Shown: piece after piece, positions 1-64,000 of the stretch
How the letters are laid out: the number at the start of each line of letters is the position of its first letter
Numbering within the stretch: position 1 is the first letter of the stretch
From: Candidatus Omnitrophota bacterium
GTDB taxonomy: Bacteria; Omnitrophota; Gorgyraeia; Zapsychrales; Fredricksoniimonadaceae
NCBI GenBank assembly: GCA_044225175.1
Contig: JBGAJA010000003.1
Span: 197,428 to 261,427, forward strand
Reading direction: 5' to 3'
Length of the DNA: 64,000 bases
Notes under the pieces: generated by a model
What the model was told of the DNA's origin: nothing
The model's input: only the letters and a program-made list of their open reading frames with translations
Database searches by the model: none
Made by a program: the position numbers and the translations under genes

Positions 1-125
1 CGGAATGGCAAGGGTAATTCTTTGAAGAAATAGCTGGCAAATCCAATGCTGATAATGTTTTTGCCAAGGTCGCAATAGATTTTAGCGACGAATTCTTCGG
101 TTTCATTGTTGAAAATGATTTGCAT
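1..125 (-). CDS. Partial CDS (N-terminal ~41 aa: MQIIFNNETEEFVAKIYCDLGKNIISIGFASYFFKELPLPF...) running off the window start; hypothetical protein
   Basis: Reverse-complement translation from the ATG at 125..123 reads open to position 1. An AAAGGA RBS lies 5-10 nt upstream on the minus strand. Too short to assign a family. Confidence 0.35.
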   Translation of the reverse strand, partial: MQIIFNNETEEFVAKIYCDLGKNIISIGFASYFFKELPLPF

Positions 126-324
126 GTTATTCCTTTCGCTTGATCCATCGGCGAAAGTAGTAGGGGAATAACTACGGCAATAGGATGGAATGTTGTTTAA
201 TATAAAGTGGGGAAGAGCATTTGAAACAAATGAAAAATACCAAACAGACTAATGATTGTCAATAGATTATTTGTATCCAACAATATCTCTATGTATTTCA
301 TATACTTACAGCACATCTAAGAAT

Positions 325-352
325 TTGACAACCAAGATTTATATGGTATCTT
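325..352 (+). promoter_or_regulatory. Candidate sigma70-type promoter for large paralog A: TTGACA (325..330), 16 bp spacer, TG-n-TATCTT (344..352)
   Basis: Read directly in the AT-rich 300 bp intergenic region. The -10 region 'tatctttgcagcg' resembles the motif upstream of paralog C ('tatcttttagcagg') and paralog D ('tatacttttatcag'). Confidence 0.35.
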
Positions 353-431
353 TGCAGCGTACATTTAGATCCCTAAATTACCCATTAATTTTAAGACAGG
401 AACCGCAGGGCGTATCTTAAGGAGATAGAGC

Positions 432-3230
432 ATGTATAAACGATTTATCGCTTCCCTGATTATTCTTACCTTCAGTTGTACTTTAATAACTCCCCAAGCT
501 AACGCAGCACAAGAATCTTTAAATTTACCTATACCCGGCACCATGATTAACCTAAGCCCTGCGTTTGAACCAACCTTAATCAAAGGTCTAACAGTTCATA
601 AAGATAACCCATTTTTGTTTGATTTCATCGTAGATACCGGCAATTCAGGATTATCGTTAGAGATGACCGGCCGGTCGTCTCTACGGGAAGAATCTGACCG
701 ATTAATCAAATATTTTTTCGCCTGTCTGACAGTCCCTGAGAAAGACCTGTGGGTTAACCTATCCCCCTATGAAAAAGACCGAATAGTCCCAGAAGCATTA
801 GGCCAAACAGCCTTAGGACGCGATCTTCTGGCTCAAGACTATATCCTTAAACAGCTAACCGCTTCGCTGATATACCCTGAAAAAGACCTAGGGAAAGAAT
901 TTTGGAACAGAGTGTATGCCAAAGCACAAGCCATGTACGGCTCCAATGCCCAGATACCAGTTAACACCTTTAATAAGGTATGGATCCTAGCAGATAAGGC
1001 AACGGTCTACGAACATGGACAAACAGCCTTTGTAGTTAATGGGCATTTGAAGGTGATGTTGGAAGAAGATTATCTAGCCAGAGACAAGAATCACAAAAAG
1101 GTGTCAGACACCTTTTTGAGCAGTCAAATTATCCGTGATATCGTCATTCCTGAAATCGAAAAAGAAGTCAATACCGGTAAAAACTTCGCTACCTTACGCC
1201 AAATCTTCAATTCCCAGATTCTAGCCACATGGTACAAAAAGAACCTCAAAGAAGCTCTCATCAATCAGGTCTATACTGATAAAAACACCATCAAAGGTGT
1301 AAATTTATCAGACCCATCAGTCAAAGAGCACATTTACCAGCAATACCTTCAGGCCTACAAGAAGGGTGTATTCAACTATGTCAAAGAAGATAAACAAGCC
1401 AATGGCCAGGCAGTTCCAAGAAAATATTTCTCAGGCGGGTATCAAGGGGCCAATGCAGCCATGCTCATAGTATCTCATGATTCTAAGCAGGTTGAGGGAG
1501 CTTTGATGTCAACAGGAAATAGATTCCGTTTTCAAATAGCTCTTGCCATCAATAGTGATTCCGCCATGGCAGCTAGCGAGAGTATGTTTTCTAAAATGGC
1601 AGAAAAGGATATTCATAGTCTTCAAAATTGGCTGGCCCACACAAATAATTTTTTTGATATAAGTAAGATGCCTTTTGATGAGAAATTATCTGTGATTGGC
1701 GCAGATCTTAAATTAACAGTTCTTCCTACTTTAGAAGAATTAGAGCTATTGACTCAAGTTGAAATAATGATGTTAACCTTTGAAGGTAAGGCAGAGACGC
1801 CAATTAATCTTTTAAAAGACTTAGTGGTAAAGATAGCGCAGGATGATTCACTAAAGAAATTATTTGCCAACCCTTCCATTCAAATCCGGCTTAAAGCAGT
1901 AAAAACTCAAGAGATTGAACTAAATATATTATTTAATTTTCTAAAACAAATACTTGGAATAAGTGAACGTACTGTCCCCACAGGAGAGTTTAGCAGAGTG
2001 AAAGGAGGGGTCGTCTGGCAGAAACATGGTGTGAAAGGTGCTGAAAAGAATCCGTCAGTAATTCCTGCTGTCGTTGCATTCATTGATGATGGTTTATATG
2101 AAGTTGGGATTCATCAATCCCACATGGGTGAGATATTAAAACTCACTCCACAATCCCCAAATATGTTGGAACGATTAGTAGAATTATTAAATAAAAATGT
2201 CATTACGGTTCAAAATAAGATCAGACCTCTAACGCCTGAAGAAGTGATAATCTTTGCAAAGATTATTTCTGAAGAAAGAACAGCTTTACAAAATGTCCCT
2301 TTAAAATCTGCAACACTCCTTCCATCCTATCTTAATGCAGATCAGTTGAATGATTTGATTTTGTCGATTGTTAATAAGTATGATATTAAAACTGGTTTAA
2401 AGAAATCTGATTCAGCCATGGCTGCTAAACCCAAAGAAACTCAATCTTCGAATTTAGCTAAGGGCGTAAATTTTGAAGAATTAGACAGAGAAAACAAAGA
2501 GCTAATCCAAAAATTACCAAAGCAGGGAGGCTTAACCTTATCTGATCCCCTCAGCGAACGTCCGATGCAACCAACAGATACCTTTGAGATTCCCTTGGAT
2601 TCATTGAGAATTTACCCCGTCATAGTAACCGTTAATGGTTCCAACCCTTTACGAATTCTCAGAAATCAATTGGGAAAGGACGTCCATTTCCAAGCAGGAT
2701 GGTTAGGGGTGAGAGAACTATTAAACCCAGGTCTCTTTGACTTTACGAAGGGGCGTTGGAGAGTGATTCAATCTGATGGAAGAGAGAAAATTTCTCCATC
2801 TCTTAAAATTGAAGTCACCCCTGACAAACTGATTATTTCTACTACCGACTTTAGAGTTGGAGATCTAAGCATTCGATATTTTGATCAAAGTAATAAAGCC
2901 ATGGTGGTGGCTAAACCAGCAGGAAAATTTGCCGATGCAGCGATGGCGACTAAAAGCGAGACAGTAGCTGATAAAGTAACAATTACGGAAAAATTACCAC
3001 CCGGTGGTATCGACTTAAACTCAGCCAATATGGGTATGATGGTGACCAAGGATGCTAATGGCGGGGTGAAGGTTAATTTTGACCCTGCCATGATTGAACG
3101 CATAAAATCTCAAGGTGTGTTCTCGGCCGATCCGATTATTATTCAAATCACCCCAATCAATGCAACCCAGATACGCCCATTGCTTGGATTCAAAGATCTC
3201 GAGCAAACTCAAAAGCTGGCGAAAGTTTAG
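432..3230 (+). CDS. Large secreted protein, paralog A (932 aa). Signal peptide, then a conserved ~330 aa N-module and ~90 aa C-module shared with the CDSs at 37066, 40893 and 44630; unique central region
   Basis: AAGGAG RBS 8 nt before the ATG. N-terminus MYKRFIASLIILTFSCTLITPQANA is signal-peptide-like. The N-module (LPIPGTMINLSPAFEP...FLFDFIVDTGNSGLSLE...KYFSGG) is ~85% identical to paralog C. The C-module is PGGIDLN...ERIK.QG.FSA.P.II.ITP. No known family recognised. Confidence 0.8.
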   Translation: MYKRFIASLIILTFSCTLITPQANAAQESLNLPIPGTMINLSPAFEPTLIKGLTVHKDNPFLFDFIVDTGNSGLSLEMTGRSSLREESDRLIKYFFACLTVPEKDLWVNLSPYEKDRIVPEALGQTALGRDLLAQDYILKQLTASLIYPEKDLGKEFWNRVYAKAQAMYGSNAQIPVNTFNKVWILADKATVYEHGQTAFVVNGHLKVMLEEDYLARDKNHKKVSDTFLSSQIIRDIVIPEIEKEVNTGKNFATLRQIFNSQILATWYKKNLKEALINQVYTDKNTIKGVNLSDPSVKEHIYQQYLQAYKKGVFNYVKEDKQANGQAVPRKYFSGGYQGANAAMLIVSHDSKQVEGALMSTGNRFRFQIALAINSDSAMAASESMFSKMAEKDIHSLQNWLAHTNNFFDISKMPFDEKLSVIGADLKLTVLPTLEELELLTQVEIMMLTFEGKAETPINLLKDLVVKIAQDDSLKKLFANPSIQIRLKAVKTQEIELNILFNFLKQILGISERTVPTGEFSRVKGGVVWQKHGVKGAEKNPSVIPAVVAFIDDGLYEVGIHQSHMGEILKLTPQSPNMLERLVELLNKNVITVQNKIRPLTPEEVIIFAKIISEERTALQNVPLKSATLLPSYLNADQLNDLILSIVNKYDIKTGLKKSDSAMAAKPKETQSSNLAKGVNFEELDRENKELIQKLPKQGGLTLSDPLSERPMQPTDTFEIPLDSLRIYPVIVTVNGSNPLRILRNQLGKDVHFQAGWLGVRELLNPGLFDFTKGRWRVIQSDGREKISPSLKIEVTPDKLIISTTDFRVGDLSIRYFDQSNKAMVVAKPAGKFADAAMATKSETVADKVTITEKLPPGGIDLNSANMGMMVTKDANGGVKVNFDPAMIERIKSQGVFSADPIIIQITPINATQIRPLLGFKDLEQTQKLAKV
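658..683 (+). repeat. 26 bp near-perfect palindrome (tagagatgaccgg|ccggtcgtctcta) inside the paralog A coding sequence, encoding ..LEMTGRSSL..
   Basis: The two halves are reverse complements with one T/G (wobble-compatible) mismatch. Homologous palindromes lie at 37295..37320 and 41128..41153. Confidence 0.8.
1095..1117 (+). repeat. 23 bp perfect palindrome AAAAAGGTGTCAGACACCTTTTT embedded in paralog A's variable linker (encodes KKVSDTF)
   Basis: Exact reverse-complement symmetry. Two more copies lie at 60114..60139 and 60155..60177 inside another ORF. Confidence 0.85.
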
Positions 3231-3260
3231 AGATAAGATAGTCAAAAGGATGTTTTATAA

Positions 3261-3301
3261 AAACCTTCGTTGGGTAGAGTTTACCTAGCGAAGGTTTTTT
3301 T
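3261..3301 (+). terminator. Rho-independent terminator after paralog A
   Basis: 9 bp stem aaaccttcg (3261..3269) pairs with cgaaggttt (3289..3297), followed by a T7 run. Confidence 0.6.
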
Positions 3302-3353
3302 CTAAATAGAACCTGTCATTTTTTGAAATTAAATTTGACAACAGACTTTCAAA

Positions 3354-3372
3354 TGTTACTATTAAAGTAACA
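3354..3372 (+). promoter_or_regulatory. Inverted repeat TGTTACT-attaa-AGTAACA overlapping the -10 region and start codon of the Rrf2 regulator gene; candidate autoregulatory operator
   Basis: Perfect 7 bp arms. TTGACA at 3335..3340 sits 17 bp upstream of a TG-n-TACTAT -10-like element. Rrf2 regulators typically bind palindromes that overlap their own promoters. Confidence 0.4.
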
Positions 3373-3788
3373 TGAATAAAGACCAAAGGCTGTCTTCGGC
3401 CATTCATATTCTAGTTGCCCTTCACTACATGGGGAGTTCTTTGGATAGTAAAAAGCTTGCGATGAGTTTACAGACCAATCCGGCTTTAATTCGAAGGATT
3501 CTATCCCAATTATCGAAAGCCAAGCTTATTGTGACTGAAAAGGGTAAAGGTGGAGGTTCAACCTTGGCTAAGAAGCTCTCTGAGATTACGATTGGCGATG
3601 TCTATCAAGCCTTGGGGGAAAACAGGATTTTTAAGTCTTTTGATAAGAAACCTTTTGAGAAGTGCGAAGTGAGCTGTTGTATGAAAGATACCTTAGACAA
3701 TTTGTATGAAGATATTGAAGACGTCATGCTCAAGCGAATGCACAAGATAACTTTGGCGCAGGTGATTAAGGGGATTAAGAGAGGTTAA
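3372..3788 (+). CDS. Rrf2 (BadM/IscR/NsrR) family transcriptional regulator
   Basis: N-terminal winged helix (LSSAIHILVALHYMG...LAMSLQTNPALIRRILSQLSKAKLI...KGGGSTLAK) is typical of Rrf2. A C-terminal cysteine cluster (CEVSCC) may ligate an Fe-S centre. Confidence 0.6.
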   Translation: MNKDQRLSSAIHILVALHYMGSSLDSKKLAMSLQTNPALIRRILSQLSKAKLIVTEKGKGGGSTLAKKLSEITIGDVYQALGENRIFKSFDKKPFEKCEVSCCMKDTLDNLYEDIEDVMLKRMHKITLAQVIKGIKRG

Positions 3789-3889
3789 AACTAAATTTTT
3801 GAAGCTTTTTTGGCTTTTGGGACATAAATAATGTATCTTTAATACCAGTGTCTTAGAGGCTGGTTATATTTAATAGAAAGTAAAGGGAA

Positions 3890-5083
3890 GTGATTATGAT
3901 AGGTTTCATGAAGCAATATAAAATTGGGATCATCGTTTTAGCCGTAATCGTTTTATCCACTGGCACATGGGCTATTTACCATAATAGTAGTGCCAATGCC
4001 AGCCAGCCAAAGGCGGCCCCTCCTGCAGTTCCTGTATTTGTTCTAACTACTCAAGAAAAACCTGTTCGCACATGGACAGAATATTCCGGCCGCTTGCAGG
4101 CGGTTGATTATGCAGAAATTCGTCCTGAGGTGAGCGGGCGTATTAATGAAATTCGTTTTCAAGATGGTCAAACCGTCAAAGAAGGCGATATTCTATTTGT
4201 CATTGATCCCCGGACCTACCAGGCTGCAGTAGAGAAGGCCCAGGCAGATTTGACATCAGCCAAAACCAACGCAGAATTTTCAAAAACAGAGTTTGATCGA
4301 GCTTCCGACCTTATTAAGAATCAAGCTATTCCTCAACGAGTCTATGATGAACGTTCGAACGCCAATCAAATGGCCCAATCAGCTGTTCAGGCAGCCCAAT
4401 CTGGTCTTGATCAAGCTCAGATTGCCCTGGATCATGCTTATGTGAAAGCTCCTATATCGGGCCGAGTGTCTCGAGCAGAGATTACTGTTGGAAACCTGGT
4501 CAATGCTGGTCCTGGCGCTCCTGTATTAACAAGTATTGTCTCTAACAATGGCATCTACGCTGATTTTGAAGTGGATGAACAAACCTATTTACAAAGCATT
4601 CGTAAAAGCCCTCAGGATCAAGAAGAAGAACAACAAATCCCCGTCCAATTAACCATTCAAGGGGATCGTAATATCTATAAAGGAACCATCCATAGTTTTG
4701 ATAATCATATCAATCCTTCTTCAGGAACGATCCGTGCAAGAGCTAAATTTGGTAATGAAGATGGGAGCCTTGTTCCTGGGATGTTTGTGTCTATTAAATT
4801 GGGCAGCGCATTTGTCATCAATGCCATCCTTGTGCCAGAGCGCGCCATTGGTTCAGATCAAAACAAGAAATTTGTTTACGTCGTAGATAAAGATAATAAG
4901 GTCCTCTATCGTGAAGTTGAATTAGGTAAAGAAGTCGAAGGACAGCGCATTGTGATCGCTGGATTAAAACAAGGTGAGCGCGTCATTGTTGATGGCCTGC
5001 AACATGTACGTCCTGATACGATAGTAGATGCTAAGGACATTGCTTCTAAAGCAGATAACCCGCCGGTGGAGTCCAAAAAATAA
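3890..5083 (+). CDS. RND efflux periplasmic adaptor (AcrA/MexA membrane-fusion family)
   Basis: N-terminal TM anchor, coiled-coil/lipoyl-type segments, and a 1 nt overlap with the downstream RND permease. The true start may be the internal MKQYK. Confidence 0.8.
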   Translation: MIMIGFMKQYKIGIIVLAVIVLSTGTWAIYHNSSANASQPKAAPPAVPVFVLTTQEKPVRTWTEYSGRLQAVDYAEIRPEVSGRINEIRFQDGQTVKEGDILFVIDPRTYQAAVEKAQADLTSAKTNAEFSKTEFDRASDLIKNQAIPQRVYDERSNANQMAQSAVQAAQSGLDQAQIALDHAYVKAPISGRVSRAEITVGNLVNAGPGAPVLTSIVSNNGIYADFEVDEQTYLQSIRKSPQDQEEEQQIPVQLTIQGDRNIYKGTIHSFDNHINPSSGTIRARAKFGNEDGSLVPGMFVSIKLGSAFVINAILVPERAIGSDQNKKFVYVVDKDNKVLYREVELGKEVEGQRIVIAGLKQGERVIVDGLQHVRPDTIVDAKDIASKADNPPVESKK

Positions 5084-8000
5084 TGAATCTTTCTGCGTTT
5101 TTTATCAATCGTCCTATTTTTGCTGGCGTTATTTCGACCATTATCTTTCTAGGCGGACTGATGTCCATGGGTCAGTTACCTATTTCAGAATATCCAGAAG
5201 TCTCGCCACCTTCGATTGTTATTAATGCACAGTATCCAGGCGCCAATCCTAAAACCATTGCAGAAACAGTAGCTACTCCATTGGAAGAGCAGATTAACGG
5301 TATTGAGAATATTCTTTATATGCAATCTCAAGCTTCCTCCGATGGAAATTTGTCGCTTACGGTCACCTTTAAAATAGGGACAGATCCTAATTTAGCCCAA
5401 CAATTAGTCCAAAACCGCGTCAATCAAGCCTTGCCTCGTCTTCCAGATGTCACCCGGCAATTGGGTGTGACCACCGTTAAAAGTTCTCCAGATTTAACCA
5501 TGGTTGTGCACTTAAAATCTCCTAGTGAACGTTACAACGAACTTTATTTAAGAAATTATGCTGTGTTAAATGTTAAAGACCAATTGGCTAAGATTGAAGG
5601 AGTAGGGACGGTTCGTGTATTTGGTTCAGGAGATTATGCCATGCGTGTTTGGCTTAATCCGGATAAGATTGCCGAGCGAAGCTTAACAGCTAATGATGTG
5701 GTGAACGCCATTCGAGGACAGAACGTGCAAGTGGCAGCTGGGGTCATCGGAGGTCCACCATATGAGCAGAAGAATGAACTGCAAATGACAATCAATGCCC
5801 AAGGGCGGCTAACAGAGCCTGAGCAGTTTGCCGAAATTATCATCAAACGAGAGAATGATGTTATTACCCGTCTTAAAGATGTAGGGCGTGTTGAATTGGA
5901 TGCCTCAACCTATAGTTTACGCTCTTTGCTTAATAATCAACCAGCCGTTGCTATCGCTATTTTTCAAGCCCCCGATTCCAATGCCATTGAGATTTCCAAT
6001 CGTGTGCGAAAAGCCATGAAAGAAGTTAAGAAAAGCTTCCCAGAAGGGGTTGATTTTGCCATTGTTTATGACCCTACCGTCTTTGTGCGCGGTTCTATTG
6101 AAGCTGTTATCCATACCATGATTGAGGCCGTTCTTCTGGTCGTCCTGGTCGTTATTTTATTCTTACAAACATGGAGAGCTTCCATCATTCCTTTATTGGC
6201 TGTTCCCATTTCCATTATTGGAACCTTTGCCATTATGCACATGTTTGGATTCTCCATTAATACACTGTCACTTTTTGGGATGGTGCTGGCGGTCGGGATT
6301 GTCGTTGATGATGCGATCGTTGTTGTAGAAAATGTGGAACGTAACATTGAAAATGGACTGTCTCCTCATGATGCCACAATTAAAGCTATGCAAGAGGTCA
6401 CAGGCCCTATTATTGCAATCGCTTTGGTCCTTTGTGCGGTATTTATTCCCATTGCCTTTATTAGCGGTTTAACGGGTCAATTTTACCGTCAATTTGCTCT
6501 CACTATTGCATTCTCAACTATTATTTCAACCTTCAACTCCCTGACTTTATCTCCAGCATTGTCTGCTGTTTTACTTAAAAGTCACGACGCACCTAAAGAT
6601 AAATTGACTATCATCATGGATCGTGTGTTTGGAGGATTCTTTGCTGGGTTTAACCGGTTCTTTAAAGGCAGCTCCCAGAAATATAGTCAAGGTGTAGGTG
6701 GAGTTATTCAGCATAAATCCAAAACACTTTTTGTGTATGTTTTGTTGCTGGGTTTGACTTACATTGGTTTCCAACATGTCCCACCTGGCTTTGTTCCTAT
6801 GCAAGACAAGCAATATCTGATTAGTTTTGCCCAATTGCCAGAGGGTGCCACTTTGGAACGCACCGAAAAAGTCATTCGTGAGATGTCTGAAATTGCTATG
6901 AAAGAGCCAGGGGTTCAAGATGCGGTTGCATTTCCAGGACTGTCGGTAGCTGGATTTATGAACAGTTCATCAGCCGGGATTGTGTTTGTCCCCTTGAAAC
7001 CTTTTGAAGAAAGACGTTCCAAAGAACTTTCCGGTATGGCTATTTCCCAGAGCCTTCAGATGAAATATGCGGGCATTAAGGACGCCTTCATTGCTATTTT
7101 CCCACCACCGCCCGTTAGAGGTTTAGGAACGATGGGGGGGTTCAAGTTGCAGATTGAAGACCGATCAGATCATGGGTATGAAGAATTAGCTGCGACTGTA
7201 CAAAAAATTACGGGAAAAGCCTATCAAACTCCTGAACTAACTGGAGTCTTTTCTTCTTATAAAATCAATGTGCCTCAGCTTTATGTGGATTTAGATCGAA
7301 CCAAAGCTATGCAGTTAGGTATCAATGTTAAAGATGTATTTGATACCATGCAGATTTACTTAGGATCTATGTACGTGAATGATTTTAATAAATTTGGCCG
7401 TACCTATCAGGTGGTAGCTCAAGCTGATCGTGAATACCGTTCCTCTAAGGAGGATATTTTGAAATTGCGTACACGCAACGATAAAGGAGAAATGGTTCCC
7501 TTAGGTTCCGTCGTACAAATCCAAGAAATGACAGGCCCTGAAAGTGTGGTTCGCTACAACGGTTTTAGAGCCGCTGATATTAATGGCGGTCCAGCACCCG
7601 GGGTTTCTTCAGGCCAAGCTCAGGCAGCGATCACCAAGATTTTGGATGAGAACCTTCCTAAGGGGATGACCTATGAGTGGACAGATTTGGTGTATCAACA
7701 AATTCTGGCAGGCAATACAACCCTTTTGGTTTTCCCGTTATGCGTGCTTTTAGTATTTTTAGTGCTGGCTGCTCAATATGAAAGTTTTGTTTTGCCGCTG
7801 GCCATTATCTTGATTGTACCTATGTGTTTATTCTCAGCGATTATGGGAGTATGGCTTACTAAGGGTGATAACAACATGTTTACCCAGATTGCTTTCTTTG
7901 TGTTGATTGGGCTTGCCTGTAAGAACGCTATTTTGATTGTGGAATTTGCCCATCAATTGGAGCTTCATGGTAAGAAGACCATTGATGCTGCTATAGAGGC

Positions 8001-8229
8001 GGCACGGCTTCGTTTGCGTCCAATTTTGATGACATCATTTGCCTTTATCATGGGTGTCTTGCCATTAGTTATGTCGCATGGGGCAGGTGCTGAGATGCGT
8101 CATGCCATGGGTATTGCTGTGTTTTCAGGTATGTTAGGCGTCACATTCTTTGGGATATTCTTGACACCTGTTTTTTATGTCATTCTTCGTACAATGGAGA
8201 AAAAATTTAAGGGTGATACGAAGCATTGA
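5083..8229 (+). CDS. RND multidrug efflux permease (AcrB/MexB family, HAE1)
   Basis: 1048 aa with 12 TM helices and two large periplasmic loops. Conserved motifs include GLMSMGQLPISEYPEVSPP and the TM4 VGIVVDDAIVVVEN region. Confidence 0.9.
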   Translation: MNLSAFFINRPIFAGVISTIIFLGGLMSMGQLPISEYPEVSPPSIVINAQYPGANPKTIAETVATPLEEQINGIENILYMQSQASSDGNLSLTVTFKIGTDPNLAQQLVQNRVNQALPRLPDVTRQLGVTTVKSSPDLTMVVHLKSPSERYNELYLRNYAVLNVKDQLAKIEGVGTVRVFGSGDYAMRVWLNPDKIAERSLTANDVVNAIRGQNVQVAAGVIGGPPYEQKNELQMTINAQGRLTEPEQFAEIIIKRENDVITRLKDVGRVELDASTYSLRSLLNNQPAVAIAIFQAPDSNAIEISNRVRKAMKEVKKSFPEGVDFAIVYDPTVFVRGSIEAVIHTMIEAVLLVVLVVILFLQTWRASIIPLLAVPISIIGTFAIMHMFGFSINTLSLFGMVLAVGIVVDDAIVVVENVERNIENGLSPHDATIKAMQEVTGPIIAIALVLCAVFIPIAFISGLTGQFYRQFALTIAFSTIISTFNSLTLSPALSAVLLKSHDAPKDKLTIIMDRVFGGFFAGFNRFFKGSSQKYSQGVGGVIQHKSKTLFVYVLLLGLTYIGFQHVPPGFVPMQDKQYLISFAQLPEGATLERTEKVIREMSEIAMKEPGVQDAVAFPGLSVAGFMNSSSAGIVFVPLKPFEERRSKELSGMAISQSLQMKYAGIKDAFIAIFPPPPVRGLGTMGGFKLQIEDRSDHGYEELAATVQKITGKAYQTPELTGVFSSYKINVPQLYVDLDRTKAMQLGINVKDVFDTMQIYLGSMYVNDFNKFGRTYQVVAQADREYRSSKEDILKLRTRNDKGEMVPLGSVVQIQEMTGPESVVRYNGFRAADINGGPAPGVSSGQAQAAITKILDENLPKGMTYEWTDLVYQQILAGNTTLLVFPLCVLLVFLVLAAQYESFVLPLAIILIVPMCLFSAIMGVWLTKGDNNMFTQIAFFVLIGLACKNAILIVEFAHQLELHGKKTIDAAIEAARLRLRPILMTSFAFIMGVLPLVMSHGAGAEMRHAMGIAVFSGMLGVTFFGIFLTPVFYVILRTMEKKFKGDTKH

Positions 8230-9641
8230 TCAGGAAACTTATGAAGAAAATTTTTTTGTTTTTGATAGTTATTCCATTGCTTAGTTCTTGCGCGCATCCT
8301 CATGCTTTCCAATCTTCGGGAATCAAAGCGCCTTCTTTATGGAGCCGATGGTTTCAATCTAAAAACTCGCCTATGGATGATGTTCTTATTGTCGATGACA
8401 AAGCCCAAGTAGAGCACCATTGGTGGAAACATTTTCATGATCCAGTTCTTGATGAGTTAATTCAACAGGCTTTAAAGAACAATAAAACCCTGGCCATTGC
8501 TAAAGCTCGTGTCGAAGAGGCGGGTGCAAATTATGGAATTGGGTTATCTAATCAAATGCCTCAAATTGATTTGATTGGAAAACCAAAACGCGGCAATGAA
8601 GGCCTTGGCACCAGTGATAAGGTCAGAAGTATTGTCGATGTTAATCTGCAAGCCACATGGGAGATGGATATTTTTGGACGCAATCTTCCAAGGCTCGCCC
8701 AAATCCAAACCATCATGCAATCTCAGGAAGCAAGCAGGCAAGGAGTCATGGTTGGTCTTTTAGCCCAAGTGGGACGCAATTATTTTGATTTACGTAATTA
8801 TGAGCAGCAGATTGTAATCACGAAGAAGAATTTAGAGAACCAACAAAAGACATTAGACCTTATTAAAGCCCAACAAAAAGGGGCTATGGTGAGTGATTTT
8901 GATGTCGAGCGTGCAGGTGCCCAGGTTTCAAGGACTCAGTCCCAGCTTCCCTTGTTACAGGCCGCTTATGAAGCAACATTAAATCGTTTAAATGTACTTC
9001 TTGGAGCAGTTCCTGGAACTAAGGATTTTCTGCTTAAAGAAAAACAGGCGCAAGAACCCATTAATCAACAAGTGGTTGTTGCTGCTCCAGCGACTGTATT
9101 GGCTAATCGCCCCGATGTGAAAGCAGCGGAGCGTCTTTATGCCGCAAGCATTTCTGGTCGTGAATATGCAAAGAAAGAAATTTTTCCGAAGATTACATTG
9201 CTCTCATTTTTTGGTATTCAAGATTCAAAATTATTATCAACCTATCCATGGAGTGTGGGGATTACATTTATTCAGCCAGTTTTAGATTTTGGCCGTATCC
9301 AAGGAGATATTAAGGTAGCCCGTGCTCAAGAACGTCAGGCATTCTTGCAATATCAACAGACAGTCTTGGAAGCTTTGGAAGATATGGAAAATGCGCTCTC
9401 TGGCTATAAAAATGAAATGGTCCGCAATGGATTTCTAAAGACTTCTGTTGAACAAAATCGTAAAGCAGCAGATTTGTCCAAGCAACAATTCCAAAGTGGA
9501 TACACAGCACTTTTGGATGTTCTTGTTGCTGAACGCAATGTCCTAGATGCTGAATCAGATTTTGCCGATTCTGATGCCAAGCTTAGAAAAGATCTTATTG
9601 GTATTTATACGGCTTCAGGTGGTGGTTGGTTAGTTGAATAG
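8226..9641 (+). CDS. Outer membrane factor lipoprotein (OprM/NodT family) of the RND system
   Basis: Lipobox LLSSC| and two TolC-like repeat halves. Overlaps the permease stop codon. Confidence 0.8.
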   Translation: MIRKLMKKIFLFLIVIPLLSSCAHPHAFQSSGIKAPSLWSRWFQSKNSPMDDVLIVDDKAQVEHHWWKHFHDPVLDELIQQALKNNKTLAIAKARVEEAGANYGIGLSNQMPQIDLIGKPKRGNEGLGTSDKVRSIVDVNLQATWEMDIFGRNLPRLAQIQTIMQSQEASRQGVMVGLLAQVGRNYFDLRNYEQQIVITKKNLENQQKTLDLIKAQQKGAMVSDFDVERAGAQVSRTQSQLPLLQAAYEATLNRLNVLLGAVPGTKDFLLKEKQAQEPINQQVVVAAPATVLANRPDVKAAERLYAASISGREYAKKEIFPKITLLSFFGIQDSKLLSTYPWSVGITFIQPVLDFGRIQGDIKVARAQERQAFLQYQQTVLEALEDMENALSGYKNEMVRNGFLKTSVEQNRKAADLSKQQFQSGYTALLDVLVAERNVLDAESDFADSDAKLRKDLIGIYTASGGGWLVE

Positions 9642-9654
9642 GTGAAAAAAAGAC

Positions 9655-10719
9655 ATGTCAGCGCTATTATTCCCAATTAAAATAGGTGATTTAGAACTTC
9701 CTAATCGTATTTTCATGGCTCCTTTAACGCGTTGTCGGGCTATTGGTGGTGGGCGTGTGCCTAATGAGCTCATGAAGGAATATTACCTTCAGCGTGCTAG
9801 TGCGGGACTTATCTTTAGTGAAGCAACAGCTATTTCACCTATGGGTGTTGGTTATCCAGATACTCCAGGCATTTGGTCACAGGAACAAATTGAAGGTTGG
9901 AAGTCGATCACTGATGCAGTCCATAAAGCTGGTGGAAAGATGTTGCTTCAACTCTGGCATGTGGGCAGAATTTCTGATCCTATTTATTTAAATGGAAAAC
10001 TTCCAGTTGCTCCAAGTGCTATACAACCCTCTGGGCATGTAAGTTTGGTGCGTCCTGAAAAATCTTTTGTTACTCCTCGTGCCCTTGAATTAAGTGAGAT
10101 CCCAGGAATTATCGAAGAATATCGTCAGGGAGCCCTGAATGCGAAAATAGCAGGGTTTGATGCCGTTGAAATTCATGGAGCCAATGGATATCTATTAGAT
10201 CAATTCCTACAGGATGGTTCCAATCATAGAACAGACCAGTATGGGGGATCTGTAGAGAATCGTGCGCGTTTGATGCTGGAAGTGACAGATGCGGTCATCT
10301 CTGTTTGGGGTAAAGGGCGGGTCGGTATGCATTTAGCTCCCAGAGGTGATGCTCAATCCATGGGAGATTCTAATCCCTTGGCTACTTTTGGCTATGTTGC
10401 TCAAGAATTAGGCAAGCGTGGCATTGCTTTTATCTGTGCTCGAGAATCTTTAGGAGAAAAACGAATCGGCCCAGAACTTAAAAAATTGTTTGGCGGTATT
10501 TATATCGCTAATGAAAAATTTGATCAAAAATCTGCAGAGCAAATAATCGAATCAAAACAAGCCGATGCTGTTGCTTTTGGAAAATTATTTATTGCTAATC
10601 CCGACCTGCCTCAGAGATTTAAAAATTCAGCCGCTCTTAATCCGCCAGATCCAAAAACTTTTTATGGTTCCGACGCAAAGGGATATACTGACTATCCCAC
10701 ATTACCTATCTTAAGTTGA
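9655..10719 (+). CDS. NADH:flavin oxidoreductase, Old Yellow Enzyme family (NemA-like alkene reductase)
   Basis: Motifs FMAPLTRCRA and EIHGANGYLLDQFLQD are diagnostic of OYE TIM barrels. Confidence 0.85.
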   Translation: MSALLFPIKIGDLELPNRIFMAPLTRCRAIGGGRVPNELMKEYYLQRASAGLIFSEATAISPMGVGYPDTPGIWSQEQIEGWKSITDAVHKAGGKMLLQLWHVGRISDPIYLNGKLPVAPSAIQPSGHVSLVRPEKSFVTPRALELSEIPGIIEEYRQGALNAKIAGFDAVEIHGANGYLLDQFLQDGSNHRTDQYGGSVENRARLMLEVTDAVISVWGKGRVGMHLAPRGDAQSMGDSNPLATFGYVAQELGKRGIAFICARESLGEKRIGPELKKLFGGIYIANEKFDQKSAEQIIESKQADAVAFGKLFIANPDLPQRFKNSAALNPPDPKTFYGSDAKGYTDYPTLPILS

Positions 10720-10782
10720 ATTCCATCCTAAAAGAATTATACTAATTGGGTTATTAAGCTGAAGATAATATTAAGGAGAGAT

Positions 10783-11844
10783 ATGATTACGGAGTTTATA
10801 GGATTTTATTTGGCTGGATTAGCAGTTAATTTAACACCTTGCGTTTATCCAATGCTTACTGTCACCGCATCATTATTCAAACCTAAGAAGGATTCTCATG
10901 AAACACTTCGCCATTCGTTTTTAAAAGCATTTGTCTACGTGTTGGGTATTGTTTTAATGTATAGCACGCTTGGATATTTTGCGGCTTTTAGCGGCAAATT
11001 ATTCGGTTCTGCACTCCAAAGCAGATGGGTTTTAGGTGCGGTTGCTTTAATGATGTTTGCTTTAGCTTTATCGATGTTTGGACTTTTTCAAATTAGGATG
11101 CCTCAAGAGTTGCTTAATAAATTAAGCGGGCTTAGAAAAGCGGATTATGTGGGATTGTTTTTATCTGGAGTACTCGTCGGATATTTTGCTGCACCATGTA
11201 TTGGTCCTCCAGTTTTAGCTTTATTAGCTGCGGTAGCCAATCATGGAGACCCTGCCTTTGGTTTCTGGGCATTCTTTGTTTTTTCTTGGGGGCTTGGAAC
11301 TCCTTATTTGTTATTGGGAACATTTTCAAAATTAATTACCAAATTACCTAAAGCTGGAAAGTGGCTTCTTTGGGTCGAAAGAATCTTTGGGGTCGTTTTA
11401 TTGTGCTTTGCGTTTTTTTATTTATCTTTAGCATTACGCTTGAATCAACCTGCCACTGGTCAGCTCATCATTTTTCAACCATATAGTCCAACGAAATTAG
11501 AAGAAGTGATTAAGAATCATAGACCTGTTGTTATTGATTTTTTTGCTGAATGGTGTCCAGGATGTAAAGAAATGGATCGAAAAGTCTTTCCAGATCCTGA
11601 AATCAAAAAACAGCTTTCTCAAGTGACTGCTTTGCGGGTCGATGCAACTAATATTGATGATCCGCAAGTCTCTAAAATTATCGATTATTTTGGAGTTATT
11701 GGTCTTCCTACAGTTGTTTTTTTAGATAAAAATGGACAAGAGGTCAAGGAGGCCAGAATTGAAGGTGAGGAATCGGTCAGAGGGTTTCAAAGATCATTAG
11801 ATATTTGGTCTAAGAAAATTGGGGTTCAATTAGAGAGGAAATAG
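10783..11844 (+). CDS. DsbD-like thiol:disulfide interchange protein (CcdA-type membrane domain plus C-terminal thioredoxin domain, WCPGC)
   Basis: Polytopic membrane domain carrying TM cysteines (LTPCVYP, APCIGP), followed by a thioredoxin fold with a WCPGC active site. Confidence 0.75.
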   Translation: MITEFIGFYLAGLAVNLTPCVYPMLTVTASLFKPKKDSHETLRHSFLKAFVYVLGIVLMYSTLGYFAAFSGKLFGSALQSRWVLGAVALMMFALALSMFGLFQIRMPQELLNKLSGLRKADYVGLFLSGVLVGYFAAPCIGPPVLALLAAVANHGDPAFGFWAFFVFSWGLGTPYLLLGTFSKLITKLPKAGKWLLWVERIFGVVLLCFAFFYLSLALRLNQPATGQLIIFQPYSPTKLEEVIKNHRPVVIDFFAEWCPGCKEMDRKVFPDPEIKKQLSQVTALRVDATNIDDPQVSKIIDYFGVIGLPTVVFLDKNGQEVKEARIEGEESVRGFQRSLDIWSKKIGVQLERK

Positions 11845-11847
11845 TCT

Positions 11848-12381
11848 ATGAGAACTTTTATTTTGGTGGCATTGATATGTTGTGTTAGCTTTTTTTTTAC
11901 AAAAGCGAAGGGAGAACATATGGATTCTGTGAAACCTGGAAAGATTAAGATTTGGGACGTGGCAAGTAATAGTTATCAGACGGTAGATACAGTTATTAAA
12001 ACTGATGATGAATGGAAAAAGATACTAACTCCTCAGCAATATGAAGTTACCCGTGCCCATGGTACAGAACGTGCTTTTTGTGGATTACCAACCAAAGATC
12101 ACAAAAAAGGTGTTTATAAGTGCGTGGGTTGCAGGACGGATCTTTATCGAGCTGGAGAAAAGTTTGAATCAGGAACAGGATGGCCTTCTTTTTGGCAACC
12201 AGTTAATGAAGCTAATGTTGGATATACAGAAGATTTTGATTTTGGTATGCATCGCACAGAGGTCCATTGTGCTCGATGTGGTGCTCACTTAGGCCATGTT
12301 TTCGATGATGGTCCTCCTCCAACAGGAAAAAGATACTGTATTAATTCTGTGGCATTGAAGTTTGTGCCTGATGAAAAATAG
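11848..12381 (+). CDS. msrB: Peptide-methionine (R)-S-oxide reductase MsrB, with signal peptide (periplasmic)
   Basis: SelR motifs: CXXC...CARCGAHLGHVF...RYCINSVALKF. N-terminal hydrophobic leader. Confidence 0.85.
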   Translation: MRTFILVALICCVSFFFTKAKGEHMDSVKPGKIKIWDVASNSYQTVDTVIKTDDEWKKILTPQQYEVTRAHGTERAFCGLPTKDHKKGVYKCVGCRTDLYRAGEKFESGTGWPSFWQPVNEANVGYTEDFDFGMHRTEVHCARCGAHLGHVFDDGPPPTGKRYCINSVALKFVPDEK

Positions 12382-12410
12382 CCTGCAATTATTAGGCCAA
12401 GGAGACTATT

Positions 12411-13025
12411 ATGCGACTTACGGCTCTGTTTTTTTTAAGTTTGGTATTAATGACAACTTTTACGCATGCTCAGGAGGTTAAAATGAATCAAGAACAATTA
12501 GAAAAAGCAACTTTTGCAGGAGGATGTTTTTGGTGTATGCAGCCATTTTTTGATCGCATTAAAGGAGTTAAATACACCCAGGTGGGATATACAGGTGGAC
12601 AAACTAAAAATCCAACCTATGAAGAGGTGTCTATGGGAGAGACAGGTCATGCGGAAGCCATCGAAATCACATACGATCCTAAGGAAGCTACGTATGAACA
12701 ATTATTGAACGTCTATTGGCATAATATTGACCCAACTGTTGAAAATGCACAGTTTGTAGATCATGGGACACAATACCGAAGTGCTATTTTTTATCATGGA
12801 CAAGAGCAAAAGCACAAAGCTGAACAATCTAAGAAACAATTGGCAGCTTCTGGCAAGTTCGATAAGCCTATTATGACTGAAATCGTAGCTGCAGATACTT
12901 TTTATCCAGCCGAAGAGTATCATCAACAATACTACAAAAAAAGTCCTGTTCGATATCAAATGTATAGTGCAGGTTCCGGACGGCATGAATTTTTAGAGAA
13001 AGTATGGGGGAAAGACCAGCATTAA
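12411..13025 (+). CDS. msrA: Peptide-methionine (S)-S-oxide reductase MsrA, with signal peptide (periplasmic)
   Basis: GCFWC active-site motif and the conserved YHQQY region. N-terminal signal-like leader. Confidence 0.85.
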   Translation: MRLTALFFLSLVLMTTFTHAQEVKMNQEQLEKATFAGGCFWCMQPFFDRIKGVKYTQVGYTGGQTKNPTYEEVSMGETGHAEAIEITYDPKEATYEQLLNVYWHNIDPTVENAQFVDHGTQYRSAIFYHGQEQKHKAEQSKKQLAASGKFDKPIMTEIVAADTFYPAEEYHQQYYKKSPVRYQMYSAGSGRHEFLEKVWGKDQH

Positions 13026-13061
13026 TTGATCTCTTTCATTGATAATGGGTTAAGACATAGT

Positions 13062-13106
13062 AAACCCCTTACAATTTAATAAATTGTGAGGGGTTTAATG
13101 TTTTTA
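13062..13106 (+). terminator. Rho-independent terminator after msrA
   Basis: 16 bp stem (aaaccccttacaattt / aaattgtgaggggttt, one G·U wobble), 3 nt loop, then a T5 run. Confidence 0.6.
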
Positions 13107-13145
13107 AGGGTAAAAATAGCTCTTTAAAATATTTCATTTACCAGT

Positions 13146-13165
13146 TGCGAATATATAAATTCGCA
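13146..13165 (+). promoter_or_regulatory. Inverted repeat TGCGAAT-atataa-ATTCGCA in the promoter region of the pilus/secretin operon
   Basis: Perfect 7 bp arms, ~55 bp upstream of the secretin start and overlapping the likely -35/-10 region. Could also arise by chance in AT-rich DNA. Confidence 0.3.
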
Positions 13166-13219
13166 CATAATATAAAAACACATTATTAGAAAAATAACAT
13201 TTAATTTTGGAGGAATTCT

Positions 13220-14866
13220 TTGAAACGACCATTGAGGATGTTGTGTGCTTGTTTGATGGTCCTTGCTTTGTTCCCGCAGCAATCTTTGCATGCCTTAGAA
13301 AATCCTTTGGCTGACACTCAGAGAATTTCCATCGATTATAAAAATGCCGATCTCACAGATGTTATTAAAGCCATTTCCTATTCCTATAATCTTAATATCG
13401 TTGTTCAAAAAGATGTTTCCGGTAAAGTTTCTGCTCAATTAAAAGACATTACTGTCGACGAAGCCTTACATGCTATCCTTTCTGTTAATAATTATTCCTA
13501 TATTCGAAAAGGGAGTGTCATTTATATTTTAGATAAGAATGATGTAACCAGTATTACGGAATCTTTGCCTTTACATTTTTTGACTCTTAAAGCAGCCAAG
13601 AATTTGTTAAGTGGGGCATTGCCTAAATTTAATGGTGTCATTCAGGGAAGTGAGGATTCTAATAATCTTGTAGTTACGGCTAATCCTGCTGATTTAGAGA
13701 GTGTGAAAGAATGTCTTAAAGGCATAGATGTGCCGCCTATTCAAGTTCTTATTGAAGCGCAAATTATTGATATTAATAAATCAGACATTCAGAAATTGGA
13801 TAGTGCTGTGGGGCTTATATATTCGGCTTCTCAAACAGGAGGACAATTCGTTAAATATACTCCAACGGTAGGGCCTGCAGAATCTGGTGCTGCTGTACCA
13901 TTCAAAGATAACGTTACAGACGACCAAAGCGCTTTTACAATCTCTAATAATTCAGACAAACTTTTTTCACAAGTTTCACTTAATGCATTGGTCAATAATC
14001 ATAAAGCCCGGGTTATAGCATCACCATCCATTGCAACCCTCAATGGACATGAGGCTAATATTCTCATTGGTGAAAAATATCCATATATCAACTCTACAAC
14101 TGCGGCAGGGGGAACTGGCGGGGGAGTGGTTAATCAGACGACCACTTCTTATATTGACATTGGAACAAAACTTAGAGTTACCCCCAGGGTTTCTGTAGAT
14201 GGTTGGATTACCATGAAAATTCAACCTGAAGTTTCCACATTCTTAGGTCTTGTTAATGGAAATCCTAACATTGCTACACGTTCTGCAGAAACAGAAGTAA
14301 GGGTTAAGGATAATCAAACAATTATCATCGGTGGTTTAAAAGGTACGAGTAATATTCGTGATAAAAATGGCACGCCTTTTTTGAAGGATATACCTATTTT
14401 AGGAGCTCTTTTTTCAAGTAACGATAAAACAATTGTTGATGGAGAACTAACAGTTTTAATTACTCCTCATGTTATACCCATGCCTAAAACAGGAAATGTA
14501 GCAACTCCAGATAATTCATATGCTTCTACTCAGAATCGTAAAGATAATGAAATGATTCAGAATATCTTAAATTATGCCGAGACATTAGATGCAGAAAGAA
14601 CCAAAGATCCTGCAAAGAATCTTTATCTTAGCTCAGAACAGGTTAAATCTTACCGTATGGTCTTGCAGCAATTTCCTGACTCGGGTAGAAGTGATTTCTG
14701 TTTGTATAGAATAGCTTTAATTTATGCCAAAGAATTTGGTAAATGCGATGCTTCAAAGGAAGCTTTAGATGAATTAAAAGAATTAGATTCTGATAGTCCA
14801 TATGTCCCCGTCACAGAAGCCTTAGTTGATGCATGTAATGCAGTGAATAGAAGTCCAAAGAAATAA
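13220..14866 (+). CDS. Secretin (PilQ/GspD family) with an unusual ~140 aa C-terminal TPR-like extension
   Basis: TTG start with a GGAGG RBS. Signal peptide, N0/N1-like domains and a secretin domain (VIASPSIATLNGHEANILIGE...PFLKDIPILGALF...LTVLITPHVI). The extra C-terminal tail is helical and TPR-like. Confidence 0.8.
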   Translation: MKRPLRMLCACLMVLALFPQQSLHALENPLADTQRISIDYKNADLTDVIKAISYSYNLNIVVQKDVSGKVSAQLKDITVDEALHAILSVNNYSYIRKGSVIYILDKNDVTSITESLPLHFLTLKAAKNLLSGALPKFNGVIQGSEDSNNLVVTANPADLESVKECLKGIDVPPIQVLIEAQIIDINKSDIQKLDSAVGLIYSASQTGGQFVKYTPTVGPAESGAAVPFKDNVTDDQSAFTISNNSDKLFSQVSLNALVNNHKARVIASPSIATLNGHEANILIGEKYPYINSTTAAGGTGGGVVNQTTTSYIDIGTKLRVTPRVSVDGWITMKIQPEVSTFLGLVNGNPNIATRSAETEVRVKDNQTIIIGGLKGTSNIRDKNGTPFLKDIPILGALFSSNDKTIVDGELTVLITPHVIPMPKTGNVATPDNSYASTQNRKDNEMIQNILNYAETLDAERTKDPAKNLYLSSEQVKSYRMVLQQFPDSGRSDFCLYRIALIYAKEFGKCDASKEALDELKELDSDSPYVPVTEALVDACNAVNRSPKK

Positions 14867-14891
14867 ATTTATTATCTCTAGAAAGAAGTAT

Positions 14892-15281
14892 ATGGCAGAT
14901 GAATTAAAGAAAAAAATCTTAATTGTGGATGATGATCCGATGATAGTTGCTTTGATGGTAAAAACTCTTCAAGCTATGGGATTTGATGTTTTAAAAGGCT
15001 CTAATGGTCAGGAAGCTTTAACCATTGTTAAAGAAACCAGGCCAGATTTAATTATTCTTGATCAAATGATGCCTAAAATTGACGGGATTAAGACTTGTGC
15101 TTTATTAAAAGCTGATCGAAGATTTTTAAATATCCCTATCATTATGTTTACAGCTTCCGCAGAAGAAGCTGATAGAACTCTCAGTAAACAAATGGGAGCT
15201 GATGATTACTGTAATAAACCGTTAAATGTAGCAGAATTAAAACAGAAGATTGAATATTTGTTGTCTCAATCTAAAAACTAA
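14892..15281 (+). CDS. CheY-like response regulator receiver, single domain (PilH/PilG-like)
   Basis: ILIVDDDP...D(54)...K motifs of the REC domain; 129 aa. Confidence 0.85.
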   Translation: MADELKKKILIVDDDPMIVALMVKTLQAMGFDVLKGSNGQEALTIVKETRPDLIILDQMMPKIDGIKTCALLKADRRFLNIPIIMFTASAEEADRTLSKQMGADDYCNKPLNVAELKQKIEYLLSQSKN

Positions 15282-15287
15282 AACTTT

Positions 15288-16904
15288 ATGAGTACGCATA
15301 TAAAAAGATCCATGGGGGAGTTGTTTTTAGAAAAGGGATTAATATCCTCTTCTCAATGGGAGGAAGTACGTGCCGAACAGCAAAAAACTGGGGAATCTAT
15401 TTTTAGAATCATACCTAGGCTTGGTTTTATTACTCAAGAGAATATGGTTGAATTTATCGTTGAAAATAGTGGCGTCGTCCGCATAGATTTGAATCATCAT
15501 ATTATTAATCCAGCAATTATAGAATTAGTTCCTGAAGAAATTGCCCATAAACATTTGGTGATTCCTGTTTTAAAAATAGGCAATACGCTGACATGTGCAA
15601 TGGTGGATGTTTTTAATATTTATGTTCAGGATGAATTGGCTGCTAAAACAGGGCTTACAATCGATCCTGCTATTGCGACGGAGAATGAAATTAAATTAGC
15701 CATTGATGAATTTTATACAGTCAAAGGGGATGTGGATGATGTCATCAAGACATTAGATGACAATAAAACCACACAAAAAGATTCTGAAGAAGTAGATATT
15801 GTCCGTCTTGCTGATATGGGTCAAGATGCCCCCGTTGTTAAATTTGTTAATTTAATGATTGCACAGGCTGTTGGTGAAGGAGCTTCTGATATTCATATTG
15901 AGCCCGAAGAGAATACTTTGGCTATTAGGACTCGTGTCGATGGGATTTTAAGAAAACAGCCGGCTCCACCAAAACAGTTTCAAGCAGCCATTATTTCACG
16001 TATTAAGATTTTAGCTAAATTAGATATTGCAGAGACGCGTAAACCACAAGATGGTCGTATCCAATTAAAATTGGATAATAAGCGTATTGATATTCGTGTT
16101 TCCTGCTTACCGACAGTTTATGGTGAGAATATCGTCATGCGTCTTTTAGACACAAGTAATATTTTAATTGGTTTAGAAGAAATAGGTTTTGAAAAAGAGT
16201 TATTAGAAAAATTTAAAGGTCTTCTGCATAGACCCAACGGCATTCTTCTTGTTACTGGTCCTACAGGAAGTGGAAAAACAACAACACTGTACTCTTCGTT
16301 GAGTTTGATCAATGATCAAAGTAAGTCTATTGTCACAATTGAAGATCCTGTGGAATATCGTTTACCTGGAATTCGTCAGACACAGGTCAATACAAAAGTT
16401 GATTTAACTTTTGCGGCAGGCCTTCGATCTATTTTGCGTCAAGACCCTAATGTAATCATGGTTGGGGAAATTCGTGACGTAGAAACAGCCCAAATTGCAA
16501 TACAGGCAGCCTTAACAGGGCATCTTGTACTAGCTACATTACACACTAATAATGCTGCGGGCGCTATTACACGTTTGTTAGATATTGGAGTAGAACCATT
16601 CTTATTGTCCTCATCTATAGTTGGGGTATTGGCTCAACGTCTTGTGAGGTTAAAATGTAAGCACTGTAATGGTAAGGGTTGCAAAAGCTGCGTTCAGGGA
16701 TATAAGGGACGAACAAGTATTTTTGAATTGCTGGTTTTTAACGAAAAGATACGTGAATTAGTTTTGCGTAAAGCTTCAGCTGATGAGATACATCGAGTTG
16801 CAGTATCAACGGGCATGCAAAGTTTACGTGATGATGGGATGGCAAAAGTATCTCAGGGATTAACCACACAAGAAGAAGTGTTTAGAGTTACTCAACAAGA
16901 ATAA
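15288..16904 (+). CDS. Type IV pilus / type II secretion assembly ATPase (PilB/GspE family)
   Basis: N-terminal GSPII_E domain, Walker A GPTGSGKTT, Asp box, His box and a C-terminal tetracysteine CKHCNGKGCKSC zinc motif. Confidence 0.9.
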   Translation: MSTHIKRSMGELFLEKGLISSSQWEEVRAEQQKTGESIFRIIPRLGFITQENMVEFIVENSGVVRIDLNHHIINPAIIELVPEEIAHKHLVIPVLKIGNTLTCAMVDVFNIYVQDELAAKTGLTIDPAIATENEIKLAIDEFYTVKGDVDDVIKTLDDNKTTQKDSEEVDIVRLADMGQDAPVVKFVNLMIAQAVGEGASDIHIEPEENTLAIRTRVDGILRKQPAPPKQFQAAIISRIKILAKLDIAETRKPQDGRIQLKLDNKRIDIRVSCLPTVYGENIVMRLLDTSNILIGLEEIGFEKELLEKFKGLLHRPNGILLVTGPTGSGKTTTLYSSLSLINDQSKSIVTIEDPVEYRLPGIRQTQVNTKVDLTFAAGLRSILRQDPNVIMVGEIRDVETAQIAIQAALTGHLVLATLHTNNAAGAITRLLDIGVEPFLLSSSIVGVLAQRLVRLKCKHCNGKGCKSCVQGYKGRTSIFELLVFNEKIRELVLRKASADEIHRVAVSTGMQSLRDDGMAKVSQGLTTQEEVFRVTQQE

Positions 16905-16915
16905 AAAGGTTTTAA

Positions 16916-18196
16916 ATGAGCAAGTTTTCTTATAAAGCTAGAAATAATGAAGGACAGCTAGTCACAGGCCAGCTGGAGGCAGATTCTCAGCAAGAGATTT
17001 TGCAACAGCTGGGTAAAATGCAATATACTCCCGTGACTATTGCTCCTCTTGCTGAAAAGAAAATAGTTGTAAAACCCACAGAGAAAAATGTTTCTCCTAA
17101 ATCAAAAGGTTTTTGGGATTTATCTTTTAGCTCTTTATCTACACCAGGAAAAGTAAAAGTTAAAGATGTTATGGTCTTTTGTTCCAATTTATCTAGCATG
17201 TCTTCAGCAGGAGTGCCTTTATTAGGAGCTTTAAATACAATTGCTGAACAGTTTCAGAATCCAGCTATGACCAATACTTTGCGTAGGGTTGCGCAATTGG
17301 TTTCTCAAGGTTCTTCTTTTTCTGATGCTTTGGCGGCTTTTCCAAGAGTTTTTTCACCTTTTTTTGTCAGCATGGTGAAAGTAGGGGAAATGTCAGGTAC
17401 TCTCGATAGTGGTTTGAAAGCACTAGCTATTTATTTGGAGAAGCAGGAACGTTTAAGGCAAACAGTTCGAGGGATATTAATTTATCCATCCATCTTAATG
17501 ATTGTTGGTACTGCTGTAGTAACTTTGATTTTAGTTTTTTTGATGCCAAAGTTTGTTGCTATTTTTACAAAAGCAAATGTACCATTGCCAATTCCTACAA
17601 AAATTTTGTATGGTTTAAGCCTTTTCATTCGACAATACTGGATGTGGATTATAGGAATATTGCTGAGCATTACTGGTGCTATTGTTTTTTCTTTTCAGAA
17701 ACAACAAGGAAGATACTTCTGGCAAAGACTGTTTATTAATATGCCTGTGGTTGGAGATCTTATTAAGAAAACATTGTGTGCCCGTTTTTGTAGAACATTA
17801 GGTATTATGCTTGAATCAGGTGTTTCTTTATTAGTTGCCCTGAAAATGGTTAAGCAAACACTCGACAATGTGGTCTTCGCAGAGATTTTAGAAGAGGTTT
17901 ATGAAAGTGCTGAAAAAGGTGAAGGTATTCATAAACCATTGCTGTTAAGAAAAGAGATTCCAAAAGATGTGAGTTATATGATATCCGTAGGTGAGCAAAG
18001 TGGTAATATTGGTTCGATGCTCAATAAAGTGGCAGATTTCTATGAAACTAAGATTGAGTTTGAGGTCAAGGATGCCGTCACTTTAATTGAGCCGACGTTT
18101 ATAGTGATTTTGGGGGGCGTTGTAGGTGTGATCATGGCATCTATGATTTTGCCTTTATTTGATATGATTAAAACCCTAGAAGTGATGCATAAATAA
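16916..18196 (+). CDS. Platform protein (PilC/GspF family)
   Basis: Two GspF repeats and three TM helices. Confidence 0.85.
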   Translation: MSKFSYKARNNEGQLVTGQLEADSQQEILQQLGKMQYTPVTIAPLAEKKIVVKPTEKNVSPKSKGFWDLSFSSLSTPGKVKVKDVMVFCSNLSSMSSAGVPLLGALNTIAEQFQNPAMTNTLRRVAQLVSQGSSFSDALAAFPRVFSPFFVSMVKVGEMSGTLDSGLKALAIYLEKQERLRQTVRGILIYPSILMIVGTAVVTLILVFLMPKFVAIFTKANVPLPIPTKILYGLSLFIRQYWMWIIGILLSITGAIVFSFQKQQGRYFWQRLFINMPVVGDLIKKTLCARFCRTLGIMLESGVSLLVALKMVKQTLDNVVFAEILEEVYESAEKGEGIHKPLLLRKEIPKDVSYMISVGEQSGNIGSMLNKVADFYETKIEFEVKDAVTLIEPTFIVILGGVVGVIMASMILPLFDMIKTLEVMHK

Positions 18197-18236
18197 AAAT
18201 TAAAAATAAACAAAAAAATAAACTAAGGAGAATAAA

Positions 18237-18680
18237 ATGAAAAAAGGTTTCACGATTCTAGAATTGCTGGTTGTCATATCGGTTTTAGTTATTCTTATTG
18301 GTATTGCTATACCTAGATTTAAGGGTATGCAAGATGCAGCAAAAGTAGCTCAAGCAAAAGGTGAATTGCAAACCATGCAGGCAGCAATTGAGTCTTATTA
18401 CATGAACCAAACAACAAAAGCTTATCCTGCTAGTAATGCCACCGTTGGAGCGAGTGTTTTATCAACTCAATCCCCACAAATTATTTCTAGCACGCCTCCA
18501 TATGATCCATTTGGATCAACTAGCACAACAGAGTATATTTACACTAAATCAGCAAATGGTAATCATTATGTCATTTATTCTGTTGGAGCTGCAGGGAGTG
18601 GTTCAGCGAGTATTGTTAACGGAGGAACAGTCACTATCAGCAATTCTGCACTTTGTGTAACAAATGGAAGTGGTTGTTAA
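18237..18680 (+). CDS. Type IV major pilin, copy 1 (class III leader MKKG|FTILELL, C-terminal disulfide loop CVTNGSGC)
   Basis: Prepilin cleavage/methylation motif G|FTxLE, hydrophobic alpha1 helix and two Cys residues near the C-terminus. RBS AAGGAGAATAAAATG. Confidence 0.85.
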   Translation: MKKGFTILELLVVISVLVILIGIAIPRFKGMQDAAKVAQAKGELQTMQAAIESYYMNQTTKAYPASNATVGASVLSTQSPQIISSTPPYDPFGSTSTTEYIYTKSANGNHYVIYSVGAAGSGSASIVNGGTVTISNSALCVTNGSGC

Positions 18681-18694
18681 TCAAGGAGAATAAA

Positions 18695-19138
18695 ATGAAA
18701 AAAGGTTTCACAATTTTAGAATTGTTGGTTGTTATATCGGTTTTAGTTATTCTAATTGGTATTGCCATTCCTAGATTTAAAGGTATGCAAGATGCTGCAA
18801 AAGTAGCTCAAGCCAAAGGTGAATTACAAACCATGCAGGCAGCAATTGAGTCTTATTACATGAACCAAACAACAAAAGCTTATCCTGCTAGTAACGCAAC
18901 TGTTGGAGCGAGCGTTTTATCGACTCAGGCACCACAAATTATACCAAGTACACCTCCGTATGATCCTTTTGGTGCGACTAGTTCAACAGAGTATGTTTAT
19001 ACCAAAGGTGCGGATGGTAGCTACTATGTTATTTATTCTGTTGGAGCTACGGGAAGTGGTTCTGCGAGTATTGTCAACGGAGGAACAGTTACAGTCACTG
19101 GTGGGGCACTTTGCGTTACAAATGGAAGCGGTTGTTAA
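18695..19138 (+). CDS. Type IV major pilin, copy 2 (tandem duplicate of copy 1; the ORF tracker's upstream start at 18653 is rejected)
   Basis: Same RBS and same first ~78 aa as copy 1. Divergent C-terminal globular region. Confidence 0.85.
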   Translation: MKKGFTILELLVVISVLVILIGIAIPRFKGMQDAAKVAQAKGELQTMQAAIESYYMNQTTKAYPASNATVGASVLSTQAPQIIPSTPPYDPFGATSSTEYVYTKGADGSYYVIYSVGATGSGSASIVNGGTVTVTGGALCVTNGSGC

Positions 19139-19186
19139 GTAATATTTTATTAAAAGTAATTCAGTATGGGTGAAAAGGAGACAGAT

Positions 19187-19630
19187 ATGAAAAAAGGTTT
19201 TACGATTTTGGAATTATTAATTGTTATTTCTGTATTAGTTATTTTAATTGGAATCGCTATCCCTCGTTTCAAAGGTATGCAAGATGCGGCTAAAATAGCA
19301 CAAGCTAAAGCGGAATTGTTAACCATGCAGTCTGCGGTGGAGTCATATTATACTAATCAGTCTGTTAAAACATATCCTCCAACAAATGCTACAGTCGGGC
19401 AAAGCTATTTAGGGGTCACAACGCCTCAAATTTTACCTAATTCTCCACCATATGATCCATTTGGGGCAACTAATACAACAGAATATAATTATCTTTTGTC
19501 TGCAAATGGGGCCCATTATGTTATTTATTCTATTGGTGCTAATGCTTCAGGCACAGTAAGTATTGTTAATGGAGGAACAGTTACTATTAGTAGTAATGCA
19601 TTATGCGTAACTAATGGTAGCGGATGTTAA
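19187..19630 (+). CDS. Type IV major pilin, copy 3 (more divergent paralog)
   Basis: MKKGFTILELLIVISVLV..., ~70% identity to copies 1 and 2, C-terminal CVTNGSGC. Start chosen at MKKGF with an AAAAGGAG RBS. Confidence 0.8.
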   Translation: MKKGFTILELLIVISVLVILIGIAIPRFKGMQDAAKIAQAKAELLTMQSAVESYYTNQSVKTYPPTNATVGQSYLGVTTPQILPNSPPYDPFGATNTTEYNYLLSANGAHYVIYSIGANASGTVSIVNGGTVTISSNALCVTNGSGC

Positions 19631-19662
19631 TGCTGAGAGTTGTTTCCTGCGTATGATAATGT

Positions 19663-20955
19663 ATGAAATCTAAATTAGGTTTTACTCTTCTTGAAGTCCT
19701 CATTACTTCTTTAATGATTGGGCTTTTGACTGCCGCAGTGACCATGGTTTATTTAACATCTTATCGTGCTGTGAGTGGTGGTCAGGACAGCGCTGGTGTC
19801 ACAATCCCTCTTTCTCAAGGTTTTGTTCGAATGGTGGATGATCTGCATAATGCCAGAGGAATTACTATCTGTAATTCTACAACAATAAGATTTGAAGATA
19901 ATACGGGCAGTATAGGGACTAATTATACTTATACTTTATATACATCTGGGGGTGTAACAAAACTATTAAAAGCATTAGCAACTGATCCTGCTGGTTCAGG
20001 ACAGTTGATTATGTCTAATATTGTAAGCGCTTCATCAACTCTTTGTAGTGCAAGTAGCGGAATCTTCACTATTGATCTTACTGCAACCCAAAACTCTATT
20101 TCTAAACATTTTAAAACGAGTGTTAAATTAAATGTTTCTCCATCGCTGCCTATTGCATGGTGGAAATTTGATGAAAACACAGGGACTACGGCCTATGATT
20201 CCAGCGGGAACGGCTATACAGGAACTCTCAATGGCGGATCTCCAGGATGGGTAGCTTCTAGCACTAACATGGGATATGCCTTAACTCTTTCTGCAGTTAA
20301 TACGGATTATATGGAATTCACTCCTGCCATCACGCCTGCCGCAAACAGCTCTTACTCGATCAGTCTTTGGGCTTATTATTCGCTGGCTGGAGGAGTAAGC
20401 ATGCCAATATTTACTTCCACTGCCCAAACTGGATTATATTTAGATAGTACTAATAAAAGACTAAAATTGGTAGGAACAGACGCTTCAATTTACGCAAGAA
20501 ATTCAACGTATACACCTTTTGCTGCCAGCGCATATTTTCATGTTGTAATGGTTGTTACTGATTATGCTGCAACAAGCACAGTTTGGTTCTATGTGAATGG
20601 GTTATTGACCTATTCAACAAATATCACGGATAATACGGGTCTTATTAGTTACAGTAGAATAGGATATGATGGGGTCAATAAAATGAACGGAAGAATGGAT
20701 GATGTGCGTTATTACAATAGAGCACTATCTCCTGAAGAAATCAGACAAATGTATGGTCAATATGGAAAAGTTTGTGATTCGAATTACAATCTTTGTACTG
20801 CAACCTGTAAGGATTTATATTCTGCGGCGAGTACTAGTAGTTGTGGAGGATGTACCACGGCGTGTATAGGGGGCCAATCTTGCACAAAAGGGAAATGTTG
20901 CACTACAGGGTGGACTAATTGCAGCGGTACTTGTACCAATGGTGCTTGCCCATAA
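19663..20955 (+). CDS. Minor pilin/pseudopilin with LamG (concanavalin A-like) domain and a C-terminal Cys-rich tail
   Basis: Prepilin leader MKSKLG|FTLLEV. The LamG signature is WWKFDENTGTTAYDSSGNGYTGTL...MDDVRYYNRALSPEEI. The last ~60 aa contain 14 Cys (CDSNYNLCTATCKD...CTNGACP). Confidence 0.7.
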   Translation: MKSKLGFTLLEVLITSLMIGLLTAAVTMVYLTSYRAVSGGQDSAGVTIPLSQGFVRMVDDLHNARGITICNSTTIRFEDNTGSIGTNYTYTLYTSGGVTKLLKALATDPAGSGQLIMSNIVSASSTLCSASSGIFTIDLTATQNSISKHFKTSVKLNVSPSLPIAWWKFDENTGTTAYDSSGNGYTGTLNGGSPGWVASSTNMGYALTLSAVNTDYMEFTPAITPAANSSYSISLWAYYSLAGGVSMPIFTSTAQTGLYLDSTNKRLKLVGTDASIYARNSTYTPFAASAYFHVVMVVTDYAATSTVWFYVNGLLTYSTNITDNTGLISYSRIGYDGVNKMNGRMDDVRYYNRALSPEEIRQMYGQYGKVCDSNYNLCTATCKDLYSAASTSSCGGCTTACIGGQSCTKGKCCTTGWTNCSGTCTNGACP

Positions 20956-20966
20956 TCATACTTAAA

Positions 20967-22136
20967 ATGAAAAACAAATTTATTCATCAAAGTCAAGGCA
21001 TGCTTTTATTAGTTATTGTGTTTATGTTTGCCTTAATGGTTTTGGCTGTTGCTTTTATGGGATCAACCATATACAACGCTAGGGTATCTTCGAGTCAAGT
21101 AGACAAGACACAAGCCTACTACATGGCAATAGCTGGAATCAACAAGGCGGAATATTATCTGGCTAATACTGCTCCTGATGCTTCGACAGATGGCTCTTAT
21201 CGAATAGGAACAGCTGCTACATCTGCAAGCTGTCCTAGTGGTTCACCAACCTGTTGTCCTGATGGGTTAAATGAAACAAGTATTGGAGGAACTTCCGGAA
21301 GCTATACGATTTGTATTGAAACTGTTACTCCACCTACCCTTGGTCAACCAACTATTAAAATCACCTCCACTGGAACCTTCAACGAAATAAGTAAAACTGT
21401 TCAGACGATTGTCAGATATAGATCAACGCTTGAGGCATGGTATAAGGGAGATGAAGGAAGCGGTTCAATCCTGCTTGATTCTGGTTCTAAAGGTATTTAT
21501 ATGATTTTCCCAGCCGCAACAAAGCCTAAATGGACAGATTCTGGGAAAGTTAATGGTGGTTCTGTTCTTTATGCGGGAGGAGCGCAATCTTCAAATACCA
21601 ACATGCTAGCTACAATTGCTACTACATTGGGAGGCGGAATCTATCCTGCCGTGTCAGCATTTAGTATTTCTGCATGGGTTTATCCTACGGCGACGACCAC
21701 TGCAAAACAATGTGTGCTGTGTGATATTTGGGGTAGTAAAGGTTTTTATTTGACGGTAGCAGGGGGATCTTTTTATGTTAATTTTACCGATGTGGCTGGA
21801 ACAAGTTCGAGTGCTGCCTCGGGTGCTATGAGTACAGGAGCCTGGGCCCATATTGCAGCTTCATATGATGGAACGACTCTGACTTTATATAAGAATGGAA
21901 CTTCTGTCACAACGGCTACGACCAATGGATTCACATTTCTTAATGGATCTGGTACCGATGTGGCGGGGAATCATTTATATGCTTATTTAGATGAGGTTCG
22001 TTTCTATTCTCGAGCGTTATCATCGACGGAGATTGATTTGCTTTATACAGCAGGTACAGTGGAGGCCACTAATGCTACTGCTGTAACAGCATATGGTTAC
22101 ATTGTTCCAATTCCAGGATCTTTTACAGAGCTATGA
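20967..22136 (+). CDS. PilX-like minor pilin with LamG domain (start revised to MKNKF)
   Basis: The PilX_N-like hydrophobic N-terminus (QSQGMLLLVIVFMFALMVLAVAFMG) lacks Glu5. LamG-type segment LDEVRFYSRALSSTEIDLLY. The ORF tracker's 20919 start overlaps the upstream gene. Confidence 0.6.
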   Translation: MKNKFIHQSQGMLLLVIVFMFALMVLAVAFMGSTIYNARVSSSQVDKTQAYYMAIAGINKAEYYLANTAPDASTDGSYRIGTAATSASCPSGSPTCCPDGLNETSIGGTSGSYTICIETVTPPTLGQPTIKITSTGTFNEISKTVQTIVRYRSTLEAWYKGDEGSGSILLDSGSKGIYMIFPAATKPKWTDSGKVNGGSVLYAGGAQSSNTNMLATIATTLGGGIYPAVSAFSISAWVYPTATTTAKQCVLCDIWGSKGFYLTVAGGSFYVNFTDVAGTSSSAASGAMSTGAWAHIAASYDGTTLTLYKNGTSVTTATTNGFTFLNGSGTDVAGNHLYAYLDEVRFYSRALSSTEIDLLYTAGTVEATNATAVTAYGYIVPIPGSFTEL

Positions 22137-22555
22137 GAATGAACAAACAATCTATACGTTACAAACTTAATAAAAGAGGTTTTACTTTATTGGAGATAAT
22201 CATATCCTCAGTTTTAATTACTGTTGGAATAGTTTCAGTTGTAAGGGTCATATCTTCAGGACTTGTATTTAACAGCTCAATGGATGGAGAGTCTGTTGCT
22301 TTGGCTTTAGCCCAGCAGAAAATGGAAGTTCTTAGAAACACAGCGTATACAAGCATTTCTGATTCTTCGACTCTTTGTTCAGCGACGTATACAACTTGGG
22401 CTGCCGCGGATATTACGCCCTATTATCAATGTTGGTCTGTTACAGATAACACACATTACAAAACAGTGGTTGTTAAAATCGCTTGGGATTTTAAAGGAGC
22501 GCAAAGAACAGTCAGTTTAACAACTTATATCGCTAATCTTTATCCTAGGATGTAA
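22133..22555 (+). CDS. PilV-like minor pilin
   Basis: Prepilin leader NKRG|FTLLEIIISSVL; ~140 aa. Confidence 0.6.
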   Translation: MRMNKQSIRYKLNKRGFTLLEIIISSVLITVGIVSVVRVISSGLVFNSSMDGESVALALAQQKMEVLRNTAYTSISDSSTLCSATYTTWAAADITPYYQCWSVTDNTHYKTVVVKIAWDFKGAQRTVSLTTYIANLYPRM

Positions 22556-22673
22556 ATGCTCATAATTAAAGGGTTTACATATTTTCTGTGACAATGAAAA
22601 ATCAATTCAATTAATAGAATGATTTTTAATATCTGTTAATATATTGATAATATTATCATTCATTTGAAATCTT

Positions 22674-24383
22674 ATGGCGCAAGCTAACTCCACATATAAA
22701 AATTCTTTTATACTTTCCCTCTTCCATCAGATCAAGTTATTGTCTAATCAAAGATCTGTCATTGGTGTCGATGTCGATCTAAATTTCGTAAATATTGTTC
22801 AAGTACAGAGCGTTTTGAATGATCAAAAGATTATTCGTGCTGTTTCTGAGAAGGTTGAGCTTATCAAGGATGGACGAAGAGAAACTGCCATTACTATTGC
22901 ACTTCAAAAAGCATTAAACAAATTTGATATCAAAAGTTCAGATATTATTTATACATTAAGTGATCAAAAGGCTATTGTGGATCACATTACAATGCCTTTA
23001 ATGCCGACTGAAGAACTCGGTGAGGCTGTTAAGTTGCAAATAAGTAATACTCAACATTATTCTATAGAAAATCCCATTTTTGACTTTCAAATTTTGGGAC
23101 GCAGTCTTGAAAAGGGGATTGAGAAATTTAATTTGATAGTGGCGGCCATTGCTAAATCTTCTATGGATATCTATACGAGTCGATTCAAGGCCTCTCCAAA
23201 CGATGCTTTAAGTGGCATAAAGAAGTCATTGTTTCTTGAAAATTTGATGGATGTCAATATTACTAGAGCGATTCCGCTTTCAATAGCCTTTGAGAACATT
23301 ATTAAGGAATCGGAGAAATCTGAGACATTGGCTGTTCTTTATATTGGTGCATCAACTTCAGAAATTAATATCTATAAAGAAGGAAAGTTAGATTTCACAA
23401 GAAAGATCACTCTTTTAGCTGGAGATTTAACTAAAGCTTTAACAAGTGCTATTTTTACGGATAGTGGAAAGATAGAACTAACTGCAGCTGAAGCCCAAAT
23501 GCTTCAGAAAGAATTTGGTATTCCATCTTCTGGAGATAATTTTCTAATCCGAGGTAAAATCACAGCAAATCAGGCTCTTGCTTTACTACGTCCTAAGCTA
23601 GAACAGTTGAATCGAGAGATTCATCGTTGTTTTGATTATTATTATGATAAAACTCAATCTAATAAGATTGAGAAAATTATTTTATTTGGAGATGCTGCGC
23701 TTTTAAAGGGATTAGGTAATTCTTTAAATATAGAATTTGGTATTCCCGTAACGATAGGTAATCCTTTGGGAGGAAAAGTTCTTCATTTTAATGGCGAATC
23801 TGAATTCACTGCGGACGATATTCAAAGATTAGTTGCTGCAATCGGAGCAAGTCTTTCAGACTCAAAAGGGATTAATCTTTTACCAACGGCTTTTAGAAGT
23901 TTCCAAGTCAAATTTCTTCAAAGAGTATTGGTTGTTCTAGCTGCATGTGCAATGATTGGACTGTTTATTTTCGTATATCTGGGACTTTTGGTTCAACAAA
24001 CCATTACAAAGAAACAATTAGAAAATACAAAAAAAGAATACCTTGCTATTTTGCCAAAGGTTAATCAAATCAGAACTACCCTCTTAGCAAAAGATTATGT
24101 TGATCATCGTATGAATATCGCAAAATTAATGTTGCAGTTAAGTCACCTGCCTAAGAAGGTATTTATAACTGAATTGAAATTAGAACAGGATACTTTGACA
24201 TTATCCGGATTGGTTGCTCTTAAGCCTCAAGAAGCTAAGGCGAAGCTTAGTCGTCTTGAGGAAGAATTGGCTACAAATTATTTATATAACGTTCGAGAAA
24301 ATTCTTTAAAGCAGTCTGTGATAGATGCTTCTTTGACAGAGTTTGTGATTCAAGCCCAATTAAGAAAGGAGGAGGCAAAATAA
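22674..24383 (+). CDS. PilM-like actin-fold ATPase fused to a PilN-like TM/coiled-coil region
   Basis: The actin-like PilM signature (AVLYIGASTSEINIYKEGKL.FTRKITLLAGDLTKAL) is followed at ~aa 420 by a TM helix and a periplasmic coiled coil, as in PilN. Confidence 0.6.
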   Translation: MAQANSTYKNSFILSLFHQIKLLSNQRSVIGVDVDLNFVNIVQVQSVLNDQKIIRAVSEKVELIKDGRRETAITIALQKALNKFDIKSSDIIYTLSDQKAIVDHITMPLMPTEELGEAVKLQISNTQHYSIENPIFDFQILGRSLEKGIEKFNLIVAAIAKSSMDIYTSRFKASPNDALSGIKKSLFLENLMDVNITRAIPLSIAFENIIKESEKSETLAVLYIGASTSEINIYKEGKLDFTRKITLLAGDLTKALTSAIFTDSGKIELTAAEAQMLQKEFGIPSSGDNFLIRGKITANQALALLRPKLEQLNREIHRCFDYYYDKTQSNKIEKIILFGDAALLKGLGNSLNIEFGIPVTIGNPLGGKVLHFNGESEFTADDIQRLVAAIGASLSDSKGINLLPTAFRSFQVKFLQRVLVVLAACAMIGLFIFVYLGLLVQQTITKKQLENTKKEYLAILPKVNQIRTTLLAKDYVDHRMNIAKLMLQLSHLPKKVFITELKLEQDTLTLSGLVALKPQEAKAKLSRLEEELATNYLYNVRENSLKQSVIDASLTEFVIQAQLRKEEAK

Positions 24384-24910
24384 TGAATCTTCCTACTTTT
24401 AAACAAGAGGAATTCTTACCTGTCGCTGTGGTTGCATTCTTTCTATTTATTATTTTTGTAGGTCTGTGTGTATGTAAATCAGTTGCTGGAAATATTCATC
24501 AGAATAAAGAGCAGCGTCAGGCATATATACAAGAGACTCTTAATTTAAAGAAATTGATATCTGCTGCTAGTCAAAAGAAGTTTATCAAATTAACTTCTCC
24601 AAATAAATTAGATGAGTTTAAAGATAAAATTTCTAAGATAGCTGCTGATAATAATGTACGTTTAATTTTTAACAAATCGAATGATGAAGCGTCCTCAGAT
24701 ACTAATTCGTTTAACCGTATACCTTTTGAAGTTCAAACTTCTGGAAAGTTTCAAGATTTTGGTAAATTTTTGACGCAACTTAAGACAATGCCAGAAGGGC
24801 TGGTTGATGTAGAAAGAGTAGTTATGTCAACTGAAGGTCAGGCAAGTTCAGCAAATATCGTTGGAATTATGACATTAGGGATCTATTTGGCTAAAGATAA
24901 TGAAATTTAA
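24383..24910 (+). CDS. PilO-like inner-membrane pilus alignment protein
   Basis: Single N-terminal TM helix plus a ~140 aa periplasmic domain. Position between PilMN and the PilP-like gene. Start overlaps the upstream stop. Confidence 0.4.
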   Translation: MNLPTFKQEEFLPVAVVAFFLFIIFVGLCVCKSVAGNIHQNKEQRQAYIQETLNLKKLISAASQKKFIKLTSPNKLDEFKDKISKIAADNNVRLIFNKSNDEASSDTNSFNRIPFEVQTSGKFQDFGKFLTQLKTMPEGLVDVERVVMSTEGQASSANIVGIMTLGIYLAKDNEI

Positions 24911-25445
24911 TCAAACTACTTTTATTGGTATCGTTGTTGTCCTTTTTATAATAGCTATTATTTTCTTGTTTGGTTTATCCTCTTCCAAGAAGAAATTCGA
25001 GGTTTTGCCAAAGTTAAATAATAAACAAATAATGGATTTAATTGAGCAGAAAGATGATGTGCAATTAGTTTCTTCTCCAGCAAAATGGGGAAAAAGAAAT
25101 CCTTTTGTTTCACCCGTCTCTAATGCAACATCAGACCATACGATTGTGCTTGCAGGAGTGTTCTGGGGAAGCAGTAAACCAAGTGCTATTTTTAATACAT
25201 TTACTCAAGTGGATGGACAAAATATTCCGCAAAGTGTTGTAGCTGGGGTGGGCGAAAAGGTTAATGATCTAACAGTTAAAGAAATTAAAAGTGATGGAGT
25301 TGTCTTAAGTGATTCTCAAGGACAGGCAATGGTTTTCTTTATGAAAGAAGCTTTTAAAGTTCCAGATCCTTTAGCTGAAGAAGATGACGAAGATGATCCG
25401 CAGAGTACCGGTAATATGCAGCAGACGTCAATTCCTACCCAATAG
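24900..25445 (+). CDS. PilP-like protein (N-terminal anchor, NPF motif, C-terminal beta domain)
   Basis: KRNPF motif, then a VVLSD...VNDLTVKEIKSDGVVL beta-rich domain typical of PilP/GspC HR domains. Acidic tail. Confidence 0.4.
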   Translation: MKFNQTTFIGIVVVLFIIAIIFLFGLSSSKKKFEVLPKLNNKQIMDLIEQKDDVQLVSSPAKWGKRNPFVSPVSNATSDHTIVLAGVFWGSSKPSAIFNTFTQVDGQNIPQSVVAGVGEKVNDLTVKEIKSDGVVLSDSQGQAMVFFMKEAFKVPDPLAEEDDEDDPQSTGNMQQTSIPTQ

Positions 25446-25479
25446 AGAAAATCTATTTAGAAAACAGATTGGATAACTA

Positions 25480-25917
25480 ATGAAGAATATTTTTATTTTA
25501 ATTTTGTTATTAGGTTTTATTCTTCCTTCCATGACCTTGGCTATGAGCCTTTCGAAAGAAAAGGTGGATCGACTTAAATATATCAAGCAAAGTTTAATGG
25601 ATATTGATGGTAAAACGCTTCAACAGACCATCAATGAAGTAGAAAAGAGCAAACATCCGGAAATACAATTAAGCATTAAAGAAGCCATGGCTAAAACATA
25701 TATTGAGATTGTACAGGAACAAAATGTTCAAGGATTGTCTAAGAAAAAGTGGCTTTACAGTATGGTTGCTCTTAATATGGCTTACTTACAATTTGGTGGG
25801 GATAAAGATTCAGCAGGAAATGCAAGCAACCTAAATAAATTGATCCGCAGTAAATTAAGGTCTCATCTTCCTTCCGGTATCATGCAACAACCAGGATTTA
25901 GAACTTCTTTAGAATAA
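25480..25917 (+). CDS. Hypothetical secreted protein
   Basis: Signal peptide MKNIFILILLLGFILPSMTLA. No family recognised. Confidence 0.4.
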   Translation: MKNIFILILLLGFILPSMTLAMSLSKEKVDRLKYIKQSLMDIDGKTLQQTINEVEKSKHPEIQLSIKEAMAKTYIEIVQEQNVQGLSKKKWLYSMVALNMAYLQFGGDKDSAGNASNLNKLIRSKLRSHLPSGIMQQPGFRTSLE

Positions 25918-25929
25918 AATCTTTTAAGA

Positions 25930-27405
25930 TTAGCGGGATATTTTCAATCCTTCGATAAAGCTTTCTACAATATCCTGGTCGATTTCATCTTTCATCGAAC
26001 GAAGAATTTGAATGGCTTCGTTTGTAGATTTTTTCGGGCGGTAGGAGCGTTCTGTGGTGAGAGCATCATAGATGTCAGCCACGGTCAGAATACGGACTAA
26101 GGGGGAGATTTCAGAACCTTTTAAACCATCAGGATAGCCAGATCCATCTAGTTTCTCGTGATGATGCCTAATAATATCACAAAGGGGGGATAAAGATCGA
26201 ACGGGTTTGATAATGCTTTCTCCTATTTCAGCGTGACGACGCATAATGACCCATTCTTCTTCATTGAGTCTTTTGTCTTTTAGTAGAATTTCATCAGGAA
26301 TTCCTATTTTTCCTAAATCATGAAGGCGTGCCCCATCACGTAATATCTGTAAATCCTCGCCATCAATTCCAATTTGTTTAGCAATCAACATGACGTATTC
26401 AGATACGCGATCTAGGTGCCCTCTTGAATATTTATCTTTAGCATCAACAGCAAGTGCAAGGGCAGAGATAGTTTCAAAATAGGTTTTTTCAATGTCATTA
26501 TTGAGTTTTGAATTTTCAAGAGCGATTCCTGTTTGTGAGGCAAGATGAAAGACAAGATCAACATCATCTTGAGAAAATGTTGCATCTGAGGTTTCATCTT
26601 TACTTAAAGTTATAAGTCCTAGAATTTTCTCACGATAGAGTAATGGTACGCAGATTAAGTTTTCTCCAAAGAAATTAGCTAGTACAGGATTGTTTAAACT
26701 TTTCAGAAAGATTCCAGAGACTATGAAAGGCTTTTTTTCTTCTATCACTTTTGAAAATGGAGAGCCTTGGAAAAGTTGAATATGAATAGGATTGAGAATA
26801 TCATAACTGGCTCCGTATACACTATTAATGACTAGTTCTGTTTTACTGCTTTTGAGCAGCATTAAAGTTGAAACTTTACCATTTAGGGCATTAGTCATCG
26901 TTTCTAAAATCAGTTCAAGAAAGGTGTCAATTCTTTCCATATTGGAAATTCCTTGGCCTACTTTATCCATGACTGATTGCAGTGTTCTTTTTGCAGATTC
27001 CAAGCTTTGGATATTGTCTTCAAGCTTTTTCGTCACTGCAGAAAAGGAACGACTTAGGACGGCAATTTCATTCTCTCCTTGGTTCAATTGTTGAATCGTT
27101 TCGGGACTAAGGATTTTCTCTAAGATTTTACTGTTGTTTTCAGTAATATTAATGACTGTCTTTAATAATGTACGCATGGAGTTGTACCCAATAAGGACAC
27201 CCAAAGTCATGAAAATCATAGCTATTTGAAAATTACCCTCGCTTAATTCAATATGTCCAGATTTATTGTGTTGAAAATAGACATATGTAAGTAAACCCAT
27301 AGGGACAATGGAAGCTAAAAGAAAAAGAATGGTAAATTTACGAAGGATAGAGGCGTCTTCGAAAGAAGCGGCAAAGAAGAGTTTATTATTTTTTTTAGAA
27401 GTCAT
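25930..27405 (-). CDS. HD-GYP domain c-di-GMP phosphodiesterase with N-terminal 2-TM anchor and central GAF-like domain
   Basis: HD...HHHEKLDGSGYPDGL is the HD-GYP signature. N-terminal hydrophobic helices. Confidence 0.8.
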   Translation of the reverse strand: MTSKKNNKLFFAASFEDASILRKFTILFLLASIVPMGLLTYVYFQHNKSGHIELSEGNFQIAMIFMTLGVLIGYNSMRTLLKTVINITENNSKILEKILSPETIQQLNQGENEIAVLSRSFSAVTKKLEDNIQSLESAKRTLQSVMDKVGQGISNMERIDTFLELILETMTNALNGKVSTLMLLKSSKTELVINSVYGASYDILNPIHIQLFQGSPFSKVIEEKKPFIVSGIFLKSLNNPVLANFFGENLICVPLLYREKILGLITLSKDETSDATFSQDDVDLVFHLASQTGIALENSKLNNDIEKTYFETISALALAVDAKDKYSRGHLDRVSEYVMLIAKQIGIDGEDLQILRDGARLHDLGKIGIPDEILLKDKRLNEEEWVIMRRHAEIGESIIKPVRSLSPLCDIIRHHHEKLDGSGYPDGLKGSEISPLVRILTVADIYDALTTERSYRPKKSTNEAIQILRSMKDEIDQDIVESFIEGLKISR

Positions 27406-27650
27406 ATAGTCTTTTCAAAACACAATTACTAAATATAACTGTAATCTTATGCAATGAACAGAAAATTCTCTTTTCAATTTAAGATATATCATATTATTTT
27501 AAGTTAATCCAACTTGAAGAAATAATTTTCTGGGTTATTTTAAGTTGTATATCTCGCTGTCTTGCTTTAAAATATCGAGGTTTTAGATTCATTCCATAGA
27601 GAAATTTCACGGAAATTGACTATCACATTAAAATATTTTAGGAGAGATCT

Positions 27651-28169
27651 ATGCAAGGGACAATAGACAAGCTTTATGAATATTTTCTTCAATATGGGCT
27701 AAATATTCTAGCCGCGATTATTATTTTTATTCTGGGCCGAATGATTGCAACATTCGTGAGTAATATTGTAGAGGCAGCCCTTGTTAGAGCGAGAATCAAT
27801 GTCACTTTAGCCTCTTTTGCTAAATATTTAGGTTTTTACGGCATTATGACTTTTGTTGTCATTGCTTCGCTTAATAAACTTGGAGTAGAGACGAGTTCTT
27901 TCATTGCTGTTGTAGGAGCTGCTTCATTAGCTGTTGGCTTAGCTTTGCAGGGATCATTATCTAACTTTGCCTCAGGTGTTATGCTTATCTTGTTTCATCC
28001 TTTTAAAGTAGGAGATATTATTGATGCCGGGGGAGCCCAGGGACGTGTTCAGGAGATCCAAATTTTTAATACAATAATCATCTCTATTGATAATAATAAG
28101 AAAATCATCGTTCCAAATTCCAAAATTACAGGAGACAGAATCATTGTTGATATGTCAACCAAGGGCTGA
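27651..28169 (+). CDS. MscS-family mechanosensitive channel-like protein, short (172 aa; lacks the usual C-terminal vestibule domain)
   Basis: The TM3 and beta-domain signature (ALQGSLSNFASGVMLILFHPFKVGDIIDAGGAQGRVQEIQIFNT...IVPNSKI) matches MscS, but the protein ends ~100 aa early. Confidence 0.55.
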   Translation: MQGTIDKLYEYFLQYGLNILAAIIIFILGRMIATFVSNIVEAALVRARINVTLASFAKYLGFYGIMTFVVIASLNKLGVETSSFIAVVGAASLAVGLALQGSLSNFASGVMLILFHPFKVGDIIDAGGAQGRVQEIQIFNTIIISIDNNKKIIVPNSKITGDRIIVDMSTKG

Positions 28170-28223
28170 TGGGCCTCTGGCGGAAGCATAAACTATCGAA
28201 TACTTAATATTAAGGAGAATGAA

Positions 28224-28688
28224 ATGAAGAAAACTTTAAGTTTAGTTGTTGTAGGAATACTTGCTTTAGTAATATCTGGTTGTGCTGAGAACAAGACACG
28301 AGTGGGAGAAGGGGCTGGTATTGGGGGGATTTTAGGTGCTGCTGCTGGTGGTATTATTGGTTATCAAAGTGGGCATGGTTTAGAAGGGTCTTTAATTGGA
28401 GGAGCTGCTGGAGCTGGCGGTGGAGCGCTTGTCGGATCGCAAATCAATAAACCAGGGACGACAACTACAACATCTACCACCACGACGACGACTAAGACTG
28501 AACCTGTTGAAACAGTCACTTTACAAAAGGTGGTGGATTGGACCCAACAAGGTCAATCTGGAGATGAAATCATTGCCAAGATCAATGCATCTCACACAAC
28601 ATTCTCATTAACTAAAGACGATATTGATTATTTAAGAAAGCAGTCCGTTAGCCAGCGTGTCATTGAAGCTATGCAAGCAGTCCGTTAA
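28224..28688 (+). CDS. Lipoprotein with glycine-zipper segment and Thr-rich linker
   Basis: Lipobox VISGC, a glycine zipper (GAAAGGIIGYQSGHGLEGSLIGGAAGAGGGALVGS), then TTTTSTTTTTTKTEP and a ~50 aa C-terminal domain. Confidence 0.6.
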   Translation: MKKTLSLVVVGILALVISGCAENKTRVGEGAGIGGILGAAAGGIIGYQSGHGLEGSLIGGAAGAGGGALVGSQINKPGTTTTTSTTTTTTKTEPVETVTLQKVVDWTQQGQSGDEIIAKINASHTTFSLTKDDIDYLRKQSVSQRVIEAMQAVR

Positions 28689-28794
28689 TTAAACTCCCCC
28701 AGCCCCTTTTGAAAAAAAAAGAGGGAGGCACGCGGAGTTTCCCCTTTTTAATTAAAGAGGGGATTAAGGGGAGTTCAAATATAAGGAGTCAATA

Positions 28795-29169
28795 GTGGAT
28801 ATTCGAGCGACGTGTTTAAATTGTATGGATGGACGTGTTCAATTACCCGTCTTGGTATGGATAAAAAAGAATTATAAAATCGATTTTGTGGATGTCATTA
28901 CTGAAGCTGGAATGGATGGGGTTTTATCTAATCAGAAGTATATTGGAGAAATCCTTCGGAGTATTAATGTGTCCATCAAGATTAATAAATCAGAGCGGCT
29001 ATTTGTTGTAGGCCATTATGATTGCCGTGGAAATCCTATTGAAAAGGAAGCTCATCATCGTGAAATTATCGAGTCTGTCTGTCGTCTGAAAAAATACTGG
29101 CCTTCCATGCCCATTGTTGGCCTGTGGGTCAATAAGAAATGGCAAGTTGAAATCGTTAAAGAAAATTAA
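28795..29169 (+). CDS. Hypothetical protein (GTG start) with CxDxR and HxDC motifs
   Basis: AAGGAG RBS 8 nt before the GTG. CMDGRV and VGHYDCRGN resemble the zinc-ligand motifs of beta-class carbonic anhydrases, but the 124 aa length is atypical. Confidence 0.4.
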   Translation: MDIRATCLNCMDGRVQLPVLVWIKKNYKIDFVDVITEAGMDGVLSNQKYIGEILRSINVSIKINKSERLFVVGHYDCRGNPIEKEAHHREIIESVCRLKKYWPSMPIVGLWVNKKWQVEIVKEN

Positions 29170-29173
29170 ACGG

Positions 29174-30430
29174 TCAGCTATGAATTTTTTGATCAAGACT
29201 TTTGGGATCAAAGCGAAGCTGTCTTAGTTGAGGAGCAAGAATAGCTGTGGCTCCTACAACAATTAATGTCACAACTCCTCCTGTTCCAACACAAGCTACA
29301 GTTCCAATTAATCCTGCGAGCATTCCACTTTCAAAAGCGCCCAATTCATTAGAAGCACACACAAATACCCATCCAACCGAAGAAATTCGTCCCCGCATAT
29401 GGTCAGGAGATAAGAGTCTAACCATAGACCTGCGAATGACCATACTAATGCCATCAAAGATTCCTGTTAAAAATAACGCAGCAAGGGAAAGCCAGATATT
29501 GGTTGAGAAAGCAAAAATAAGTATGCTAATTCCAAATCCCCCGACGCTTAAAAGCAAATTTCTTCCTGCATGCTCGATCGGAGGTTTACGGGTTGCATAA
29601 AGCATCATTAGGAGCGCTCCTAAAGAAGGGGCAGCATTAAGCAATCCAAGCCCTCCAGCTCCAACATGCAGAATATCCGTGGCATAAATAGGAAGGAGGG
29701 CAATCATGCCTCCAAATAATACCGCAAAAAGATCCAAGCTCATGGCTGCAACTAAGGGTTGTCTAGAAAATACAAAGTTCCATCCCATAGAAATGCTTTT
29801 TAACATAGGTTCTTTGCGATCAAGGGCAGGCTGGGTTTTAGGTGGAATGAACGCCATGCAAACCCACGATAACAAAAACCAAAAAGCAATAAGGGCATAA
29901 CATCCTTTAGCTGAGAACCCCTCAAAAACAAATCCAATAATACCAGGACCAATGACCGAGCACCCTACCCAGAAACTTGAAATCCATGATGATGCATTGA
30001 CTGTCAAATTTTTTGGAACTACCTGAGCTTCAAATGCAGAATTAGCCGGATCAGAAAATCCTCGGGCAATTCCAGCTAAGAAAATAACAAAATACAGTGC
30101 TAAGACATTGGCATGGGTGTCGTTCCAGGAAAGTGCAAGAAGGGCCAGGGCGCAGATCAAAGACGCTGCACGGGTTATTAAAAGGATTTTTTGCCGATTA
30201 TAATAATCAGCCACCCATCCGCCAAAGAGAACTAATGAAAGAGCAGGAATCGCTTCAATCAAACCTAACCAACCTAAAGCAAATGGGTCACGAGTGATGT
30301 GGTAAATCTGAAATCCAATAACAACAGCTAAGGCCCGGCTTGCCAAAGTAAAGAAAGCGGTCGAACCAATGAATAGTTGGATATCTTTGATTTTAAGGGC
30401 AGAAAAACTGCTGGAATGTGTCATAGTCAT
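29174..30430 (-). CDS. MFS transporter (12 TM). The ORF tracker's start at 30484 would leave only a 22 bp divergent intergenic region, so the start is revised to 30430
   Basis: 12 hydrophobic helices and the MFS signature loop (GRISSVGWVF; G.L.DR..RR-like LITRAASL). Confidence 0.75.
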   Translation of the reverse strand: MTMTHSSSFSALKIKDIQLFIGSTAFFTLASRALAVVIGFQIYHITRDPFALGWLGLIEAIPALSLVLFGGWVADYYNRQKILLITRAASLICALALLALSWNDTHANVLALYFVIFLAGIARGFSDPANSAFEAQVVPKNLTVNASSWISSFWVGCSVIGPGIIGFVFEGFSAKGCYALIAFWFLLSWVCMAFIPPKTQPALDRKEPMLKSISMGWNFVFSRQPLVAAMSLDLFAVLFGGMIALLPIYATDILHVGAGGLGLLNAAPSLGALLMMLYATRKPPIEHAGRNLLLSVGGFGISILIFAFSTNIWLSLAALFLTGIFDGISMVIRRSMVRLLSPDHMRGRISSVGWVFVCASNELGAFESGMLAGLIGTVACVGTGGVVTLIVVGATAILAPQLRQLRFDPKSLDQKIHS

Positions 30431-30485
30431 TATTGATTTTATATATTTTAAGAGGATATCAAAGGATATTCTTGATAGAATCAAT

Positions 30486-30514
30486 GAAACTTTTTAAGAA
30501 GAGGTTTTGTCTAA
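30486..30514 (+). promoter_or_regulatory. Candidate ECF (sigmaE-type) autoregulated promoter: GAAACTT, 16 bp spacer, GTCTAA
   Basis: Reads tGAAACTTtttaagaagaggttttGTCTAAag, close to the RpoE-type GGAACTT-N16-TCTAA consensus. It lies immediately upstream of the ECF sigma gene and argues for the ATG at 30528 rather than the TTG at 30507. Confidence 0.35.
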
Positions 30515-30527
30515 AGATCAGAGGCTT

Positions 30528-31088
30528 ATGAACGATATAAGGCAGGATATTTTAGTTAAGGCATCTAAGGGGGATTTACAGGCTTTTGAAGAGGTTTATA
30601 AACTCTCCAGCAGCTTTGTATATAATGTGGCTTACCGTGTAATCGGCAATCAACAAGATGCCCAGGAGGCCACTCAGGAGATCTTCATGACGGTGTATCA
30701 TAAACTTAAAGATTTCAGATTTGAATCTTCTTTTAAAACATGGCTTTACAGAATCACAGTTAATCATTCGATTAATATGTCAAAAAAAATTTCCAAGACT
30801 AAGAATAAAACATTTGTTTTCGATGAAAATGTCAATCCTCCCTCTGTAGAGCCAGAAACTCATGAAAAAATGGATAGAGAATATAACGAGAAAATAGTAC
30901 AAGATTTCTTAAGTGAGCTCAATGAAGATCAAAGGGCGTGTATTGTTTTGCGTAATATCGAAGGATTAAGTTATGAAGAAATTTCTCAGAGTTTAAATAT
31001 CAATATTAATACAGTCCGTACGAGATTAAAAAGAGCTAGGGAGAAGTTGTTGACCTTACGCAAACAGGGGGCATATGGACAACTGTAA
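30528..31088 (+). CDS. ECF-family RNA polymerase sigma factor (sigma-70 regions 2 and 4)
   Basis: Region 2 (FEEVYKLSSSFVYNVAYRVIGNQQDAQEATQEIFMTVYHKL) and region 4 HTH (LSYEEISQSLNININTVRTRLKRAREKL). Confidence 0.85.
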   Translation: MNDIRQDILVKASKGDLQAFEEVYKLSSSFVYNVAYRVIGNQQDAQEATQEIFMTVYHKLKDFRFESSFKTWLYRITVNHSINMSKKISKTKNKTFVFDENVNPPSVEPETHEKMDREYNEKIVQDFLSELNEDQRACIVLRNIEGLSYEEISQSLNININTVRTRLKRAREKLLTLRKQGAYGQL

Positions 31089-31560
31089 AACAATCCAAGA
31101 GTTAATTTTGACTGACTATCTTGATGGCCAGATAGATAGTTCTACTAAAATTTCCATAGAAAATCATTTCTTATCTTGCTCTTCTTGCAAAGATTTTGCT
31201 AAGGAAGCAAAAGAACATTTGGTTAAGCCTTTTCAACAAGCGCTTATCAAAGAAGTGCCTTCAAGTATATGGATTGGGATTCGCGGAGAAATTGATAATC
31301 AGCAGTATGCTAAATCTGGAGTTATTGATCGAGTCAAAGAATGGTTAAATACTCTTACTTTGCCAAAACTTGTTCCCTCTTTGGTGAGTTTTGTCATGAT
31401 CGTTTTTGTATCATCGACAGTGTATTTTAATCAACAGATAAAACAATCTAAAGATCAAGAAACAGGAGCTTATGTGGCTTATGTATTGACTTCTGAAAGC
31501 GGAATAAATCCGATGGAGAGTGCAGATTTTGATACTCCCATTGAGAAATACTTTCTTTAA
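31075..31560 (+). CDS. Anti-sigma factor, zinc-finger (HxxxCxxC) type with a central TM helix
   Basis: ENHFLSCSSCKD matches the ZAS motif. TM helix LVPSLVSFVMIVFVSSTVYF. Overlaps the sigma gene by 14 nt. Confidence 0.65.
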   Translation: MDNCKTIQELILTDYLDGQIDSSTKISIENHFLSCSSCKDFAKEAKEHLVKPFQQALIKEVPSSIWIGIRGEIDNQQYAKSGVIDRVKEWLNTLTLPKLVPSLVSFVMIVFVSSTVYFNQQIKQSKDQETGAYVAYVLTSESGINPMESADFDTPIEKYFL

Positions 31561-31582
31561 ATTTAAATAACAGGAGGAATCT

Positions 31583-32038
31583 ATGGATATTCTTAAACAA
31601 GCTTTATTAACAGTTTTAATGTGCGGAGTTGTTTCTTTGCAACCAGCATATGCACAGCTACCCCAAGTCGAAAACCAAGAAAGAAGGGAACATAGTTTCC
31701 ATAAAATATTTGATCAATTAAAATTGAGTGAGGAGCAAAAGAAACTCCTGGAGGTCAATAAAGAAAAACAAAGAGAACAAATGATGGCATCTTTGCCAAG
31801 AATGAAGGCGCAGAAAGAGGCCTTACATCAGGAATTAATGAAACCTCGGCTGGATATGAATAAAATCAATACTATTCAAAAACAACTGAAGAAGAATATG
31901 GTACAGATGGCAGATAACCGTTTAAATTCTATTCTTGAGGTCAGAAAGATTTTGACCCCTGAGCAATTTAGTCAATTTCTTAATCTCATGAAAGAACGTC
32001 GTAAGAATAAAGGTTTAAATAAAGATGAATCTATGTAA
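31583..32038 (+). CDS. Spy/CpxP-family periplasmic protein (two LTxxQ motifs)
   Basis: Signal peptide, then LSEEQKKLL and LTPEQFSQF. Mostly helical and charged. Confidence 0.5.
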   Translation: MDILKQALLTVLMCGVVSLQPAYAQLPQVENQERREHSFHKIFDQLKLSEEQKKLLEVNKEKQREQMMASLPRMKAQKEALHQELMKPRLDMNKINTIQKQLKKNMVQMADNRLNSILEVRKILTPEQFSQFLNLMKERRKNKGLNKDESM

Positions 32039-33317
32039 TACATCAATTAGATTGGCAGGTCTCACCATTGTTTTTTTTGGGTTTTTCATTGGGGGAAATG
32101 TTAAGGCTGATTCTCTATCATCGAGTGTTGGAGAACAGCTGACGTGGGAAGAAGCGCTTAAGAAGGCTGCCCAATTCCATCCTGATTTGGTCTCTGCTAA
32201 AGAACAAATTCGTCAAAGTAAAGATTCTAAGCTGATCATTCAAAGTTCTTTTTTGCCACAAGTAACTGGCAATCTCGGCGTTACGCAGGCTAAATCACCA
32301 ACGACAACTACTTATTCTTATGGAGTTTCTGGTTCCCAGCTTTTATTTGATGCTGGAAAGACTATTAATGATGTACGTTCTGCCAAAGAAAATGTTAATG
32401 CCTCAACTCAGAATTTTCAGTATGTTTCTTCTTTAGTAAGACTTCGCCTGAGAAATGCTTTTATTAATCTTCTTAAAGCACAGCATTCTGTTGACCTGAC
32501 CCGTGAAATTCAGAACATTCGAAAACAAAATTTGGATTTAATTACTCTTCGTTATAATTCTGGAACAGAACATCGAGGAGCATTGCTAACAGCCTCTGCA
32601 AATTTAGCTCAATCCGAATTCGATATCCATCAGGCCTCACGTATTCTACATGTGGCTCAACGCAGTTTAACTAAAGAAATTGGAAGCAAGAAAATTGAAC
32701 CTATTAGTGTGGTGGGGGATTTTGATATTACTAATCAATATAAGGAAACTCCTAATATAGATGATTTAGTGTCTAAGCATCCACAATTTCTTAAGATCAT
32801 TGCGCAGAAAAACGCAGCAACATTTATAGTTGGAGCAGATAAAGCTGACCTTTGGCCTTTGGTATCTTTGAATGGAGGGGCAGGAAAAAGTGATCGAGAA
32901 TGGCCCCCTTCTACAACTAGCACAGATGTAGGTTTAAGCTTAAGCTGGTCTATTTTTCAAGGAGGGGCCAAGCGGGCTCAACTTGATCGGGCAAGAAGTC
33001 AGGTGTTAGATCTACAAGCCCAAGAACAAAGTCTCAAAGATGCCTTAAGCCTCACACTAGAACAAGATTGGGCTGATTTGGAAGATGCGAGAGAGCAGGT
33101 GCAGGTGCAGAAACTTTTTCTTGAGGCTGCCGAAGAACGAGCCAAAATTGCAGAAGGACAATATAAGGTTGGTCTGATTACCTTTGATAACTGGACAATT
33201 ATTCAAGATGATTTAGTCAGCAGTAAAAAGACATTCTTAAATACACAGGCAAATGCTTTGTTAGCTGAGGCCAACTGGGTCGCTGCCCAGGGAAGGACAC
33301 TTGAGTATGAAAATTAA
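32025..33317 (+). CDS. TolC-like outer membrane efflux channel
   Basis: Signal peptide, two OEP repeats and coiled-coil-rich sequence. First gene of a three-gene exporter. Confidence 0.75.
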   Translation: MNLCNTSIRLAGLTIVFFGFFIGGNVKADSLSSSVGEQLTWEEALKKAAQFHPDLVSAKEQIRQSKDSKLIIQSSFLPQVTGNLGVTQAKSPTTTTYSYGVSGSQLLFDAGKTINDVRSAKENVNASTQNFQYVSSLVRLRLRNAFINLLKAQHSVDLTREIQNIRKQNLDLITLRYNSGTEHRGALLTASANLAQSEFDIHQASRILHVAQRSLTKEIGSKKIEPISVVGDFDITNQYKETPNIDDLVSKHPQFLKIIAQKNAATFIVGADKADLWPLVSLNGGAGKSDREWPPSTTSTDVGLSLSWSIFQGGAKRAQLDRARSQVLDLQAQEQSLKDALSLTLEQDWADLEDAREQVQVQKLFLEAAEERAKIAEGQYKVGLITFDNWTIIQDDLVSSKKTFLNTQANALLAEANWVAAQGRTLEYEN

Positions 33318-34290
33318 AAAAGGTCATGTGATTATCGGGATTCTTATTCTTGTTGTTGCAGGAGGAATTGGGGTTTGGATGAAATCCAAAGCTTCGAAAT
33401 CTGAAGACAAAGATAAGATCATTAATCCCCATTATGGTTCCTTGCAGACAGTGATTAATACGACTGCAAGTGTCCTGCCTAAGAATCGTTTGGAGATTAA
33501 GCCGACGGTAGGCGGAAGAGTCCAGGAAATTCTTGTTAAAGAAGGAGATATGGTTAAAACTGGCCAAATTTTAGCCTGGATGAGTTCGACAGATCGTGCG
33601 GCACTTTTGGATTCTGCGAGAGGACAGGGAGAGAAAGAATTCAAATATTGGCAAGATGTTTATAAGCCTATTCCTTTGATGGCACCTATTGATGGTCAGG
33701 TTATTGTAGCTACGACCCAACCTGGTCAGACGGTGTCAATTATAGATCCTATTATTGTCCTTTCCGATCATTTGATTGTGCGTGCCCAGGTGGATGAAAC
33801 AGATATTGGGAAGATCAAATTGAATCAACAAGCCATCGTTTCGTTGGATGCTTATCCTGATCAAAAGATTGAGGCTACGGTCGAACATTTATACTATGAA
33901 TCTAAAACAGTTAATAATGTCACCACTTACGAAGTTGATTTGCTTGCAAAAGAGCTTCCTGCTTTCTTTCGCTCAGGGATGAATGCGAGTGTTGATTTCA
34001 TTACCCAAAAAAAAGACCATGTTCTTCAGATCCCTGTAACAGCCATTATTAAGAAAAAGGATCAAAGTTTTGTGCTCTTGAAGAGTCCCAAGAATTCCAA
34101 AGGTGTTATGAAAGAAATTCAGACGGGAATCAGTGATGATAAGAATATTGAAGTTACACAAGGGTTAAAAGAAGACGACGACATCATTGTTAAACAAAAG
34201 AAATATTCTTTGAATCCAGCTAAAGGAGGAAGCAATCCTTTTATGGCAGGTGGCCGAGCTGGCAGCGGTGGAGGCAATCGAGGACGCTAA
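33301..34290 (+). CDS. Efflux periplasmic adaptor (HlyD/MacA family)
   Basis: TM anchor, biotinyl/lipoyl-like hairpin and beta-barrel segments. Gly-rich C-terminal tail. Confidence 0.75.
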   Translation: MSMKIKKGHVIIGILILVVAGGIGVWMKSKASKSEDKDKIINPHYGSLQTVINTTASVLPKNRLEIKPTVGGRVQEILVKEGDMVKTGQILAWMSSTDRAALLDSARGQGEKEFKYWQDVYKPIPLMAPIDGQVIVATTQPGQTVSIIDPIIVLSDHLIVRAQVDETDIGKIKLNQQAIVSLDAYPDQKIEATVEHLYYESKTVNNVTTYEVDLLAKELPAFFRSGMNASVDFITQKKDHVLQIPVTAIIKKKDQSFVLLKSPKNSKGVMKEIQTGISDDKNIEVTQGLKEDDDIIVKQKKYSLNPAKGGSNPFMAGGRAGSGGGNRGR

Positions 34291-34298
34291 GACAATTT

Positions 34299-36266
34299 AT
34301 GATTGAAATCTCGAATATCAAGAAAACCTATCGTTTGGGTGCGCATGACGTTCAGGCGGTGCGGGAAGTTACTCTTACAATCAAAGCTGGTGAATTTGTA
34401 GCTATTATGGGTTCTTCTGGTTCAGGCAAATCCACACTCATGCATATTTTGGGACTGTTGGACAGACCAGATAGCGGTAGTTATAAACTCGCTGGATTTG
34501 ATGTTACCAAGCTCTCCGACGAGCAGATGGCCATTGTCCGTAATCGTTTAATTGGATTTGTTTTTCAGCAGTTTCATCTTCTTCCTCGTATGACGGCACT
34601 CGAAAATGCTGGTCTTCCTTTGGTCTATGCTTCCATTCATAGTCTTGATAAATCGAAAGAAAAATTAATTGCAGTTGGGCTGGAGGACCGCATTACCCAT
34701 AGGCCTAATGAACTCTCCGGCGGTCAGCAGCAGCGAGTTGCCATTGCCCGAGCCCTTGTCAATGAACCTATGCTTTTGATGGCTGATGAACCAACAGGAA
34801 ATTTAGACAGCAAAAGCAAAGATGAGATCATGTCCATCATCAAAAAACTCAATAATGAGGGGAAAACGATTGTCATGGTGACTCACGAGAAGGACATGGC
34901 TGCCTATGCTACACGAGTCATTGAGATGAAAGATGGGGTCATTATTTCTGATGTTGTTCAACAATCAAAGAAAGTTTTCAGTTCAGCATCTATCCCATCC
35001 CCAGACTGGAGTTTTCTTGATAAAATTATTTCGTCTTTTTCTGATATAGAGAAATGGGCAGATTCTCTTAAACAAGCCATTTATGCCATGCTTTCCCATA
35101 AAATGCGCTCTTTGTTATCAATCCTTGGGATTTTGATTGGGGTTGCTGCGGTGATTGCCATGCTAGCCTTGGGAAGTGGGGCCCAAGAATCAATCAAAGC
35201 TCAATTAGCATCACTGGGTTCGAATTTACTTATGGTGCGTCCTGGTACAATCATTTCAGGTGGAGTTGCAATGCAGGCGGGGTCAGTGACACGATTGACA
35301 TTTGCCGATGTCACAGCCGTTCGTCAGGGGTCTAGTGACATTACCAGAGTATCCGGAGCTGTTTCAGGGCGAGTTCAAATGGTTGCTGGAAGCAAGAATT
35401 GGAACACTGAGGTCAATGGTGTGGATGTGGATTATGCTCCTATGCGTGCATACACTCCTGAAAGTGGACGTTTTTTTAATGAGGAAGAAGTAAGCACGCG
35501 AAGTAAGGTAGTTCTCCTTGGGACAACTGTTGCCAGAGAGCTTTTTGGAGATCAAAATCCTATTGGGGAGGAAGTGAAAATCAATTTAATTAATTTTAGA
35601 GTCATCGGCATATTACCTTCTAAAGGCGGGAATTCGTTTCGAGACCAGGATGATGTGGTCTTAATTCCTTTGACTACTGCCATGTACAGATTATTGGGAA
35701 AACAATATATTGATACTCTTTTTATCGAAGGATCTTCTTCTGAGGTGCTTGATCCTTTGCAAGATACAGTGACCCAAATTCTCAATAAGCGCCATCGCAT
35801 CAGTCCGAAAGATGAAGACACTGCCTTTCAGGTGAGAAACATGGCGGATATTAAGGCCACATTGGAGTCTACTACCAAAACCATGTCCATGCTTTTAGGT
35901 TCCATTGCTGCAATCTCATTACTCGTGGGGGGAATCGGTATTATGAATATTATGCTGGTTTCTGTGACCGAGCGTACCAGGGAAATTGGTTTGCGCAAAG
36001 CCATCGGTGCCAGCCGTCAGGATATTATGCTTCAATTTTTGATTGAAGCCGTCATGATGTCGTTGATTGGAGGCCTTGCAGGAGTTGCACTTGGAGCTGG
36101 GATATCGCTTTTATTGACTTTCTTTGCAGGGTGGACTGTTAAGATTTCGTTACTCTCTATATTCTTGGCAACTGGTTTCTCATTAGTTATCGGACTTGCC
36201 TTTGGTTTGTGGCCCGCCTATAAAGCTTCCCTCCTAAATCCTATCGAAGCTTTAAGATATGAATAA
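34299..36266 (+). CDS. MacB-type ABC exporter (N-terminal ATPase fused to an FtsX-like 4-TM permease with a large periplasmic domain)
   Basis: Walker A GSSGSGKST, ABC signature LSGGQQQRVAIARAL and Walker B LLMADEPTGNLD, followed by a MacB_PCD/FtsX domain. Confidence 0.9.
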   Translation: MIEISNIKKTYRLGAHDVQAVREVTLTIKAGEFVAIMGSSGSGKSTLMHILGLLDRPDSGSYKLAGFDVTKLSDEQMAIVRNRLIGFVFQQFHLLPRMTALENAGLPLVYASIHSLDKSKEKLIAVGLEDRITHRPNELSGGQQQRVAIARALVNEPMLLMADEPTGNLDSKSKDEIMSIIKKLNNEGKTIVMVTHEKDMAAYATRVIEMKDGVIISDVVQQSKKVFSSASIPSPDWSFLDKIISSFSDIEKWADSLKQAIYAMLSHKMRSLLSILGILIGVAAVIAMLALGSGAQESIKAQLASLGSNLLMVRPGTIISGGVAMQAGSVTRLTFADVTAVRQGSSDITRVSGAVSGRVQMVAGSKNWNTEVNGVDVDYAPMRAYTPESGRFFNEEEVSTRSKVVLLGTTVARELFGDQNPIGEEVKINLINFRVIGILPSKGGNSFRDQDDVVLIPLTTAMYRLLGKQYIDTLFIEGSSSEVLDPLQDTVTQILNKRHRISPKDEDTAFQVRNMADIKATLESTTKTMSMLLGSIAAISLLVGGIGIMNIMLVSVTERTREIGLRKAIGASRQDIMLQFLIEAVMMSLIGGLAGVALGAGISLLLTFFAGWTVKISLLSIFLATGFSLVIGLAFGLWPAYKASLLNPIEALRYE

Positions 36267-36405
36267 TTCCAACTATTGCTTTAGGATGGCGTTGATATGT
36301 GAGGGGTTTGTTATGAAATATTGCATTTTTTGGTATTAAGTACTATACTTCTCATCAATTCTTGAAAAAGGTTATTTTTATTAATCTCAATGTAGGAGTA
36401 GAGCA

Positions 36406-36699
36406 ATGGTTAAAAACAAATTTTTCTCAGCAGTACTACTTACGTTGTTTGTGGTTTCCGTAATGTCCATTTCAAAAGTTTTAGCATGTCCCCCATGTCC
36501 TGCTGGGGTTATTCAGATTGGATGCACAGAGAATGGTGAACCCATATGTGTATCTCAATATCCAGGGGATAATCTTGATCAAGATACTGACTCTGATGAT
36601 AATCCACCTCCTCGAAATCCAAAACAACCCAAAAAAGAGGAATCCTTTTGGGATGACGTTAAGTTTTGGGCTTCATATTTTGAATCTTATTTTGAATAA
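36406..36699 (+). CDS. Small secreted Cys-containing acidic/Pro-rich protein, cassette copy 1 (97 aa)
   Basis: Signal peptide, C-x(14-16)-C motif (CPPCPAGVIQIGCTENGEPICV), then a D/E/P-rich linker and an aromatic C-terminus. Paralogous to the CDSs at 40427 and 44201. Confidence 0.7.
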   Translation: MVKNKFFSAVLLTLFVVSVMSISKVLACPPCPAGVIQIGCTENGEPICVSQYPGDNLDQDTDSDDNPPPRNPKQPKKEESFWDDVKFWASYFESYFE

Positions 36700-36740
36700 T
36701 GAAGGCATTAAAACTCTTTCATTGGTCATTAGTCGTTTTA

Positions 36741-36772
36741 AAACCCTCTGATTACAATTCAGAGGGTTTTTT
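36741..36772 (+). terminator. Rho-independent terminator after small gene 1
   Basis: 10 bp stem aaaccctctg / cagagggttt, 9 nt loop, T6 run. Confidence 0.7.
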
Positions 36773-36875
36773 ATGCAATGCCCTAAAAATGCCTTTTCTG
36801 GCATTATGGGCTATACTTCTTTTAGATTTTAATAAGTGAGCTCTATCTTATTAACTCACATGTATGGAATAAGCC

Positions 36876-37044
36876 ATGACCAAAAAAAATCTTTTCAGTA
36901 GTATTACTTACGTTGTTTGTGGTTTCCGTAATGTCCATTTCTAAGTTTTAGCGTGTCCACTATGTCCTGCTGGGGTTGTTCAGATTGGATGCACAGAGGA
37001 TGGTCAAGCCATATGAGTGTCTAAATATCCAGGGGATAATTTCT
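36876..37044 (+). pseudogene. Degenerate duplicate of the 5' part of the small-protein gene (~92% identical to 36433..36578), with frameshift and in-frame stops
   Basis: Direct alignment of 36898..37044 with 36433..36578 (ttacgttgtttgtggtttccgtaatgtccatttc...tgtcctgctggggtt.ttcagattggatgcacagag.atggt...atatccaggggataat). A 2 nt length difference after the ATG and a TAA stop disrupt the frame. Confidence 0.7.
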
Positions 37045-37065
37045 GTTTTTAAGGAAGTCCAATTT

Positions 37066-40000
37066 ATGTTCAAAAGATTGATCTCTATTTTACTTATTCT
37101 GACCTTTTGCAATGAAACCTTTATGGTTTCTCCTGCAATAGCTTTAGAAGGTAATATACAGCTGCCTGTTGCAGGATCTATGGTCAATTTAAGTCCTGCC
37201 TTTGAACCGGTCCTTATTAAAGGGTTAACCATTCATAAAGAAAATCCATTTCTGTTTGATTTTATCGTGGATACTGGAAATTCAGGATTATCGTTAGAGA
37301 CGCAGCATGCTGCGTCTCTACGTAAGGAATCTGAGAGATTAATCAAATACTTCTTCGCTTGTTTGACCATTCCAGAAAATGACCTATGGGTCAACCTTTC
37401 GCCATACGAGAAACAGCGTATGGTTCCAGAAGCCCTGGGACAAACCGCCCTGGGTCGAGATCTTTTAGCTCAAGACTATATCCTTAAACAGCTCACTGCA
37501 TCCTTGATCTATCCTGAGCGTGAGCTGGGAAAAGAGTTTTGGAATCGAGTCTACGCTAAAGCCCAAGCAATGTATGGGCCAAACGTTCAAATACCAGTCA
37601 ATACATTTAATAAGGTATGGATCCTGGCAGACAAGGCCAGTGTGCACGAACGAGGCCAGAGCGTGTTTGTGGTCGATGGGCATCTCAAAGTAATGTTGGA
37701 AGAAGATTATCTAGCCGTAGACAAGAGCCTACAGCCAACCAGGGGATATGTTCAGAACAAAATTAACAGGAACGTGTCCCCAAGCACATTGCCAAGCGAC
37801 GTAGTATTGAATACGAAAGCACCCCAGGGAAACCCCGTTAACGCCATCGGAAGCCAAATCATCCGAGACATCATCCTCCCTGAAATCGAAAAAGAAGTCA
37901 ACGAGGGCAAGAATTTTGCAACCTTACGTCAGATTTTTAATTCTCTGATTCTAGCAACCTGGTATAAGAACAATCTCAAAGACTCGATTCTTAATCAGCT
38001 TTATTCTGATAAGAACATCGTCAAAGGTATCAACCTTTCTGATTCTTCAATCAAAGAGAAAATTTATCAGCAATATCTTCAGGCTTATAAGAAGGGAGTA
38101 TTTAACTATATTAAGGACGATCCACAGGCCAGTGGTCAAAATATTCCCAGAAAGTATTTCTCTGGCGGTTTTGGGGCAAAGAAAGGTTTTTTAAGTAAAA
38201 TTAGTTCTGCTAAGGCCCACCATCCTACGGGTCGTGATTATGTTATGAAAGTTGGATTGGATGTGCAAGGCTCCGCAAATTTGTTCGATCAGGCACAGAT
38301 AGCAAGGGCACTCCACTCTTTAAGGGTTTTTCTTATGGGTTCTATTGTAGCGTCAGGAGCAATATCAAATCTAGCAACGGGTTACCAGCAGCCAGTTATT
38401 CAAGAAACATCAGAAAATCTCTCTGATCATCCATTAAAGACACCAAACGGTAATATTCATATTTTCCCATCTCTTCATGCAAGTAATAAAAGTAGAGAAA
38501 AGCTTGAAAAGGCTTTAAAGACTTTTGATGAATTTTATAAACAACAAAATAAAGATAGGAAGCAATTCACAGAAGCAGCAAAAGTAGCAATAGGGGCTAT
38601 AGATCAATTCTTAAATGATAATAGTTACGTCCTAGAAGATCAGAAAAAGCAAGTACCGGATTTGATAGGAAAGATTACAAACAACCACATCAAATATCTT
38701 TCACCTGAGGGTGTCCCCGTAGAAATGGATGGGGTAACAATGCAAGAGATGATTATGAAGGCGAATAATGAATATACAAAACTTGAAGAACAATTAGAAC
38801 CTCTAAAGAATTTAGGTTGGAAAGGAAGTGTCTTGAATGTTTATAGCTTATCAAGAGGGACAATTGCTTTTTTATGCAGAACTTACGGTGATTTTTTAAT
38901 TCAGCAGGAAGTAGAGATCTTTCCGGTAGACTTACTGATGTGGGGAAATATGGGAGAGAAGATGGAAGTTGAATTTATGATGTATGGTTTCACAGAGGAA
39001 GAAGCTCAGAATGAATCTTTACAATTGAAAGGAGATGCCAGAAATAGGTTTACTGCTTTTAGAGTTAATAATGGATCTCAATGGAACAGAATAACGCATA
39101 AAAACGTGAGCTTCGAGCCACCCCTAGGTAACAAGGATATTATCATTGGAAATGGACATACAGTTACGCAGTTAGAAGAAAATTCTCCTAAAGTTAAAAC
39201 TACACTTCAAGGAGAAATTAAAAGACAACAGTTAAGGCCAAATAGTGAGATTGATTCAACTATAGAGCTTGATAGGGATGTTCTTATGCTTCAATTGAAT
39301 GCAGATCCTGTATTTAAGTATCTTTACGGAGAAGTAACAAAAGAAGATTTAACGAATTGGAGCAGGAATGGCACAGTGTATCAGCCGCTAATAGAGATTA
39401 TTAAAGAAGACACCTTAGGTCCAATGACTAAACTGTCGAAACTGTCAAAAGACCCTAAAACTATCGCAGATCCGTCAAATTTGAAATTTATCTTCTTTAA
39501 CAGTCCCAAAAACAATGAATTTGGAATTAAGAAGGGAAACCTTTTTGTTTATAGGGTAGGCTCGCGCGTCTATGTTTTAGTACCTTTAGATGCTTTTCAA
39601 GAGAACGTAAATGATGCGCACAAAATGACGTTTTTACTTAAATGCGCTTTATTAGCATTAGTAGATCAAGACAAGGGATTAACGTTGTTGGAGCAAGAGA
39701 TCAAGGCTATGAGGATGTTTAGAGACATGCTTTTAAAATATGATCCAAACTCAAGCCGCCGTACGATAGAAGTATATCAAGAGTTAGCGGCAAGGTTTCA
39801 ATCATTAGATAATAATATAAAAAGTATTGAAGAGTATATTGATTGGAGCTTTACGAAGGTTGATGTTTCAAAATTGAGATATTATGAATCTAAACGTGAT
39901 GAAGAGGATCCTAAGATTATAGTTGTACAGTTGTTTGATCCACAAACAGTTAATCAAGATGGAAAAGCAACCTTCATTAATGTCAAGATAGTTGAAGGTG

Positions 40001-40290
40001 AAGCTCCAGTAGTTAAAGAGGAATTAGGTCAGATTTCAAATCCAGCTATGATTAGTGAAGATAGAGAAGAAATGTCGCAATTATTAAGAGTGACGGAAAC
40101 ATCGCCAGGGGGTATCGATTTAAATACCACTGATATGGGTATGGCAGTGACAAAAGATGGCTCTGGTGTTGATATGTCTGCCTTCGGCGGAAATCCAGCC
40201 ATGTTAGAACGTATCAAGGCCCAAGGGATCTTTTCAGCAGAACCAATCATTATTGAAATTACCCCTGTAACCGCTTTAATGTACGAATAG
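37066..40290 (+). CDS. Large secreted protein, paralog B (1074 aa from MFKRL). Central region is homologous to paralog C but not to A or D
   Basis: Signal peptide; N-module and C-module shared with A, C and D. The ORF tracker's 36976 start runs back into the pseudogene remnant. Confidence 0.8.
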   Translation: MFKRLISILLILTFCNETFMVSPAIALEGNIQLPVAGSMVNLSPAFEPVLIKGLTIHKENPFLFDFIVDTGNSGLSLETQHAASLRKESERLIKYFFACLTIPENDLWVNLSPYEKQRMVPEALGQTALGRDLLAQDYILKQLTASLIYPERELGKEFWNRVYAKAQAMYGPNVQIPVNTFNKVWILADKASVHERGQSVFVVDGHLKVMLEEDYLAVDKSLQPTRGYVQNKINRNVSPSTLPSDVVLNTKAPQGNPVNAIGSQIIRDIILPEIEKEVNEGKNFATLRQIFNSLILATWYKNNLKDSILNQLYSDKNIVKGINLSDSSIKEKIYQQYLQAYKKGVFNYIKDDPQASGQNIPRKYFSGGFGAKKGFLSKISSAKAHHPTGRDYVMKVGLDVQGSANLFDQAQIARALHSLRVFLMGSIVASGAISNLATGYQQPVIQETSENLSDHPLKTPNGNIHIFPSLHASNKSREKLEKALKTFDEFYKQQNKDRKQFTEAAKVAIGAIDQFLNDNSYVLEDQKKQVPDLIGKITNNHIKYLSPEGVPVEMDGVTMQEMIMKANNEYTKLEEQLEPLKNLGWKGSVLNVYSLSRGTIAFLCRTYGDFLIQQEVEIFPVDLLMWGNMGEKMEVEFMMYGFTEEEAQNESLQLKGDARNRFTAFRVNNGSQWNRITHKNVSFEPPLGNKDIIIGNGHTVTQLEENSPKVKTTLQGEIKRQQLRPNSEIDSTIELDRDVLMLQLNADPVFKYLYGEVTKEDLTNWSRNGTVYQPLIEIIKEDTLGPMTKLSKLSKDPKTIADPSNLKFIFFNSPKNNEFGIKKGNLFVYRVGSRVYVLVPLDAFQENVNDAHKMTFLLKCALLALVDQDKGLTLLEQEIKAMRMFRDMLLKYDPNSSRRTIEVYQELAARFQSLDNNIKSIEEYIDWSFTKVDVSKLRYYESKRDEEDPKIIVVQLFDPQTVNQDGKATFINVKIVEGEAPVVKEELGQISNPAMISEDREEMSQLLRVTETSPGGIDLNTTDMGMAVTKDGSGVDMSAFGGNPAMLERIKAQGIFSAEPIIIEITPVTALMYE

Positions 40291-40426
40291 CCGCCTAATA
40301 TCTTATTTAAGAAGGATTTTGGGCTCTTTTTAAAAAAGATTCGAATGACCTCTAATTGTCTTTTTCAACTTTTTGGTATATACTTTTTATGACTTGAGAT
40401 TTTTGTCTTTTAATTAATCATTACTA

Positions 40427-40729
40427 ATGGGAGGGATAAACTTGAAAAAAACAATACTAATGCTGGCTTTAACACTAAGTTTCACAGTACTAACTACATC
40501 ATTAAGCGTGGCCCTTCCGCCTCCAAAATGTCCTCCAGGATCTCATTTGGAACTTGTTGATGGTACACCTGTGTGTGTTCCTGATGGCGATGGTCAACCA
40601 CCCCCAACAGAATCACCAGATGAGGAGGGATTAGATGAGATGATCCCAGCTGATTATAATCAAAAGAGTTTCTTGGGGAAGTGTTGGGTTATTACTAAAG
40701 CTTTTATAAAAAGTTGCTTTGATAATTAA
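40427..40729 (+). CDS. Small secreted Cys-containing acidic/Pro-rich protein, cassette copy 2 (start may be the TTG at 40442, preceded by GGGAGGG)
   Basis: LPPPKCPPGSHLELVDGTPVCVPDGDGQPPPTESPDEEG, then a C-terminus with two Cys and Trp. Confidence 0.7.
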   Translation: MGGINLKKTILMLALTLSFTVLTTSLSVALPPPKCPPGSHLELVDGTPVCVPDGDGQPPPTESPDEEGLDEMIPADYNQKSFLGKCWVITKAFIKSCFDN

Positions 40730-40762
40730 TGACTCGAAAAACATCTTAATAGGAGAATGTTT

Positions 40763-40796
40763 TAAGACCCTCTGTGATTACAGAGGGTCTTTTTTT
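40763..40796 (+). terminator. Rho-independent terminator after small gene 2
   Basis: 11 bp stem aagaccctctg / cagagggtctt, 6 nt loop, T8 run. Confidence 0.75.
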
Positions 40797-40892
40797 TGAA
40801 TTTGCAATGATGACATAGGCATGCTATCTTTTAGCAGGCCTCAATCGTACCCATAGCATCTCTTTTTAAAGCAATTGAATATTGGGACAATT

Positions 40893-43800
40893 ATGTTTAA
40901 ACAGTTGATTGCTTTTCTAATCATTTTGACCTTCAGTACTTCCTCAATTTATGTGCCTCAGGCGCAAGCCATAGAGAAGCCATATCTTTTGTCTTTGCCT
41001 GTTCCAGGCACAATGGTCAATTCAAGCCCATCCTATGAACCTGCATTAATCAAGGGGTTGACCATTCATAAAGACAACCCATTTTTGTTTGATTTTATTG
41101 TGGATACGGGTAATTCTGGATTATCGTTAGAGACGACCGGCCGCTCGTCTCTACGCGAAGAATCTGACCGTTTAATTAAATATTTTTTCACCTGCCTGAC
41201 AGTTCCAGAAACAGACCTCTGGGTCAATTTGTCACCTTATGAGAAAGACCGTATTGTTCCTGAAGCATTGGGAGAAACGGCCTTAGGACGAGATTTGCTT
41301 GCCCAAGACTATATCCTTAAACAACTGACTGCATCGCTAATTTATCCCGAGAAAGACTTAGGCAAGGAGTTCTGGAGCCGTGTTTATGCCAAAGCACAAG
41401 CCATGTATGGCTCTAATGTTCAGATTCCAGTTAATACCTTTAATAAGGTATGGATCCTGGCAGACAAAGCAAGTGTTTATGAAAATGGCCAGAGCGTGTT
41501 TGTGGTTGACGGACATTTGAAAATTATGTTAGAAGAAGATTATTTGGCCCTTCAGAAGAACCACATTTCCTCTCCCCACAAGGGGAAGGAAACCAGTTCT
41601 ATCGGATCCCAAATCATCCGCGACATCGTCCTTCCTGAAATAGAAAAAGAAGTCAACCATGGCAAGAATTTCGCAACTCTACGACAAATTTTCAACTCTC
41701 TCATTCTAGCTAGCTGGTATAAGAAAAATCTCAAAGACTCTATTCTTAATCAGCTCTATTCTGATAAAAATACGGTTAAAGGCATTAATCTTTCAGATAT
41801 CTCAGTGAAAGACCAGATTTATCATCAATATCTTAAAGCTTATAAGAAGGGAGTATTTAACTATATTAAGGAAGACCCTTCGACTGACTCTCAGGGCAAG
41901 TCCCAAGCAATTTCCAGGAAATACTTCTCTGGTGGTTTTGGAGTAAGGAAAGATTTCTTAAGCAAGGCAAGTCCTGCTATGGCGGCCCAAAAACTCGGCC
42001 GTACAACAGGTCAAGATTATGCTATGAAGGTAAGGTTGAATGTAGAAGCCCCATCTAACTTATCAGATCAAGCACAAATAGCTGCTGCAATAAGATATCT
42101 CAGAGCATTTTTGATTGGATCGATATTATCCTCAGGATTTATTGAAAATAATGTGAATAGCTATCAACAGCCAGAAACTCTAGAAGCTACTTTCAAAGAA
42201 GCACAAAATGTTCCTGAATCCTCAGTTCAAACACCTAAAGGAGAAATTACTTTTTTCCCGGCTGATCATGTAAGTATGGATAGTATCGAAGAATTGGAAA
42301 AGGCTTTGAATTCTTTCGATAAGAATGAGGCTAATAAAGCCATTGATAAGTTCTCTACACAGAACAGAGCAATATTAGAGGGGCAGAGAAGTCAAGTCGA
42401 AGATATGATCGATAAGATTAAAAGAAATCATATCAAATACCTTTCACCAGAGGGAGTATCCGCAGATATGGAAGGGATGTCAATGCAAGAGGTGATCGCA
42501 CTGGCTCGCGAGCAATACACTACACTGGAAGCCCAATTAGAAAAATTAGGTCGTAAAGAAAGCGCTGAGGATCTTTATTTAGGAATAACTGGTCCTACTT
42601 CCTTTTTATGTTTGATGCATGGGGATGTCTTAATACAGCAGGGTGTTGAACTCTTTCCTATTGATTTGCCGATTTGGGGCAATATGGCGAGAGATATCAA
42701 AATAAAGCTTGAGAAACAGGGGATAACAGGAAAAGAAGCATGGGAAACAGCTTTTTCTCTTATGTTAACAAGTAGAAATAAGTTTATGGCGTACAGATTT
42801 TTCCAGGGACCACAAGGCAAAAAAGGTAGCTCTATGGGACCCTTTCACACAGGTGAGAAACCTGAAGGAGAGAATCCTCCTAGAATTGATTCGACCTTAC
42901 CGGGTGAAATTGAAAAACTAATTGAAAAATCAAAATCAAGCCCCGCCATTGAAATTGATCCGAAGGTTGAATCAGATCGTAAAGAACTTATTGCGCGTTT
43001 GAATGCTGACCCTGTATTTAATTTGCTTTATGGGGATGTAAACACAGAAAATATCAAATCATGGAGTAAGAATGGATTGCAGTATCAGCCTTTGATAGAC
43101 ATCGTGACTAAGTACACCTTGGATCCAATGAGTAAGGCATTCCAAATTTCTATCGCAGATCCTTCTAATTTAAGATTTGTATTCTTTGAAAGTCCTAAAA
43201 ATAATGAATTTGCAATGAAGAGAGGGCATCTTTTTACTTATAAAGTCGGCTCTCGCACGTACATCTTAATACCTTTAGATACTTTTCAAAAAGCCAGGGC
43301 AGCAGAAGCAGTAGCTTTCTTACTTAAAAGTGCCTTGGTAGCTTTAATGGATCAAGACAAGACAGTACCAGCAATGAAAAGAGACATAGATATTCTTACC
43401 TATTTTAGAGGAATCCTATCGAATTATGATAACAATCCTTCTTTTAAGGAGAGAAATTTAGAAACAAAAACAAGGTTTGAACTTATACAGAGTAATATAA
43501 GTGGTGTTGAACAGGCTATTCATAAGGATTTGCCGCAAGTTGATGTTGCAAAATTGCGATATTATGATTCTAAGCGTGATAAAAAGGACCCTACGGTTAT
43601 ATTTGCTCAATTCTTCGATCCACAAACTGTCACCAGGGATGGAAAAGTTCCCTTTATTAAAGTAAATATAATTGATAAGCCTGGATCAACAGTTACAGTC
43701 AAGCAAGAACCTGGTCAAATTAGCAATCCAGCGATGATTGGTGAAGAAGATATACAATCGAAAGTAACGCCAGGGGGTATTGATTTGAATACTACTGACA

Positions 43801-43976
43801 TGAGTATGGCCGTGACCAAGGATGCTGGAGGAGTCAAGATGAATCTGCCAGCCAGAGGCTGGTCCGCCTCCGGCGGAGATTCAGCCATGCTTGAGCGTAT
43901 CAAAGTTCAGGGGGTATTTTCGGCCACTCCTGTAATTATTGAAATTACACCTGTGAGTTCTTTAAGGTACAAATAA
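40893..43976 (+). CDS. Large secreted protein, paralog C (1027 aa from MFKQL)
   Basis: N-module ~85% identical to A. Central region shares blocks with B (NHIKYLSPEGV, LNADPVF, ADPSNLRFVFFESPKNNEF, VDVAKLRYYDSKRD). C-module conserved. Confidence 0.8.
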   Translation: MFKQLIAFLIILTFSTSSIYVPQAQAIEKPYLLSLPVPGTMVNSSPSYEPALIKGLTIHKDNPFLFDFIVDTGNSGLSLETTGRSSLREESDRLIKYFFTCLTVPETDLWVNLSPYEKDRIVPEALGETALGRDLLAQDYILKQLTASLIYPEKDLGKEFWSRVYAKAQAMYGSNVQIPVNTFNKVWILADKASVYENGQSVFVVDGHLKIMLEEDYLALQKNHISSPHKGKETSSIGSQIIRDIVLPEIEKEVNHGKNFATLRQIFNSLILASWYKKNLKDSILNQLYSDKNTVKGINLSDISVKDQIYHQYLKAYKKGVFNYIKEDPSTDSQGKSQAISRKYFSGGFGVRKDFLSKASPAMAAQKLGRTTGQDYAMKVRLNVEAPSNLSDQAQIAAAIRYLRAFLIGSILSSGFIENNVNSYQQPETLEATFKEAQNVPESSVQTPKGEITFFPADHVSMDSIEELEKALNSFDKNEANKAIDKFSTQNRAILEGQRSQVEDMIDKIKRNHIKYLSPEGVSADMEGMSMQEVIALAREQYTTLEAQLEKLGRKESAEDLYLGITGPTSFLCLMHGDVLIQQGVELFPIDLPIWGNMARDIKIKLEKQGITGKEAWETAFSLMLTSRNKFMAYRFFQGPQGKKGSSMGPFHTGEKPEGENPPRIDSTLPGEIEKLIEKSKSSPAIEIDPKVESDRKELIARLNADPVFNLLYGDVNTENIKSWSKNGLQYQPLIDIVTKYTLDPMSKAFQISIADPSNLRFVFFESPKNNEFAMKRGHLFTYKVGSRTYILIPLDTFQKARAAEAVAFLLKSALVALMDQDKTVPAMKRDIDILTYFRGILSNYDNNPSFKERNLETKTRFELIQSNISGVEQAIHKDLPQVDVAKLRYYDSKRDKKDPTVIFAQFFDPQTVTRDGKVPFIKVNIIDKPGSTVTVKQEPGQISNPAMIGEEDIQSKVTPGGIDLNTTDMSMAVTKDAGGVKMNLPARGWSASGGDSAMLERIKVQGVFSATPVIIEITPVSSLRYK

Positions 43977-44200
43977 TGCTAAACCTCGATATTTCAAGGT
44001 GTTTTTACTCTTTTTAAAAAAAATTGGCATTCTCTAAATTTATAGTTTATACTTTTTGAAGTTTCACAGTAGTGCCCCTATTTTTCCCGTTTTGTTACAT
44101 CTTGATTTTTTTTGGTTCTTAAAGGAAGCGCTTACTCCAATAAAGAATGAATAAATCAAGAATTATTAAAGAAGTAACCCATCAATCAGAGGAGGGAAGT

Positions 44201-44500
44201 ATGTTGAAAAGAATGCTAGTAGTGTTGGTTTTAGCAGTAAGCTTCACATTTCTAACTACATTGCCTAGTTTTGCCCAACCGAGTAAGGGTTGTACTGCAG
44301 GTACTCATATGGAATTAATCGATGGTTATCCTGTGTGTGTTCCCGATAGTGATAATAATAATCCACCACCTCCACCAACACCTCCTCCTACACAAAATGA
44401 ACCACCAAGTGAATTAGATAAGCAGATTCTTAACTGCGGTTTGTTTGTCTGGGATTGTTATAAAAAGTGGGAAACATGGAAGTCCATTTTAGATGATTAA
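44201..44500 (+). CDS. Small secreted Cys-containing Pro-rich protein, cassette copy 3 (start revised to MLKRM after GGAGG)
   Basis: AQPSKGCTAGTHMELIDGYPVCVPDSDNNNPPPPPTPPP, then a Cys/Trp-rich C-terminus. Confidence 0.7.
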   Translation: MLKRMLVVLVLAVSFTFLTTLPSFAQPSKGCTAGTHMELIDGYPVCVPDSDNNNPPPPPTPPPTQNEPPSELDKQILNCGLFVWDCYKKWETWKSILDD

Positions 44501-44519
44501 AATTTGGTGTTATCTTAAG

Positions 44520-44549
44520 AACCCTGTACCATACGGTACAGGGTTTTTT
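44520..44549 (+). terminator. Rho-independent terminator after small gene 3
   Basis: 11 bp stem aaccctgtacc / ggtacagggtt, 4 nt loop, T6 run. Confidence 0.75.
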
Positions 44550-44629
44550 ATTGCTTAATTTTCACCTTCCTTGGATTTGCTTTTCCACTATTCAGTCGAG
44601 TATACTTTTATCAGATCCTATTAATATGT

Positions 44630-47467
44630 ATGTATACTAAGGTCCTAATGCTTAAGCGTTGCATATCTTTCTTTATTCTTTTGTGTTTCACCTATACTTC
44701 GGTAATTCCACCTGCCTATGCCCAGGAAATGATTCATTTACCTATACCTGGTCAGATGTTAGATCCTAGTCCAGTTTTTAATTTTCCTATAATTAAAGGT
44801 TTAACTATTCATCCTGAGAATCCTTTGCAGTTCGATTTTTTGATTGATCCTGGCCAGGGCAATCTTTCCCAGAAAGATAAACAAATTGAATATCAGAAGA
44901 TTATTAAGTATTTTTTGGCTTCTTTGACTGTTCCTGAGAAGGACTTATGGGTCAATCTTTCTCCTTATGAAAAGAACCGCATGATTCCTGATAGTTTTGG
45001 CAAGACAGAGATGGGAAGAGATCTTCTGGCTCAAGACTATATTCTCAAGCAAATTACAGCATCGCTCATGTATCCAGAGAAGGAGCTAGGGAAAAGCTTT
45101 TGGAATAAGGTCTATCAAGAAGCTCAGAATCGTTTTGGCAATACCGATATTCCCGTGAACACCTTCAATAAAGTTTGGATAGTCCCGGACAAGGCATCGG
45201 TGTATGAGAAGGAGAATACGGTATTTCTGGTAGAAGGGCATTTGAAGGTGATGTTGGAGGAGGATTATCTGGCCATCCAAAAACACCACCAGGGAAAGGG
45301 AACCAATTCTATCGGCAGCCAAATCATCCGTGAAATCATTCTCCCTGCCATTGAAGAAGAAGTCAACCAAGGCAAAAATTTTGCCAACCTCCGCCAAATC
45401 ACCAATTCATTGATCCTTGCGACGTGGTATAAGACCGCCCTTAAACAAAGCCTTCTGAATAAGATTTATGCGGATAAAAGTAAAGTAGAAGGTGTTAACC
45501 TAGATGATCCTAAGGACAATCAAAAGATTTACCAACGATACCTCCAAGCCTTCAAAAAAGGCGTTTATAACTACATCAAAGAAGAATCAGACCCAGTGAC
45601 CAAAGAATTCATCCCTAGAAAATATTTTTCTGGAGGGTTTTCACCAGACTTAGATGGAGTCATGTTAGGTCAACGCATTAAGCAACTAGATCTAATCAAA
45701 GATGCAGCCTTAATAGCAAAAGTTACGAAGAGTACTTTTGTATTAGATCAAACCCAAGTTTTATTAAAAGATGTGCCAAATCATCCTTATGGGAATGAAA
45801 GTTTTATTAGTAGAGAGTTGGATAAATTATTTCAAACTTATATTGATTTTCATTCTTGGTTGTCAAAGAAGAGGCAACAGAGAGTGCTTTTAGTTGGTGT
45901 TGGAAGAGGGCTAGCAGCTATGCAATTAGCACTGAGATATCCCAATTTAGAAATTATTGCGGTCAATAAAGAAAGCGACTTATGGTCTGATAAAATTATT
46001 GGAGATTATCTAGTCAGTACAGGTGTGCGCAAGAAAGATGTTACAGCCGCACGAAAAAGGATAACCTTAAACATAGTTGATTTAGATTCTGAATCAGGAA
46101 AGCAACAAATTTTTAAAGAAAGATATGATGCGATTATTTTCGAGCCATTCGTTCTAATATATTTTAGAGATAAAGTAAAAGCAATTGAAGCTGCCTACAA
46201 TGCATTAAATCCTAATGGATTTTTAGGGTTTGAAAAAAATAGAATTCTGGCATCAAATAAGAATAAGGAAGAAGAAGTTCTTAACGTTTTGTTAAGCAGT
46301 CTTGCTGCACCAAGGCCAATAATAGATACTGTAAATAGTGTTCAATTAATTAAGAAAAGTTCAAAAAAAATAAATATTCCTCTTAAGTTAAAACGTTCAG
46401 AATTAGCTGCAATACCTAATTATTCTAGTGTTAAGCCAATAAATTCTTTTTATTCATTAGACCAAGCGCAAGTTACATTGCAGGAGCCAACGTATTCGTC
46501 TGATTCAGCAATGGCATCTAAACAAAAAGATACGCAAATAAATAAGCGCGATCAGAAATACCATTATGAATGGTCCATTGACCATTTAGGCAAAGGCAGC
46601 GTGGAGATCAATTATTCCCCTATGCAGAATAAAACATGGGTGGAATATACTGCACCAGGTGAACTTAAGAAAAAAGCTGAATTATCGGGGAAGCATGTAG
46701 TTCCTATGAAAAACAAATTTTATTCGGGCATGGATGGAGACATAAAGATATTTCCTTATATTGTCTCTAAAGGTTTTTCGGAATTGTTAAAAAAAGCAGG
46801 CATCCCATTAAAGTTTCTAGTTCCAGATACAATTCCTAACCGAGTAAGAGTTTTTATATTTGCTTTAACTCAAGCAGGTATAAGTATTGGAAATTCGGAT
46901 CAATTAAAAGACAGCCCACAATTTGCTCAAGGTGGCAAGCAAGATGAGGCTATGGTCGCGATAAGTCCGATTAATTGGAAGATAGTAGAAGGACAAGGCT
47001 ATCCTTTTGAGATTTCTAAGGATAAAGATACAAAAATTGCACCTATTGTTCGTCATTATTATGTGACTTTCAATGGGAAACGTGTGACATTCGCAGATAG
47101 GAAACAGTCTAGCTCAAGTGTTCTTTATATTTATGCCGATCGAAAGATCGTTCATATGGAATCATTTAATCCATTATTTCCTAGAACCAAAGAAATGCGC
47201 CAAAAAGTAAGTCAAGATCTTGGAGGTATTGACCTTAACCCAAGGAATTTTAACCTCCAAATCAAACGCGACGGTAAGGGTGTGCCTTTGCCGGTCGAGT
47301 TTCAGGATGTTGAGCATATCAATGTACGTGGATTTATTCCTGTGATTATCAAAATTACGCCTGTTTCGAATCTGAGATTGTTGTTAGGAATGGCAGAGAA
47401 CAAAGAGCTCCCGAAAATCCCATCCAATTCAGAAGCACATTTCCCACAATACGCGCTTAAGGAATAA
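44630..47467 (+). CDS. Large secreted protein, paralog D (945 aa; most divergent). Central region contains a SAM-dependent methyltransferase-like segment
   Basis: Conserved N-module (~60% identical to A) and C-module (GGIDLN...ITPVSNL). Central segment RVLLVGVGRGLAAM...YDAIIFE...LNPNGFLGF resembles class I MTase motifs I, II and III. Confidence 0.75.
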   Translation: MYTKVLMLKRCISFFILLCFTYTSVIPPAYAQEMIHLPIPGQMLDPSPVFNFPIIKGLTIHPENPLQFDFLIDPGQGNLSQKDKQIEYQKIIKYFLASLTVPEKDLWVNLSPYEKNRMIPDSFGKTEMGRDLLAQDYILKQITASLMYPEKELGKSFWNKVYQEAQNRFGNTDIPVNTFNKVWIVPDKASVYEKENTVFLVEGHLKVMLEEDYLAIQKHHQGKGTNSIGSQIIREIILPAIEEEVNQGKNFANLRQITNSLILATWYKTALKQSLLNKIYADKSKVEGVNLDDPKDNQKIYQRYLQAFKKGVYNYIKEESDPVTKEFIPRKYFSGGFSPDLDGVMLGQRIKQLDLIKDAALIAKVTKSTFVLDQTQVLLKDVPNHPYGNESFISRELDKLFQTYIDFHSWLSKKRQQRVLLVGVGRGLAAMQLALRYPNLEIIAVNKESDLWSDKIIGDYLVSTGVRKKDVTAARKRITLNIVDLDSESGKQQIFKERYDAIIFEPFVLIYFRDKVKAIEAAYNALNPNGFLGFEKNRILASNKNKEEEVLNVLLSSLAAPRPIIDTVNSVQLIKKSSKKINIPLKLKRSELAAIPNYSSVKPINSFYSLDQAQVTLQEPTYSSDSAMASKQKDTQINKRDQKYHYEWSIDHLGKGSVEINYSPMQNKTWVEYTAPGELKKKAELSGKHVVPMKNKFYSGMDGDIKIFPYIVSKGFSELLKKAGIPLKFLVPDTIPNRVRVFIFALTQAGISIGNSDQLKDSPQFAQGGKQDEAMVAISPINWKIVEGQGYPFEISKDKDTKIAPIVRHYYVTFNGKRVTFADRKQSSSSVLYIYADRKIVHMESFNPLFPRTKEMRQKVSQDLGGIDLNPRNFNLQIKRDGKGVPLPVEFQDVEHINVRGFIPVIIKITPVSNLRLLLGMAENKELPKIPSNSEAHFPQYALKE

Positions 47468-47540
47468 TTATTTTTTGATCTCGTTTTTATTTTGTTCCTT
47501 ATATAATGCTTACAATTGAATTCTATGAAAGGAAAGAGTT

Positions 47541-47951
47541 ATGGTTAAAATGAATGTGGTTTATGAAGGTGATTTGCGCTGTAAGTTGACCCATGAACAA
47601 AGCGGGTCTGTGATCACGACGGATGCGCCTAAGGATAATATGGGCAAAGGGGAGGCGTTTTCTCCCACCGATTTAGTTGCCGCGGCCTTATCGTCTTGTA
47701 TGTTAACTGTCATGGGAATTGCAGCTAAGCGGCACAATATTGATTTTAAAGAAGCCAGAGCAGATGTGACTAAAGAAATGGTAGCCATCCCTGTACGTCG
47801 CATTGGTACCATTACTGTGAATGTTCATATGCCTAAAGGTTTAACGAACGAACAGCGCACAATTCTTGAACAGGCAGCTCACACATGTCCAGTCCATAAA
47901 AGCCTAAGTCCAGACGTCCAAACTCCAATCAAATTTCATTATGCGGATTAA
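47541..47951 (+). CDS. OsmC/Ohr family peroxiredoxin-like protein
   Basis: Two conserved Cys contexts (AALSSCMLTVMG and AAHTCPVHKSL). Confidence 0.8.
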   Translation: MVKMNVVYEGDLRCKLTHEQSGSVITTDAPKDNMGKGEAFSPTDLVAAALSSCMLTVMGIAAKRHNIDFKEARADVTKEMVAIPVRRIGTITVNVHMPKGLTNEQRTILEQAAHTCPVHKSLSPDVQTPIKFHYAD

Positions 47952-49314
47952 ATTTATGAAAAAAATGGTCCTGATTGCGGTCTTTTTGTGTAGTTGTTCA
48001 TGTGTTTTTGCAGCTAATCAGGAGAGTTATTCGGCTCCCAGCCAATTGCCTAATGTCAAAAGCCAAATGCTGACGGCAGGCTTCTGGATTTCTAAGCATC
48101 CATCCGTGGATCAAATTGTCATGAATGAAGAGCAAATCAGAGCGTTTAATGACAATATCCGTAATAATTTAAAACTTACCAAGGATATTTTTTCTTTAGT
48201 TGAGAATTTTAAGACAGAGTCTTTAATGGATGTGTTTAAGAAGAATTTAGAAGACTATGCAGAAGGCGGTTACTACACCATAGATGGCACTCGCAATGAT
48301 GCGGCTTTTATGGAGAAGGTTAAAACCAGTATGCATTTAAGCGGTCTTGTTTTGGGTGTTGCTCCTCGATATGGGATCATCATTCATAGGGCGGATCAAA
48401 GGTTCCTGCCAACTGCGCAAGGTCTTTTTGCTCAACGGGGAGATGTAGATTTTGATGAGCTTCAAAATAGCGCTTTGGATATTGGAACGCCTGTTGCAGT
48501 TATCCATAAAAGCCAGGATGGAAAATGGTCTTATGTGCTTTCTGAATTAAGTGATGGTTGGGTTAAAACACAGAATATTGCTTTTGGCGATTCAAAGGTG
48601 ATCAAGAATTTCTTGGGCCAAGAGAAATTCGTCGTGATAACGAGTCCTAAAGCAGATATATTCTTAAATGATGCTATGACGGAATTTTATGATGAAACAC
48701 GTATGGGGGTCACTCTGCCTCTTCTTGAAGAAAGCGAAAAACATTGGATTGTGGAGTTACCTCTCAAAGATAAACAAGGCCAACTACAAATGGGAATTGC
48801 CTTTATTCCAAAGAGCATGGCTCACCGAGGCTATCTGCCTTATACGGCCCGCAGCATTTATAACCAAGCTTTTCTCATGCTGGATAAACCTTATGGATGG
48901 GGAGACATGAATGGCCAGCAGGATTGTTCAAGGTTCTTGCAAATGATTTATGCCACAGCAGGTATTCATCTTCCTCGGGATTCCAAGGACCAAGCCCAGG
49001 TAGGTGAGCCACTATCTTCTTTTGATGGAAAGACTCAAGATAAGGCTAAATTAGAATTCTTCAAAAATATTCCAGGAGCCACAAGTGTTTTGACACTTAA
49101 AGGGCATATTCTTTTGTATTTGGGAATGATTGAGGGAACTCCCTATGCCATTCATGAAACATCAGGATATTCTCAAACCAAGGATGACAGACAGATTAAA
49201 TATGTGTTAAATCGTGTGATTGTTTCAGATTTGTCTTTGGGAGAAGGATCAACCAAAGGTTCTTTACTTAGACGTTTATTAAAAATTGTAGGAATTCAAT
49301 CCAGTGCGCATTAA
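47941..49314 (+). CDS. Secreted NlpC/P60-family cell-wall peptidase with N-terminal SH3b-like domains (YkfC-like gamma-D-Glu-diamino acid endopeptidase)
   Basis: Signal peptide. C-terminal catalytic triad context DCSRF...GHILLYLG...HE. Confidence 0.7.
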   Translation: MRIKFMKKMVLIAVFLCSCSCVFAANQESYSAPSQLPNVKSQMLTAGFWISKHPSVDQIVMNEEQIRAFNDNIRNNLKLTKDIFSLVENFKTESLMDVFKKNLEDYAEGGYYTIDGTRNDAAFMEKVKTSMHLSGLVLGVAPRYGIIIHRADQRFLPTAQGLFAQRGDVDFDELQNSALDIGTPVAVIHKSQDGKWSYVLSELSDGWVKTQNIAFGDSKVIKNFLGQEKFVVITSPKADIFLNDAMTEFYDETRMGVTLPLLEESEKHWIVELPLKDKQGQLQMGIAFIPKSMAHRGYLPYTARSIYNQAFLMLDKPYGWGDMNGQQDCSRFLQMIYATAGIHLPRDSKDQAQVGEPLSSFDGKTQDKAKLEFFKNIPGATSVLTLKGHILLYLGMIEGTPYAIHETSGYSQTKDDRQIKYVLNRVIVSDLSLGEGSTKGSLLRRLLKIVGIQSSAH

Positions 49315-50368
49315 ACACATCGAAGTCAAATCTCTGCGGGCGCCTTTAATTCAACCCTTTCGTGTGGCAACGGGGCAGCACAATTCTTTGGATAATTTAT
49401 TAATTATTCTTAAATTTGACGACGGAACCATAGGTTACGGAGAAGCTGCCATTGCCTCTCACATCACAGGAGAAACGATTGAAGAAACACGTGCTAATTT
49501 GCAAACTGCAGCTCAATGCCTCGTTGGGTTCTTAGCCTCAGATTATTTGCGTATATCCAAATGGCTGCATGATTCTTTCCCTCTTAATAAGAGTGCTGTC
49601 TGTGCGATTGAAATGGCTTTGTTTGATGCTTTAACTAAATCTATGAAAATTCCATTGTGGAAGATGTTTGGGGCTCAACCTAAGATGCTAAAGACGGATA
49701 TTACAATTGTGATTTCATCGCTACAAGAGACCCAGGATACGACTAAGACGTTTTATAAGAAAGGTTTTAGGTCTTTTAAAATCAAAATCGGCAAAGACAT
49801 GGATTTAGATTTTAAACGTGTACAAGCCGTCTCTAAGATTGCCCGAAACTCCAGTATCATTCTGGATGCTAATCAGGGATACACTTCCAAACAAACGCTC
49901 CAATTTTTAAACATGGTCCAAAAGGCAAAGATTAAGGTGGATTTGATTGAACAACCTACAGCTAAAGCTGATTTTGAGGGGTTAAAGCAAGTCACCCGTT
50001 TATCGAAGGTGCTTGTCTGTGCTGATGAGAGTGCATCCTCAATTGCTGATGTGATAAAACTGATCCAAGAAAAGGCTGTGGGGGCAATTAATATTAAACT
50101 GATGAAGACTGGCATTGTTCACTCTTTTGAAATTGCCCGTATAGCCAAAGCCTCAGGACTCAAACTGATGATTGGCGGCATGATGGAAAGCAATCTAGCC
50201 ATGAGCGCCTCAGCCCATTTGGCGACAGGCTTAGGCTTTTTTGATTTTATTGATTTAGATACACCGTTTTTTATCAAGAAGGAAGTTGCTCGGAATCCTT
50301 TTTTAAGTGATAAGGGAGTCTACAATTTGTCCCAAGCCAAAGCTGGTATTGGCATTAATCCCAAATGA
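49304..50368 (+). CDS. Dipeptide epimerase (L-Ala-D/L-Glu epimerase, enolase superfamily)
   Basis: MR/MLE capping and barrel domains: KIKIG...DANQGYT...IEQP...DES...KLMKTG. Overlaps the upstream peptidase stop. Confidence 0.8.
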   Translation: MRIKHIEVKSLRAPLIQPFRVATGQHNSLDNLLIILKFDDGTIGYGEAAIASHITGETIEETRANLQTAAQCLVGFLASDYLRISKWLHDSFPLNKSAVCAIEMALFDALTKSMKIPLWKMFGAQPKMLKTDITIVISSLQETQDTTKTFYKKGFRSFKIKIGKDMDLDFKRVQAVSKIARNSSIILDANQGYTSKQTLQFLNMVQKAKIKVDLIEQPTAKADFEGLKQVTRLSKVLVCADESASSIADVIKLIQEKAVGAINIKLMKTGIVHSFEIARIAKASGLKLMIGGMMESNLAMSASAHLATGLGFFDFIDLDTPFFIKKEVARNPFLSDKGVYNLSQAKAGIGINPK

Positions 50369-51522
50369 TTCAAAACCCGCTCGCCATTGTTGCAATATTA
50401 TTATTAATCGAAACCCTCATTCTTTATTTAGCTAATCACGCCCGTTATTCCAAGTTCTTTAGTGTACTTCCGTCGGTATTTTGGATTTATTTTGTGCCCA
50501 TGATTGTTTCTAGTTGTGGGTTAATTGACTCTAAATCAGCAATTTATGGAACAATCACGACCTATGTTCTTCCGATCGCCCTCTTTTTGCTTTTAATGAC
50601 CGTGGATTTAAAGGCTATTTTCCGCTTAGGTCCCAAAGCATTAATAATGTTCTTTATTGGTTCGATTGGAATCATGATCGGCATGACAGTTGTGTTTGCT
50701 TTGTTTAAGAGCGCTGTCGGTTCCCAGTTTGCTCCTGGTTTTGCAGCCTTGTCTGCTTCATGGACAGGAGGGAGCGCTAATATGATTGCTGTCAAAGAAG
50801 CGCTCAATGTTCCAGAGAATGTCTTTTTGCCTATGGTGATTGTCGATACCATTGTTCCTTATGTTTGGATGGCTTTGATGATTGCTTGTGTGGGATTTTC
50901 ACCTCTTATTGATCGACTCAACAATTGCGATCGATCGGTTTTGGATGATTTAAATCAAAGGATCGAAAATGTTTCTACGGTCATTATTGAGAAGCTTACA
51001 TTAACAAGAGTAGCAGGTTTGGTGGTTTTGGGGGCGATCGGGGGATTTCTATCCATTTGGCTTAGCCGCTTGCTGCCTGAAATCCCAGGTGTCATTTCTA
51101 CCTATGCGTGGGGTATTATGATTGTCACTATCCTAGGGGTGGCCTGTTCTTTCACTCCCGCTCAGAAATTGCAGCAATATGGTTCCAATAAAGTAGGCTA
51201 TTTTCTGCTTTATTTTGTCCTCACTTCCATTGGAGCACGAGCCAGCATTAGCCATATCGACTCTTCTTTAATTTTAATAGCAGCTGGATTTCTAGTTATC
51301 CTTATTCATGGGGCAATTTTGTTAGCAGCAGCCAGGATTTTAAGAGTCCCCATATTTCTAGCTGTGGTCGCTTCCCAAGCCAATGTGGGAGGGGTCGCCT
51401 CTGCCCCTATAGTGGCTGAAATCTACCAAAAGGGATTTGCTAGTGTAGGGCTTCTTTTAGCCATCTTAGGTAACATTGAAGGCACTCTAATAGGAATAAT
51501 TATGGGACAAATTCTTCATTGA
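50365..51522 (+). CDS. Polytopic membrane protein (DUF819-like; possible transporter)
   Basis: ~10 TM helices; translationally coupled to the epimerase. The family assignment is tentative. Confidence 0.5.
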   Translation: MIQNPLAIVAILLLIETLILYLANHARYSKFFSVLPSVFWIYFVPMIVSSCGLIDSKSAIYGTITTYVLPIALFLLLMTVDLKAIFRLGPKALIMFFIGSIGIMIGMTVVFALFKSAVGSQFAPGFAALSASWTGGSANMIAVKEALNVPENVFLPMVIVDTIVPYVWMALMIACVGFSPLIDRLNNCDRSVLDDLNQRIENVSTVIIEKLTLTRVAGLVVLGAIGGFLSIWLSRLLPEIPGVISTYAWGIMIVTILGVACSFTPAQKLQQYGSNKVGYFLLYFVLTSIGARASISHIDSSLILIAAGFLVILIHGAILLAAARILRVPIFLAVVASQANVGGVASAPIVAEIYQKGFASVGLLLAILGNIEGTLIGIIMGQILH

Positions 51523-51550
51523 ACCCGCGATTTTCTAGCACACAATAGTA

Positions 51551-51579
51551 TTGATATTCAATAATCAAACCTATATAAT
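51551..51579 (+). promoter_or_regulatory. Sigma70-type promoter for trxA: TTGATA, 17 bp spacer, TATAAT
   Basis: Near-consensus hexamers with ideal spacing. The -10 lies ~70 nt upstream of the trxA ATG. Confidence 0.5.
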
Positions 51580-51647
51580 GTGGCTTCATTTGAGTTAGAA
51601 CACTCGTACTCAATAACGATAGAAGGATCAAGAAGGAGAATAACATT

Positions 51648-51968
51648 ATGGGAGCCTTACACTTAGATCAAAATAACTTTAAAAGCGAAGTTTTAAACAG
51701 CACTGTACCTGTGTTGGTAGATTTTTGGGCTGAATGGTGTGGGCCTTGCAAAATGTTAAGCCCTATTATAGATCAAGTTGCCACTGAGTTAAATGGCAAG
51801 CTCAAAGTAGCCAAAGTCAATGTTGATGAAGCCCCTGACCTGGCAGGTGAATACAGTGTCATGTCAATTCCCACCCTAATTGTTTTTAAGAACGGAAAGC
51901 CTGTTGATCAGTTTGTAGGCGCTATGCCTAAAGATAAATTATTAGCCAAAATTAACCCCCATTTATAG
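51648..51968 (+). CDS. trxA: Thioredoxin
   Basis: WCGPC active site; 106 aa. Confidence 0.95.
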   Translation: MGALHLDQNNFKSEVLNSTVPVLVDFWAEWCGPCKMLSPIIDQVATELNGKLKVAKVNVDEAPDLAGEYSVMSIPTLIVFKNGKPVDQFVGAMPKDKLLAKINPHL

Positions 51969-51973
51969 CGTAG

Positions 51974-51998
51974 GGGCGGGTTTTAAACCCGCCCGTTT
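51974..51998 (+). terminator. Hairpin terminator after trxA (short T-tail)
   Basis: gggcggg-ttttaaa-cccgccc followed by GTTT. Confidence 0.45.
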
Positions 51999-52009
51999 AA
52001 GGAAATGAT

Positions 52010-52363
52010 ATGTTTATCGAAGTTTTAAAATCAAAAATTGGCCAAGCCACATTAACTGGTGCAGAGCTTCATTATGAAGGAAGTATCACCATTGATAGCA
52101 ATGTTTTAAAAGCTGTAGGATTGATTCCAGGTGAAAAGGTTCATGTTCTTAATGAAAATAACGGGAATCGTCTGGAAACATACATCATTGCAGGTCGTCC
52201 AGGCTCTGGAGAAATTTGTCTTAATGGACCTGCTGCCCGCCATGGATACGTGGGAGATAAGCTTGTCATTTTAAATTATGCCATTTGTACTCCCAAAGAG
52301 GCTAAGAGTTTAAAGCCTAAGATTGTTTATCTCGATTCCAATAATAAAATTAAAAAAATTTAA
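52010..52363 (+). CDS. panD: Aspartate 1-decarboxylase proenzyme
   Basis: HYEGSITID contains the Gly-Ser self-cleavage site. ~117 aa, typical of PanD. Confidence 0.9.
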   Translation: MFIEVLKSKIGQATLTGAELHYEGSITIDSNVLKAVGLIPGEKVHVLNENNGNRLETYIIAGRPGSGEICLNGPAARHGYVGDKLVILNYAICTPKEAKSLKPKIVYLDSNNKIKKI

Positions 52364-52368
52364 CTGTC

Positions 52369-52878
52369 ATGATATTGAAAGTCCGTTTATATGGGGATTC
52401 TTGTCTTAGGGAAAAGTCCAAACCGGTCAAAGCGGTTGGTCCTGCGGAACGTATGCTCATTGCATCTATGTTTGAGACGATGCGGGCGCAAAAGGGAATA
52501 GGTCTTGCTGCCCCTCAAGTAGGGATTAACGAACAGATTTTTGTGGTGGATACGGGGAAAGACTCCTTTGCCATTATTAACCCTAAGATCATTAAAGCAG
52601 CTGGCGCACAGGATTCAGAAGAGGGGTGTTTAAGTATCCCTAATCTTCATGTCAATGTTCAAAGGGCCAAAGAACTTGAGGTTGAATTTATAGATGAAGA
52701 CAATGAACCTGTAAGGGCCAAGATTTCAGGGCTTTTGGCCAAAGTTTTTCAACATGAGAACGATCACTTGCAGGGTAAGTTAATCATCGATTATCTTTCT
52801 CCAACTGACCGAAAAAAGGTCCTTAAAGATATTAAAGATGGCATTTATGTGGGTGTAGAAGAGAAAGAAAAAGAATGA
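52369..52878 (+). CDS. def: Peptide deformylase
   Basis: GIGLAAPQVG, EGCLS and HENDHL motifs. Confidence 0.9.
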   Translation: MILKVRLYGDSCLREKSKPVKAVGPAERMLIASMFETMRAQKGIGLAAPQVGINEQIFVVDTGKDSFAIINPKIIKAAGAQDSEEGCLSIPNLHVNVQRAKELEVEFIDEDNEPVRAKISGLLAKVFQHENDHLQGKLIIDYLSPTDRKKVLKDIKDGIYVGVEEKEKE

Positions 52879-53774
52879 AAACCGTGGTTCCACAGAAATA
52901 TGAAAATGGTTTAGTCAAACTTCCTGATTGGTTTAAACAGCCTTTGCCGGAAATGGAACAAATCAATTCCATGAAGGACATGTTCCGGTCTTCGGGGCTC
53001 CATACCGTTTGTGAAAGTGCTAATTGTCCTAATATGGGCACATGCTGGAAGGCAGGTGTTGCTACTTTTATGATTTTAGGCGGTACCTGTACGCGTGCTT
53101 GCCGTTTTTGCTCAGTTCCTGCTGGACGCCCAGACCTTCTGGATCCTCACGAACCCATGCAAGTGGCCCAAGCGGTTCAAAATTTAAAATTACGTTACGT
53201 TGTTATCACATCCGTTGCTCGCGATGATTTAAAAGACCAAGGCGCTACTCATTTTTCAGATACCCTCAAAGCCATTCGTAGTCTTAACCCTCACATTAAA
53301 ATTGAAGTTTTGATCCCAGATTTCTCTGCTAAAGAAGAATCTTTAAAGATACTCAGCGAAGCTAAGCCTGAGGTGATTGGACATAATATTGAAACTGTTC
53401 GCCGTTTGAGTGAATTTGTCCGATCGAAAGCCTTGCATGATCGTTCCTTGCATGTTCTTAAACGTTTCCGTGAGCTGAATCCTACATCTTTTGTAAAGTC
53501 TTCTTTTATGGTGGGCTTAGGAGAAACTGAGGAAGAAGTCAAAGGAACTATGGGAGAGCTTTTAGAGAATGGTTGTCAAATTTTAACAATTGGTCAGTAT
53601 TTAGCTCCAACCCGCATGAAAAGACATGTGCCTGTGGATCGTTTTGTAACTCCAGATGAGTTTGAAAACTTTCGTAAGATTGGCATGCAAATGGGCTTTA
53701 AATACGTAGAAAGTGGACCCTTGGTGCGCAGTTCCTTTATTGCAGAAAAAGGCTATCGAGAGGCATTAGGCTAA
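52875..53774 (+). CDS. lipA: Lipoyl synthase (radical SAM)
   Basis: CPNMGTCW auxiliary-cluster motif and CTRACRFC radical-SAM motif. Confidence 0.9.
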   Translation: MKTVVPQKYENGLVKLPDWFKQPLPEMEQINSMKDMFRSSGLHTVCESANCPNMGTCWKAGVATFMILGGTCTRACRFCSVPAGRPDLLDPHEPMQVAQAVQNLKLRYVVITSVARDDLKDQGATHFSDTLKAIRSLNPHIKIEVLIPDFSAKEESLKILSEAKPEVIGHNIETVRRLSEFVRSKALHDRSLHVLKRFRELNPTSFVKSSFMVGLGETEEEVKGTMGELLENGCQILTIGQYLAPTRMKRHVPVDRFVTPDEFENFRKIGMQMGFKYVESGPLVRSSFIAEKGYREALG

Positions 53775-54766
53775 TGAAAGAACGAATAAAAACACTTTGG
53801 ACATTTTTCTTACGTTTTGGATTAAGTGCGATTCTTCTAGGTTGGTTATTTAGTCGCATTGATTACAAACATACATGGGCTGTTGTCAAAGATGCTGACC
53901 ACAATTATTTATTAGCTGCTTTTTTTGTTTTTTTTACCACATGTGCGTTGATTCTGTGGCGATGGATCATTTTATTAAAAGCATTAAATTTAAAGTTTAC
54001 GCGTCTGACAGCTGCCCGTTGGTTTTTTGTGGGAATGTTTTTTAATTTATTTCTTCCCACTTCAATAGGGGGAGATGTTATTAAAGCTTTAGGGTTATCT
54101 TCCCAAACGGGACAAAAACCAAAAGTTTTTGCTTCCATTGTTTTAGATCGCTTAATTGGACTTCTTGGAATTGTATTAATTGCGTCTATTTCTTTTTTCT
54201 TTGGCCGCAAAATCATTGGAGATTCTTCCATAACGTTATCGATTATCACATTAGCTGGTGTAACAATGGTGATTGGTCTTGTTCTTTTTAGCAGTCGTGT
54301 TTTTTCTTTTGTGTGTAAGATCTTTAAAAAATTGCCAAAGGTCAAAGAAACTTTACTTAAATTACATGGTGACCTTATTTTGATGAGAGGAAAGCACAAG
54401 CAGTTCTTAGCGACCCTTAGTATTTCAATCCTTTCACAAATAGTTCTAGCGTATGATTTTTATCTGACGGCTTTAGGATTGCATCAAAAAATTCCTCTAG
54501 TCTATTTCATTGTGTTCTCTCCCTTAGTTTGTGTGGTGACCTCTTTGCCCTCTATTGGGGGTTTAGGAGTCAGAGAAATGGGCTGGGTTTATCTGCTATC
54601 TAAAATTGGCGTGTCACAGAATGTTGCGTTAGCGTTGAGTTTAATTAATTTTACTTTTATTGTGATAGTCGGTCTGATTGGAGGGATATGGTATGTCGCT
54701 TCATTTTCTTCTGGACGGCTACAACATCATCAAGCAAACGCCAGAGTTGAGTCACGGCACGCTTGA
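53774..54766 (+). CDS. Flippase-like / lysylphosphatidylglycerol-synthase-TM-like membrane protein (UPF0104)
   Basis: ~8 TM helices; the N-terminal region matches the LPG_synthase_TM family (LGWLFSRIDYK...RWIILLKAL). Confidence 0.55.
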   Translation: MKERIKTLWTFFLRFGLSAILLGWLFSRIDYKHTWAVVKDADHNYLLAAFFVFFTTCALILWRWIILLKALNLKFTRLTAARWFFVGMFFNLFLPTSIGGDVIKALGLSSQTGQKPKVFASIVLDRLIGLLGIVLIASISFFFGRKIIGDSSITLSIITLAGVTMVIGLVLFSSRVFSFVCKIFKKLPKVKETLLKLHGDLILMRGKHKQFLATLSISILSQIVLAYDFYLTALGLHQKIPLVYFIVFSPLVCVVTSLPSIGGLGVREMGWVYLLSKIGVSQNVALALSLINFTFIVIVGLIGGIWYVASFSSGRLQHHQANARVESRHA

Positions 54767-55178
54767 GAATCAGCGTCTTGCTCTTTTAAAATGGATCAGT
54801 CTTCATCAGCCCCAAGGGAATTCTAGTAATGCGGTGACAGTTGTTTTTGACGGGAAGGAAGATTTCTTTGGTCCTCAACTTATCGCAGGGATTAAAATTA
54901 TTTTTAGTTCGGGAGAATCTGCTGATGATGTGATTAAAAGGATTGTTGAAGAAACATCCAAGAAGAACTTTGTTATTGTAACGAATGATAAAGGAATCAA
55001 GTTGTATGTGAGGGCATTGGGAGTGCAGGTTTTAAGTGTTAGAGAGTTTATTGCTAAAAGACGTAAAAACTCAAGATCTTCTAATAATTCACAGAAAGCT
55101 TCAGATAAGAATATTTCAATGACGCAACAGAATAAAATAACCCAAGAGTTTGAGAAAATCTGGATTAAATCGAAATGA
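54693..55178 (+). CDS. YacP-like NYN (PIN-like) domain protein
   Basis: LLDGYNII...VVFDG signature of YacP/Rae1-type NYN domains. Confidence 0.55.
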   Translation: MSLHFLLDGYNIIKQTPELSHGTLENQRLALLKWISLHQPQGNSSNAVTVVFDGKEDFFGPQLIAGIKIIFSSGESADDVIKRIVEETSKKNFVIVTNDKGIKLYVRALGVQVLSVREFIAKRRKNSRSSNNSQKASDKNISMTQQNKITQEFEKIWIKSK

Positions 55179-55951
55179 TGAAACTTCCATTCGTCAAAAA
55201 TATAGCGATCACTCTTAAAGGTGTAGGGGAAGCTGTTTACTTTTTTGGTGATATTCTTAAAGTAATTTTTTCAGGGCGGGTGAGGTTTGATCAGGTTTTG
55301 CAGCAAATGTATTATCAGGGAGTTCAATCGGTTGTCATTATTATTTTGTCATCGATCGCCTCTGGTATGGTGCTAGGTTTGCAAGGTGCAATTACATTGC
55401 AGCGTTTTGGTGCACGTGAGTTTATAGCGCCTTTAGTGGCCCTTTCTTTGGTACGTGAACTAAGTCCTGTATTTACTTCATTTATCTATTCAGGAAAATC
55501 AGGAGCAGGTATTGCAGCTGAACTAGGGACTATGAACACACATGAACAAATTCAGGCGACCCGTGCATTAGGAGTTGATCCTATTGAGTTCTTAGTAGTA
55601 CCTAGGTTTTTGGCCTGTGTGCTGGTGCTTCCAATTTTGGTTGTCCTATCAGAATTGGTAGGGATATTTGGAGGTTATTTGGTGGCAATCTTTCGTGCAA
55701 ATTTGCCAGGGGCCATTTATATCAACCACACTATTCATTCGCTTAATTATGTAGATTTCGTAAGCGGTATGATCAAAACATTCTTTTTCTCGATTATCAT
55801 TGGATGGATTTGTTGCTATCAGGGATTTTTTACATCTGGGGGAGCTTTAGGAGTAGGTCGCTTTACCACCAGAGCGGTCGCATTTTCTTACTTGGCCGTC
55901 ATTCTTTCAAATACTTTATTAACCATGCTTATTTTAACAACCTGGGGCTAG
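55175..55951 (+). CDS. mlaE: MlaE-family ABC transporter permease
   Basis: Conserved MlaE/TTG2B sequence (QMYYQGVQSVVII, ALSLVRELSPV). Confidence 0.85.
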   Translation: MMKLPFVKNIAITLKGVGEAVYFFGDILKVIFSGRVRFDQVLQQMYYQGVQSVVIIILSSIASGMVLGLQGAITLQRFGAREFIAPLVALSLVRELSPVFTSFIYSGKSGAGIAAELGTMNTHEQIQATRALGVDPIEFLVVPRFLACVLVLPILVVLSELVGIFGGYLVAIFRANLPGAIYINHTIHSLNYVDFVSGMIKTFFFSIIIGWICCYQGFFTSGGALGVGRFTTRAVAFSYLAVILSNTLLTMLILTTWG

Positions 55952-55955
55952 CATT

Positions 55956-56300
55956 ATGCATAAAAAATTAATGATTACTCTTGGGACTATGGTTTGTGGT
56001 CTTTGGTTTTTTGGCTGTGCCCATACAGCAAGTCAAAATGAGGGCCAAGTTCAAAGTTACCCTGTCCCTGATGTTGAGGCAGGTTGGATTCGGGATGGCA
56101 AGCCGATCGAATTTGATGGAAAGATGTGGTATCCCGTCAACGATGTGGAAGTTTTGTTAGATAGTGAAGTGTATCAAGTCAGCGTATATAAGGGTATTCA
56201 AGTTTTTGTAGATAAAATTGATACAAAACCTTACAGACGGCTTTATACCAAATTCGGCAAGCATAAATTCCGTTACTTTGAAAAAAAAGATTATGATTAA
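55956..56300 (+). CDS. Small lipoprotein of unknown function (overlaps the mlaF start)
   Basis: Lipobox FFGC. The 3' end overlaps the MlaF start by 8 nt. Confidence 0.4.
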   Translation: MHKKLMITLGTMVCGLWFFGCAHTASQNEGQVQSYPVPDVEAGWIRDGKPIEFDGKMWYPVNDVEVLLDSEVYQVSVYKGIQVFVDKIDTKPYRRLYTKFGKHKFRYFEKKDYD

Positions 56301-57021
56301 AGTCGAACATTTATCAAAAACATTGGGGGATCAAAAGGTTCTCAATGACATTAGCTTCGAGGTCGCAACAGGTGAAATTTTAGTTTTTTTGGGACCCAGC
56401 GGTACAGGAAAAACTGTGCTACTTAAACATTTGATAGGTCTTTTGATTCCTGACAGTGGCAGCATCATTATTGATGGCGAGGATATTACAAAATTCTCAC
56501 AGCGAGAGCAGTTGAAGATGCGAAGAAATTTCGGTTATCTTTTTCAAGAAGGTGCATTATATGACTTTATGAATGTTTTTGAAAATGTGGCTTTTCCCTT
56601 GAAAGAGCATACAGATTTAAAAATCGAAAAGATTAAAGAACGTGTGAGTGAAGTTTTAGAAATGGTGGATTTAAAAGGTGTAGAGGAAAAAGTCCCATCT
56701 GAACTTTCTGGAGGAATGAAAAAAAGAGTTGGATTGGCTCGAGCTATTGTTTTAAGGCCATCTATTCTTTTGTGTGATGAACCAACTTCTGGATTAGACC
56801 CGATAAGAAGTTATGATATTTCAAATTTGATCCATCAAGTTGTCAAAAAAATGGGTACTACTACTGTTATAATGTCCCATGATGTTGCAAATTCATTTAG
56901 AATCGCAGATAGAGTGGCGATTCTTAATAAAAGTCATATCGAAGTCATTGGCACAAAACAAGATTTAATAAGTTCAAAAAATCTTTTTGTTCAAGAATTC
57001 TTAAAACCATCGTTGGTATAA
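56293..57021 (+). CDS. mlaF: MlaF-family ABC transporter ATP-binding protein (start revised to MIKVEHL)
   Basis: Walker A GPSGTGKT, signature LSGGMKKRVGLARAI, Walker B LLCDEPTSGLD. Confidence 0.85.
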   Translation: MIKVEHLSKTLGDQKVLNDISFEVATGEILVFLGPSGTGKTVLLKHLIGLLIPDSGSIIIDGEDITKFSQREQLKMRRNFGYLFQEGALYDFMNVFENVAFPLKEHTDLKIEKIKERVSEVLEMVDLKGVEEKVPSELSGGMKKRVGLARAIVLRPSILLCDEPTSGLDPIRSYDISNLIHQVVKKMGTTTVIMSHDVANSFRIADRVAILNKSHIEVIGTKQDLISSKNLFVQEFLKPSLV

Positions 57022-57049
57022 GTCTGCCTAAGGCAGGCAGGGGAGAAAT

Positions 57050-57643
57050 ATGGAGGATCATAGTTCTTTAAAGAGGTTATTAGCGGGTTTGTTCTTTATT
57101 GTCGGTTTGGGATTAATCGTCATGATTATCTTTATCATTGGTTTTGATAAGGGATTAAGCCGGCCGAAGTTTCAAGTGATCGCTTTATTTAATGAAGTAG
57201 GTGGGTTGATTGAGGGGGCTCCTATTCGTATGTCGGGGGTCAATGTAGGTGTTGTGGGTAATATTGATTTTTTAGAACAGCCTATTGAGGATAGAAATTT
57301 GAAGGTCACGCTCAACATTTTTCAGAAATATGAATTTCAATTCCGTAAATGTTCCAGAATAGGTATTAAGACAGAAGGTGTTTTAGGCCAAAAGCTTGTT
57401 GAAATTACCGATGATCGCTCTCGCAAAATGTTTGACACAACTAAACCTATCATTGGTGAAGATCCTTTAAATGTCGAGGATATGGCAGGTGTGATTACTA
57501 GAACGGCCATTTCTATACAGGCAACCAGCGCTAACATCAGTGAAGTATTGGATGAATGGAAATATATTTCCAGAAAAACTAAACGAGTCATTAATCGTGT
57601 CGAAGATAAATTGGTTGAAGGTAATCTTTTTAAAATATTCTAA
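57050..57643 (+). CDS. mlaD: MlaD-family MCE-domain protein
   Basis: N-terminal TM anchor plus an MCE domain (GAPIRMSGVNVGVVGNI). Confidence 0.75.
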   Translation: MEDHSSLKRLLAGLFFIVGLGLIVMIIFIIGFDKGLSRPKFQVIALFNEVGGLIEGAPIRMSGVNVGVVGNIDFLEQPIEDRNLKVTLNIFQKYEFQFRKCSRIGIKTEGVLGQKLVEITDDRSRKMFDTTKPIIGEDPLNVEDMAGVITRTAISIQATSANISEVLDEWKYISRKTKRVINRVEDKLVEGNLFKIF

Positions 57644-57652
57644 GGGGATTAT

Positions 57653-57946
57653 ATGTTTGTCATGGGAAATTTTGTAAGTGCATTAGCTTATTTGGTTAAT
57701 ATTGTTTTAATAGCTCTTTATTGGCTGGTGCTCATTAGAGCATTGATCAGCTGGGTTTCACCAGATCCTTTTAATCCGCTGGTTATTTTCTTACATCGTG
57801 TTACAGAGCCTATTTTGGAGCCTATTCGAAGATTATTGCCTCCAATGCCTATTGATTTGTCTCCTATCATTGCATTTTTTGCTATTATGTTTTTAAGAGA
57901 GTTCTTAGTCCGTACGCTTTATGATTTAGCTGCACGCATGCAGTAA
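57653..57946 (+). CDS. yggT: YggT/Ycf19-family membrane protein
   Basis: YGGT motif region LIRALISWVSPDPFNP...EPIL.PIRRLLPP. Confidence 0.8.
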   Translation: MFVMGNFVSALAYLVNIVLIALYWLVLIRALISWVSPDPFNPLVIFLHRVTEPILEPIRRLLPPMPIDLSPIIAFFAIMFLREFLVRTLYDLAARMQ

Positions 57947-58013
57947 AAAGGACTATTTGTTGCAAAGATTTATAGTTTATAGTATATAAATAAGTGTTTA
58001 AGAAAGGAAAATC

Positions 58014-58310
58014 ATGTTTGATAAAGTCAAAGAGCTTATGGAGCTCAAAAAGAAAGCTGATCAACTCAAAAAAGAACTAGAGGGGATCACCATTGAAGTT
58101 AATGATGTACGTCCTATCAAGATCAAGATCAATGGGGCCCAGATTTTTCAATCTATCGAAATTGATGAAAGCCTCTTAAGTGCCTCCCAAAAAAATCGTA
58201 TTCAAATGGATTTATTACGTAGTGTTAACAGCGCGGTTAAGAAGTCTCAACAAGCTGCGGCTAATAAAATGAAAAATATGCCAGGTTTAAATATTCCTGG
58301 ATTGTCTTAA
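58014..58310 (+). CDS. ybaB: YbaB/EbfC nucleoid-associated protein
   Basis: MFDKVKELMELKKKADQLKKELE...GLNIPGL is typical of YbaB. Confidence 0.85.
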   Translation: MFDKVKELMELKKKADQLKKELEGITIEVNDVRPIKIKINGAQIFQSIEIDESLLSASQKNRIQMDLLRSVNSAVKKSQQAAANKMKNMPGLNIPGLS

Positions 58311-58329
58311 CCTTCGAAAGGAACAAGTT

Positions 58330-58560
58330 ATGCCATACGATGCAAGTTTAGATGCTTCAACATTCAAAGAAGTGCTCGATTTTGAAAATACACGTCTCAC
58401 CGTCGGTGTTTTCTCATACAATGGAGCTCCAAAGAAATTACAGATCAGTCGTGAAAATTTAATTGATGGTGCATGGAGTTATACAAAATTAGGTCGTATG
58501 AGCAAGGATGAAGCTATTGCTGTCGCTCCAATTTTGAAAAAAGCTATTGAAACAATGTAG
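58330..58560 (+). CDS. Hypothetical small protein (76 aa)
   Basis: ORF with an AAAGGAAC-type RBS, located between ybaB and a strong terminator. Confidence 0.35.
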   Translation: MPYDASLDASTFKEVLDFENTRLTVGVFSYNGAPKKLQISRENLIDGAWSYTKLGRMSKDEAIAVAPILKKAIETM

Positions 58561-58591
58561 TTTTTAAGGTGCAATGACGATCTTAAACTAA

Positions 58592-58624
58592 AGTTATCCC
58601 GCTAACAAAGCGGGATAACTTTTT
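58592..58624 (+). terminator. Rho-independent terminator
   Basis: 11 bp stem agttatcccgc / gcgggataact, 7 nt loop, T4 run. Confidence 0.7.
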
Positions 58625-58641
58625 ATAACTAAAGAGGAAAT

Positions 58642-59121
58642 ATGGGAAACGAAGTCTATTTAACTCGCAAAGGTTTTCAAAAATTACAAGAAAAGTTAGA
58701 AGCTTTAAAAACAACAGAGCGTCAGAAGATTGCAAAAGCAATTGGTGAGGCCAGAGCGCAGGGGGATATTTCTGAAAATGCTGAATATGACGCGGCTAAA
58801 GACGCTCAGGCTCATAATGAGGCGCGTATTGCGGATTTAGAAGGTCAATTGGTAAATGTGCGTATTATTGAAAATGAGAATATTCCTTCAGACAAGATTT
58901 ATATTGGTGCTATTGTGACGTTAGAAGATTTGGATAACGACGAAGAATTAACATATATGCTTGTTTCTCCGGAAGAGGCGAGTTACGAAGAAAACAAGAT
59001 TTCTATTTTTTCACCAATTGGAAAAGGTCTTTTGGGACATAAACCCGGTGAGACGGTTTCTATCAAAGTTCCAGCTGGAACGCTTAACTACAAAATCAAG
59101 AAACTTAAGCGTCCTTCTTAA
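58642..59121 (+). CDS. greA: Transcription elongation factor GreA
   Basis: N-terminal coiled coil (LTRKGFQKLQEKLEALK...) plus an FKBP-like C-terminal domain. Confidence 0.9.
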   Translation: MGNEVYLTRKGFQKLQEKLEALKTTERQKIAKAIGEARAQGDISENAEYDAAKDAQAHNEARIADLEGQLVNVRIIENENIPSDKIYIGAIVTLEDLDNDEELTYMLVSPEEASYEENKISIFSPIGKGLLGHKPGETVSIKVPAGTLNYKIKKLKRPS

Positions 59122-60409
59122 AGAAGCTTATTCCCATCCATAGAAATACAGAAGGCATGAGTGCAAAGATAATACGATGCAGGGTATTATCCATCCACCA
59201 TTTGATATCATCGAAAAACATATTTGTCTGATAATAGGCAATTGTGACCATCAGATAGGCGGCCATAAAAAGACCTATAATTGCCAAAGGTTTTTGAAAA
59301 GCCTTTTTCCATCCTAATCCTATCCCCAAAGCAGCCAGCGCCCACAGCCCCATCCACTTAAGGCTCAAGAATTCAAAGAGGGTATAACTTAAAATAAAAA
59401 GAAATCTTGGGAAGGTTGATGGTTTTTCAGGTGAGAGAAGACCATTAATAAAGGCATCGCCATGAGGAGCCATGGTTAGTGTGAAAATAATCATAGGTAG
59501 GGCTGCAAGAAAGATTGTTCCAATGATTTTCCACAATTGAGATGGCTTCTCAATAAGAAGAAGGATGCATAAGATTCCTGCCGCTGCCAGGCCTTCATTT
59601 TTAGTAAATGAAAGAAGTCCTATAAAAATGGCTGATAAGATTAAGAATCGAAAGTCTCTAAGTTCAACAGAAAGCAGATAACAAACGAAAAAGCAAAGTA
59701 AGTAAAGACCAAAGAGAACATCGCTATATTGGCTTATAAATAAAGTATTTCCAAATGCCAAGGTAAATACCGCCCCTGTTATTAATGTCGAATAGAGGAT
59801 TGATACGCCCAAAGCTTGAAGTCCAAGGAGCAAAACTCCTGCTGTGACTAGTGTTAAGACGATAGCATTCAACATACAAACGTTTTGAGAGAATCCTGTC
59901 CATTGCCAAAACCAAACATTGAGAGTGGGTAAACCTAATGGGTATCCAGTATTACTACGCCATAAAATCGGACTAAACATGTCTTTCCAATGATGTTCCC
60001 CAAAATAGATAAATTTCGCTTTAAGGTTCCAGCAAGACCAAGCATCCCACCCCCCCATAGGATAATGACAAGCTTCAAACCATAGAGGAACAGCCAAAAC
60101 AGGCAATACCAGCAAAAAAGGTGTCAGACACCTTTTTTTGCTAAAACACTCTTCAAAAAGGTGTCTGACACCTTTTTGATTAAGCCAGATTAGGAGTCCT
60201 AAAAGTATGATGCTTACAAGGAGAGGTAAGAAGTGGTTGAAGTTATTGCCAACAAGTTGCAAATAAAAGATGATTTGGCTAACAAGACCAAATCCTAAAG
60301 CTGCACCTAAGAAGATTGATAATTGGTTTAACGGACGATTTTTAAGAACAAGACGCAGGCACAATGTCCCTAAGCACACGGCTATTAATAAAGCTATAAG
60401 ATACATCAT
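59105..60409 (-). CDS. Polytopic membrane protein, possibly a GT39/83-like glycosyltransferase; its coding sequence hosts two copies of a 23 bp palindrome
   Basis: ~11-12 TM helices; convergent with greA (3' ends overlap). Family not firmly recognised. Confidence 0.4.
   Translation of the reverse strand: MMYLIALLIAVCLGTLCLRLVLKNRPLNQLSIFLGAALGFGLVSQIIFYLQLVGNNFNHFLPLLVSIILLGLLIWLNQKGVRHLFEECFSKKRCLTPFLLVLPVLAVPLWFEACHYPMGGWDAWSCWNLKAKFIYFGEHHWKDMFSPILWRSNTGYPLGLPTLNVWFWQWTGFSQNVCMLNAIVLTLVTAGVLLLGLQALGVSILYSTLITGAVFTLAFGNTLFISQYSDVLFGLYLLCFFVCYLLSVELRDFRFLILSAIFIGLLSFTKNEGLAAAGILCILLLIEKPSQLWKIIGTIFLAALPMIIFTLTMAPHGDAFINGLLSPEKPSTFPRFLFILSYTLFEFLSLKWMGLWALAALGIGLGWKKAFQKPLAIIGLFMAAYLMVTIAYYQTNMFFDDIKWWMDNTLHRIIFALMPSVFLWMGISFFKKDA
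60114..60177. repeat. Two copies of the same 23 bp palindrome (aaaaaaggtgtcagacacctttttt and aaaaaggtgtctGacaccttttt), 15 bp apart, inside the minus-strand membrane-protein ORF
   Basis: Sequence read directly. The centre base alternates A/T, so the copies are in opposite orientation. They are translated in two different frames (SKKRCLTPFL and QKGVRHLF). Confidence 0.85.
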
Positions 60410-60819
60410 GGCTGTAATCCTTGAGCTTTAGGATTAATGGCAATAATTACCCCAAAATTACTCGCTTTAACAGGTGTCATTCCAAGTTCTTTGATCTTTT
60501 CCATAGCAATTTGAGCAGTGGTGCAGTCGAAAATAACTACCGGATAGTCAGTATGATTTAAATCTAGTACTGTTGGGGCCAAGTGGTATTGAGCTTGTTC
60601 AAACTGTGCAATAGCGAGGGTGTTATTGAGATCTTTATCTGTATAGTAGCCAACTTTGGGCATTTTATTAAAGATTTGTTCTAAACCCTTAAACTGATCT
60701 CCCAGATTATGCAGTTGTAAATCTTTAGAATGCTGTTGGTGATGAATGACTTGAGTCGTCAATTGAATGACATTGATGGCAATTAAAATGAAGAATATCA
60801 ACACAAATACTTTATGCAT
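60406..60819 (-). CDS. Hypothetical exported/anchored protein (137 aa)
   Basis: N-terminal hydrophobic helix MHKVFVLIFFILIAINVIQL. Translationally coupled to the downstream membrane protein. Confidence 0.4.
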   Translation of the reverse strand: MHKVFVLIFFILIAINVIQLTTQVIHHQQHSKDLQLHNLGDQFKGLEQIFNKMPKVGYYTDKDLNNTLAIAQFEQAQYHLAPTVLDLNHTDYPVVIFDCTTAQIAMEKIKELGMTPVKASNFGVIIAINPKAQGLQP

Positions 60820-60925
60820 AGGGGGGATTCTACTGACTTAAAGATGGCAATGCAATAAAAATGATGTCTCTTAGATTGACGAACAAATCGTTTGCGACTC
60901 AGGTAAGTTTCAGTATAATTGGCCT

Positions 60926-61939
60926 ATGATTTCAATAGGCGTTATTGGATGCGGACATTGGGGACCTAACCATGTTCGTATTTTCTCACAACTTCCCAAT
61001 TCTCAAGTGTTGATGTGTGCTGATTTAGACGAGAAACGTCTAGCTGCCATGTCGTCGCTATACCCCCAGATTCAAACCGTTAAAGATTATCGAGAAATCC
61101 TTAAAAATCCTCAAATTGATGCAGTTATCATTGCTTTACCTACTAAATTTCACTATCAATTAACTCAAGAGGCTCTTGAAGCGGGCAAACATGTGCTTTG
61201 TGAAAAACCTCTTTCTTTATCTTCCCAAGAATGTTTAGAACTCAAAGAAATTGCTAATAAAAATAAAAAACTTCTCATGGTAGGGCACATTTTTGTCTTT
61301 AACCAAGGTGTTGTTAAGCTTCGTGAATATATTCAAAATGGTGATTTGGGAAACATTCATTATGCCAATTCTCAACGTACCAATTTAGGGCCTTTTCGTT
61401 ATGATGTAAATGCCCTATGGGACTTAGCTCCTCATGATATTTCTATTTTTAATTATCTGTTTAATGGTCCCCCATCTAGTGTATCTGCCAGAGGTCATAG
61501 GTGTCTGGGAGGTAAGCTTGAAGACTTAGCTTTTGCCACATTGGATTATCCAAACAATGTGATGGTGAACATTCATGTCAGTTGGATTGATCCTAAAAAG
61601 GTGCGCAATATCACGATAGTTGGAGATAAAAAGATGGTGGCTTGGGATGATTTGGATACTGAAGGCCCCATCAGACTTTACGATAAGCACGTCGAGAAGA
61701 CAGATATTTATTATGCAACATATGGTGAATTTCAACTCTTGTCTCGTGAAGGCGGCATTATGATTCCTAAGATTGGTGTTAATGAACCTTTAAAAAACCA
61801 AGCCCAATACTTTTTAGACTGCGTAGCCAATCAAAAAGAGCCAGCCATTGCCGATGCTCAAAAAGCCTATGATGTTGTGCACACTCTGGAAGCCATTAGT
61901 GAATCGATTAACCTTAAAGGTCAAATGGTGAAGATATGA
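60926..61939 (+). CDS. Gfo/Idh/MocA-family NAD(P)-dependent oxidoreductase (sugar/UDP-sugar dehydrogenase-like)
   Basis: Rossmann motif [10 protein letters not shown] and EKPL motif. Confidence 0.85.
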
Positions 61940-62493
61940 GTTTCTTTAAACATGAACAGGCCCTAGTTAACTCTAAAGCTCAAATTGGTGATCAAACCCG
62001 TATTTGGGCCTTTGCTAATATTCAAGAAGGGGCTGTCATTGGGGAGCATTGCAATGTTTGTGATGGCTGCTTTATTGAAAGTGGCGCAATCATTGGTAAT
62101 CATGTAACCATTAAAAATGGAGTTGAGGTTTTTAATGGAGTCACTATTGAAGACGATGTTTTTCTTGGAGCCCATTCAACTTTTATTAATGACAAATACC
62201 CTCGAAGTAATCGTAAGGATTCCTGGGTCTTAGAAAAGACTCTTGTTAAAAAAGGTGCAACCATTGGAGCGAATGCCACGATCATGGGTGGAATTATAAT
62301 CGAAGAATATGCTGTTGTAGGAGCAGGTTCGGTTGTTACCAAAAATGTATTTCCTTACACAATCGTGGTAGGCAATCCTGCGAAACTGATTGGTTATGCA
62401 TGTGCCTGTGGACGAAAACTTAATGATGACCTTATCTGCAGCTGTGGATTAAGCTATGCAGTAGAAAAATTTCGATTAATTCCAAAGAAGTAA
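61936..62493 (+). CDS. Left-handed beta-helix (hexapeptide) acyltransferase (WbpD/WxcM-like sugar N-acetyltransferase), with a C-terminal Cys4 tail
   Basis: Hexapeptide repeats ([32 protein letters not shown]...). C-terminal CACGRK...CSCG. Confidence 0.75.
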
Positions 62494-62496
62494 TCT

Positions 62497-63234
62497 ATGC
62501 CCTCAAAAATTCTTGTTTGTCCAATCGCTTTTAATGAACATATTAAACTCCGTCGAGTGATTGAACGATTCTTGGAAAGTCGTATTCATGACAAGGTTGA
62601 TTATCTGATTGTGGATGATGGATCTGATGATGGTACGACTCAAATGATTGCTGAATACAAAAATCGCCGTGTGCAAACAATCAAGCATGCTCAAAGAAGC
62701 GGCGTTGGTGCTGCAATTAGGACAGCGATCAATCATGCCCGCAAAGAGAATTACGATATCATTGTAATCATGGCGGGAAATGATAAAGACAACCCTCAAG
62801 AGATCCCTTTTTTGATTGAACCAATTATTCATGAAGGATTCGATTTGGTCCAAGGATCCCGATATTTGGGAAAGGTAGGTTCCGGTGGGCAAATGCCCCT
62901 GTATCGAAAATTAGCGACTCGGCTGCATCCATGGGTATTTTCTGTATTTACAGGCCGACATTTGACAGACACCACCAATGGTTTTCGTGCGATTAAGCTT
63001 TCTATCTTGGATGATGAGAGAATTAATCTAAATCAGGACTGGTTGGACACATATGAGCTGGAACCTTATATCCTATGGAAGGTCATCACACTGAAGTACA
63101 AGTTCAAAGAAACATTTGTTACTAAGATTTATCCTCCTAAGAATTTGGGCGGCTATACCAAGATGATTCCGCTGATTAGCTGGTGGAGTATCCTTAAACC
63201 TTTGTTTTATTTAAGATTAGGAATTAAAAAATGA
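62497..63234 (+). CDS. Family-2 glycosyltransferase (polyprenyl-phosphate sugar transferase-like)
   Basis: DDGSDDGT...D.D motifs of the GT-A fold; 245 aa. Confidence 0.75.
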   Translation: MPSKILVCPIAFNEHIKLRRVIERFLESRIHDKVDYLIVDDGSDDGTTQMIAEYKNRRVQTIKHAQRSGVGAAIRTAINHARKENYDIIVIMAGNDKDNPQEIPFLIEPIIHEGFDLVQGSRYLGKVGSGGQMPLYRKLATRLHPWVFSVFTGRHLTDTTNGFRAIKLSILDDERINLNQDWLDTYELEPYILWKVITLKYKFKETFVTKIYPPKNLGGYTKMIPLISWWSILKPLFYLRLGIKK

Positions 63235-63947
63235 AATTGTATGGTAAGAATCCCGTATTAGAGCGCATCAAGGCGAATCCTAAAAGCATCAAGCATGTTT
63301 TGATAGAGCAAGGCCATGTGGAGTCTGCTTATATTCATATGAAAGGCAAGCAGTACGGATTTGCAGTCTCAACTGTACCTTACACCAAGATTCAAAGATT
63401 AGCTCAAAGTGTAAATTCTCAAGGGGTTGTGGCAGAGGTTGAAGAATTCCCCTACATGAACATCGATGAACTTTTGCCTATGGCTGTAGAGAAGAAGTGG
63501 TCAGTTCTGTTTTTGGACAACTTGACTGATCCTCAAAATTTGGGAGGAATTATCCGTACATGTGGAAGTTTAGGGGGATTTGCGATTGTTCTTCCAACCA
63601 GTGAGTCGGTCAGCGTAACAGAGTCTGTTCTGCGGGTCGCTTGCGGAGGAGATAATTATGTCCATGTTTCTAAAGTGTCTAATCTTGGAAATGCCATTGA
63701 GAAAGCTAAGAAATTGGGTTTCTGGATCGTTGGAACAGCGACGAAGGAATCAAAACCCATCTTTGATGTTAAACTTCAATTTCCTTTAGGGTTAATTTTG
63801 GGTTCAGAGGAAAAGGGAGTTCGAGATATTCTTCGTAAGAAATTGGATCAGGAAGTCATGATCCCTATGAAACATGAAAGGATGTCGTTGAATGTCGCGC
63901 ATGCCTCGTCCATCATCTGCTACGAAATCATCCGTCAGCGCACTTAA
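63231..63947 (+). CDS. SpoU/TrmH-family rRNA 2'-O-methyltransferase (RlmB-like)
   Basis: SPOUT motifs LFLDNLTDPQNLGGIIRT, GLILGSEEKGV and SLNVAHAS. Confidence 0.8.
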   Translation: MKLYGKNPVLERIKANPKSIKHVLIEQGHVESAYIHMKGKQYGFAVSTVPYTKIQRLAQSVNSQGVVAEVEEFPYMNIDELLPMAVEKKWSVLFLDNLTDPQNLGGIIRTCGSLGGFAIVLPTSESVSVTESVLRVACGGDNYVHVSKVSNLGNAIEKAKKLGFWIVGTATKESKPIFDVKLQFPLGLILGSEEKGVRDILRKKLDQEVMIPMKHERMSLNVAHASSIICYEIIRQRT

Positions 63948-64000
63948 TTTTTTTGCTGAAGCTGGCCTTTTGAAACGTGTCAAAAGAAGCGGCTGGTGGG

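Follow-up and report, generated by a model that had tools for sequence, protein, structure and literature searches.

REPs that carry a GTAG tag are mobilised by REP-associated tyrosine transposases (RAYT or TnpA_REP), with which they form 'REPtrons' (PMC3733652; Nunvar 2010, PMC2817692; PMC8266576). TnpA_REP needs both the GTAG and the hairpin, and swaps in the upper stem are tolerated (Corneloup 2021, PMC8266576). The GTAG families are split into sub-families by complementary changes in the stem (Di Nocera 2013, PMC3733652). Intragenic REPs are known as a documented minority, most of them in Opitutus terrae, a bacterium of the PVC group (PMC3733652). The intragenic REPs of O. terrae, and likewise RPE-4 and RPE-6 of Rickettsia conorii, add about 7–9 residues, and loops or linkers are presumed to be the places where such insertions can be tolerated (PMC3733652).

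Here we investigate palindromes in three paralogous genes, A, B and C, of an Omnitrophota genome, in a stretch of 64 kb that is called the window below. The sequence-only reading had described 26-nt near-perfect palindromes at one codon position in all three, and had offered an RNA regulatory element, a recombination hotspot or the trace left by a small palindromic mobile element as explanations. Are these palindromes signals that belong to the genes, or are they copies of an element that came from elsewhere? We consider it highly probable that they are in-frame copies of a transposase-associated REP-type repeat, lodged in a tolerant connector of paralogous Omnitrophota proteins. On this reading they are neither an RNA signal peculiar to these genes nor a structure that evolved within them.

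Direct reading of the sequence bears out the palindromes and their mismatches. In A (658–683) the halves tagagatgaccgg and ccggtcgtctcta form 12/13 pairs with one wobble-type T:G mismatch; in C (41128–41153) tagagacgaccgg and ccgctcgtctcta form 12/13 pairs with one C:C mismatch; and in B (37295–37320) tagagacgcagca and tgctgcgtctcta pair perfectly (13/13). All three have a common frame and codon position, TTA GAG A(C/T)G ... TCT CTA CGN, and with their flanks read TTAGAGA(C/T)G-N10-CGTCTCTAC; the flanks (GGATTATCGTTAGAGA ... TCTCTACG), position, frame and loop length are the same throughout. The encoded peptides are LEMTGRSSL in A, LETQHAASL in B and LETTGRSSL in C. The core of A is ACCGGCCGGT. 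Between B and C the arms and flanks are identical and the core differs at 10/10 positions, so the core of B is indeed wholly different yet symmetric. Each of the three copies ends on the + strand in ...CTCTAC, which is GTAG on the - strand, and has TTAG at its other end; the copies therefore have an orientation (Table 1).

Table 1. Paralogous genes of the window and the palindromic elements within them (positions are those of the window)
Feature	Position	Strand	Description
Paralog A, 932 aa	432..3230	+	Secreted protein; conserved N-domain of ~345 aa; no Pfam match
REP-type palindromic element, paralog A	657..684	-	+ strand is TTAGAGATGACCGGCCGGTCGTCTCTAC; GTAG head on - strand
Paralog B, 1074 aa	37066..40290	+	In tandem with C; sister of C
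REP-type palindromic element, paralog B	37294..37321	-	TTAGAGACGCAGCATGCTGCGTCTCTAC; core CAGCATGCTG
Paralog C, 1027 aa	40893..43976	+	AlphaFold2 model of N-domain made
REP-type palindromic element, paralog C	41127..41154	-	TTAGAGACGACCGGCCGCTCGTCTCTAC; core ACCGGCCGCT
Paralog D, 945 aa	44630..47467	+	Outgroup copy without element; usual 17-residue loop

A chance origin was rejected by shuffle tests. The arm pattern is found in the 64 kb at only three sites, the paralogous ones in A, B and C, against a mean of 0.08 matches in dinucleotide shuffles, and hairpins of at least 11 pairs number 13 in the window against 1–3 in shuffles. A synthetic or BsmBI (GAGACG/CGTCTC) artefact was also rejected; the three paralogs in which the elements lie in frame have diverged, and hundreds of natural contigs contain the unit. 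A second palindrome (AAAAGGTGTCNGACACCTTTT) was absent from IMG/VR and from every fetched locus.

Paralogs A to D have a conserved N-domain, the fold of which has no match in the PDB, and divergent C-terminal parts. The element lies in frame within the strand-to-helix connector of three of these secreted proteins; in the AlphaFold2 model of C it is predicted to code for residues 79–87, between a strand at 66–71 and a helix at 84–103. The protein family has four hypervariable segments, this connector among them; in most homologs the connector is 17–19 residues long. Hairpins of at least 8 pairs are present in 11/13 loops of at least 22 residues versus 1/70 loops of 17–19 residues (Fisher p = 6e-11), and the longer loops are spread over separate clades of the family tree. 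Hairpins of at least five classes recur in the four connectors across many genomes. The nearest relatives of A, B and C have loops of 17–19 residues with no hairpin. Against a simple insertion, the loop of the element-bearing paralogs exceeds that of the sister genes by only 3 codons, not 9, from which it follows that the element replaced sequence or that deletions came after the insertion.

Paralog D had been thought to carry a short palindrome, cctggccagg (44849–44858), at the homologous site and to have lost residues there. Neither claim holds. The palindrome is five codons upstream, where it consists of the P-G-Q codons, and short palindromes of this kind are found in many homologs with PGQ or VGQ. 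With the 17-residue loop usual in the family, D never had the insertion.

The sequence of the element extends far beyond these genes. A stand-alone 28-nt repeat, GTAGAGACG-N10-CGTCTCTAC, is present in 152 copies in 116 IMG/VR stretches (viral contigs), with 120 unique flanks and conservation that ends at the 28 nt; 87 of the 152 copies fall within no ORF of 150 aa or more. Metagenome contigs hold at least 130 further copies with unrelated flanks, several per contig, and a one-sided variant, TTAGAGAYG-N10-CGTCTCTACG, which is the form seen in the window, is found in at least 120 metagenome stretches. Together the IMG/VR and metagenome copies give more than 250 unrelated contexts. The consensus of the repeat is 5'-GTAG-AGACG-(8–10 nt self-complementary core)-CGTCT-CTAC, and copies within clusters alternate in orientation. 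The arms of B match this consensus at 19/20 positions, and an exact 22-mer of B is also found in an unrelated contig, L319.

Within this family the lower stem and the GTAG/CTAC ends are constant and there are more than 100 different self-complementary cores. Distinct cores number 55 in the viral set and at least 65 among the metagenome matches listed, and nearly all are self-complementary. At the three free pairs of the core 14, 28 and 30 double-sided changes were counted, a score reached in 0/500 shuffles. Dyad symmetry is thus a property of the repeat family, in which the upper stem is free to vary while it keeps pairing. The sequence-only reading was right to ascribe the symmetry to the nucleic acid rather than to the encoded amino acids. 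The stem GTAGAGACG is absent from 24 published GTAG families in the searchable part of one catalogue's supplements. Literature searches with the literal repeat sequence gave only unrelated matches, mostly papers on human genes and primers, and searches with the encoded peptides gave no match. As far as the searchable supplements of that one catalogue show, GTAGAGACG-core-CGTCTCTAC is a widespread and undescribed REP family.

How did B come to have a different core? In the tree A, B and C, which all carry the element, form a monophyletic group within which B and C are sisters (492 informative sites versus 191 and 177). The core of A and C is therefore ancestral, and the core of B is derived and of the canonical C...G sequence type. 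From the same tree we infer that the element was inserted once in the gene from which A, B and C descend, before the duplications, and that the core of B was replaced later. After the duplication that gave B and C, the 10-nt core of B was exchanged as a whole for another type of the same repeat family; it did not arise by stepwise compensatory mutation. What looks like compensatory change in B is this block swap, not covariation within the gene step by step; the massive covariation of the upper stem is that of the dispersed family.

Three separate REP insertions at the same target, in place of one ancestral insertion and a core swap, would also account for the different sequence type of B. GTAG-type elements are present in the same connector of other homologs, L013, L197 (dimer) and L299 (a distant high-GC homolog), which gained them independently and some of which have the same CTA-CGG junction as the window; this suggests target preference or strong filtering. 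However, position, frame, loop length and flanks do not differ among A, B and C, and for a monophyletic group in which all members have the element, one insertion and one swap is more parsimonious. We regard separate insertions as unlikely.

Could the palindromes instead be sites of recombination? If the paralogs exchanged their N- and C-terminal parts by site-specific recombination or gene conversion, as in a shufflon, this would fit the conserved N-domain joined to divergent C-terminal parts, and the palindromes could serve as symmetric crossover sites. But the genes all share one strand, and a scan of 20 window ORFs gave no recombinase. With the 10 core sites left out, the phylogenetic signal from informative sites is unchanged from one side of the palindrome to the other, and a breakpoint there was rejected. 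The suggested hotspot between paralogs is unlikely, and shuffling of this kind is hardly credible as the source of the palindromes.

Another reading is a selected mRNA hairpin within the ORF, such as a pause, an RNase site or a regulator, specific to these genes and kept by compensatory evolution. The predicted RNA hairpins of A, B and C are stable (-20 to -24 kcal/mol, z-scores -2.0 to -3.9), and on the sense strand the mismatch in A amounts to a G:U wobble. There is no difference among the arms at any synonymous site in paralogs otherwise 72–75% identical, which could be a hint of constraint. Constraint on the arms at the nucleotide level was nevertheless rejected; the run of 7 identical codons is ordinary for this paralog alignment, which has equally long runs elsewhere. 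The hairpin is missing from D and from all the nearest relatives, C has a C:C mismatch, and Rfam covariance models gave no match at gathering score in the whole 64-kb window. Moreover, the sequence belongs to a repeat family of over 250 contexts and the core of B is a block swap to an existing type. A gene-specific RNA regulatory element is therefore improbable.

Template switching is well known to produce clustered changes by which inverted repeats become perfect. Such quasi-palindrome errors could have made the palindromes de novo, with no mobile or repeated element involved, the symmetry of B being the result of one arm copied onto the other; the perfect 26-mer of B and the small net length change relative to the sister loops are in favour of this. 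A unique palindrome built from adjacent sequence is the mark of such an origin, yet here the arms are those of a dispersed family, the full 22-mer of B is present elsewhere, and a family-wide search found copies with the same arms in other organisms. Chance convergence on the consensus of a widespread family is not credible, and we consider this origin very unlikely, even if template switching may be one way in which the upper stems of the repeat family stay symmetric.

The REP reading is further supported by the genes that accompany the repeats. At 12 metagenome loci with repeats, genes match NCBIfam NF047646 (REP-associated tyrosine transposase) with E values of 1e-13 to 1e-17, and their proteins have the HUH and Tyr motifs. 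In all 12 loci the repeats are 3–60 nt from the RAYT-like gene or inside it. Repeats flanking or inside RAYT-like genes are a hallmark of REP/RAYT systems. Together with the match of the B arms and the covariation, this supports the third of the proposed explanations, the trace of a small palindromic mobile element. Some results count against the REP reading: the window has just the three paralogous copies, the TAG of the tag is paired, the RAYT-like proteins score 51–64 bits, below the NCBIfam cutoff of 80 bits, and no RAYT-like gene was found in the window (20 ORFs scanned with Pfam; tblastn with three RAYT-like proteins) or in 80 Omnitrophota loci. The end hairpins of IS200/IS605 elements were considered and rejected; two copies of the repeat in L085, 1857 nt apart, simply lie between phage capsid and protease genes.

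An intragenic REP would have the following history. One GTAG-tagged REP would have inserted in the ancestor of A, B and C. By analogy with the published biochemistry of TnpA_REP, its cognate Y1 (RAYT) transposase would recognise a single-stranded DNA hairpin and the GTAG. The insertion was probably kept because the connector is hypervariable and two of the three reading frames of the element are open. The swap in B may have been templated by another copy during repair, may have come by strand transfer from such a copy, or may reflect excision followed by re-insertion. If the mRNA or the protein is affected at the present day, that would be a by-product.

Differing hairpin repeats have come to occupy the same four connectors repeatedly, and the net length has changed little. 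It is conceivable, though improbable, that REP hairpins are exchangeable cassettes that diversify the exposed connectors of this large secreted-protein family of Omnitrophota. Upper-stem types would then be swapped in place, either by a RAYT-type enzyme or through repair templated by hairpins, and the change from TTGRSS to TQHAAS in B would be one example. If so, REPs would be a source of programmed peptide variation and more than passengers.

With the palindromes read as intragenic REPs, no new RNA element is needed to explain a striking covarying hairpin in a coding region. RNA discovery based on covariation calls for caution here: repeat families with a structure-dependent life cycle look like selected RNA structures and can mimic them. 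REP-type elements inside Omnitrophota genes are now documented, as is a REP family whose RAYT-like partner is divergent. Particular connectors of a single protein family collect hairpin elements repeatedly, which bears on how selfish repeats shape protein loops, and also on the recurring peptides that fill metagenomic protein databases, such as VETQNFASL, RDAINRVST and VIPAKAGIQ. The tandem paralogs B and C, between which the type has changed in place, offer a concrete example for work on the turnover of REP upper stems.

The system most like the one described here is that of the GTAG REPs and their RAYTs. Both have short palindromes (the class of 20–40 nt; the window units are 26–28 nt with 12–13 of 13 pairs), with GTAG at the 5' end of the stem, as found on the - strand in all three window copies. 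Both have a constant lower stem, an upper stem that varies and covaries, and clusters of alternating orientation. Dispersed copies are a likeness at the level of the family, the window itself holding three paralogous copies in 64 kb, and the Y1-type transposase gene flanked by repeats has its counterpart in the 12 metagenome loci, at scores below the curated cutoff. There are also differences. Most of the GTAG is paired here (TAG with the CTA of the 3' CTA(C/A)), which makes the unit an almost full palindrome, whereas the classical tag is unpaired. The RAYT-like proteins are divergent and fall under the NCBIfam cutoff, and the window copies are intragenic, unlike classical REPs, which are predominantly extragenic.

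The RPE-1 type of Rickettsia palindromic element was reportedly described by Ogata and colleagues in 2000 as 'selfish DNA in protein-coding genes'. These elements are known only from Rickettsia. Like the window copies they are palindromic repeats in frame in ORFs, at surface-exposed positions, where they do not destroy the protein; but they are 100–150 bp long, against 26–28 nt here with nothing conserved beyond, so that only the in-frame habit is common to the two. No link between RPE-1 and a RAYT is known.

Small dispersed repeats (SDRs) are reported only from Nostocaceae (PMC5861425). They resemble the present family as very small stand-alone repeats with a common hairpin and compensatory changes. 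Elhai and colleagues are said to have described them in 2008 as units of 21–27 nt whose hairpin is supported by such changes, and reportedly proposed them as the smallest mobile elements. To our knowledge no transposase has been linked to SDRs; the repeat family here differs in having a RAYT-like partner.

[quoted passage not shown] In contrast to these, hairpins of at least five classes have entered the same four connectors of a single protein family here again and again, in many genomes, and one copy, that of B, has changed its sequence type in place.

The sequence-only reading had placed a palindromic element on the same codons of three of the four paralogous secreted-protein genes (A, B and C, but not D), and this was confirmed, with the positions and pairing listed in the table. 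As had also been claimed, the core of B is wholly different: 10 of 10 positions differ between B and C, with the arms and immediate flanks identical. Synonymous sites in the arms are all identical among A, B and C, and comparable runs occur elsewhere in the same alignment. The short palindrome cctggccagg of D, by contrast, is not at the homologous site to which it had been assigned. It lies five codons upstream, where it forms the P-G-Q codons and is shared by many homologs, and the loop of D is the ordinary short one of the family. No further match to the arm pattern was found in the 64-kb window with up to three mismatches allowed (mean expected from shuffles of the window, 0.08).

Features of the window and of loci fetched for comparison (L numbers); positions without an L number are window coordinates
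Feature	Position	Detail
Palindrome, paralog A	658-683	12/13 pairs, T:G mismatch
Palindrome, paralog B	37295-37320	13/13 pairs
Palindrome, paralog C	41128-41153	12/13 pairs, C:C mismatch
cctggccagg, paralog D	44849-44858	
Paralog A gene	432-3230	
Paralog B gene	37066-40290	
Paralog C gene	40893-43976	
Paralog D gene	44630-47467	
Element in L299	L299 3044-3072	TTAGAGACGTTACATGCAACGTCTCTACG, AT-richer than its contig
Loop hairpin	L013	gtacgggctgggcatgcccagcccctac; length, frame and centre (between CA and T) as in B
Loop hairpin	L197	REP dimer GTAG...CTAC
Loop hairpin	L027, L037	attcccgcGAAAgcgggaat, peptide VIPAKAGIQ
Loop hairpin	L006	ccccctctttt..aaaagaggggg
Hairpin in a further variable segment	L003	gtagaggcgcaaaattttgcgtctctac
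Hairpin in a further variable segment	L037, L045	gagacgccatttatggcgtctc
Other in-frame hairpin classes, same connectors of homologs	L027 3190-3300; L037 2359-2466, 2852-2880; L006 460-483; L001 3677-3700; L038 3656-3727; L051; L066; L198	
In-frame copies of own repeat in RAYT-like genes	L247 1357; L227 1668; L202 7816; L243 581, 641; L303 446; L286 2160; L311 2779	
Repeat array	L250 6286-6480	four copies, ~55-nt spacing
Repeat array	L269 133-410	three copies, alternating orientation, adjoining RAYT-like gene
Second repeat, paralog A	1092-1120	second variable loop, peptide HKKVSDTFLS
Second repeat, two copies 40 nt apart	60114-60138, 60153-60179	in membrane-protein gene
Membrane-protein gene	59105-60409	- strand
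Terminator-like hairpin upstream of B	36740-36770	AAAACCCTCTGATT...
Terminator-like hairpin between B and C	40764-40791	AAGACCCTCTGTGA...
Terminator-like hairpin between C and D	44517-44548	AAGAACCCTGTACC...
Other intergenic hairpins	13061-13097, 51972-51996, 58590-58622	

The element is a member of a dispersed repeat family. The sequence GTAGAGACG-N10-CGTCTCTAC is present in 152 copies in 116 IMG/VR stretches, in 120 unique contexts, and information content is zero directly beyond the 28 nt. The 10 free core positions are nearly always self-complementary, the five core pairs being Watson-Crick in 44, 52, 51, 33 and 45 of 55 distinct cores. TTAGAGAYG-N10-CGTCTCTACG, the one-sided form that the window copies have, occurs in at least 120 metagenome stretches, with 65 further cores among the metagenome matches listed. 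The exact 22-mer of B, GAGACGCAGCATGCTGCGTCTC, is also in the unrelated viral contig L319, where the A/C type was not found. Covariation, the check named in the sequence-only reading, is strong at the level of the repeat family: an alignment of 61 sequences, window copies among them, has 14, 28 and 30 double-sided changes at the three free stem pairs, its score was unmatched in 500 shuffles, and every slid register collapses. Within the gene, however, the change in B is a block event: the genes are 75% identical overall, yet the core has 10 of 10 positions changed and the arms that enclose it none. An RNA element specific to this gene, one of the earlier proposals, is unlikely, since D and close relatives are without the hairpin, Rfam gives no match and the sequence is that of a repeat family. 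Nor can palindromes made de novo by template switching explain the element, as identity to a widespread consensus would be left unaccounted for.

The host genes belong to a large family specific to Omnitrophota, with more than 1200 homologs, nearly all organism-labelled ones being Omnitrophota; the best is just 70% identical, and the proteins of the source contig form singleton clusters. Members carry a signal peptide and a conserved N-domain of ~345 residues (no Pfam match, no PDB fold match); their middle parts diverge, and a C-terminal segment, GGIDLN...ITP, is conserved. Three of the four genes in the window are in tandem (37066-47467). Each of the three intergenic gaps next to the tandem paralogs has a terminator-like hairpin, and the three hairpins resemble one another. 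According to an AlphaFold2 model (mean pLDDT 81.9) of the C N-domain, residues 79-87, which the element encodes, connect strand 66-71 and helix 84-103; segments 23-45, 224-236 and 295-302, all of low confidence, are the other hairpin hot spots.

Loop length, from the conserved D to the LIKYF motif, was compared across 80 Omnitrophota loci and two more. In 70 genes the loop has 17–19 residues and palindromes are at background (4–7 pairs, one of 8), while loops of 22–28 residues have a hairpin of 8–13 pairs in 11 of 13 cases (Fisher p = 6e-11), or 9 of 11 if A, B and C are taken as one event. The long loops fall in separate clades amid short-looped sisters in a neighbor-joining (NJ) tree, and therefore hairpin sequences have entered this loop many times. 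Several different classes are found there, and the same classes recur in three further variable segments: after the signal peptide, in the loop after the DYLA motif and near residue 300. Connectors of homologs also hold a class ccccctcttt..aaagaggggg encoding P[SL]F.KEGVRGSS, a further class, gtcccgccAACggcgggac, and a 57-nt element GTAGG...CCCCTAC with the peptide VGAGLVPAL..GRPQGSPL.

Among the metagenome matches listed, L299, a distant homolog of the same protein family on a ~70% GC contig, has the element in the same loop (...FIVDSADRRSDD-LETLHATSLR-LINYFLAGLTI). It occupies the place of the usual LKxESxK segment in a loop just one residue above normal, which suggests overwriting, not simple insertion. 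The A/B/C loop is 3 codons above sister genes, not 9, and a second palindrome in A leaves loop length unchanged. From these net gains of 3, 1 and 0 codons, the elements appear to overwrite sequence rather than add to it, or deletions come after insertion. The second palindrome belongs to a repeat unrelated to the REP-type element, AAAAAGGTGTC(A/T)GACACCTTTTT, with three window copies, all inside ORFs; the pair is in the hypervariable loop that follows the second of the predicted membrane helices of its protein. This repeat is without the GTAG tag and was not found in IMG/VR or any fetched locus.

In the NJ tree A, B and C are monophyletic, with nearest relatives (L003, L001, L002) that have 17–19-residue loops. 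The tandem neighbours B and C are sisters, by 492 informative sites vs 191 and 177 in the C-terminal part and 99 vs 78 and 64 in the N-domain. It follows that a single insertion preceded the A/B/C duplications, the A/C core being the ancestral one and the core of B a later replacement. Three independent insertions at one target are possible, yet less parsimonious. The suggestion that the palindrome is a recombination or gene-conversion hotspot finds no support in the phylogenetic signal on either side of it. The new core of B is of the canonical family type: its closing pair is the usual C...G and its inner octamer, AGCATGCT, is a common one. Plausible routes for the swap would be RAYT strand transfer, template switching to another copy with the arms as microhomology, or excision followed by re-insertion.

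A REP-associated tyrosine transposase (RAYT, or TnpA_REP) was sought by tblastn on all fetched DNA, with an E. coli RAYT sequence and then the matches themselves as queries. No RAYT gene was found in the 64-kb window; of the 120 metagenome loci listed, 12 hold RAYT-like genes. Their proteins have the HUH motif and the C-terminal Tyr motif. The three tested all match NCBIfam NF047646 (REP-associated tyrosine transposase; E 2e-13 to 2e-17) at 51–64 bits, under the 80-bit cutoff, and one has a weak match to Pfam Y1_Tnp. Some RAYT-like genes hold in-frame copies of their own repeat (three in L243), directly after the HUH-motif strand in L247, L227, L202 and L243 and ahead of the motif in L303 and L311, as in the peptide ...VVINKP-VETQNIASLQ-NGPKNRFGPQ....

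The element in the window is an intragenic GTAG-type REP. Of the earlier proposals, the footprint of a small palindromic mobile element is the one supported, with a dispersed repeat family and, in metagenome loci, a RAYT-like partner. The anatomy of the element fits published biochemistry, in which TnpA_REP depends on a single-stranded DNA hairpin together with GTAG (PMC8266576). GTAG REP families divide into sub-families via complementary stem changes, and intragenic REPs coding 7–9 residues have been documented, mostly in Opitutus terrae (PMC3733652). The arrays in L250 and L269 resemble BIME-type REP clusters. An own RAYT gene flanked by repeats is the diagnostic REP/RAYT arrangement (PMC2817692, PMC3733652), and the same is seen in the metagenome loci with RAYT-like genes, where in 12 of 12 the repeats lie inside the gene, at 3–60 nt from its ends, or in both places, and their orientation often alternates.

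Follow-up and report, generated by a model that had tools for sequence, protein, structure and literature searches.

TIRYT genes are flanked by inverted repeats that share the sequence GGGGWSAS, some of which are self-complementary, multi-copy, and dimeric (Di Nocera et al. 2013, PMC3733652), and intragenic REP dimers encoding 20-30 aa are also known (PMC3733652). TIRYT (PMC3733652) corresponds to subclass 2.1 of TnpA-REP (PMC6006769) and to Bertels' group 1 RAYTs (PMC5581495). Quentin et al. (2018, PMC6006769) reported no REP-like sequences beside subclass 2.1 genes, which counts against linking a repeat to this type of transposase. In the usual description, REPs are specific to a lineage and partner a RAYT gene present in single copy; the palindrome family presented here suggests otherwise. 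It is a REP/TIR-type repeat, a known kind of selfish mini-element, and what is unusual is its place, in frame inside tolerant loops of two genes.

The window, a 64-kb stretch of DNA from a Candidatus Omnitrophota bacterium, holds three exact copies of the 23-base palindrome AAAAAGGTGTCWGACACCTTTTT, where none is expected by chance. The symmetry of the palindrome is perfect (11+1+11), the lone unpaired base being the centre. The copies and their host genes are as follows.

432..3230, plus strand: host gene, paralog A, 932 aa; its Omnitrophota family has an N-terminal domain, conserved, ~340 aa
1095..1117, centre A on the plus strand: solo copy in paralog A, encoding KKVSDTF in the linker between domains
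59105..60409, minus strand: host gene, polytopic membrane protein, 434 aa, with conservation and synteny in Omnitrophota; some homologues are PMT_2/ArnT-like
60115..60137, centre A on the plus strand: left copy of the doublet, read as KKRCLTPF on the minus strand
60155..60177, centre T on the plus strand: right copy of the doublet, read as KGVRHLF on the minus strand and flagged by a terminator-like scan
60115..60177: doublet unit, an A-then-T pair with no gene between and centres 40 nt apart, encoding the whole TM3-TM4 loop

The first-pass annotation had reported a perfect 23-bp palindrome in three copies read in three frames, and the exact copies were recovered together with the peptides it gave, KKVSDTF in ORF 432-3230 (+) and both QKGVRHLF and SKKRCLTPFL in ORF 59105-60409 (-). 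The pair that it placed at 60114..60177 is indeed in opposite orientation, but starts one base later, at 60115, and the 15-bp gap it described measures 17 nt between the 23-mers, or ~15 once the longer A6/T7 runs are included. No match to the palindrome, even with up to 3 mismatches, occurred in 100 dinucleotide-preserving shuffles of the window. A search with the 13-mer core that allowed 2 mismatches returned only the three known sites in the window against 0.34 expected, indicating that the window contains no decayed copies. As in REP and TIR repeats, the unit is short, palindromic, and able to form a hairpin: the solo copy, folded as single-strand DNA, reaches -10.5 kcal/mol (z -5.4), and the doublet, for which a 23-bp hairpin is possible, reaches -23.9 kcal/mol (z -7 to -7.8). 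Rfam returned no family for the whole window at the gathering threshold. The exact palindrome core was absent from the literature searched, in which nothing relevant was found on palindromic sequences in Omnitrophota or on TIRYT/TIRtron follow-ups either. To our knowledge, the palindrome matches none of parS, matS, CIRCE, dif, the LexA and CRP boxes, Tn3 ends, or sequencing adapters.

Both host ORFs (432-3230 and 59105-60409) are real genes with many homologues, and all three copies lie in frame within them, whereas REP/TIR repeats are predominantly extragenic. The palindrome is open in 5 of the 6 frames, the only stop occurring in the T-centre frame (GTC-TGA). That the copies sit exclusively in ORFs, as claimed earlier, is correct for the window but not statistically striking for two insertion events, since the window is ~92% coding. 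The linkers of paralogs B, C, and D are unrelated to the palindrome-bearing linker of paralog A, as had been stated. The proposed insertion agrees with a mini-element but not with a simple insertion event, given that the palindrome replaces the linker of paralog A with no length gained relative to paralog D, and that the doublet makes up the entire 21-aa loop of the membrane-protein gene. Neither a clean insertion with an empty site nor a target duplication is visible at either copy site, which counts against the mini-element reading.

Comparison with related Omnitrophota loci separates the conservation of the hairpin from that of the peptide. At the orthologous doublet site, which is syntenic, L118/L119 and L117 have an inverted pair too; it has diverged in sequence but occupies identical nucleotide positions, with arm complementarity of 21-23 bp and differing peptides. 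Base pairs have changed on both sides, 7 of them between the window and L118, 4 between the window and L117, and 9 between L118 and L117. At the linker position of paralog A, L122 holds the same 23-mer with centre T, in a domain that is only 73% identical in DNA; every synonymous position of the 23-mer is kept and the centre base alone is flipped. The two-sided arm changes and the 23-mer kept in L122 lead us to conclude that the nucleic-acid hairpin is maintained, not the peptide. The conservation pattern is one of apparent constraint on the hairpin in the DNA, and not that of ancestral coding sequence. The L120 ortholog has no such hairpin. The first-pass annotation had taken an identical sequence in relatives as a sign of ancestral coding sequence; this is partly borne out, since at these sites relatives do have either the hairpin pair or the 23-mer itself, but the interpretation as ancestral coding sequence does not hold. 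A 23-mer that is perfect at homologous sites exceeds what a decaying selfish element normally shows, which counts against reading it as a mini-element. Quasi-palindrome template switching, an established mutational mechanism, can perfect inverted repeats without selection, and the complementarity of the arms after insertion could result either from selection on the hairpin or from correction by this mechanism.

The palindrome family extends far beyond Omnitrophota. Exact 19-mers are present in more than 116 genome loci, distributed among the matches listed over Planctomycetota, Actinomycetota, Bacillota, Bacteroidota, Pseudomonadota, Nitrospirota, Acidobacteriota, and Patescibacteria, and at least 120 metagenome loci contain the 23-mer. 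The palindrome is found in multiple exact copies in nine or more phyla, with GC contents of 34-77%, and several MAGs of other phyla hold at least 5-7 palindrome loci each. Almost all of the genome matches listed are MAGs; the palindrome also occurs in the isolate Collinsella massiliensis (L110) and in the closed long-read chromosomes OY781056.1 and OY759675.1. The family shares the core GGTGTC-W-GACACC, usually with A and T runs at its flanks, and in high-GC genomes the hairpin is lengthened by lineage-specific G+C arms without a T-run. In other phyla, 46 of 51 copies (~90%; loci with GC <0.55, among the matches listed) lie outside long open frames. Close pairs, classified by centre base among the loci listed, are enriched in the AT combination (44 of 84; TT 16, TA 14, AA 10). 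There were no palindromes in 2.9 million viral contigs, in which only distant RAYT relatives were found, without such hairpins; plasmids gave no blastn match, a result weakened by the low-complexity filter, which may mask A/T runs. Omnitrophota relatives were found neither among the 236 palindrome loci listed, by tblastn of the window proteins, nor among the 120 metagenome loci listed, by phmmer with the N-terminal domain.

The neighbours of the palindrome were analysed by all-against-all ORF clustering at loci picked by the palindrome alone, and the top recurrent ORF family is a Y1 HUH transposase. In 10 of the 236 loci listed, independent of one another and belonging to several phyla, the palindrome lies immediately beside a Y1 HUH transposase gene of RAYT/TIRYT type (fragments counted). 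At these loci, palindromes lie within ~10-100 nt of both ends of the cognate transposase gene and show a fixed A/T polarity, with centre A in the outer upstream copy at 8 of 9 loci and centre T in every downstream copy (7 of 7). The linked transposases match PF01797 with E values of 1e-11 to 1e-15 and the NCBIfam model REP_Tyr_transpos with 75.6 and 80.7 bits (cut-off 80). They are ~225-240 aa long, or longer with a C-terminal HTH, contain the motifs NH[WYV]H, Y[IV]E/HxNP, and SS, and have invariant HUH and Tyr residues (N59 H60 H62, Y122, N126, S143). The HUH, the Tyr in a Y-x-x-x-NP context, and the SS motif place them in RAYT/TnpA-REP subclass 2.1, whose proteins are ~238 aa or have a C-terminal HTH, according to the motif table of PMC6006769 and not by phylogeny. 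These transposases are only 26-28% identical, yet they are accompanied by one identical repeat core, and the family is also present in cultured Pirellulaceae. None of the 10 RAYT-linked loci listed is from Omnitrophota, and no RAYT gene was detected by tblastn and HMM in the 64-kb window or in ~46 kb of related Omnitrophota DNA (L117-L122); both results count against the mini-element reading. The earlier suggestion of a palindromic mini-element tolerated in frame is strengthened by the 10 loci in which the palindrome flanks RAYT-type genes, by its multi-copy occurrence, and by the inverted doublets.

We consider it probable that the palindrome belongs to a hairpin-repeat family with a RAYT partner, the doublet being a gene-less REPIN-like mini-element and 1095-1117 a solo unit. 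The doublet at 60115-60177 is read as a non-autonomous REPIN-like mini-element because it has the A/T polarity of the full-element ends and no gene between, and like a REPIN the window pair combines inverted units, a short spacer, a long hairpin, and maintained arm complementarity. The full element consists of a transposase gene bracketed by inverted ends, with a centre-A copy upstream and a centre-T copy downstream. By analogy with IS200/IS605 and TnpA-REP enzymes, the transposase would act during replication, recognising the repeat in the form of a single-stranded DNA hairpin, then cut and rejoin it, and the hairpin would thereby be copied to new sites. In a gene-dense genome such as this one, only copies whose peptide (Lys-rich, then Phe/Leu) does no harm would persist; here they lie in a loop of cytoplasmic type that connects membrane helices and in a variable linker between domains. 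Once inserted, the two arms stay complementary. We infer that mobilisation was transposase-driven and that this Omnitrophota genome possesses the transposase.

Several properties of the repeat would also be expected of a host-selected cis element, either a site bound by a conserved DNA- or RNA-binding protein or an mRNA/DNA structure that affects replication, transcription, or translation, which selection would keep wherever it lies and whose association with the transposase is secondary: the sequence of 13-23 nt is invariant over nine phyla and GC contents of 34-77%, compensatory changes keep the hairpin at the orthologous site while the peptide changes, L122 retains all synonymous positions of the 23-mer, and decayed copies are absent from the window. 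We nevertheless find this unlikely, because the copies sit in loops that are hypervariable and belong to unrelated genes, the L120 ortholog does without such a hairpin, and copies elsewhere are scattered, mostly extragenic, and in no fixed relation to particular genes, whereas the sole recurrent neighbour is a transposase bracketed in fixed polarity; moreover, template switching can perfect the inverted repeats without selection. We see only a slim chance that a diverse, possibly domesticated tyrosine-transposase family recognises one 13-23 nt hairpin unchanged in at least nine phyla, and that the hairpin is kept even inside coding sequence, with a host-level role. If true, it would be a conserved cis-acting genome element, for instance in replication-fork or transcript processing, and more than a merely selfish repeat.

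A very improbable reading is that of bidirectional intrinsic terminators or attenuators lying in genes by chance. The copies have the shape of such signals (A-run, G+C hairpin, T-run), a consensus scan flags the 60153-60179 copy, and many copies elsewhere are found between genes, but each of the three window copies lies within a long, conserved ORF through which transcription has to pass, terminator sequence is not conserved across phyla, the hairpins of high-GC genomes have lineage-specific G+C arms and no T-run, and terminator-like sites in the region are no more numerous than in shuffles. Ancestral coding sequence, a chance palindrome, or an assembly artefact could be argued from the related sequence at the same sites in relatives and from the predominance of MAGs among the genome matches listed. 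We give this practically no credence, as zero matches are expected by chance, conservation extends to the arm complementarity but not to the encoded peptides, the linkers that contain the palindrome are polyphyletic within their protein family, and the linked transposase family occurs in cultured Pirellulaceae; an assembly artefact is ruled out by the copies in the C. massiliensis isolate and the closed long-read genomes.

With the palindrome taken as a mobile hairpin repeat, one identical core accompanies very divergent members of the subclass 2.1/group 1 RAYTs, reported without nearby REPs, in many phyla. The polarity of the centre base (A/T) marks left and right ends and provides a minimal, well-defined substrate for biochemistry on these enzymes. 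The Omnitrophota copies indicate that such repeats can persist for long inside genes of a gene-dense genome, with the DNA hairpin preserved and not the peptide. For annotation, copies of the palindrome should not be read as terminators or gene breaks.

Among known systems, Correia elements and other TIR MITEs measure 100-160 bp and have a target-site duplication, whereas the unit here is 23 bp and no duplication is visible. IS200/IS605 elements and their PATE/MITE derivatives share with this family the PF01797 superfamily, hairpin ends, and gene-less derivatives. Nevertheless, their hairpins are sub-terminal, imperfect, and in like orientation on one strand, and their transposases are ~150 aa, while the ends described here are inverted and the protein has RAYT-type extensions. 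Rickettsia RPEs are similar, as are the REP dimers inside genes of Opitutus terrae and R. conorii, in being palindromic repeats carried in frame in loops or linkers of functional genes, often as dimers encoding 20-30 aa. However, RPE-1 is 100-150 bp long and has no known transposase, whereas the present unit differs in lineage and in length (23 bp, or 63 bp for the doublet) and is tied to RAYTs in other genomes.

The group 2 and group 3 REP/REPIN-RAYT systems, those of Enterobacteria and Pseudomonas, resemble this family in their short hairpin repeats flanking the transposase gene, in inverted doublets as the likely replicative unit, and in persisting for long at orthologous sites. A classical REP is an imperfect palindrome that has a GTAG/GTGG head, is lineage-specific, co-evolves with its RAYT, and is almost always extragenic, whereas the palindrome here has no GTAG tag, is identical across phyla, and is intragenic in all window copies. 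TIRtrons/TIRYT also have a Y1 HUH transposase bracketed by inverted repeats, and the TIR consensus GGGGWSAS differs from the repeat core GGTGTCAG at one position. The differences from TIRYT are that an identical core here serves divergent transposases over nine phyla, and that the unit, a palindrome with perfect 11+1+11 symmetry, is asymmetric in its centre base alone.

The window contains three exact copies of the palindrome, as the first-pass annotation had reported, and none of 100 dinucleotide-preserving shuffles contains a match to the 23-mer with up to three mismatches. The 13-mer core GGTGTCWGACACC, searched with up to two mismatches, recovers the same three sites only (0.34 expected), so the window has no decayed copies besides the three perfect ones. 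The copies and the genes discussed here are the following:

1095-1117, exact match to the 23-mer AAAAAGGTGTCAGACACCTTTTT, centre A
60115-60137, exact match to AAAAAGGTGTCAGACACCTTTTT, centre A
60155-60177, exact centre-T form of the 23-mer on the plus strand
59105-60409, minus strand, polytopic membrane protein of 434 aa with about 100 homologues
432-3230 (plus strand, paralog A), 36976-40290, 40875-43976 and 44630-47467, four Omnitrophota paralogs with a common N-terminal domain of about 340 aa

The symmetry of the 23-mer is 11+1+11, the centre base being the sole asymmetric position, and five of its six reading frames are free of stops. Both ORFs carrying copies are genuine genes, and coding sequence takes up about 92% of the window. 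The two close copies are 17 nt apart, and the 15 bp given earlier holds only approximately, with the longer A6/T7 runs included in the copies. An unrelated perfect palindrome, GCGGGTTTTAAACCCGC, occurs at 51976-51992, where ORFs 50365-51522 and 52369-52878 are separated by 847 nt.

The close pair encodes QKGVRHLF and SKKRCLTPFL in the membrane-protein ORF, as claimed, and these peptides make up the whole of the variable loop that joins hydrophobic segments three and four. The A-run and T-run flanks become Lys...Phe/Leu when translated, which would suit the edge of a membrane helix. The homologues (426-441 aa) come from Candidatus Omnitrophica wherever named, and some match PF13231. Gene order around the ORF is identical in the Omnitrophota relative L118. 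There and in L119, the syntenic orthologue (65% protein identity) carries AAAACTAGTGCCAGGCACCAG ... CTGGTGCCTGGCACTAGTTTT at identical codon positions, and the relative L117 carries AGAGGTGACGGACACTTT ... AAAGTGTCCGTCACCTCT at the loop site. The loop regions of the window, L118/L119 and L117 each fold into a hairpin of 21-23 bp (z -7 to -9.5), and the self-complementarity of the single copy drops from 11 to 5 to 1 in the order window, L118, L117. Base pairs changed on both sides number seven between the window and L118, four between the window and L117, and nine between L118 and L117; the P0002 protein (KTSDRHQ...NWCLSLV) points to a further, putative paired change. These paired arm changes and the diverged orthologous pairs indicate that the loop doublet is old. 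The distant orthologue in L120 has a shorter loop and no such pair at the site. The membrane-protein gene also shares a 17-nt 3'-end overlap (59105-59121) with a convergent GreA-like gene (58642-59121), and the same overlap is found in L118, L119 and L120.

At the loop site, it is thus inter-arm complementarity that is preserved, and not the peptide. The compensated changes could reflect selection for the hairpin or quasi-palindrome template-switch correction, which is a known mutational process. The perfect 23-mers of the window, compared with the diverged pairs of the relatives, suggest continuing sequence constraint on the family in this genome.

The solitary copy lies in one of the four paralogs, paralog A. 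As described earlier, its translation there is KKVSDTF, within an indel-rich linker for which the other three have no related sequence. The element was said to be inserted there; it is present in the linker, but the linker is of the same length as that of paralog D, so the event is a replacement and no simple insertion. The relative L122 has the 23-mer at the same linker position, differing in the centre base alone, within a domain of 73% DNA identity, and KKVSDTF occurs at that position in two more proteins from another genome. With the linker left out, paralog A shares 90% identity with P0224, a protein that lacks the palindrome, and about 72% with the clade that bears it; the palindrome-bearing linker therefore arose or was transferred more than once. 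In all four paralogs the N-terminal domain follows a signal-like start, and the C-terminal motif is GGIDLN...PIIIEITP. Over 4,300 database homologues match the family in the N-terminal domain only, and many of these match Pfam housekeeping enzymes in their other parts (hexokinase, adenylate kinase, enolase, phosphoglycerate kinase, transaldolase). Domain boundaries carry a short SDSAMA-like motif in paralog D (44630-47467) and, twice, in paralog A, which has a FADAAMA variant as well.

A scan for AAAGGTGTCWGACACCTTT in one genome per species gave at least 116 loci. Those listed belong to Planctomycetota, Actinomycetota, Bacillota, Bacteroidota, Pseudomonadota, Nitrospirota, Acidobacteriota and Patescibacteria and span 34-77% GC; single MAGs have up to seven loci each among the matches listed. 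The full 23-mer occurs at 120 or more loci in metagenome contigs, with GC mostly 0.6-0.8 among the matches listed. The palindrome family is absent from the 2.9 million viral contigs scanned. An assembly artefact is excluded, since the palindrome is also found in an isolate, Collinsella massiliensis, and in closed long-read chromosomes. The arms beyond the core depend on the lineage: gcgcaag...cttgcgc in Solirubrobacteraceae, attacac...gtgtaat in Bacteroidales, and aataagttaa...ttaacttatt in Syntrophomonadaceae. At loci with GC below 0.55, 5/51 copies lie inside long open frames, so the family is mostly extragenic outside this genome. In Thermoleophilia/Gaiellaceae MAGs, T-centre and A-centre cores form regular BIME-like arrays, alternating at intervals of ~46 nt (L075 at about 900-1100; also L029, L041, L074 and L095). 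Symmetric core variants, GGTGGCTGCCACC and GGTGTCGGACACC, adjoin canonical copies in Pirellulales MAGs (L064 at ~7430-7460, L038 at ~2240), which suggests coexisting variant families.

We clustered all ORFs of the 116 listed genome loci, which had been picked by the palindrome alone. The commonest shared family is a protein of ~225-360 aa directly adjoining the palindromes, which matches PF01797 (Y1_Tnp; E 1e-11 to 1e-15) and scores 75.6 and 80.7 bits against the NCBIfam REP-associated tyrosine transposase (RAYT) model, whose cut-off is 80. Its HUH histidines and tyrosine are invariant. Among the palindrome loci listed, a profile search found it at ten, six from genomes and four from metagenomes; we estimate that ~1.5 Mb of random bacterial DNA would hold fewer than one such gene. 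Judged from sequence, its motifs (NH[WYV]H, Y[IV]E/HxNP, SS), its length and the C-terminal HTH of two members fit TnpA-REP subclass 2.1 (PMC6006769), which corresponds to Bertels' group 1 (PMC5581495) and to most TIRYTs, the TIR-flanked RAYTs of Di Nocera (PMC3733652). Over 7,600 relatives of the family are in the databases, some of them from cultured Pirellulaceae. One cluster at 90% identity (P0132, P0344-P0350) takes in five or more genera of cultured Pirellulaceae, indicating either unusually strong conservation or recent transfer; Neorhodopirellula pilleata has two copies. At L010 a palindrome lies within the transposase frame itself (~1733 in ORF 1132-2271), and at L071 and L054 the stop-free frame continues through flanking copies, giving VSDTF peptides.

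In the orientation of the transposase gene, 8/9 transposase loci have centre A in the outer upstream copy, and all seven loci in which the downstream side is present have centre T there. The ends are thus inverted, and the centre base distinguishes left from right. Close pairs at all loci listed (n=84) are A-then-T in 44 cases, TT in 16, TA in 14 and AA in 10. The window pair, whose centres lie 40 nt from each other, is of the A-then-T kind and has the architecture of two full-element ends without the gene, equivalent to a REPIN (an inverted REP doublet) or minimal MITE.

The best explanation is that the window copies belong to a hairpin repeat of REP/TIR type, with a TIRYT-type RAYT as its cognate enzyme, which supports the earlier reading as an in-frame palindromic mini-element and links it to repeats flanking RAYT genes elsewhere. 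By analogy with IS200/IS605 and E. coli TnpA-REP, the Y1 enzyme would mobilise the repeat as a single-stranded hairpin. On this explanation, the copies persist in frame within permissive loops of a gene-dense Omnitrophota genome. The main weakness of this explanation is that neither the window nor ~46 kb of related Omnitrophota DNA contains a RAYT gene.

In the literature searched, we found no description of the palindrome itself, of its identity across nine phyla and among transposases sharing only 26-28% mutual identity, of the centre-base polarity rule, or of a compensated hairpin at orthologous Omnitrophota coding sites. Quentin et al. found no REP-like sequences adjoining subclass 2.1 genes (PMC6006769), a negative result which the present data qualify. 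TIRYT genes are flanked by inverted repeats with a common GGGGWSAS, which differs at one position from GGTGTCAG here; some TIR families are self-complementary, dimeric and moderately abundant, and intragenic REP dimers encoding 20-30 aa are described too, a PVC-group bacterium being among the carriers (PMC3733652). Together with the Rickettsia RPEs, a precedent for palindromic repeats in frame, these descriptions show that the kind of element is already known; the interest of this palindrome lies in its cross-phylum invariance and in a hairpin maintained within coding sequence.

Follow-up and report, generated by a model that had tools for sequence, protein, structure and literature searches.

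Relative to T4aP machines, the T2SS has PilM and PilN fused as GspL/PulL and is missing PilT and PilY1 (PMC10191384), and the T2SS pattern is one locus in which the pilin genes are central (PMC6668835). Bona fide T4P pilins may resemble pseudopilins (PMC5131608). The S. sanguinis pilus is a heteropolymer (PMC10628169), and its tip is formed by a small I-like pilin and two modular pilins, one of which carries a proven ConA-like lectin (PMC9934059). T4aP clusters have been reported in all Omnitrophota classes, and a role in host attachment has been proposed (PMC10066038).

The locus described here lies in a 64-kb stretch of Omnitrophota DNA, from an uncultured diderm bacterium, which was analysed as a whole (the window). 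Its best hits in the species-level genome set were at about 54%, and pilin homologues bear Omnitrophota names. It covers positions 13220-25917 and encodes a secretin, a receiver, a PilB-type ATPase, a PilC/GspF platform, pilins, a PilM-PilN fusion (PilMN), PilO, a PilP/GspC-like protein and a 145-aa ORF. Judging from its layout, the block is a real gene cluster and one operon: every gene is on the forward strand, no intergenic gap exceeds 118 nt, a strong hairpin (13061-13097) is located upstream, and no enrichment of terminators was found inside the locus. It would encode a type IV filament machine that spans the envelope and descends from T4aP. Domains were called with Pfam and NCBIfam profiles, and folds and sequences were compared using the PDB, AlphaFold models and Foldseek. 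No locus component reached an NCBIfam equivalog cutoff, for either T4aP or T2SS. Gene content, domains, paralogue history, conservation and synteny form the solid part of the reading given below.

Gene content and extent of the locus

The original prediction was of a compact type IV filament locus with a triplicated major pilin. All of the genes it named were found where it had placed them, and the triplication is true (three genes with N_methyl and T2SSG domains). It called the locus "complete", an overstatement because PilD is missing from the window. As predicted, neither PilD nor PilT was found there: the ORFs of 150 aa or more in the 64-kb window included no Peptidase_A24 protein (PilD) and no second PilT/PilB-like ATPase, and tblastn with the locus proteins gave no further pilin or ATPase copy in the window. 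PilT and PilY1 were absent from the locus and from every related locus examined.

The secretin (13220-14866, 548 aa) was read from TTG 13220; a gene caller used an alternative start, ATG 13238 (542 aa), on an identical contig. Behind a signal peptide, the protein has an STN/N0 domain and just one N1 domain (Secretin_N); the core spans residues 256-419, and the C-terminus is extended by about 125 aa that include one TPR-like repeat (TPR_6, 22.3 bits, below cutoff). Pfam matched Secretin (E = 1.2e-44), STN, GspD N0 and Secretin_N. In NCBIfam, GspD scored 205 bits and PilQ 194 bits, both far below cutoffs, and the top PDB matches were M. xanthus PilQ (98 bits) and GspD (94 bits).

The second gene encodes a stand-alone CheY-type receiver (14892-15281, 129 aa; Pfam Response_reg only, E = 6e-29). 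Its translation keeps the canonical residues D13/D14, D57, T87 and K109, so the receiver is probably phosphorylatable; no kinase gene is present in the locus. The receiver gene is directly upstream of the ATPase gene also in the closest relatives (loci L082, L083 and L086, 60-80% identity) and at many more distant loci.

In the PilB-type extension ATPase (15288-16904, 538 aa; Pfam T2SSE 454 bits, plus MshEN), an MshEN-type N-domain is joined to a Walker ATPase core, and the zinc motif is a compact CxxC-x4-CxxC (CKHCNGKGCKSC). NCBIfam scores were 584.7 bits for PilB and 581.8 bits for GspE, both under cutoff. In the PDB, M. xanthus PilB aligned over residues 8-461 (488 bits), GspE over the core only (414 bits), and the N-domain matched PilB, PilF and MshE (E = 1e-24 to 6e-12), with XpsE-N at only E = 0.11. 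The platform (16916-18196, 426 aa) is of the PilC/GspF family (Pfam T2SSF, two repeats, E = 4e-60; NCBIfam GspF 343.7 bits, PilC 302 and 291 bits, all under cutoffs).

The major pilin genes, described in the next section, are followed by three minor pilin genes. The first minor pilin (19663-20955, 430 aa; Pfam N_methyl and Laminin_G_3, E = 1e-14) is modular: a class III signal peptide (MKSKLG/FTLLE, Glu+5) and a pilin moiety are followed by a lectin module of LamG/ConA-like type (residues ~160-370), and the tail (371-430) is rich in Cys. In its AlphaFold model only the LamG part has a pLDDT of 85-95, the pilin moiety being modelled without confidence. By Foldseek, this part matches jelly rolls that bind carbohydrates or receptors (AbnA domain 4, TMt 0.75; BoNT Hc; NanA CBM40). 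One full-length homologue (P0280), named PilE, carries LamG and Stig1. The second modular minor pilin (20967-22136, 389 aa; PilX_N and Laminin_G_3, E = 9e-22) is PilX/GspK-like: a hydrophobic N-terminus without Glu+5, weakly matched in NCBIfam to the GspK N-terminus, precedes a LamG/ConA-like module that is 30% identical to that of the 430-aa protein. L083 and L086 keep the LamG modules, one of which additionally bears Stig1 and Hint-like parts there. The small PilV/GspI-like pilin (22133-22555, 140 aa, KRG/FTLLE; Pfam N_methyl) scored under the NCBIfam cutoffs of both PilV (E = 4e-6) and GspI (E = 1.6e-3) and has 123-aa orthologues in L083 (44%) and L086 (42%).

The PilM-PilN fusion (22674-24383, 569 aa; PilM_2 E = 1e-19, PilN 19.6 bits, just under cutoff) was analysed for motifs and hydropathy, computed from the sequence. 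It comprises an actin-like PilM region (residues ~30-395), the retained motif INLLP (400-404), a transmembrane helix (~418-440) and a periplasmic PilN-like domain. NCBIfam gave pilM 102.6 bits and the Amuc_1101 family 63 bits; the PDB matches were to PilM only, with none to GspL. Fusions of this kind form a large family: at E <= 1e-30 there are 128 representative homologues, most of them 510-580 aa long, and xNLLP is retained in 109/134. Directly after PilMN, in all relatives, is the gene for a PilO-like bitopic protein (24383-24910, 175 aa; Pfam PilO 29.1 bits, cutoff 22).

The 181-aa protein at 24900-25445, predicted to be PilP, matched no Pfam family; the position, the topology and a weak similarity to GspC-HR agree with the assignment. 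It is anchored by an N-terminal transmembrane segment (it is no lipoprotein), its HR-like domain is rich in beta structure, and its tail is acidic. A profile built from five orthologues in the same position matched GspC HR only (2lnv E = 0.08, 3oss E = 0.5), the sole database homologue is named PulC, and NCBIfam GspC_delta gave E = 0.016, all of which makes a weak but consistent case for a PilP/GspC-like protein.

The predicted end of the locus at 25445 was too early, since a conserved ORF with a signal peptide (25480-25917, 145 aa) belongs to the block and is probably the last operon gene, extending the locus to ~25917. This ORF matched neither Pfam nor NCBIfam and is 56% and 52% identical to the same-position ORFs of L083 and L086, respectively. 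Convergent with it, on the reverse strand, is the gene for a GAF + HD-GYP protein (25930-27405; Pfam HD_5, HD and GAF); L083 and L086 have this gene in the same place and likewise oriented. The HD and GYP motifs are present (NCBIfam c-di-GMP phosphodiesterase family, 121 bits, under cutoff), and the protein is a putative c-di-GMP phosphodiesterase that would be a possible regulator and no structural part.

The tandem major pilins

The three major pilins (18237-18680, 18695-19138 and 19187-19630; 147 aa each) are encoded by a direct repeat in three copies, with start-to-start spacings of 458 and 492 nt. All three ATGs are 7-8 nt past an AAGGAGA Shine-Dalgarno sequence, which places the true starts at 18237, 18695 and 19187. 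For pilin 2, the TTG at 18653 given by the mechanical ORF is an improbable start, as the gene's own AAGGAGA precedes ATG 18695. An alternative upstream ATG of pilin 3 (19166) would give 154 aa.

Pilin 1 begins with the leader MKKG/FTILE (Glu+5); its globular domain is of GspG type, and it has the cysteine pair C140-C147. The predicted C-terminal Cys-x6-Cys motif is real in all three pilins, which end in C140-VTNGSG-C147, and the terminus C(V/I/A)TNGSGC is kept throughout the closer clade. The predicted 458-bp spacing of pilins 1 and 2 and their identity over residues 1-78 were borne out by repeat spacing and alignment: 133/147 residues are identical (90%), and the 14 differences fall at positions 79-137. 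Pilin 3, of an older paralogue class, has an identity of 76% with pilin 1 and of 73% with pilin 2. The dS between pilins 1 and 2 is 0.62 and that against pilin 3 is ~1.8, and dN/dS among the copies is 0.09-0.22 (0.13-0.22 in the variable half); the copies are old and under purifying selection. In a second population (96-98% background identity) the same three copies are found in the same order, with pilin 3 conserved at 98.6%. In an NJ tree, pilin 3 groups with pilins of other organisms (P0009 and P0014).

The original prediction proposed antigenic diversification or recombination-driven switching, in which recombination of the tandem copies would exchange the exposed C-terminal half. The confinement of the differences between pilins 1 and 2 to this half is in line with such a system, as are a dS that rises from 0.41 in the 5' half to 0.93 in the 3' half and the within-genome clustering of tandem copies in the pilin tree, a pattern that concerted evolution could produce. 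In the second population, the 5' end of pilin 2 is pilin 1-like at 7/10 discriminating sites, and identity drops to 80% across the 3' half of pilin 1, with a pS of 0.62 (background 0.04-0.13), a signature that fits recombination. However, this divergent segment comes from a 1.2-kb metagenome contig and is possibly chimeric, and the diverged allele still encodes a 97% identical protein (5/147 residues changed), so that the protein surface is conserved, not diversified. Each copy is moreover a complete gene with Shine-Dalgarno sequence, start codon and leader, and thus none is silent; the dN/dS of the variable half reflects purifying selection; flanking inverted repeats and invertase genes were not found; and further pilin cassettes were absent by tblastn within the 64-kb window. 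We consider an antigenic- or phase-variation system highly improbable. The three pilins are best read as stable paralogues of expressed type and not as switching cassettes. There is some evidence that recombination or gene conversion touched pilins 1 and 2 over evolutionary time, a process that, from these data, does not look like programmed variation.

Comparison with T4aP and T2SS machines

By sequence, the machine combines features of T4aP and of T2SS and is a mosaic of the two. Of T4aP type are the ATPase, PilM, PilN and PilO; T2SS-like are the pilin globular domain, the fusion architecture, the gene order and the absence of PilT. The likeness to the T4aP of M. xanthus and Pseudomonas consists of the PilB-type ATPase, including its MshEN-type N-domain and its top PDB match (M. 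xanthus PilB), the PilM, PilN and PilO families, a secretin with M. xanthus PilQ as top PDB match, pilins with a short leader, Gly-1/Phe+1/Glu+5 and a C-terminal Cys pair, and PilV- and PilX-like core minor pilins. Unlike in T4aP, PilM and PilN are fused, PilP is membrane-anchored (a lipoprotein in T4aP), the genes are in one place with the secretin first, the secretin has no AMIN domains and the pilin globular domain is GspG-like; PilT/PilU, PilY1, PilD and a TPR pilotin gene are missing from the locus.

Canonical T2SS (gsp/pul) operons have the order D-E-F-G-minor pilins-L-M. The same order, as in Klebsiella Pul and Vibrio Eps, is found here, with the secretin first, the pilins mid-locus and PilMN-PilO last, and secretin-first order is kept in L082, L083 and L086; the description of this order as atypical finds no support. 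A serious rival reading, which we regard as unlikely, is that of a functional T2SS or short pseudopilus: a periplasmic GspG-like piston would drive folded exoproteins through the secretin, and the LamG minor pilins would be tip or cargo-recognition elements, not adhesins. The order D-(RR)-E-F-G-minor pilins-L-like-M-like fits gsp/pul, as do the single locus and mid-locus pilins (PMC6668835), and the PilM+PilN fusion corresponds to the GspL/PulL architecture, with PilT and PilY1 missing (PMC10191384). The major subunit is GspG-like by sequence: Pfam T2SSG is above threshold for all three pilins (pilin 1, 30 bits; cutoff 21), homologues in relatives carry the source annotation GspG/PulG, and the only PDB family aligning to the globular part alone was GspG (2kep, E = 0.017), apart from the weaker, unrelated neogenin (E = 0.11). 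The minor pilins are I-, J- and K-like, GspF outscores PilC for the platform, and the last component, an HR-domain protein, is GspC-like and membrane-anchored like GspC. Four paralogous secreted proteins of 930-1100 aa in the window are possible cargo.

Against a T2SS stand the lack of significant matches to the GspL, GspM and GspC families, whereas PilM_2 and PilO are significant and PilN is just under cutoff, the PilB/MshE-type rather than GspE/XpsE-type N-domain of the ATPase, and a secretin with N0 and one N domain, without the N2/N3 and S-domain (N0-N3 in GspD). In the 2kep alignment, the Asp of the GspG GADG segment, reportedly a Ca2+ ligand, is Ala in the locus pilins, which have instead a C-terminal Cys pair, a disulfide typical of T4a pilins. 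GspH is absent from the locus, there are three major subunits, and the receiver gene is inserted between D and E. The lectin modules of the minor pilins and one to three maintained major-pilin paralogues have counterparts in adhesive pili and are not known from T2SS (PMC9934059), and pseudopilin-like folds are also shown by genuine T4P (PMC5131608). The proviso of the original prediction, that the pilins might be T2SS pseudopilins, is backed by the GspG-like globular domain and the annotations but opposed by the T4aP-type ATPase, PilM, PilN and PilO.

Proposed function and relatives

We lean towards an adhesive filament that has lectins at its tip and several pilins in its backbone and is closest to the pili of S. 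sanguinis; its surface location, binding and co-assembly are predicted. Both systems have tandem, near-identical major pilin genes, all of expressed type, and three minor pilins, one small and I-like and two modular; in S. sanguinis, one modular tip pilin carries a glycan-binding ConA-like lectin (PMC9934059). With the AlphaFold model of pilin 1 (pLDDT 90.7), S. sanguinis PilE1 was the top Foldseek match, followed by EpsG and Thermus PilA4; the matches were all weak, the best having E = 0.018 and none reaching E <= 0.001. S. sanguinis differs in being monoderm, in having PilT, separate PilM/PilN/PilO and no secretin, and in its second module, vWA where LamG is found here; beyond the pilin fold there is no sequence relationship. 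The adhesive tip is proposed on the basis of the confident ConA/LamG modules, their conservation in L083 and L086 and the S. sanguinis tip layout, and the multi-pilin shaft on the basis of three full genes, their low dN/dS (0.09-0.22), the order kept in the second population and the multiplicity in relatives.

We infer surface exposure, adhesion, heteropolymer formation and regulation of the filament as follows. The six prepilins (three major, three minor) would be cleaved after Gly-1 by a peptidase encoded elsewhere, and polymerised by the PilB-type ATPase and the PilC/GspF platform. PilMN, PilO and the membrane-anchored PilP/GspC-like protein would form the alignment complex leading to the minimal N0-N1 secretin. 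Assembly would be primed by the PilV/GspI-like pilin and the two bulky LamG pilins (J-like and K-like), which would finish at the tip; there, the two lectin-type modules and the Cys-rich module may attach to particles or host cells through glycans or different ligands on their surface. The shaft would contain up to three GspG-fold pilins, stabilised by the Cys140-Cys147 bridge where GspG (2kep) has the Asp of its GADG segment; the three may co-assemble into a heteropolymer or be used alternatively. The receiver encoded just upstream of the ATPase probably gates assembly, and the HD-GYP neighbour may contribute.

A filament for another function, such as DNA uptake or extracellular electron transfer, is very unlikely. 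Type IV filaments are versatile, conductive pilins have been predicted in some Omnitrophota by Seymour et al. (PMC10066038), and the N-terminal helix of the pilin profile (residues 2-64) best matches a Geobacter pilin (E = 1e-16). However, this match concerns the generic N-terminal helix only, and the locus pilins have a full 90-residue globular domain whereas the Geobacter pilin is truncated. ComEA, ComEC and DNA-binding pilin features were not seen in the window, and the lectin modules point to adhesion.

The order RR-ATPase-platform-pilin-PilV-minor pilins-PilMN fusion-PilO-PilP-like is found in many Omnitrophota MAGs. Another of the closest known systems is the PVC-type Akkermansia Amuc_1098-1102 PilM-like cluster, to whose Amuc_1101 family the fusion is matched (63 bits). 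The present locus differs from these in its three tandem pilins (one or two in tandem in relatives) and in a PilV gene that comes behind those of the LamG pilins; LamG modules, like the C-x6-C pilin end, are restricted to the closer clade. Many Omnitrophota T4aP loci adjoin F-type ATPase genes, which are not found beside this locus. L083 and L086 share the flanks as well. Pilin copy number in relatives is 1-3 (2+1 in L083/L084, three in L082, two on the P0018/P0020 contig). This type of cluster is common among relatives, and the locus is an interesting yet essentially ordinary example of something already known.

Gene content and boundaries of the locus

The locus (window positions 13220-25917, plus strand) consists of 14 tightly packed genes, with a largest intergenic gap of 118 nt. 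Scans with Pfam and NCBIfam bore out the gene content listed in the original prediction of a compact, complete type IV pilus-like locus with a triplicated major pilin; its observations held, and its interpretation held only in part, the readings of gene order and pilin switching being revised below. The secretin contains STN/N0, a single Secretin_N and the secretin core (Secretin domain E = 1e-44), and the stand-alone receiver has five of five canonical CheY residues. These are accompanied by an ATPase (T2SSE plus an MshEN-type N-domain), a platform protein (T2SSF) and three 147-aa major pilins (N_methyl + T2SSG, T2SSG scoring over the Pfam threshold). The minor pilins are a first LamG pilin (19663-20955, 430 aa, N_methyl + LamG), a second LamG pilin (20967-22136, 389 aa, PilX_N + LamG) and a PilV/GspI-like pilin (22133-22555, 140 aa); five of the six locus pilins carry N_methyl and the sixth PilX_N.

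The assembly subcomplex includes a 569-aa PilM-PilN fusion, with PilM_2 above and PilN just below the Pfam cutoff, and a PilO above its cutoff. In the fusion, INLLP occupies residues 400-404 and a transmembrane helix spans ~418-440; the protein is a complete PilM read through into a complete PilN. Its family is large, counting 128 representatives at E <= 1e-30 after clustering at 50%, and xNLLP was found at the PilM/PilN junction in 109 of the 134 full-length fusions among the best 150 matches. The PilP-like protein (24900-25445) has an N-terminal transmembrane anchor and gave no family match. A profile of five positional orthologues matched GspC HR domains only, and weakly; NCBIfam GspC_delta (E = 0.016) and a single distant database homologue, named PulC, were the other weak links. 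That one distant match was too little for an alignment or structure prediction of any use. The assignment as PilP is weak. In the secretin, residues ~420-548 (window 14477-14866) form a C-terminal extension of ~125 aa, in which a single TPR-like repeat scored 22.3 bits with TPR_6, short of the cutoff; in L082, a related locus, a separate 635-aa TPR protein is encoded immediately upstream of the secretin. A pilotin-like element fused to the secretin is one speculative reading of this extension.

Upstream, a strong hairpin with a 17-bp stem and perfect-looking arms (TAAACCCCTTACAATTT/AAATTGTGAGGGGTTTA) lies at 13061-13097, between msrA and the secretin gene, and is probably the terminator that delimits the pilus operon on its 5' side. 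At its 3' end the locus faces a convergent GAF plus HD-GYP gene. A 145-aa signal-peptide ORF (25480-25917), 52-56% identical to the same-position ORF of two relatives, is probably an operon member. Promoter and terminator scans gave counts no different from shuffled expectation, and searching the window for Rfam families and tRNAs gave no matches.

Gene order and variants among relatives

In a one-genome-per-species collection, the best ATPase matches came from Candidatus Omnitrophota MAGs, at just ~54% identity. ATPase identity to the window was 80% in L083, 71% in L086 and 70% in L082, the loci of the closest relatives. The 276 pilin matches were named GspG, PulG or prepilin-type and belonged to Candidatus Omnitrophota wherever named. 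More distant loci have the order receiver, ATPase, platform, one pilin, PilV-like, minor pilin, PilX-like, PilM-N fusion, PilO and PilP-like, with the secretin last where it was found (L007). The secretin-first order is common to the window, L082, L083 and L086. The organisation with the secretin first and the fusion late, previously described as atypical, is common to relatives, and it mirrors T2SS operons.

L083 and L086 also have the pair of LamG pilins, the 145-aa ORF and both flanks in common with the window, and L082 is secretin-first yet has no minor pilins in the locus. Major pilin copies number one in L086, two in tandem plus an orphan elsewhere (L084) in the genome of L083, and three in L082. 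The pilin end C(V/I/A)TNGSGC is kept in the closer clade only. In the flanks (window 10783-13025 and 25930-28169), upstream genes for Trx/DsbD, MsrB and MsrA represent periplasmic redox repair and are conserved in L083 and L086; their position beside disulfide-containing pilins may be coincidence. Downstream, GAF + HD-GYP on the minus strand was found in L083 and L086, followed by MscS in L086 only.

Further variation was recorded in other loci. The first LamG pilin orthologue of L083 (11273-13504) is 743 aa long, with an extra Cys-rich Stig1 region and weak Hint/Vint-like matches, so the adhesive module set of the tip pilin differs between relatives. In L084 (GCA_964583975.1, CAZOXU010000001.1, 1-20441), from the same genome, the third, orphan pilin P0014 lies within a polysaccharide gene cluster, one product of which has a Wzy_C domain. 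Pilin O-oligosaccharyltransferases belong to the Wzy_C family, a hint that the Ser/Thr-rich pilins of the locus family may be glycosylated. At a distance of 9 kb from this cluster, a second N_methyl/DUF4900 minor-pilin-like gene set adjoins receiver and GGDEF-EAL genes. In L006 (18340-19455) and L009 (18433-19590), two of the distant loci, a 371-385-aa lipoprotein-like ORF directly follows the PilP-like gene and has no detectable similarity to the window secretin. A distinct locus type, found in Omnitrophota and other MAGs (L039, L056, L058, L061, L063, L067, L070), has a pair of PilB paralogues in tandem, a platform gene and, upstream, PilT-like matches, which indicates that at least some Omnitrophota carry a PilT-associated T4P system in addition to the window type.

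Elsewhere in the window, four paralogous signal-peptide proteins of 930-1100 aa are encoded on the plus strand (432-3230, 36976-40290, 40875-43976 and 44630-47467), three of them in tandem. Conservation covers their N-terminal ~340-400 aa (56-70% identity; this region begins LPIPGTM.N.SP.FEP.LIKGLT.H.DNPF) and their C-terminal ~80-120 aa, and the middle is divergent. None gave a Pfam match, a PDB sequence search run with one of them was empty, and a surface location or secretion is possible. At 59105-60409 (minus strand) a very hydrophobic membrane protein of 434 aa, multi-pass and without a Pfam match, adjoins sugar-modifying genes (60926-63234) for a GFO/IDH/MocA oxidoreductase, a hexapeptide transferase and a GT2.

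Age, selection and possible exchange of the three pilins

The three pilin genes (18237-18680, 18695-19138 and 19187-19630, plus strand) form a direct repeat with spacings of 458 and 492 nt. As first reported, pilins 1 and 2 are offset by 458 nt and identical at residues 1-78; their differences, 14 mostly conservative substitutions, are confined to residues 79-137 (90% identity overall). Pilin 3 shares 76% of its residues with pilin 1 and 73% with pilin 2. The 78 shared codons of pilins 1 and 2 contain 17 synonymous differences (dS 0.41), and the duplication is not recent. For the 3' half of the same pair dS was 0.93 and dN/dS 0.13; for pilin 3 against the other two, dS was ~1.8 and dN/dS ~0.1. 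Diversifying selection on the exposed region was not seen: dN/dS was 0.13-0.22 across codons 79-147, and purifying selection reaches even the 'variable' half of the pilins.

The original prediction had suggested antigenic diversification or recombination-driven switching. Every gene is full length and comes with a separate AAGGAGA Shine-Dalgarno sequence, an ATG and the leader MKKG/FTILE, read from the sequence. In a second population (metagenome GCA_020049755.1, contigs L088 and L089; background identity to the window 96-98.6%) three pilin genes are present in unchanged order, and short-read assemblies break within the pilin repeat. Given these separate signals, the old dS, the low dN/dS and the retention in the second population, the pilins are long-maintained functional paralogues and not silent cassettes. 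No silent, 5'-truncated, promoterless donors of the Neisseria pilE/pilS type were found, pilins 1-3 being complete and the only copies in the window. Around the pilins the search for inverted repeats returned just one 15-nt imperfect pair, and thus no signature of an invertible element. The switching interpretation was not supported, as the copies are complete, old and under purifying selection and the window has no silent cassettes.

Some exchange between copies or populations is compatible with the data. Orthologous pilin 1 alleles of the window and the second population differ at pS 0.62 and pN 0.05, with 5 of 147 protein positions changed. The 3' half of pilin 1 is 80% identical between populations (pS 0.62 against a background of 0.04-0.13), the divergent piece coming from a 1.2-kb contig that is possibly chimeric. 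The 5' end of the second-population pilin 2 is pilin 1-like at 7 of 10 discriminating sites, and tandem copies group within genomes in the pilin tree. Occasional gene conversion or allele import would fit these observations; programmed pilin variation is a minor possibility. A gene-conversion test that counted changes toward the other copy gave apparently high significance and was discarded: branch counts were symmetric (19 against 27), and sites at which the second-population pilin 1 agrees with window pilin 2 are expected as the ancestral state, through ordinary substitutions on the window pilin 1 branch. The triplication amounts to lineage-level variation in the copy number of a recurrent feature and is not a new mechanism.

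Machine type and putative adhesive function

The locus was compared with type IVa pili (T4aP) and type II secretion systems (T2SS). Class III signal-peptide pilins and a secretin, as needed for a T4aP, are encoded, and T2SSE + MshEN and T2SSF provide the PilB-type ATPase and PilC-type platform. PilB is the best PDB match of the full-length ATPase, whose N-domain matched PilB, PilF and MshE (E values from 1e-24 to 6e-12), against just E = 0.11 for XpsE. The PilM, PilN, PilO and PilP subcomplex is represented, with PilM and PilN fused and the PilP call weak; the fusion matched PilM structures and none of GspL. The secretin has N0 and one N domain, with M. xanthus PilQ as best PDB match, and the pilins end in a Cys pair. 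T2SSL, T2SSM and GspL gave no matches among the locus proteins.

Other traits are T2SS-like. The PilM-PilN fusion has the architecture of GspL (PMC10191384), the last component is GspC-like by its weak GspC-HR matches only, and the pilin globular domain is GspG-like. The genes form a single locus in the order D-E-F-G-minor pilins-L-M without PilT or PilY1, and differ from T2SS order in having no GspH-like gene and an inserted receiver gene. In agreement with the original prediction, the window has neither PilD nor PilT: no Peptidase_A24 was found among window ORFs >= 150 aa, no second PilT/PilB-like ATPase was found in the 64 kb, and none adjoins the locus in L006, L009, L082, L083 or L086. 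PilY1 is absent from this locus and every related locus examined. PilD is often encoded away from the pilus locus, and T4aP genes are mostly scattered while T2SS genes form a single locus with pilins mid-locus (Denise et al., PMC6668835). According to Pelicic, PulL corresponds to a PilM+PilN fusion, and T2SS lost PilT and are without PilC/PilY1 (PMC10191384). Genuine T4P pilins may look like pseudopilins (PMC5131608).

No locus component reached an NCBIfam equivalog cutoff for either machine. The ATPase scored 584.7 with the PilB equivalog (cutoff 675.65), and GspF outscored PilC for the platform; GspD (205, cutoff 351), GspE (582, cutoff 630) and GspF (344, cutoff 424) were each below equivalog level, as were pilins 1 and 3, the two scanned, with GspG (58 and 45, cutoff 88.85). 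In the alignment with GspG structure 2kep, 'YSLGADGKEG' stands opposite 'YSVGAAGSGS', from which the Asp of the GADG segment is replaced in the locus pilins. This Asp is reportedly a Ca2+ ligand in GspG. All three locus pilins lack it and end in C-x6-C, whereas no C-terminal disulfide is expected of a T2SS subunit. The locus is best classed, on these comparisons, as a type IV filament machine descended from T4aP that shows several T2SS-like traits. A T2SS-like secretion role, to which gene order, fusion and GspG-like domain would be suited, was ranked second after an adhesive filament, as a serious but less likely rival, the ATPase, secretin and fusion matching pilus proteins best and the pilins lacking the GADG Asp.

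The modestly favoured reading, on the basis of the pilin fold, the lectin-like LamG modules, the gene layout and the attachment role proposed for Omnitrophota, is an adhesive filament that carries lectin modules at its tip and has a shaft of several pilins; other filament functions are a minor possibility. The pilin model (pLDDT 90.7) matched S. sanguinis PilE1, EpsG and Thermus PilA4, all weakly (best E = 0.018, none at E <= 0.001). In the first LamG pilin a ConA-like jelly roll was modelled with confidence and resembles carbohydrate- or receptor-binding AbnA domain 4, clostridial neurotoxin Hc and NanA CBM40; its pilin moiety and Cys-rich tail gave no confident model. The LamG modules of the two minor pilins, at about residues 160-370 of the first and 225-360 of the second, share 30% identity. 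In S. sanguinis, two tandem major pilins form a heteropolymer, tipped by a small I-like and two modular pilins, one with a proven ConA-like lectin (PMC9934059, PMC10628169). The locus likewise has at least two tandem, highly similar, complete major pilin genes, and its 140-aa PilV/GspI-like pilin is joined by two LamG-module pilins with putative adhesive modules. Here the S. sanguinis logic recurs in a diderm setting. T4aP clusters have been reported across Omnitrophota, with host attachment as their proposed role (PMC10066038).

The conserved adjacency of the phosphorylatable receiver suggests that it regulates the machine. The MshE-type c-di-GMP motif model scored 30.3 bits on the ATPase N-domain (cutoff 38 bits); aligned with M. 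xanthus PilB, it has Ser in place of both motif Arg residues and Phe in place of the second Gly, and the motifs are degenerate. The HD-GYP neighbour could possibly supply a link to c-di-GMP.

Omnitrophota are uncultured, mostly ultra-small and suspected to be cell-attached, with pili as leading candidates for attachment (PMC10066038). For these bacteria the locus is a testable parts list: a single operon, three conserved shaft pilins and two lectin-module tip pilins for ligand screening. The T4aP/T2SS mosaic is a useful data point on the divergence of both machines, and is the most interesting residue of the analysis, deserving phylogenetic placement. It combines T2SS order, an INLLP-bearing PilM-PilN fusion of GspL architecture, a disulfide-held GspG-fold subunit without the GADG Asp and a PilB/MshE-type ATPase without PilT. 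Conceivably, if improbably, the locus family could be an extant T4aP/T2SS intermediate, which in host-associated nanobacteria may assemble several pilins into an adhesive, lectin-tipped fibre that does not retract. If so, it would be a living model for the origin of secretion pseudopili from pili.
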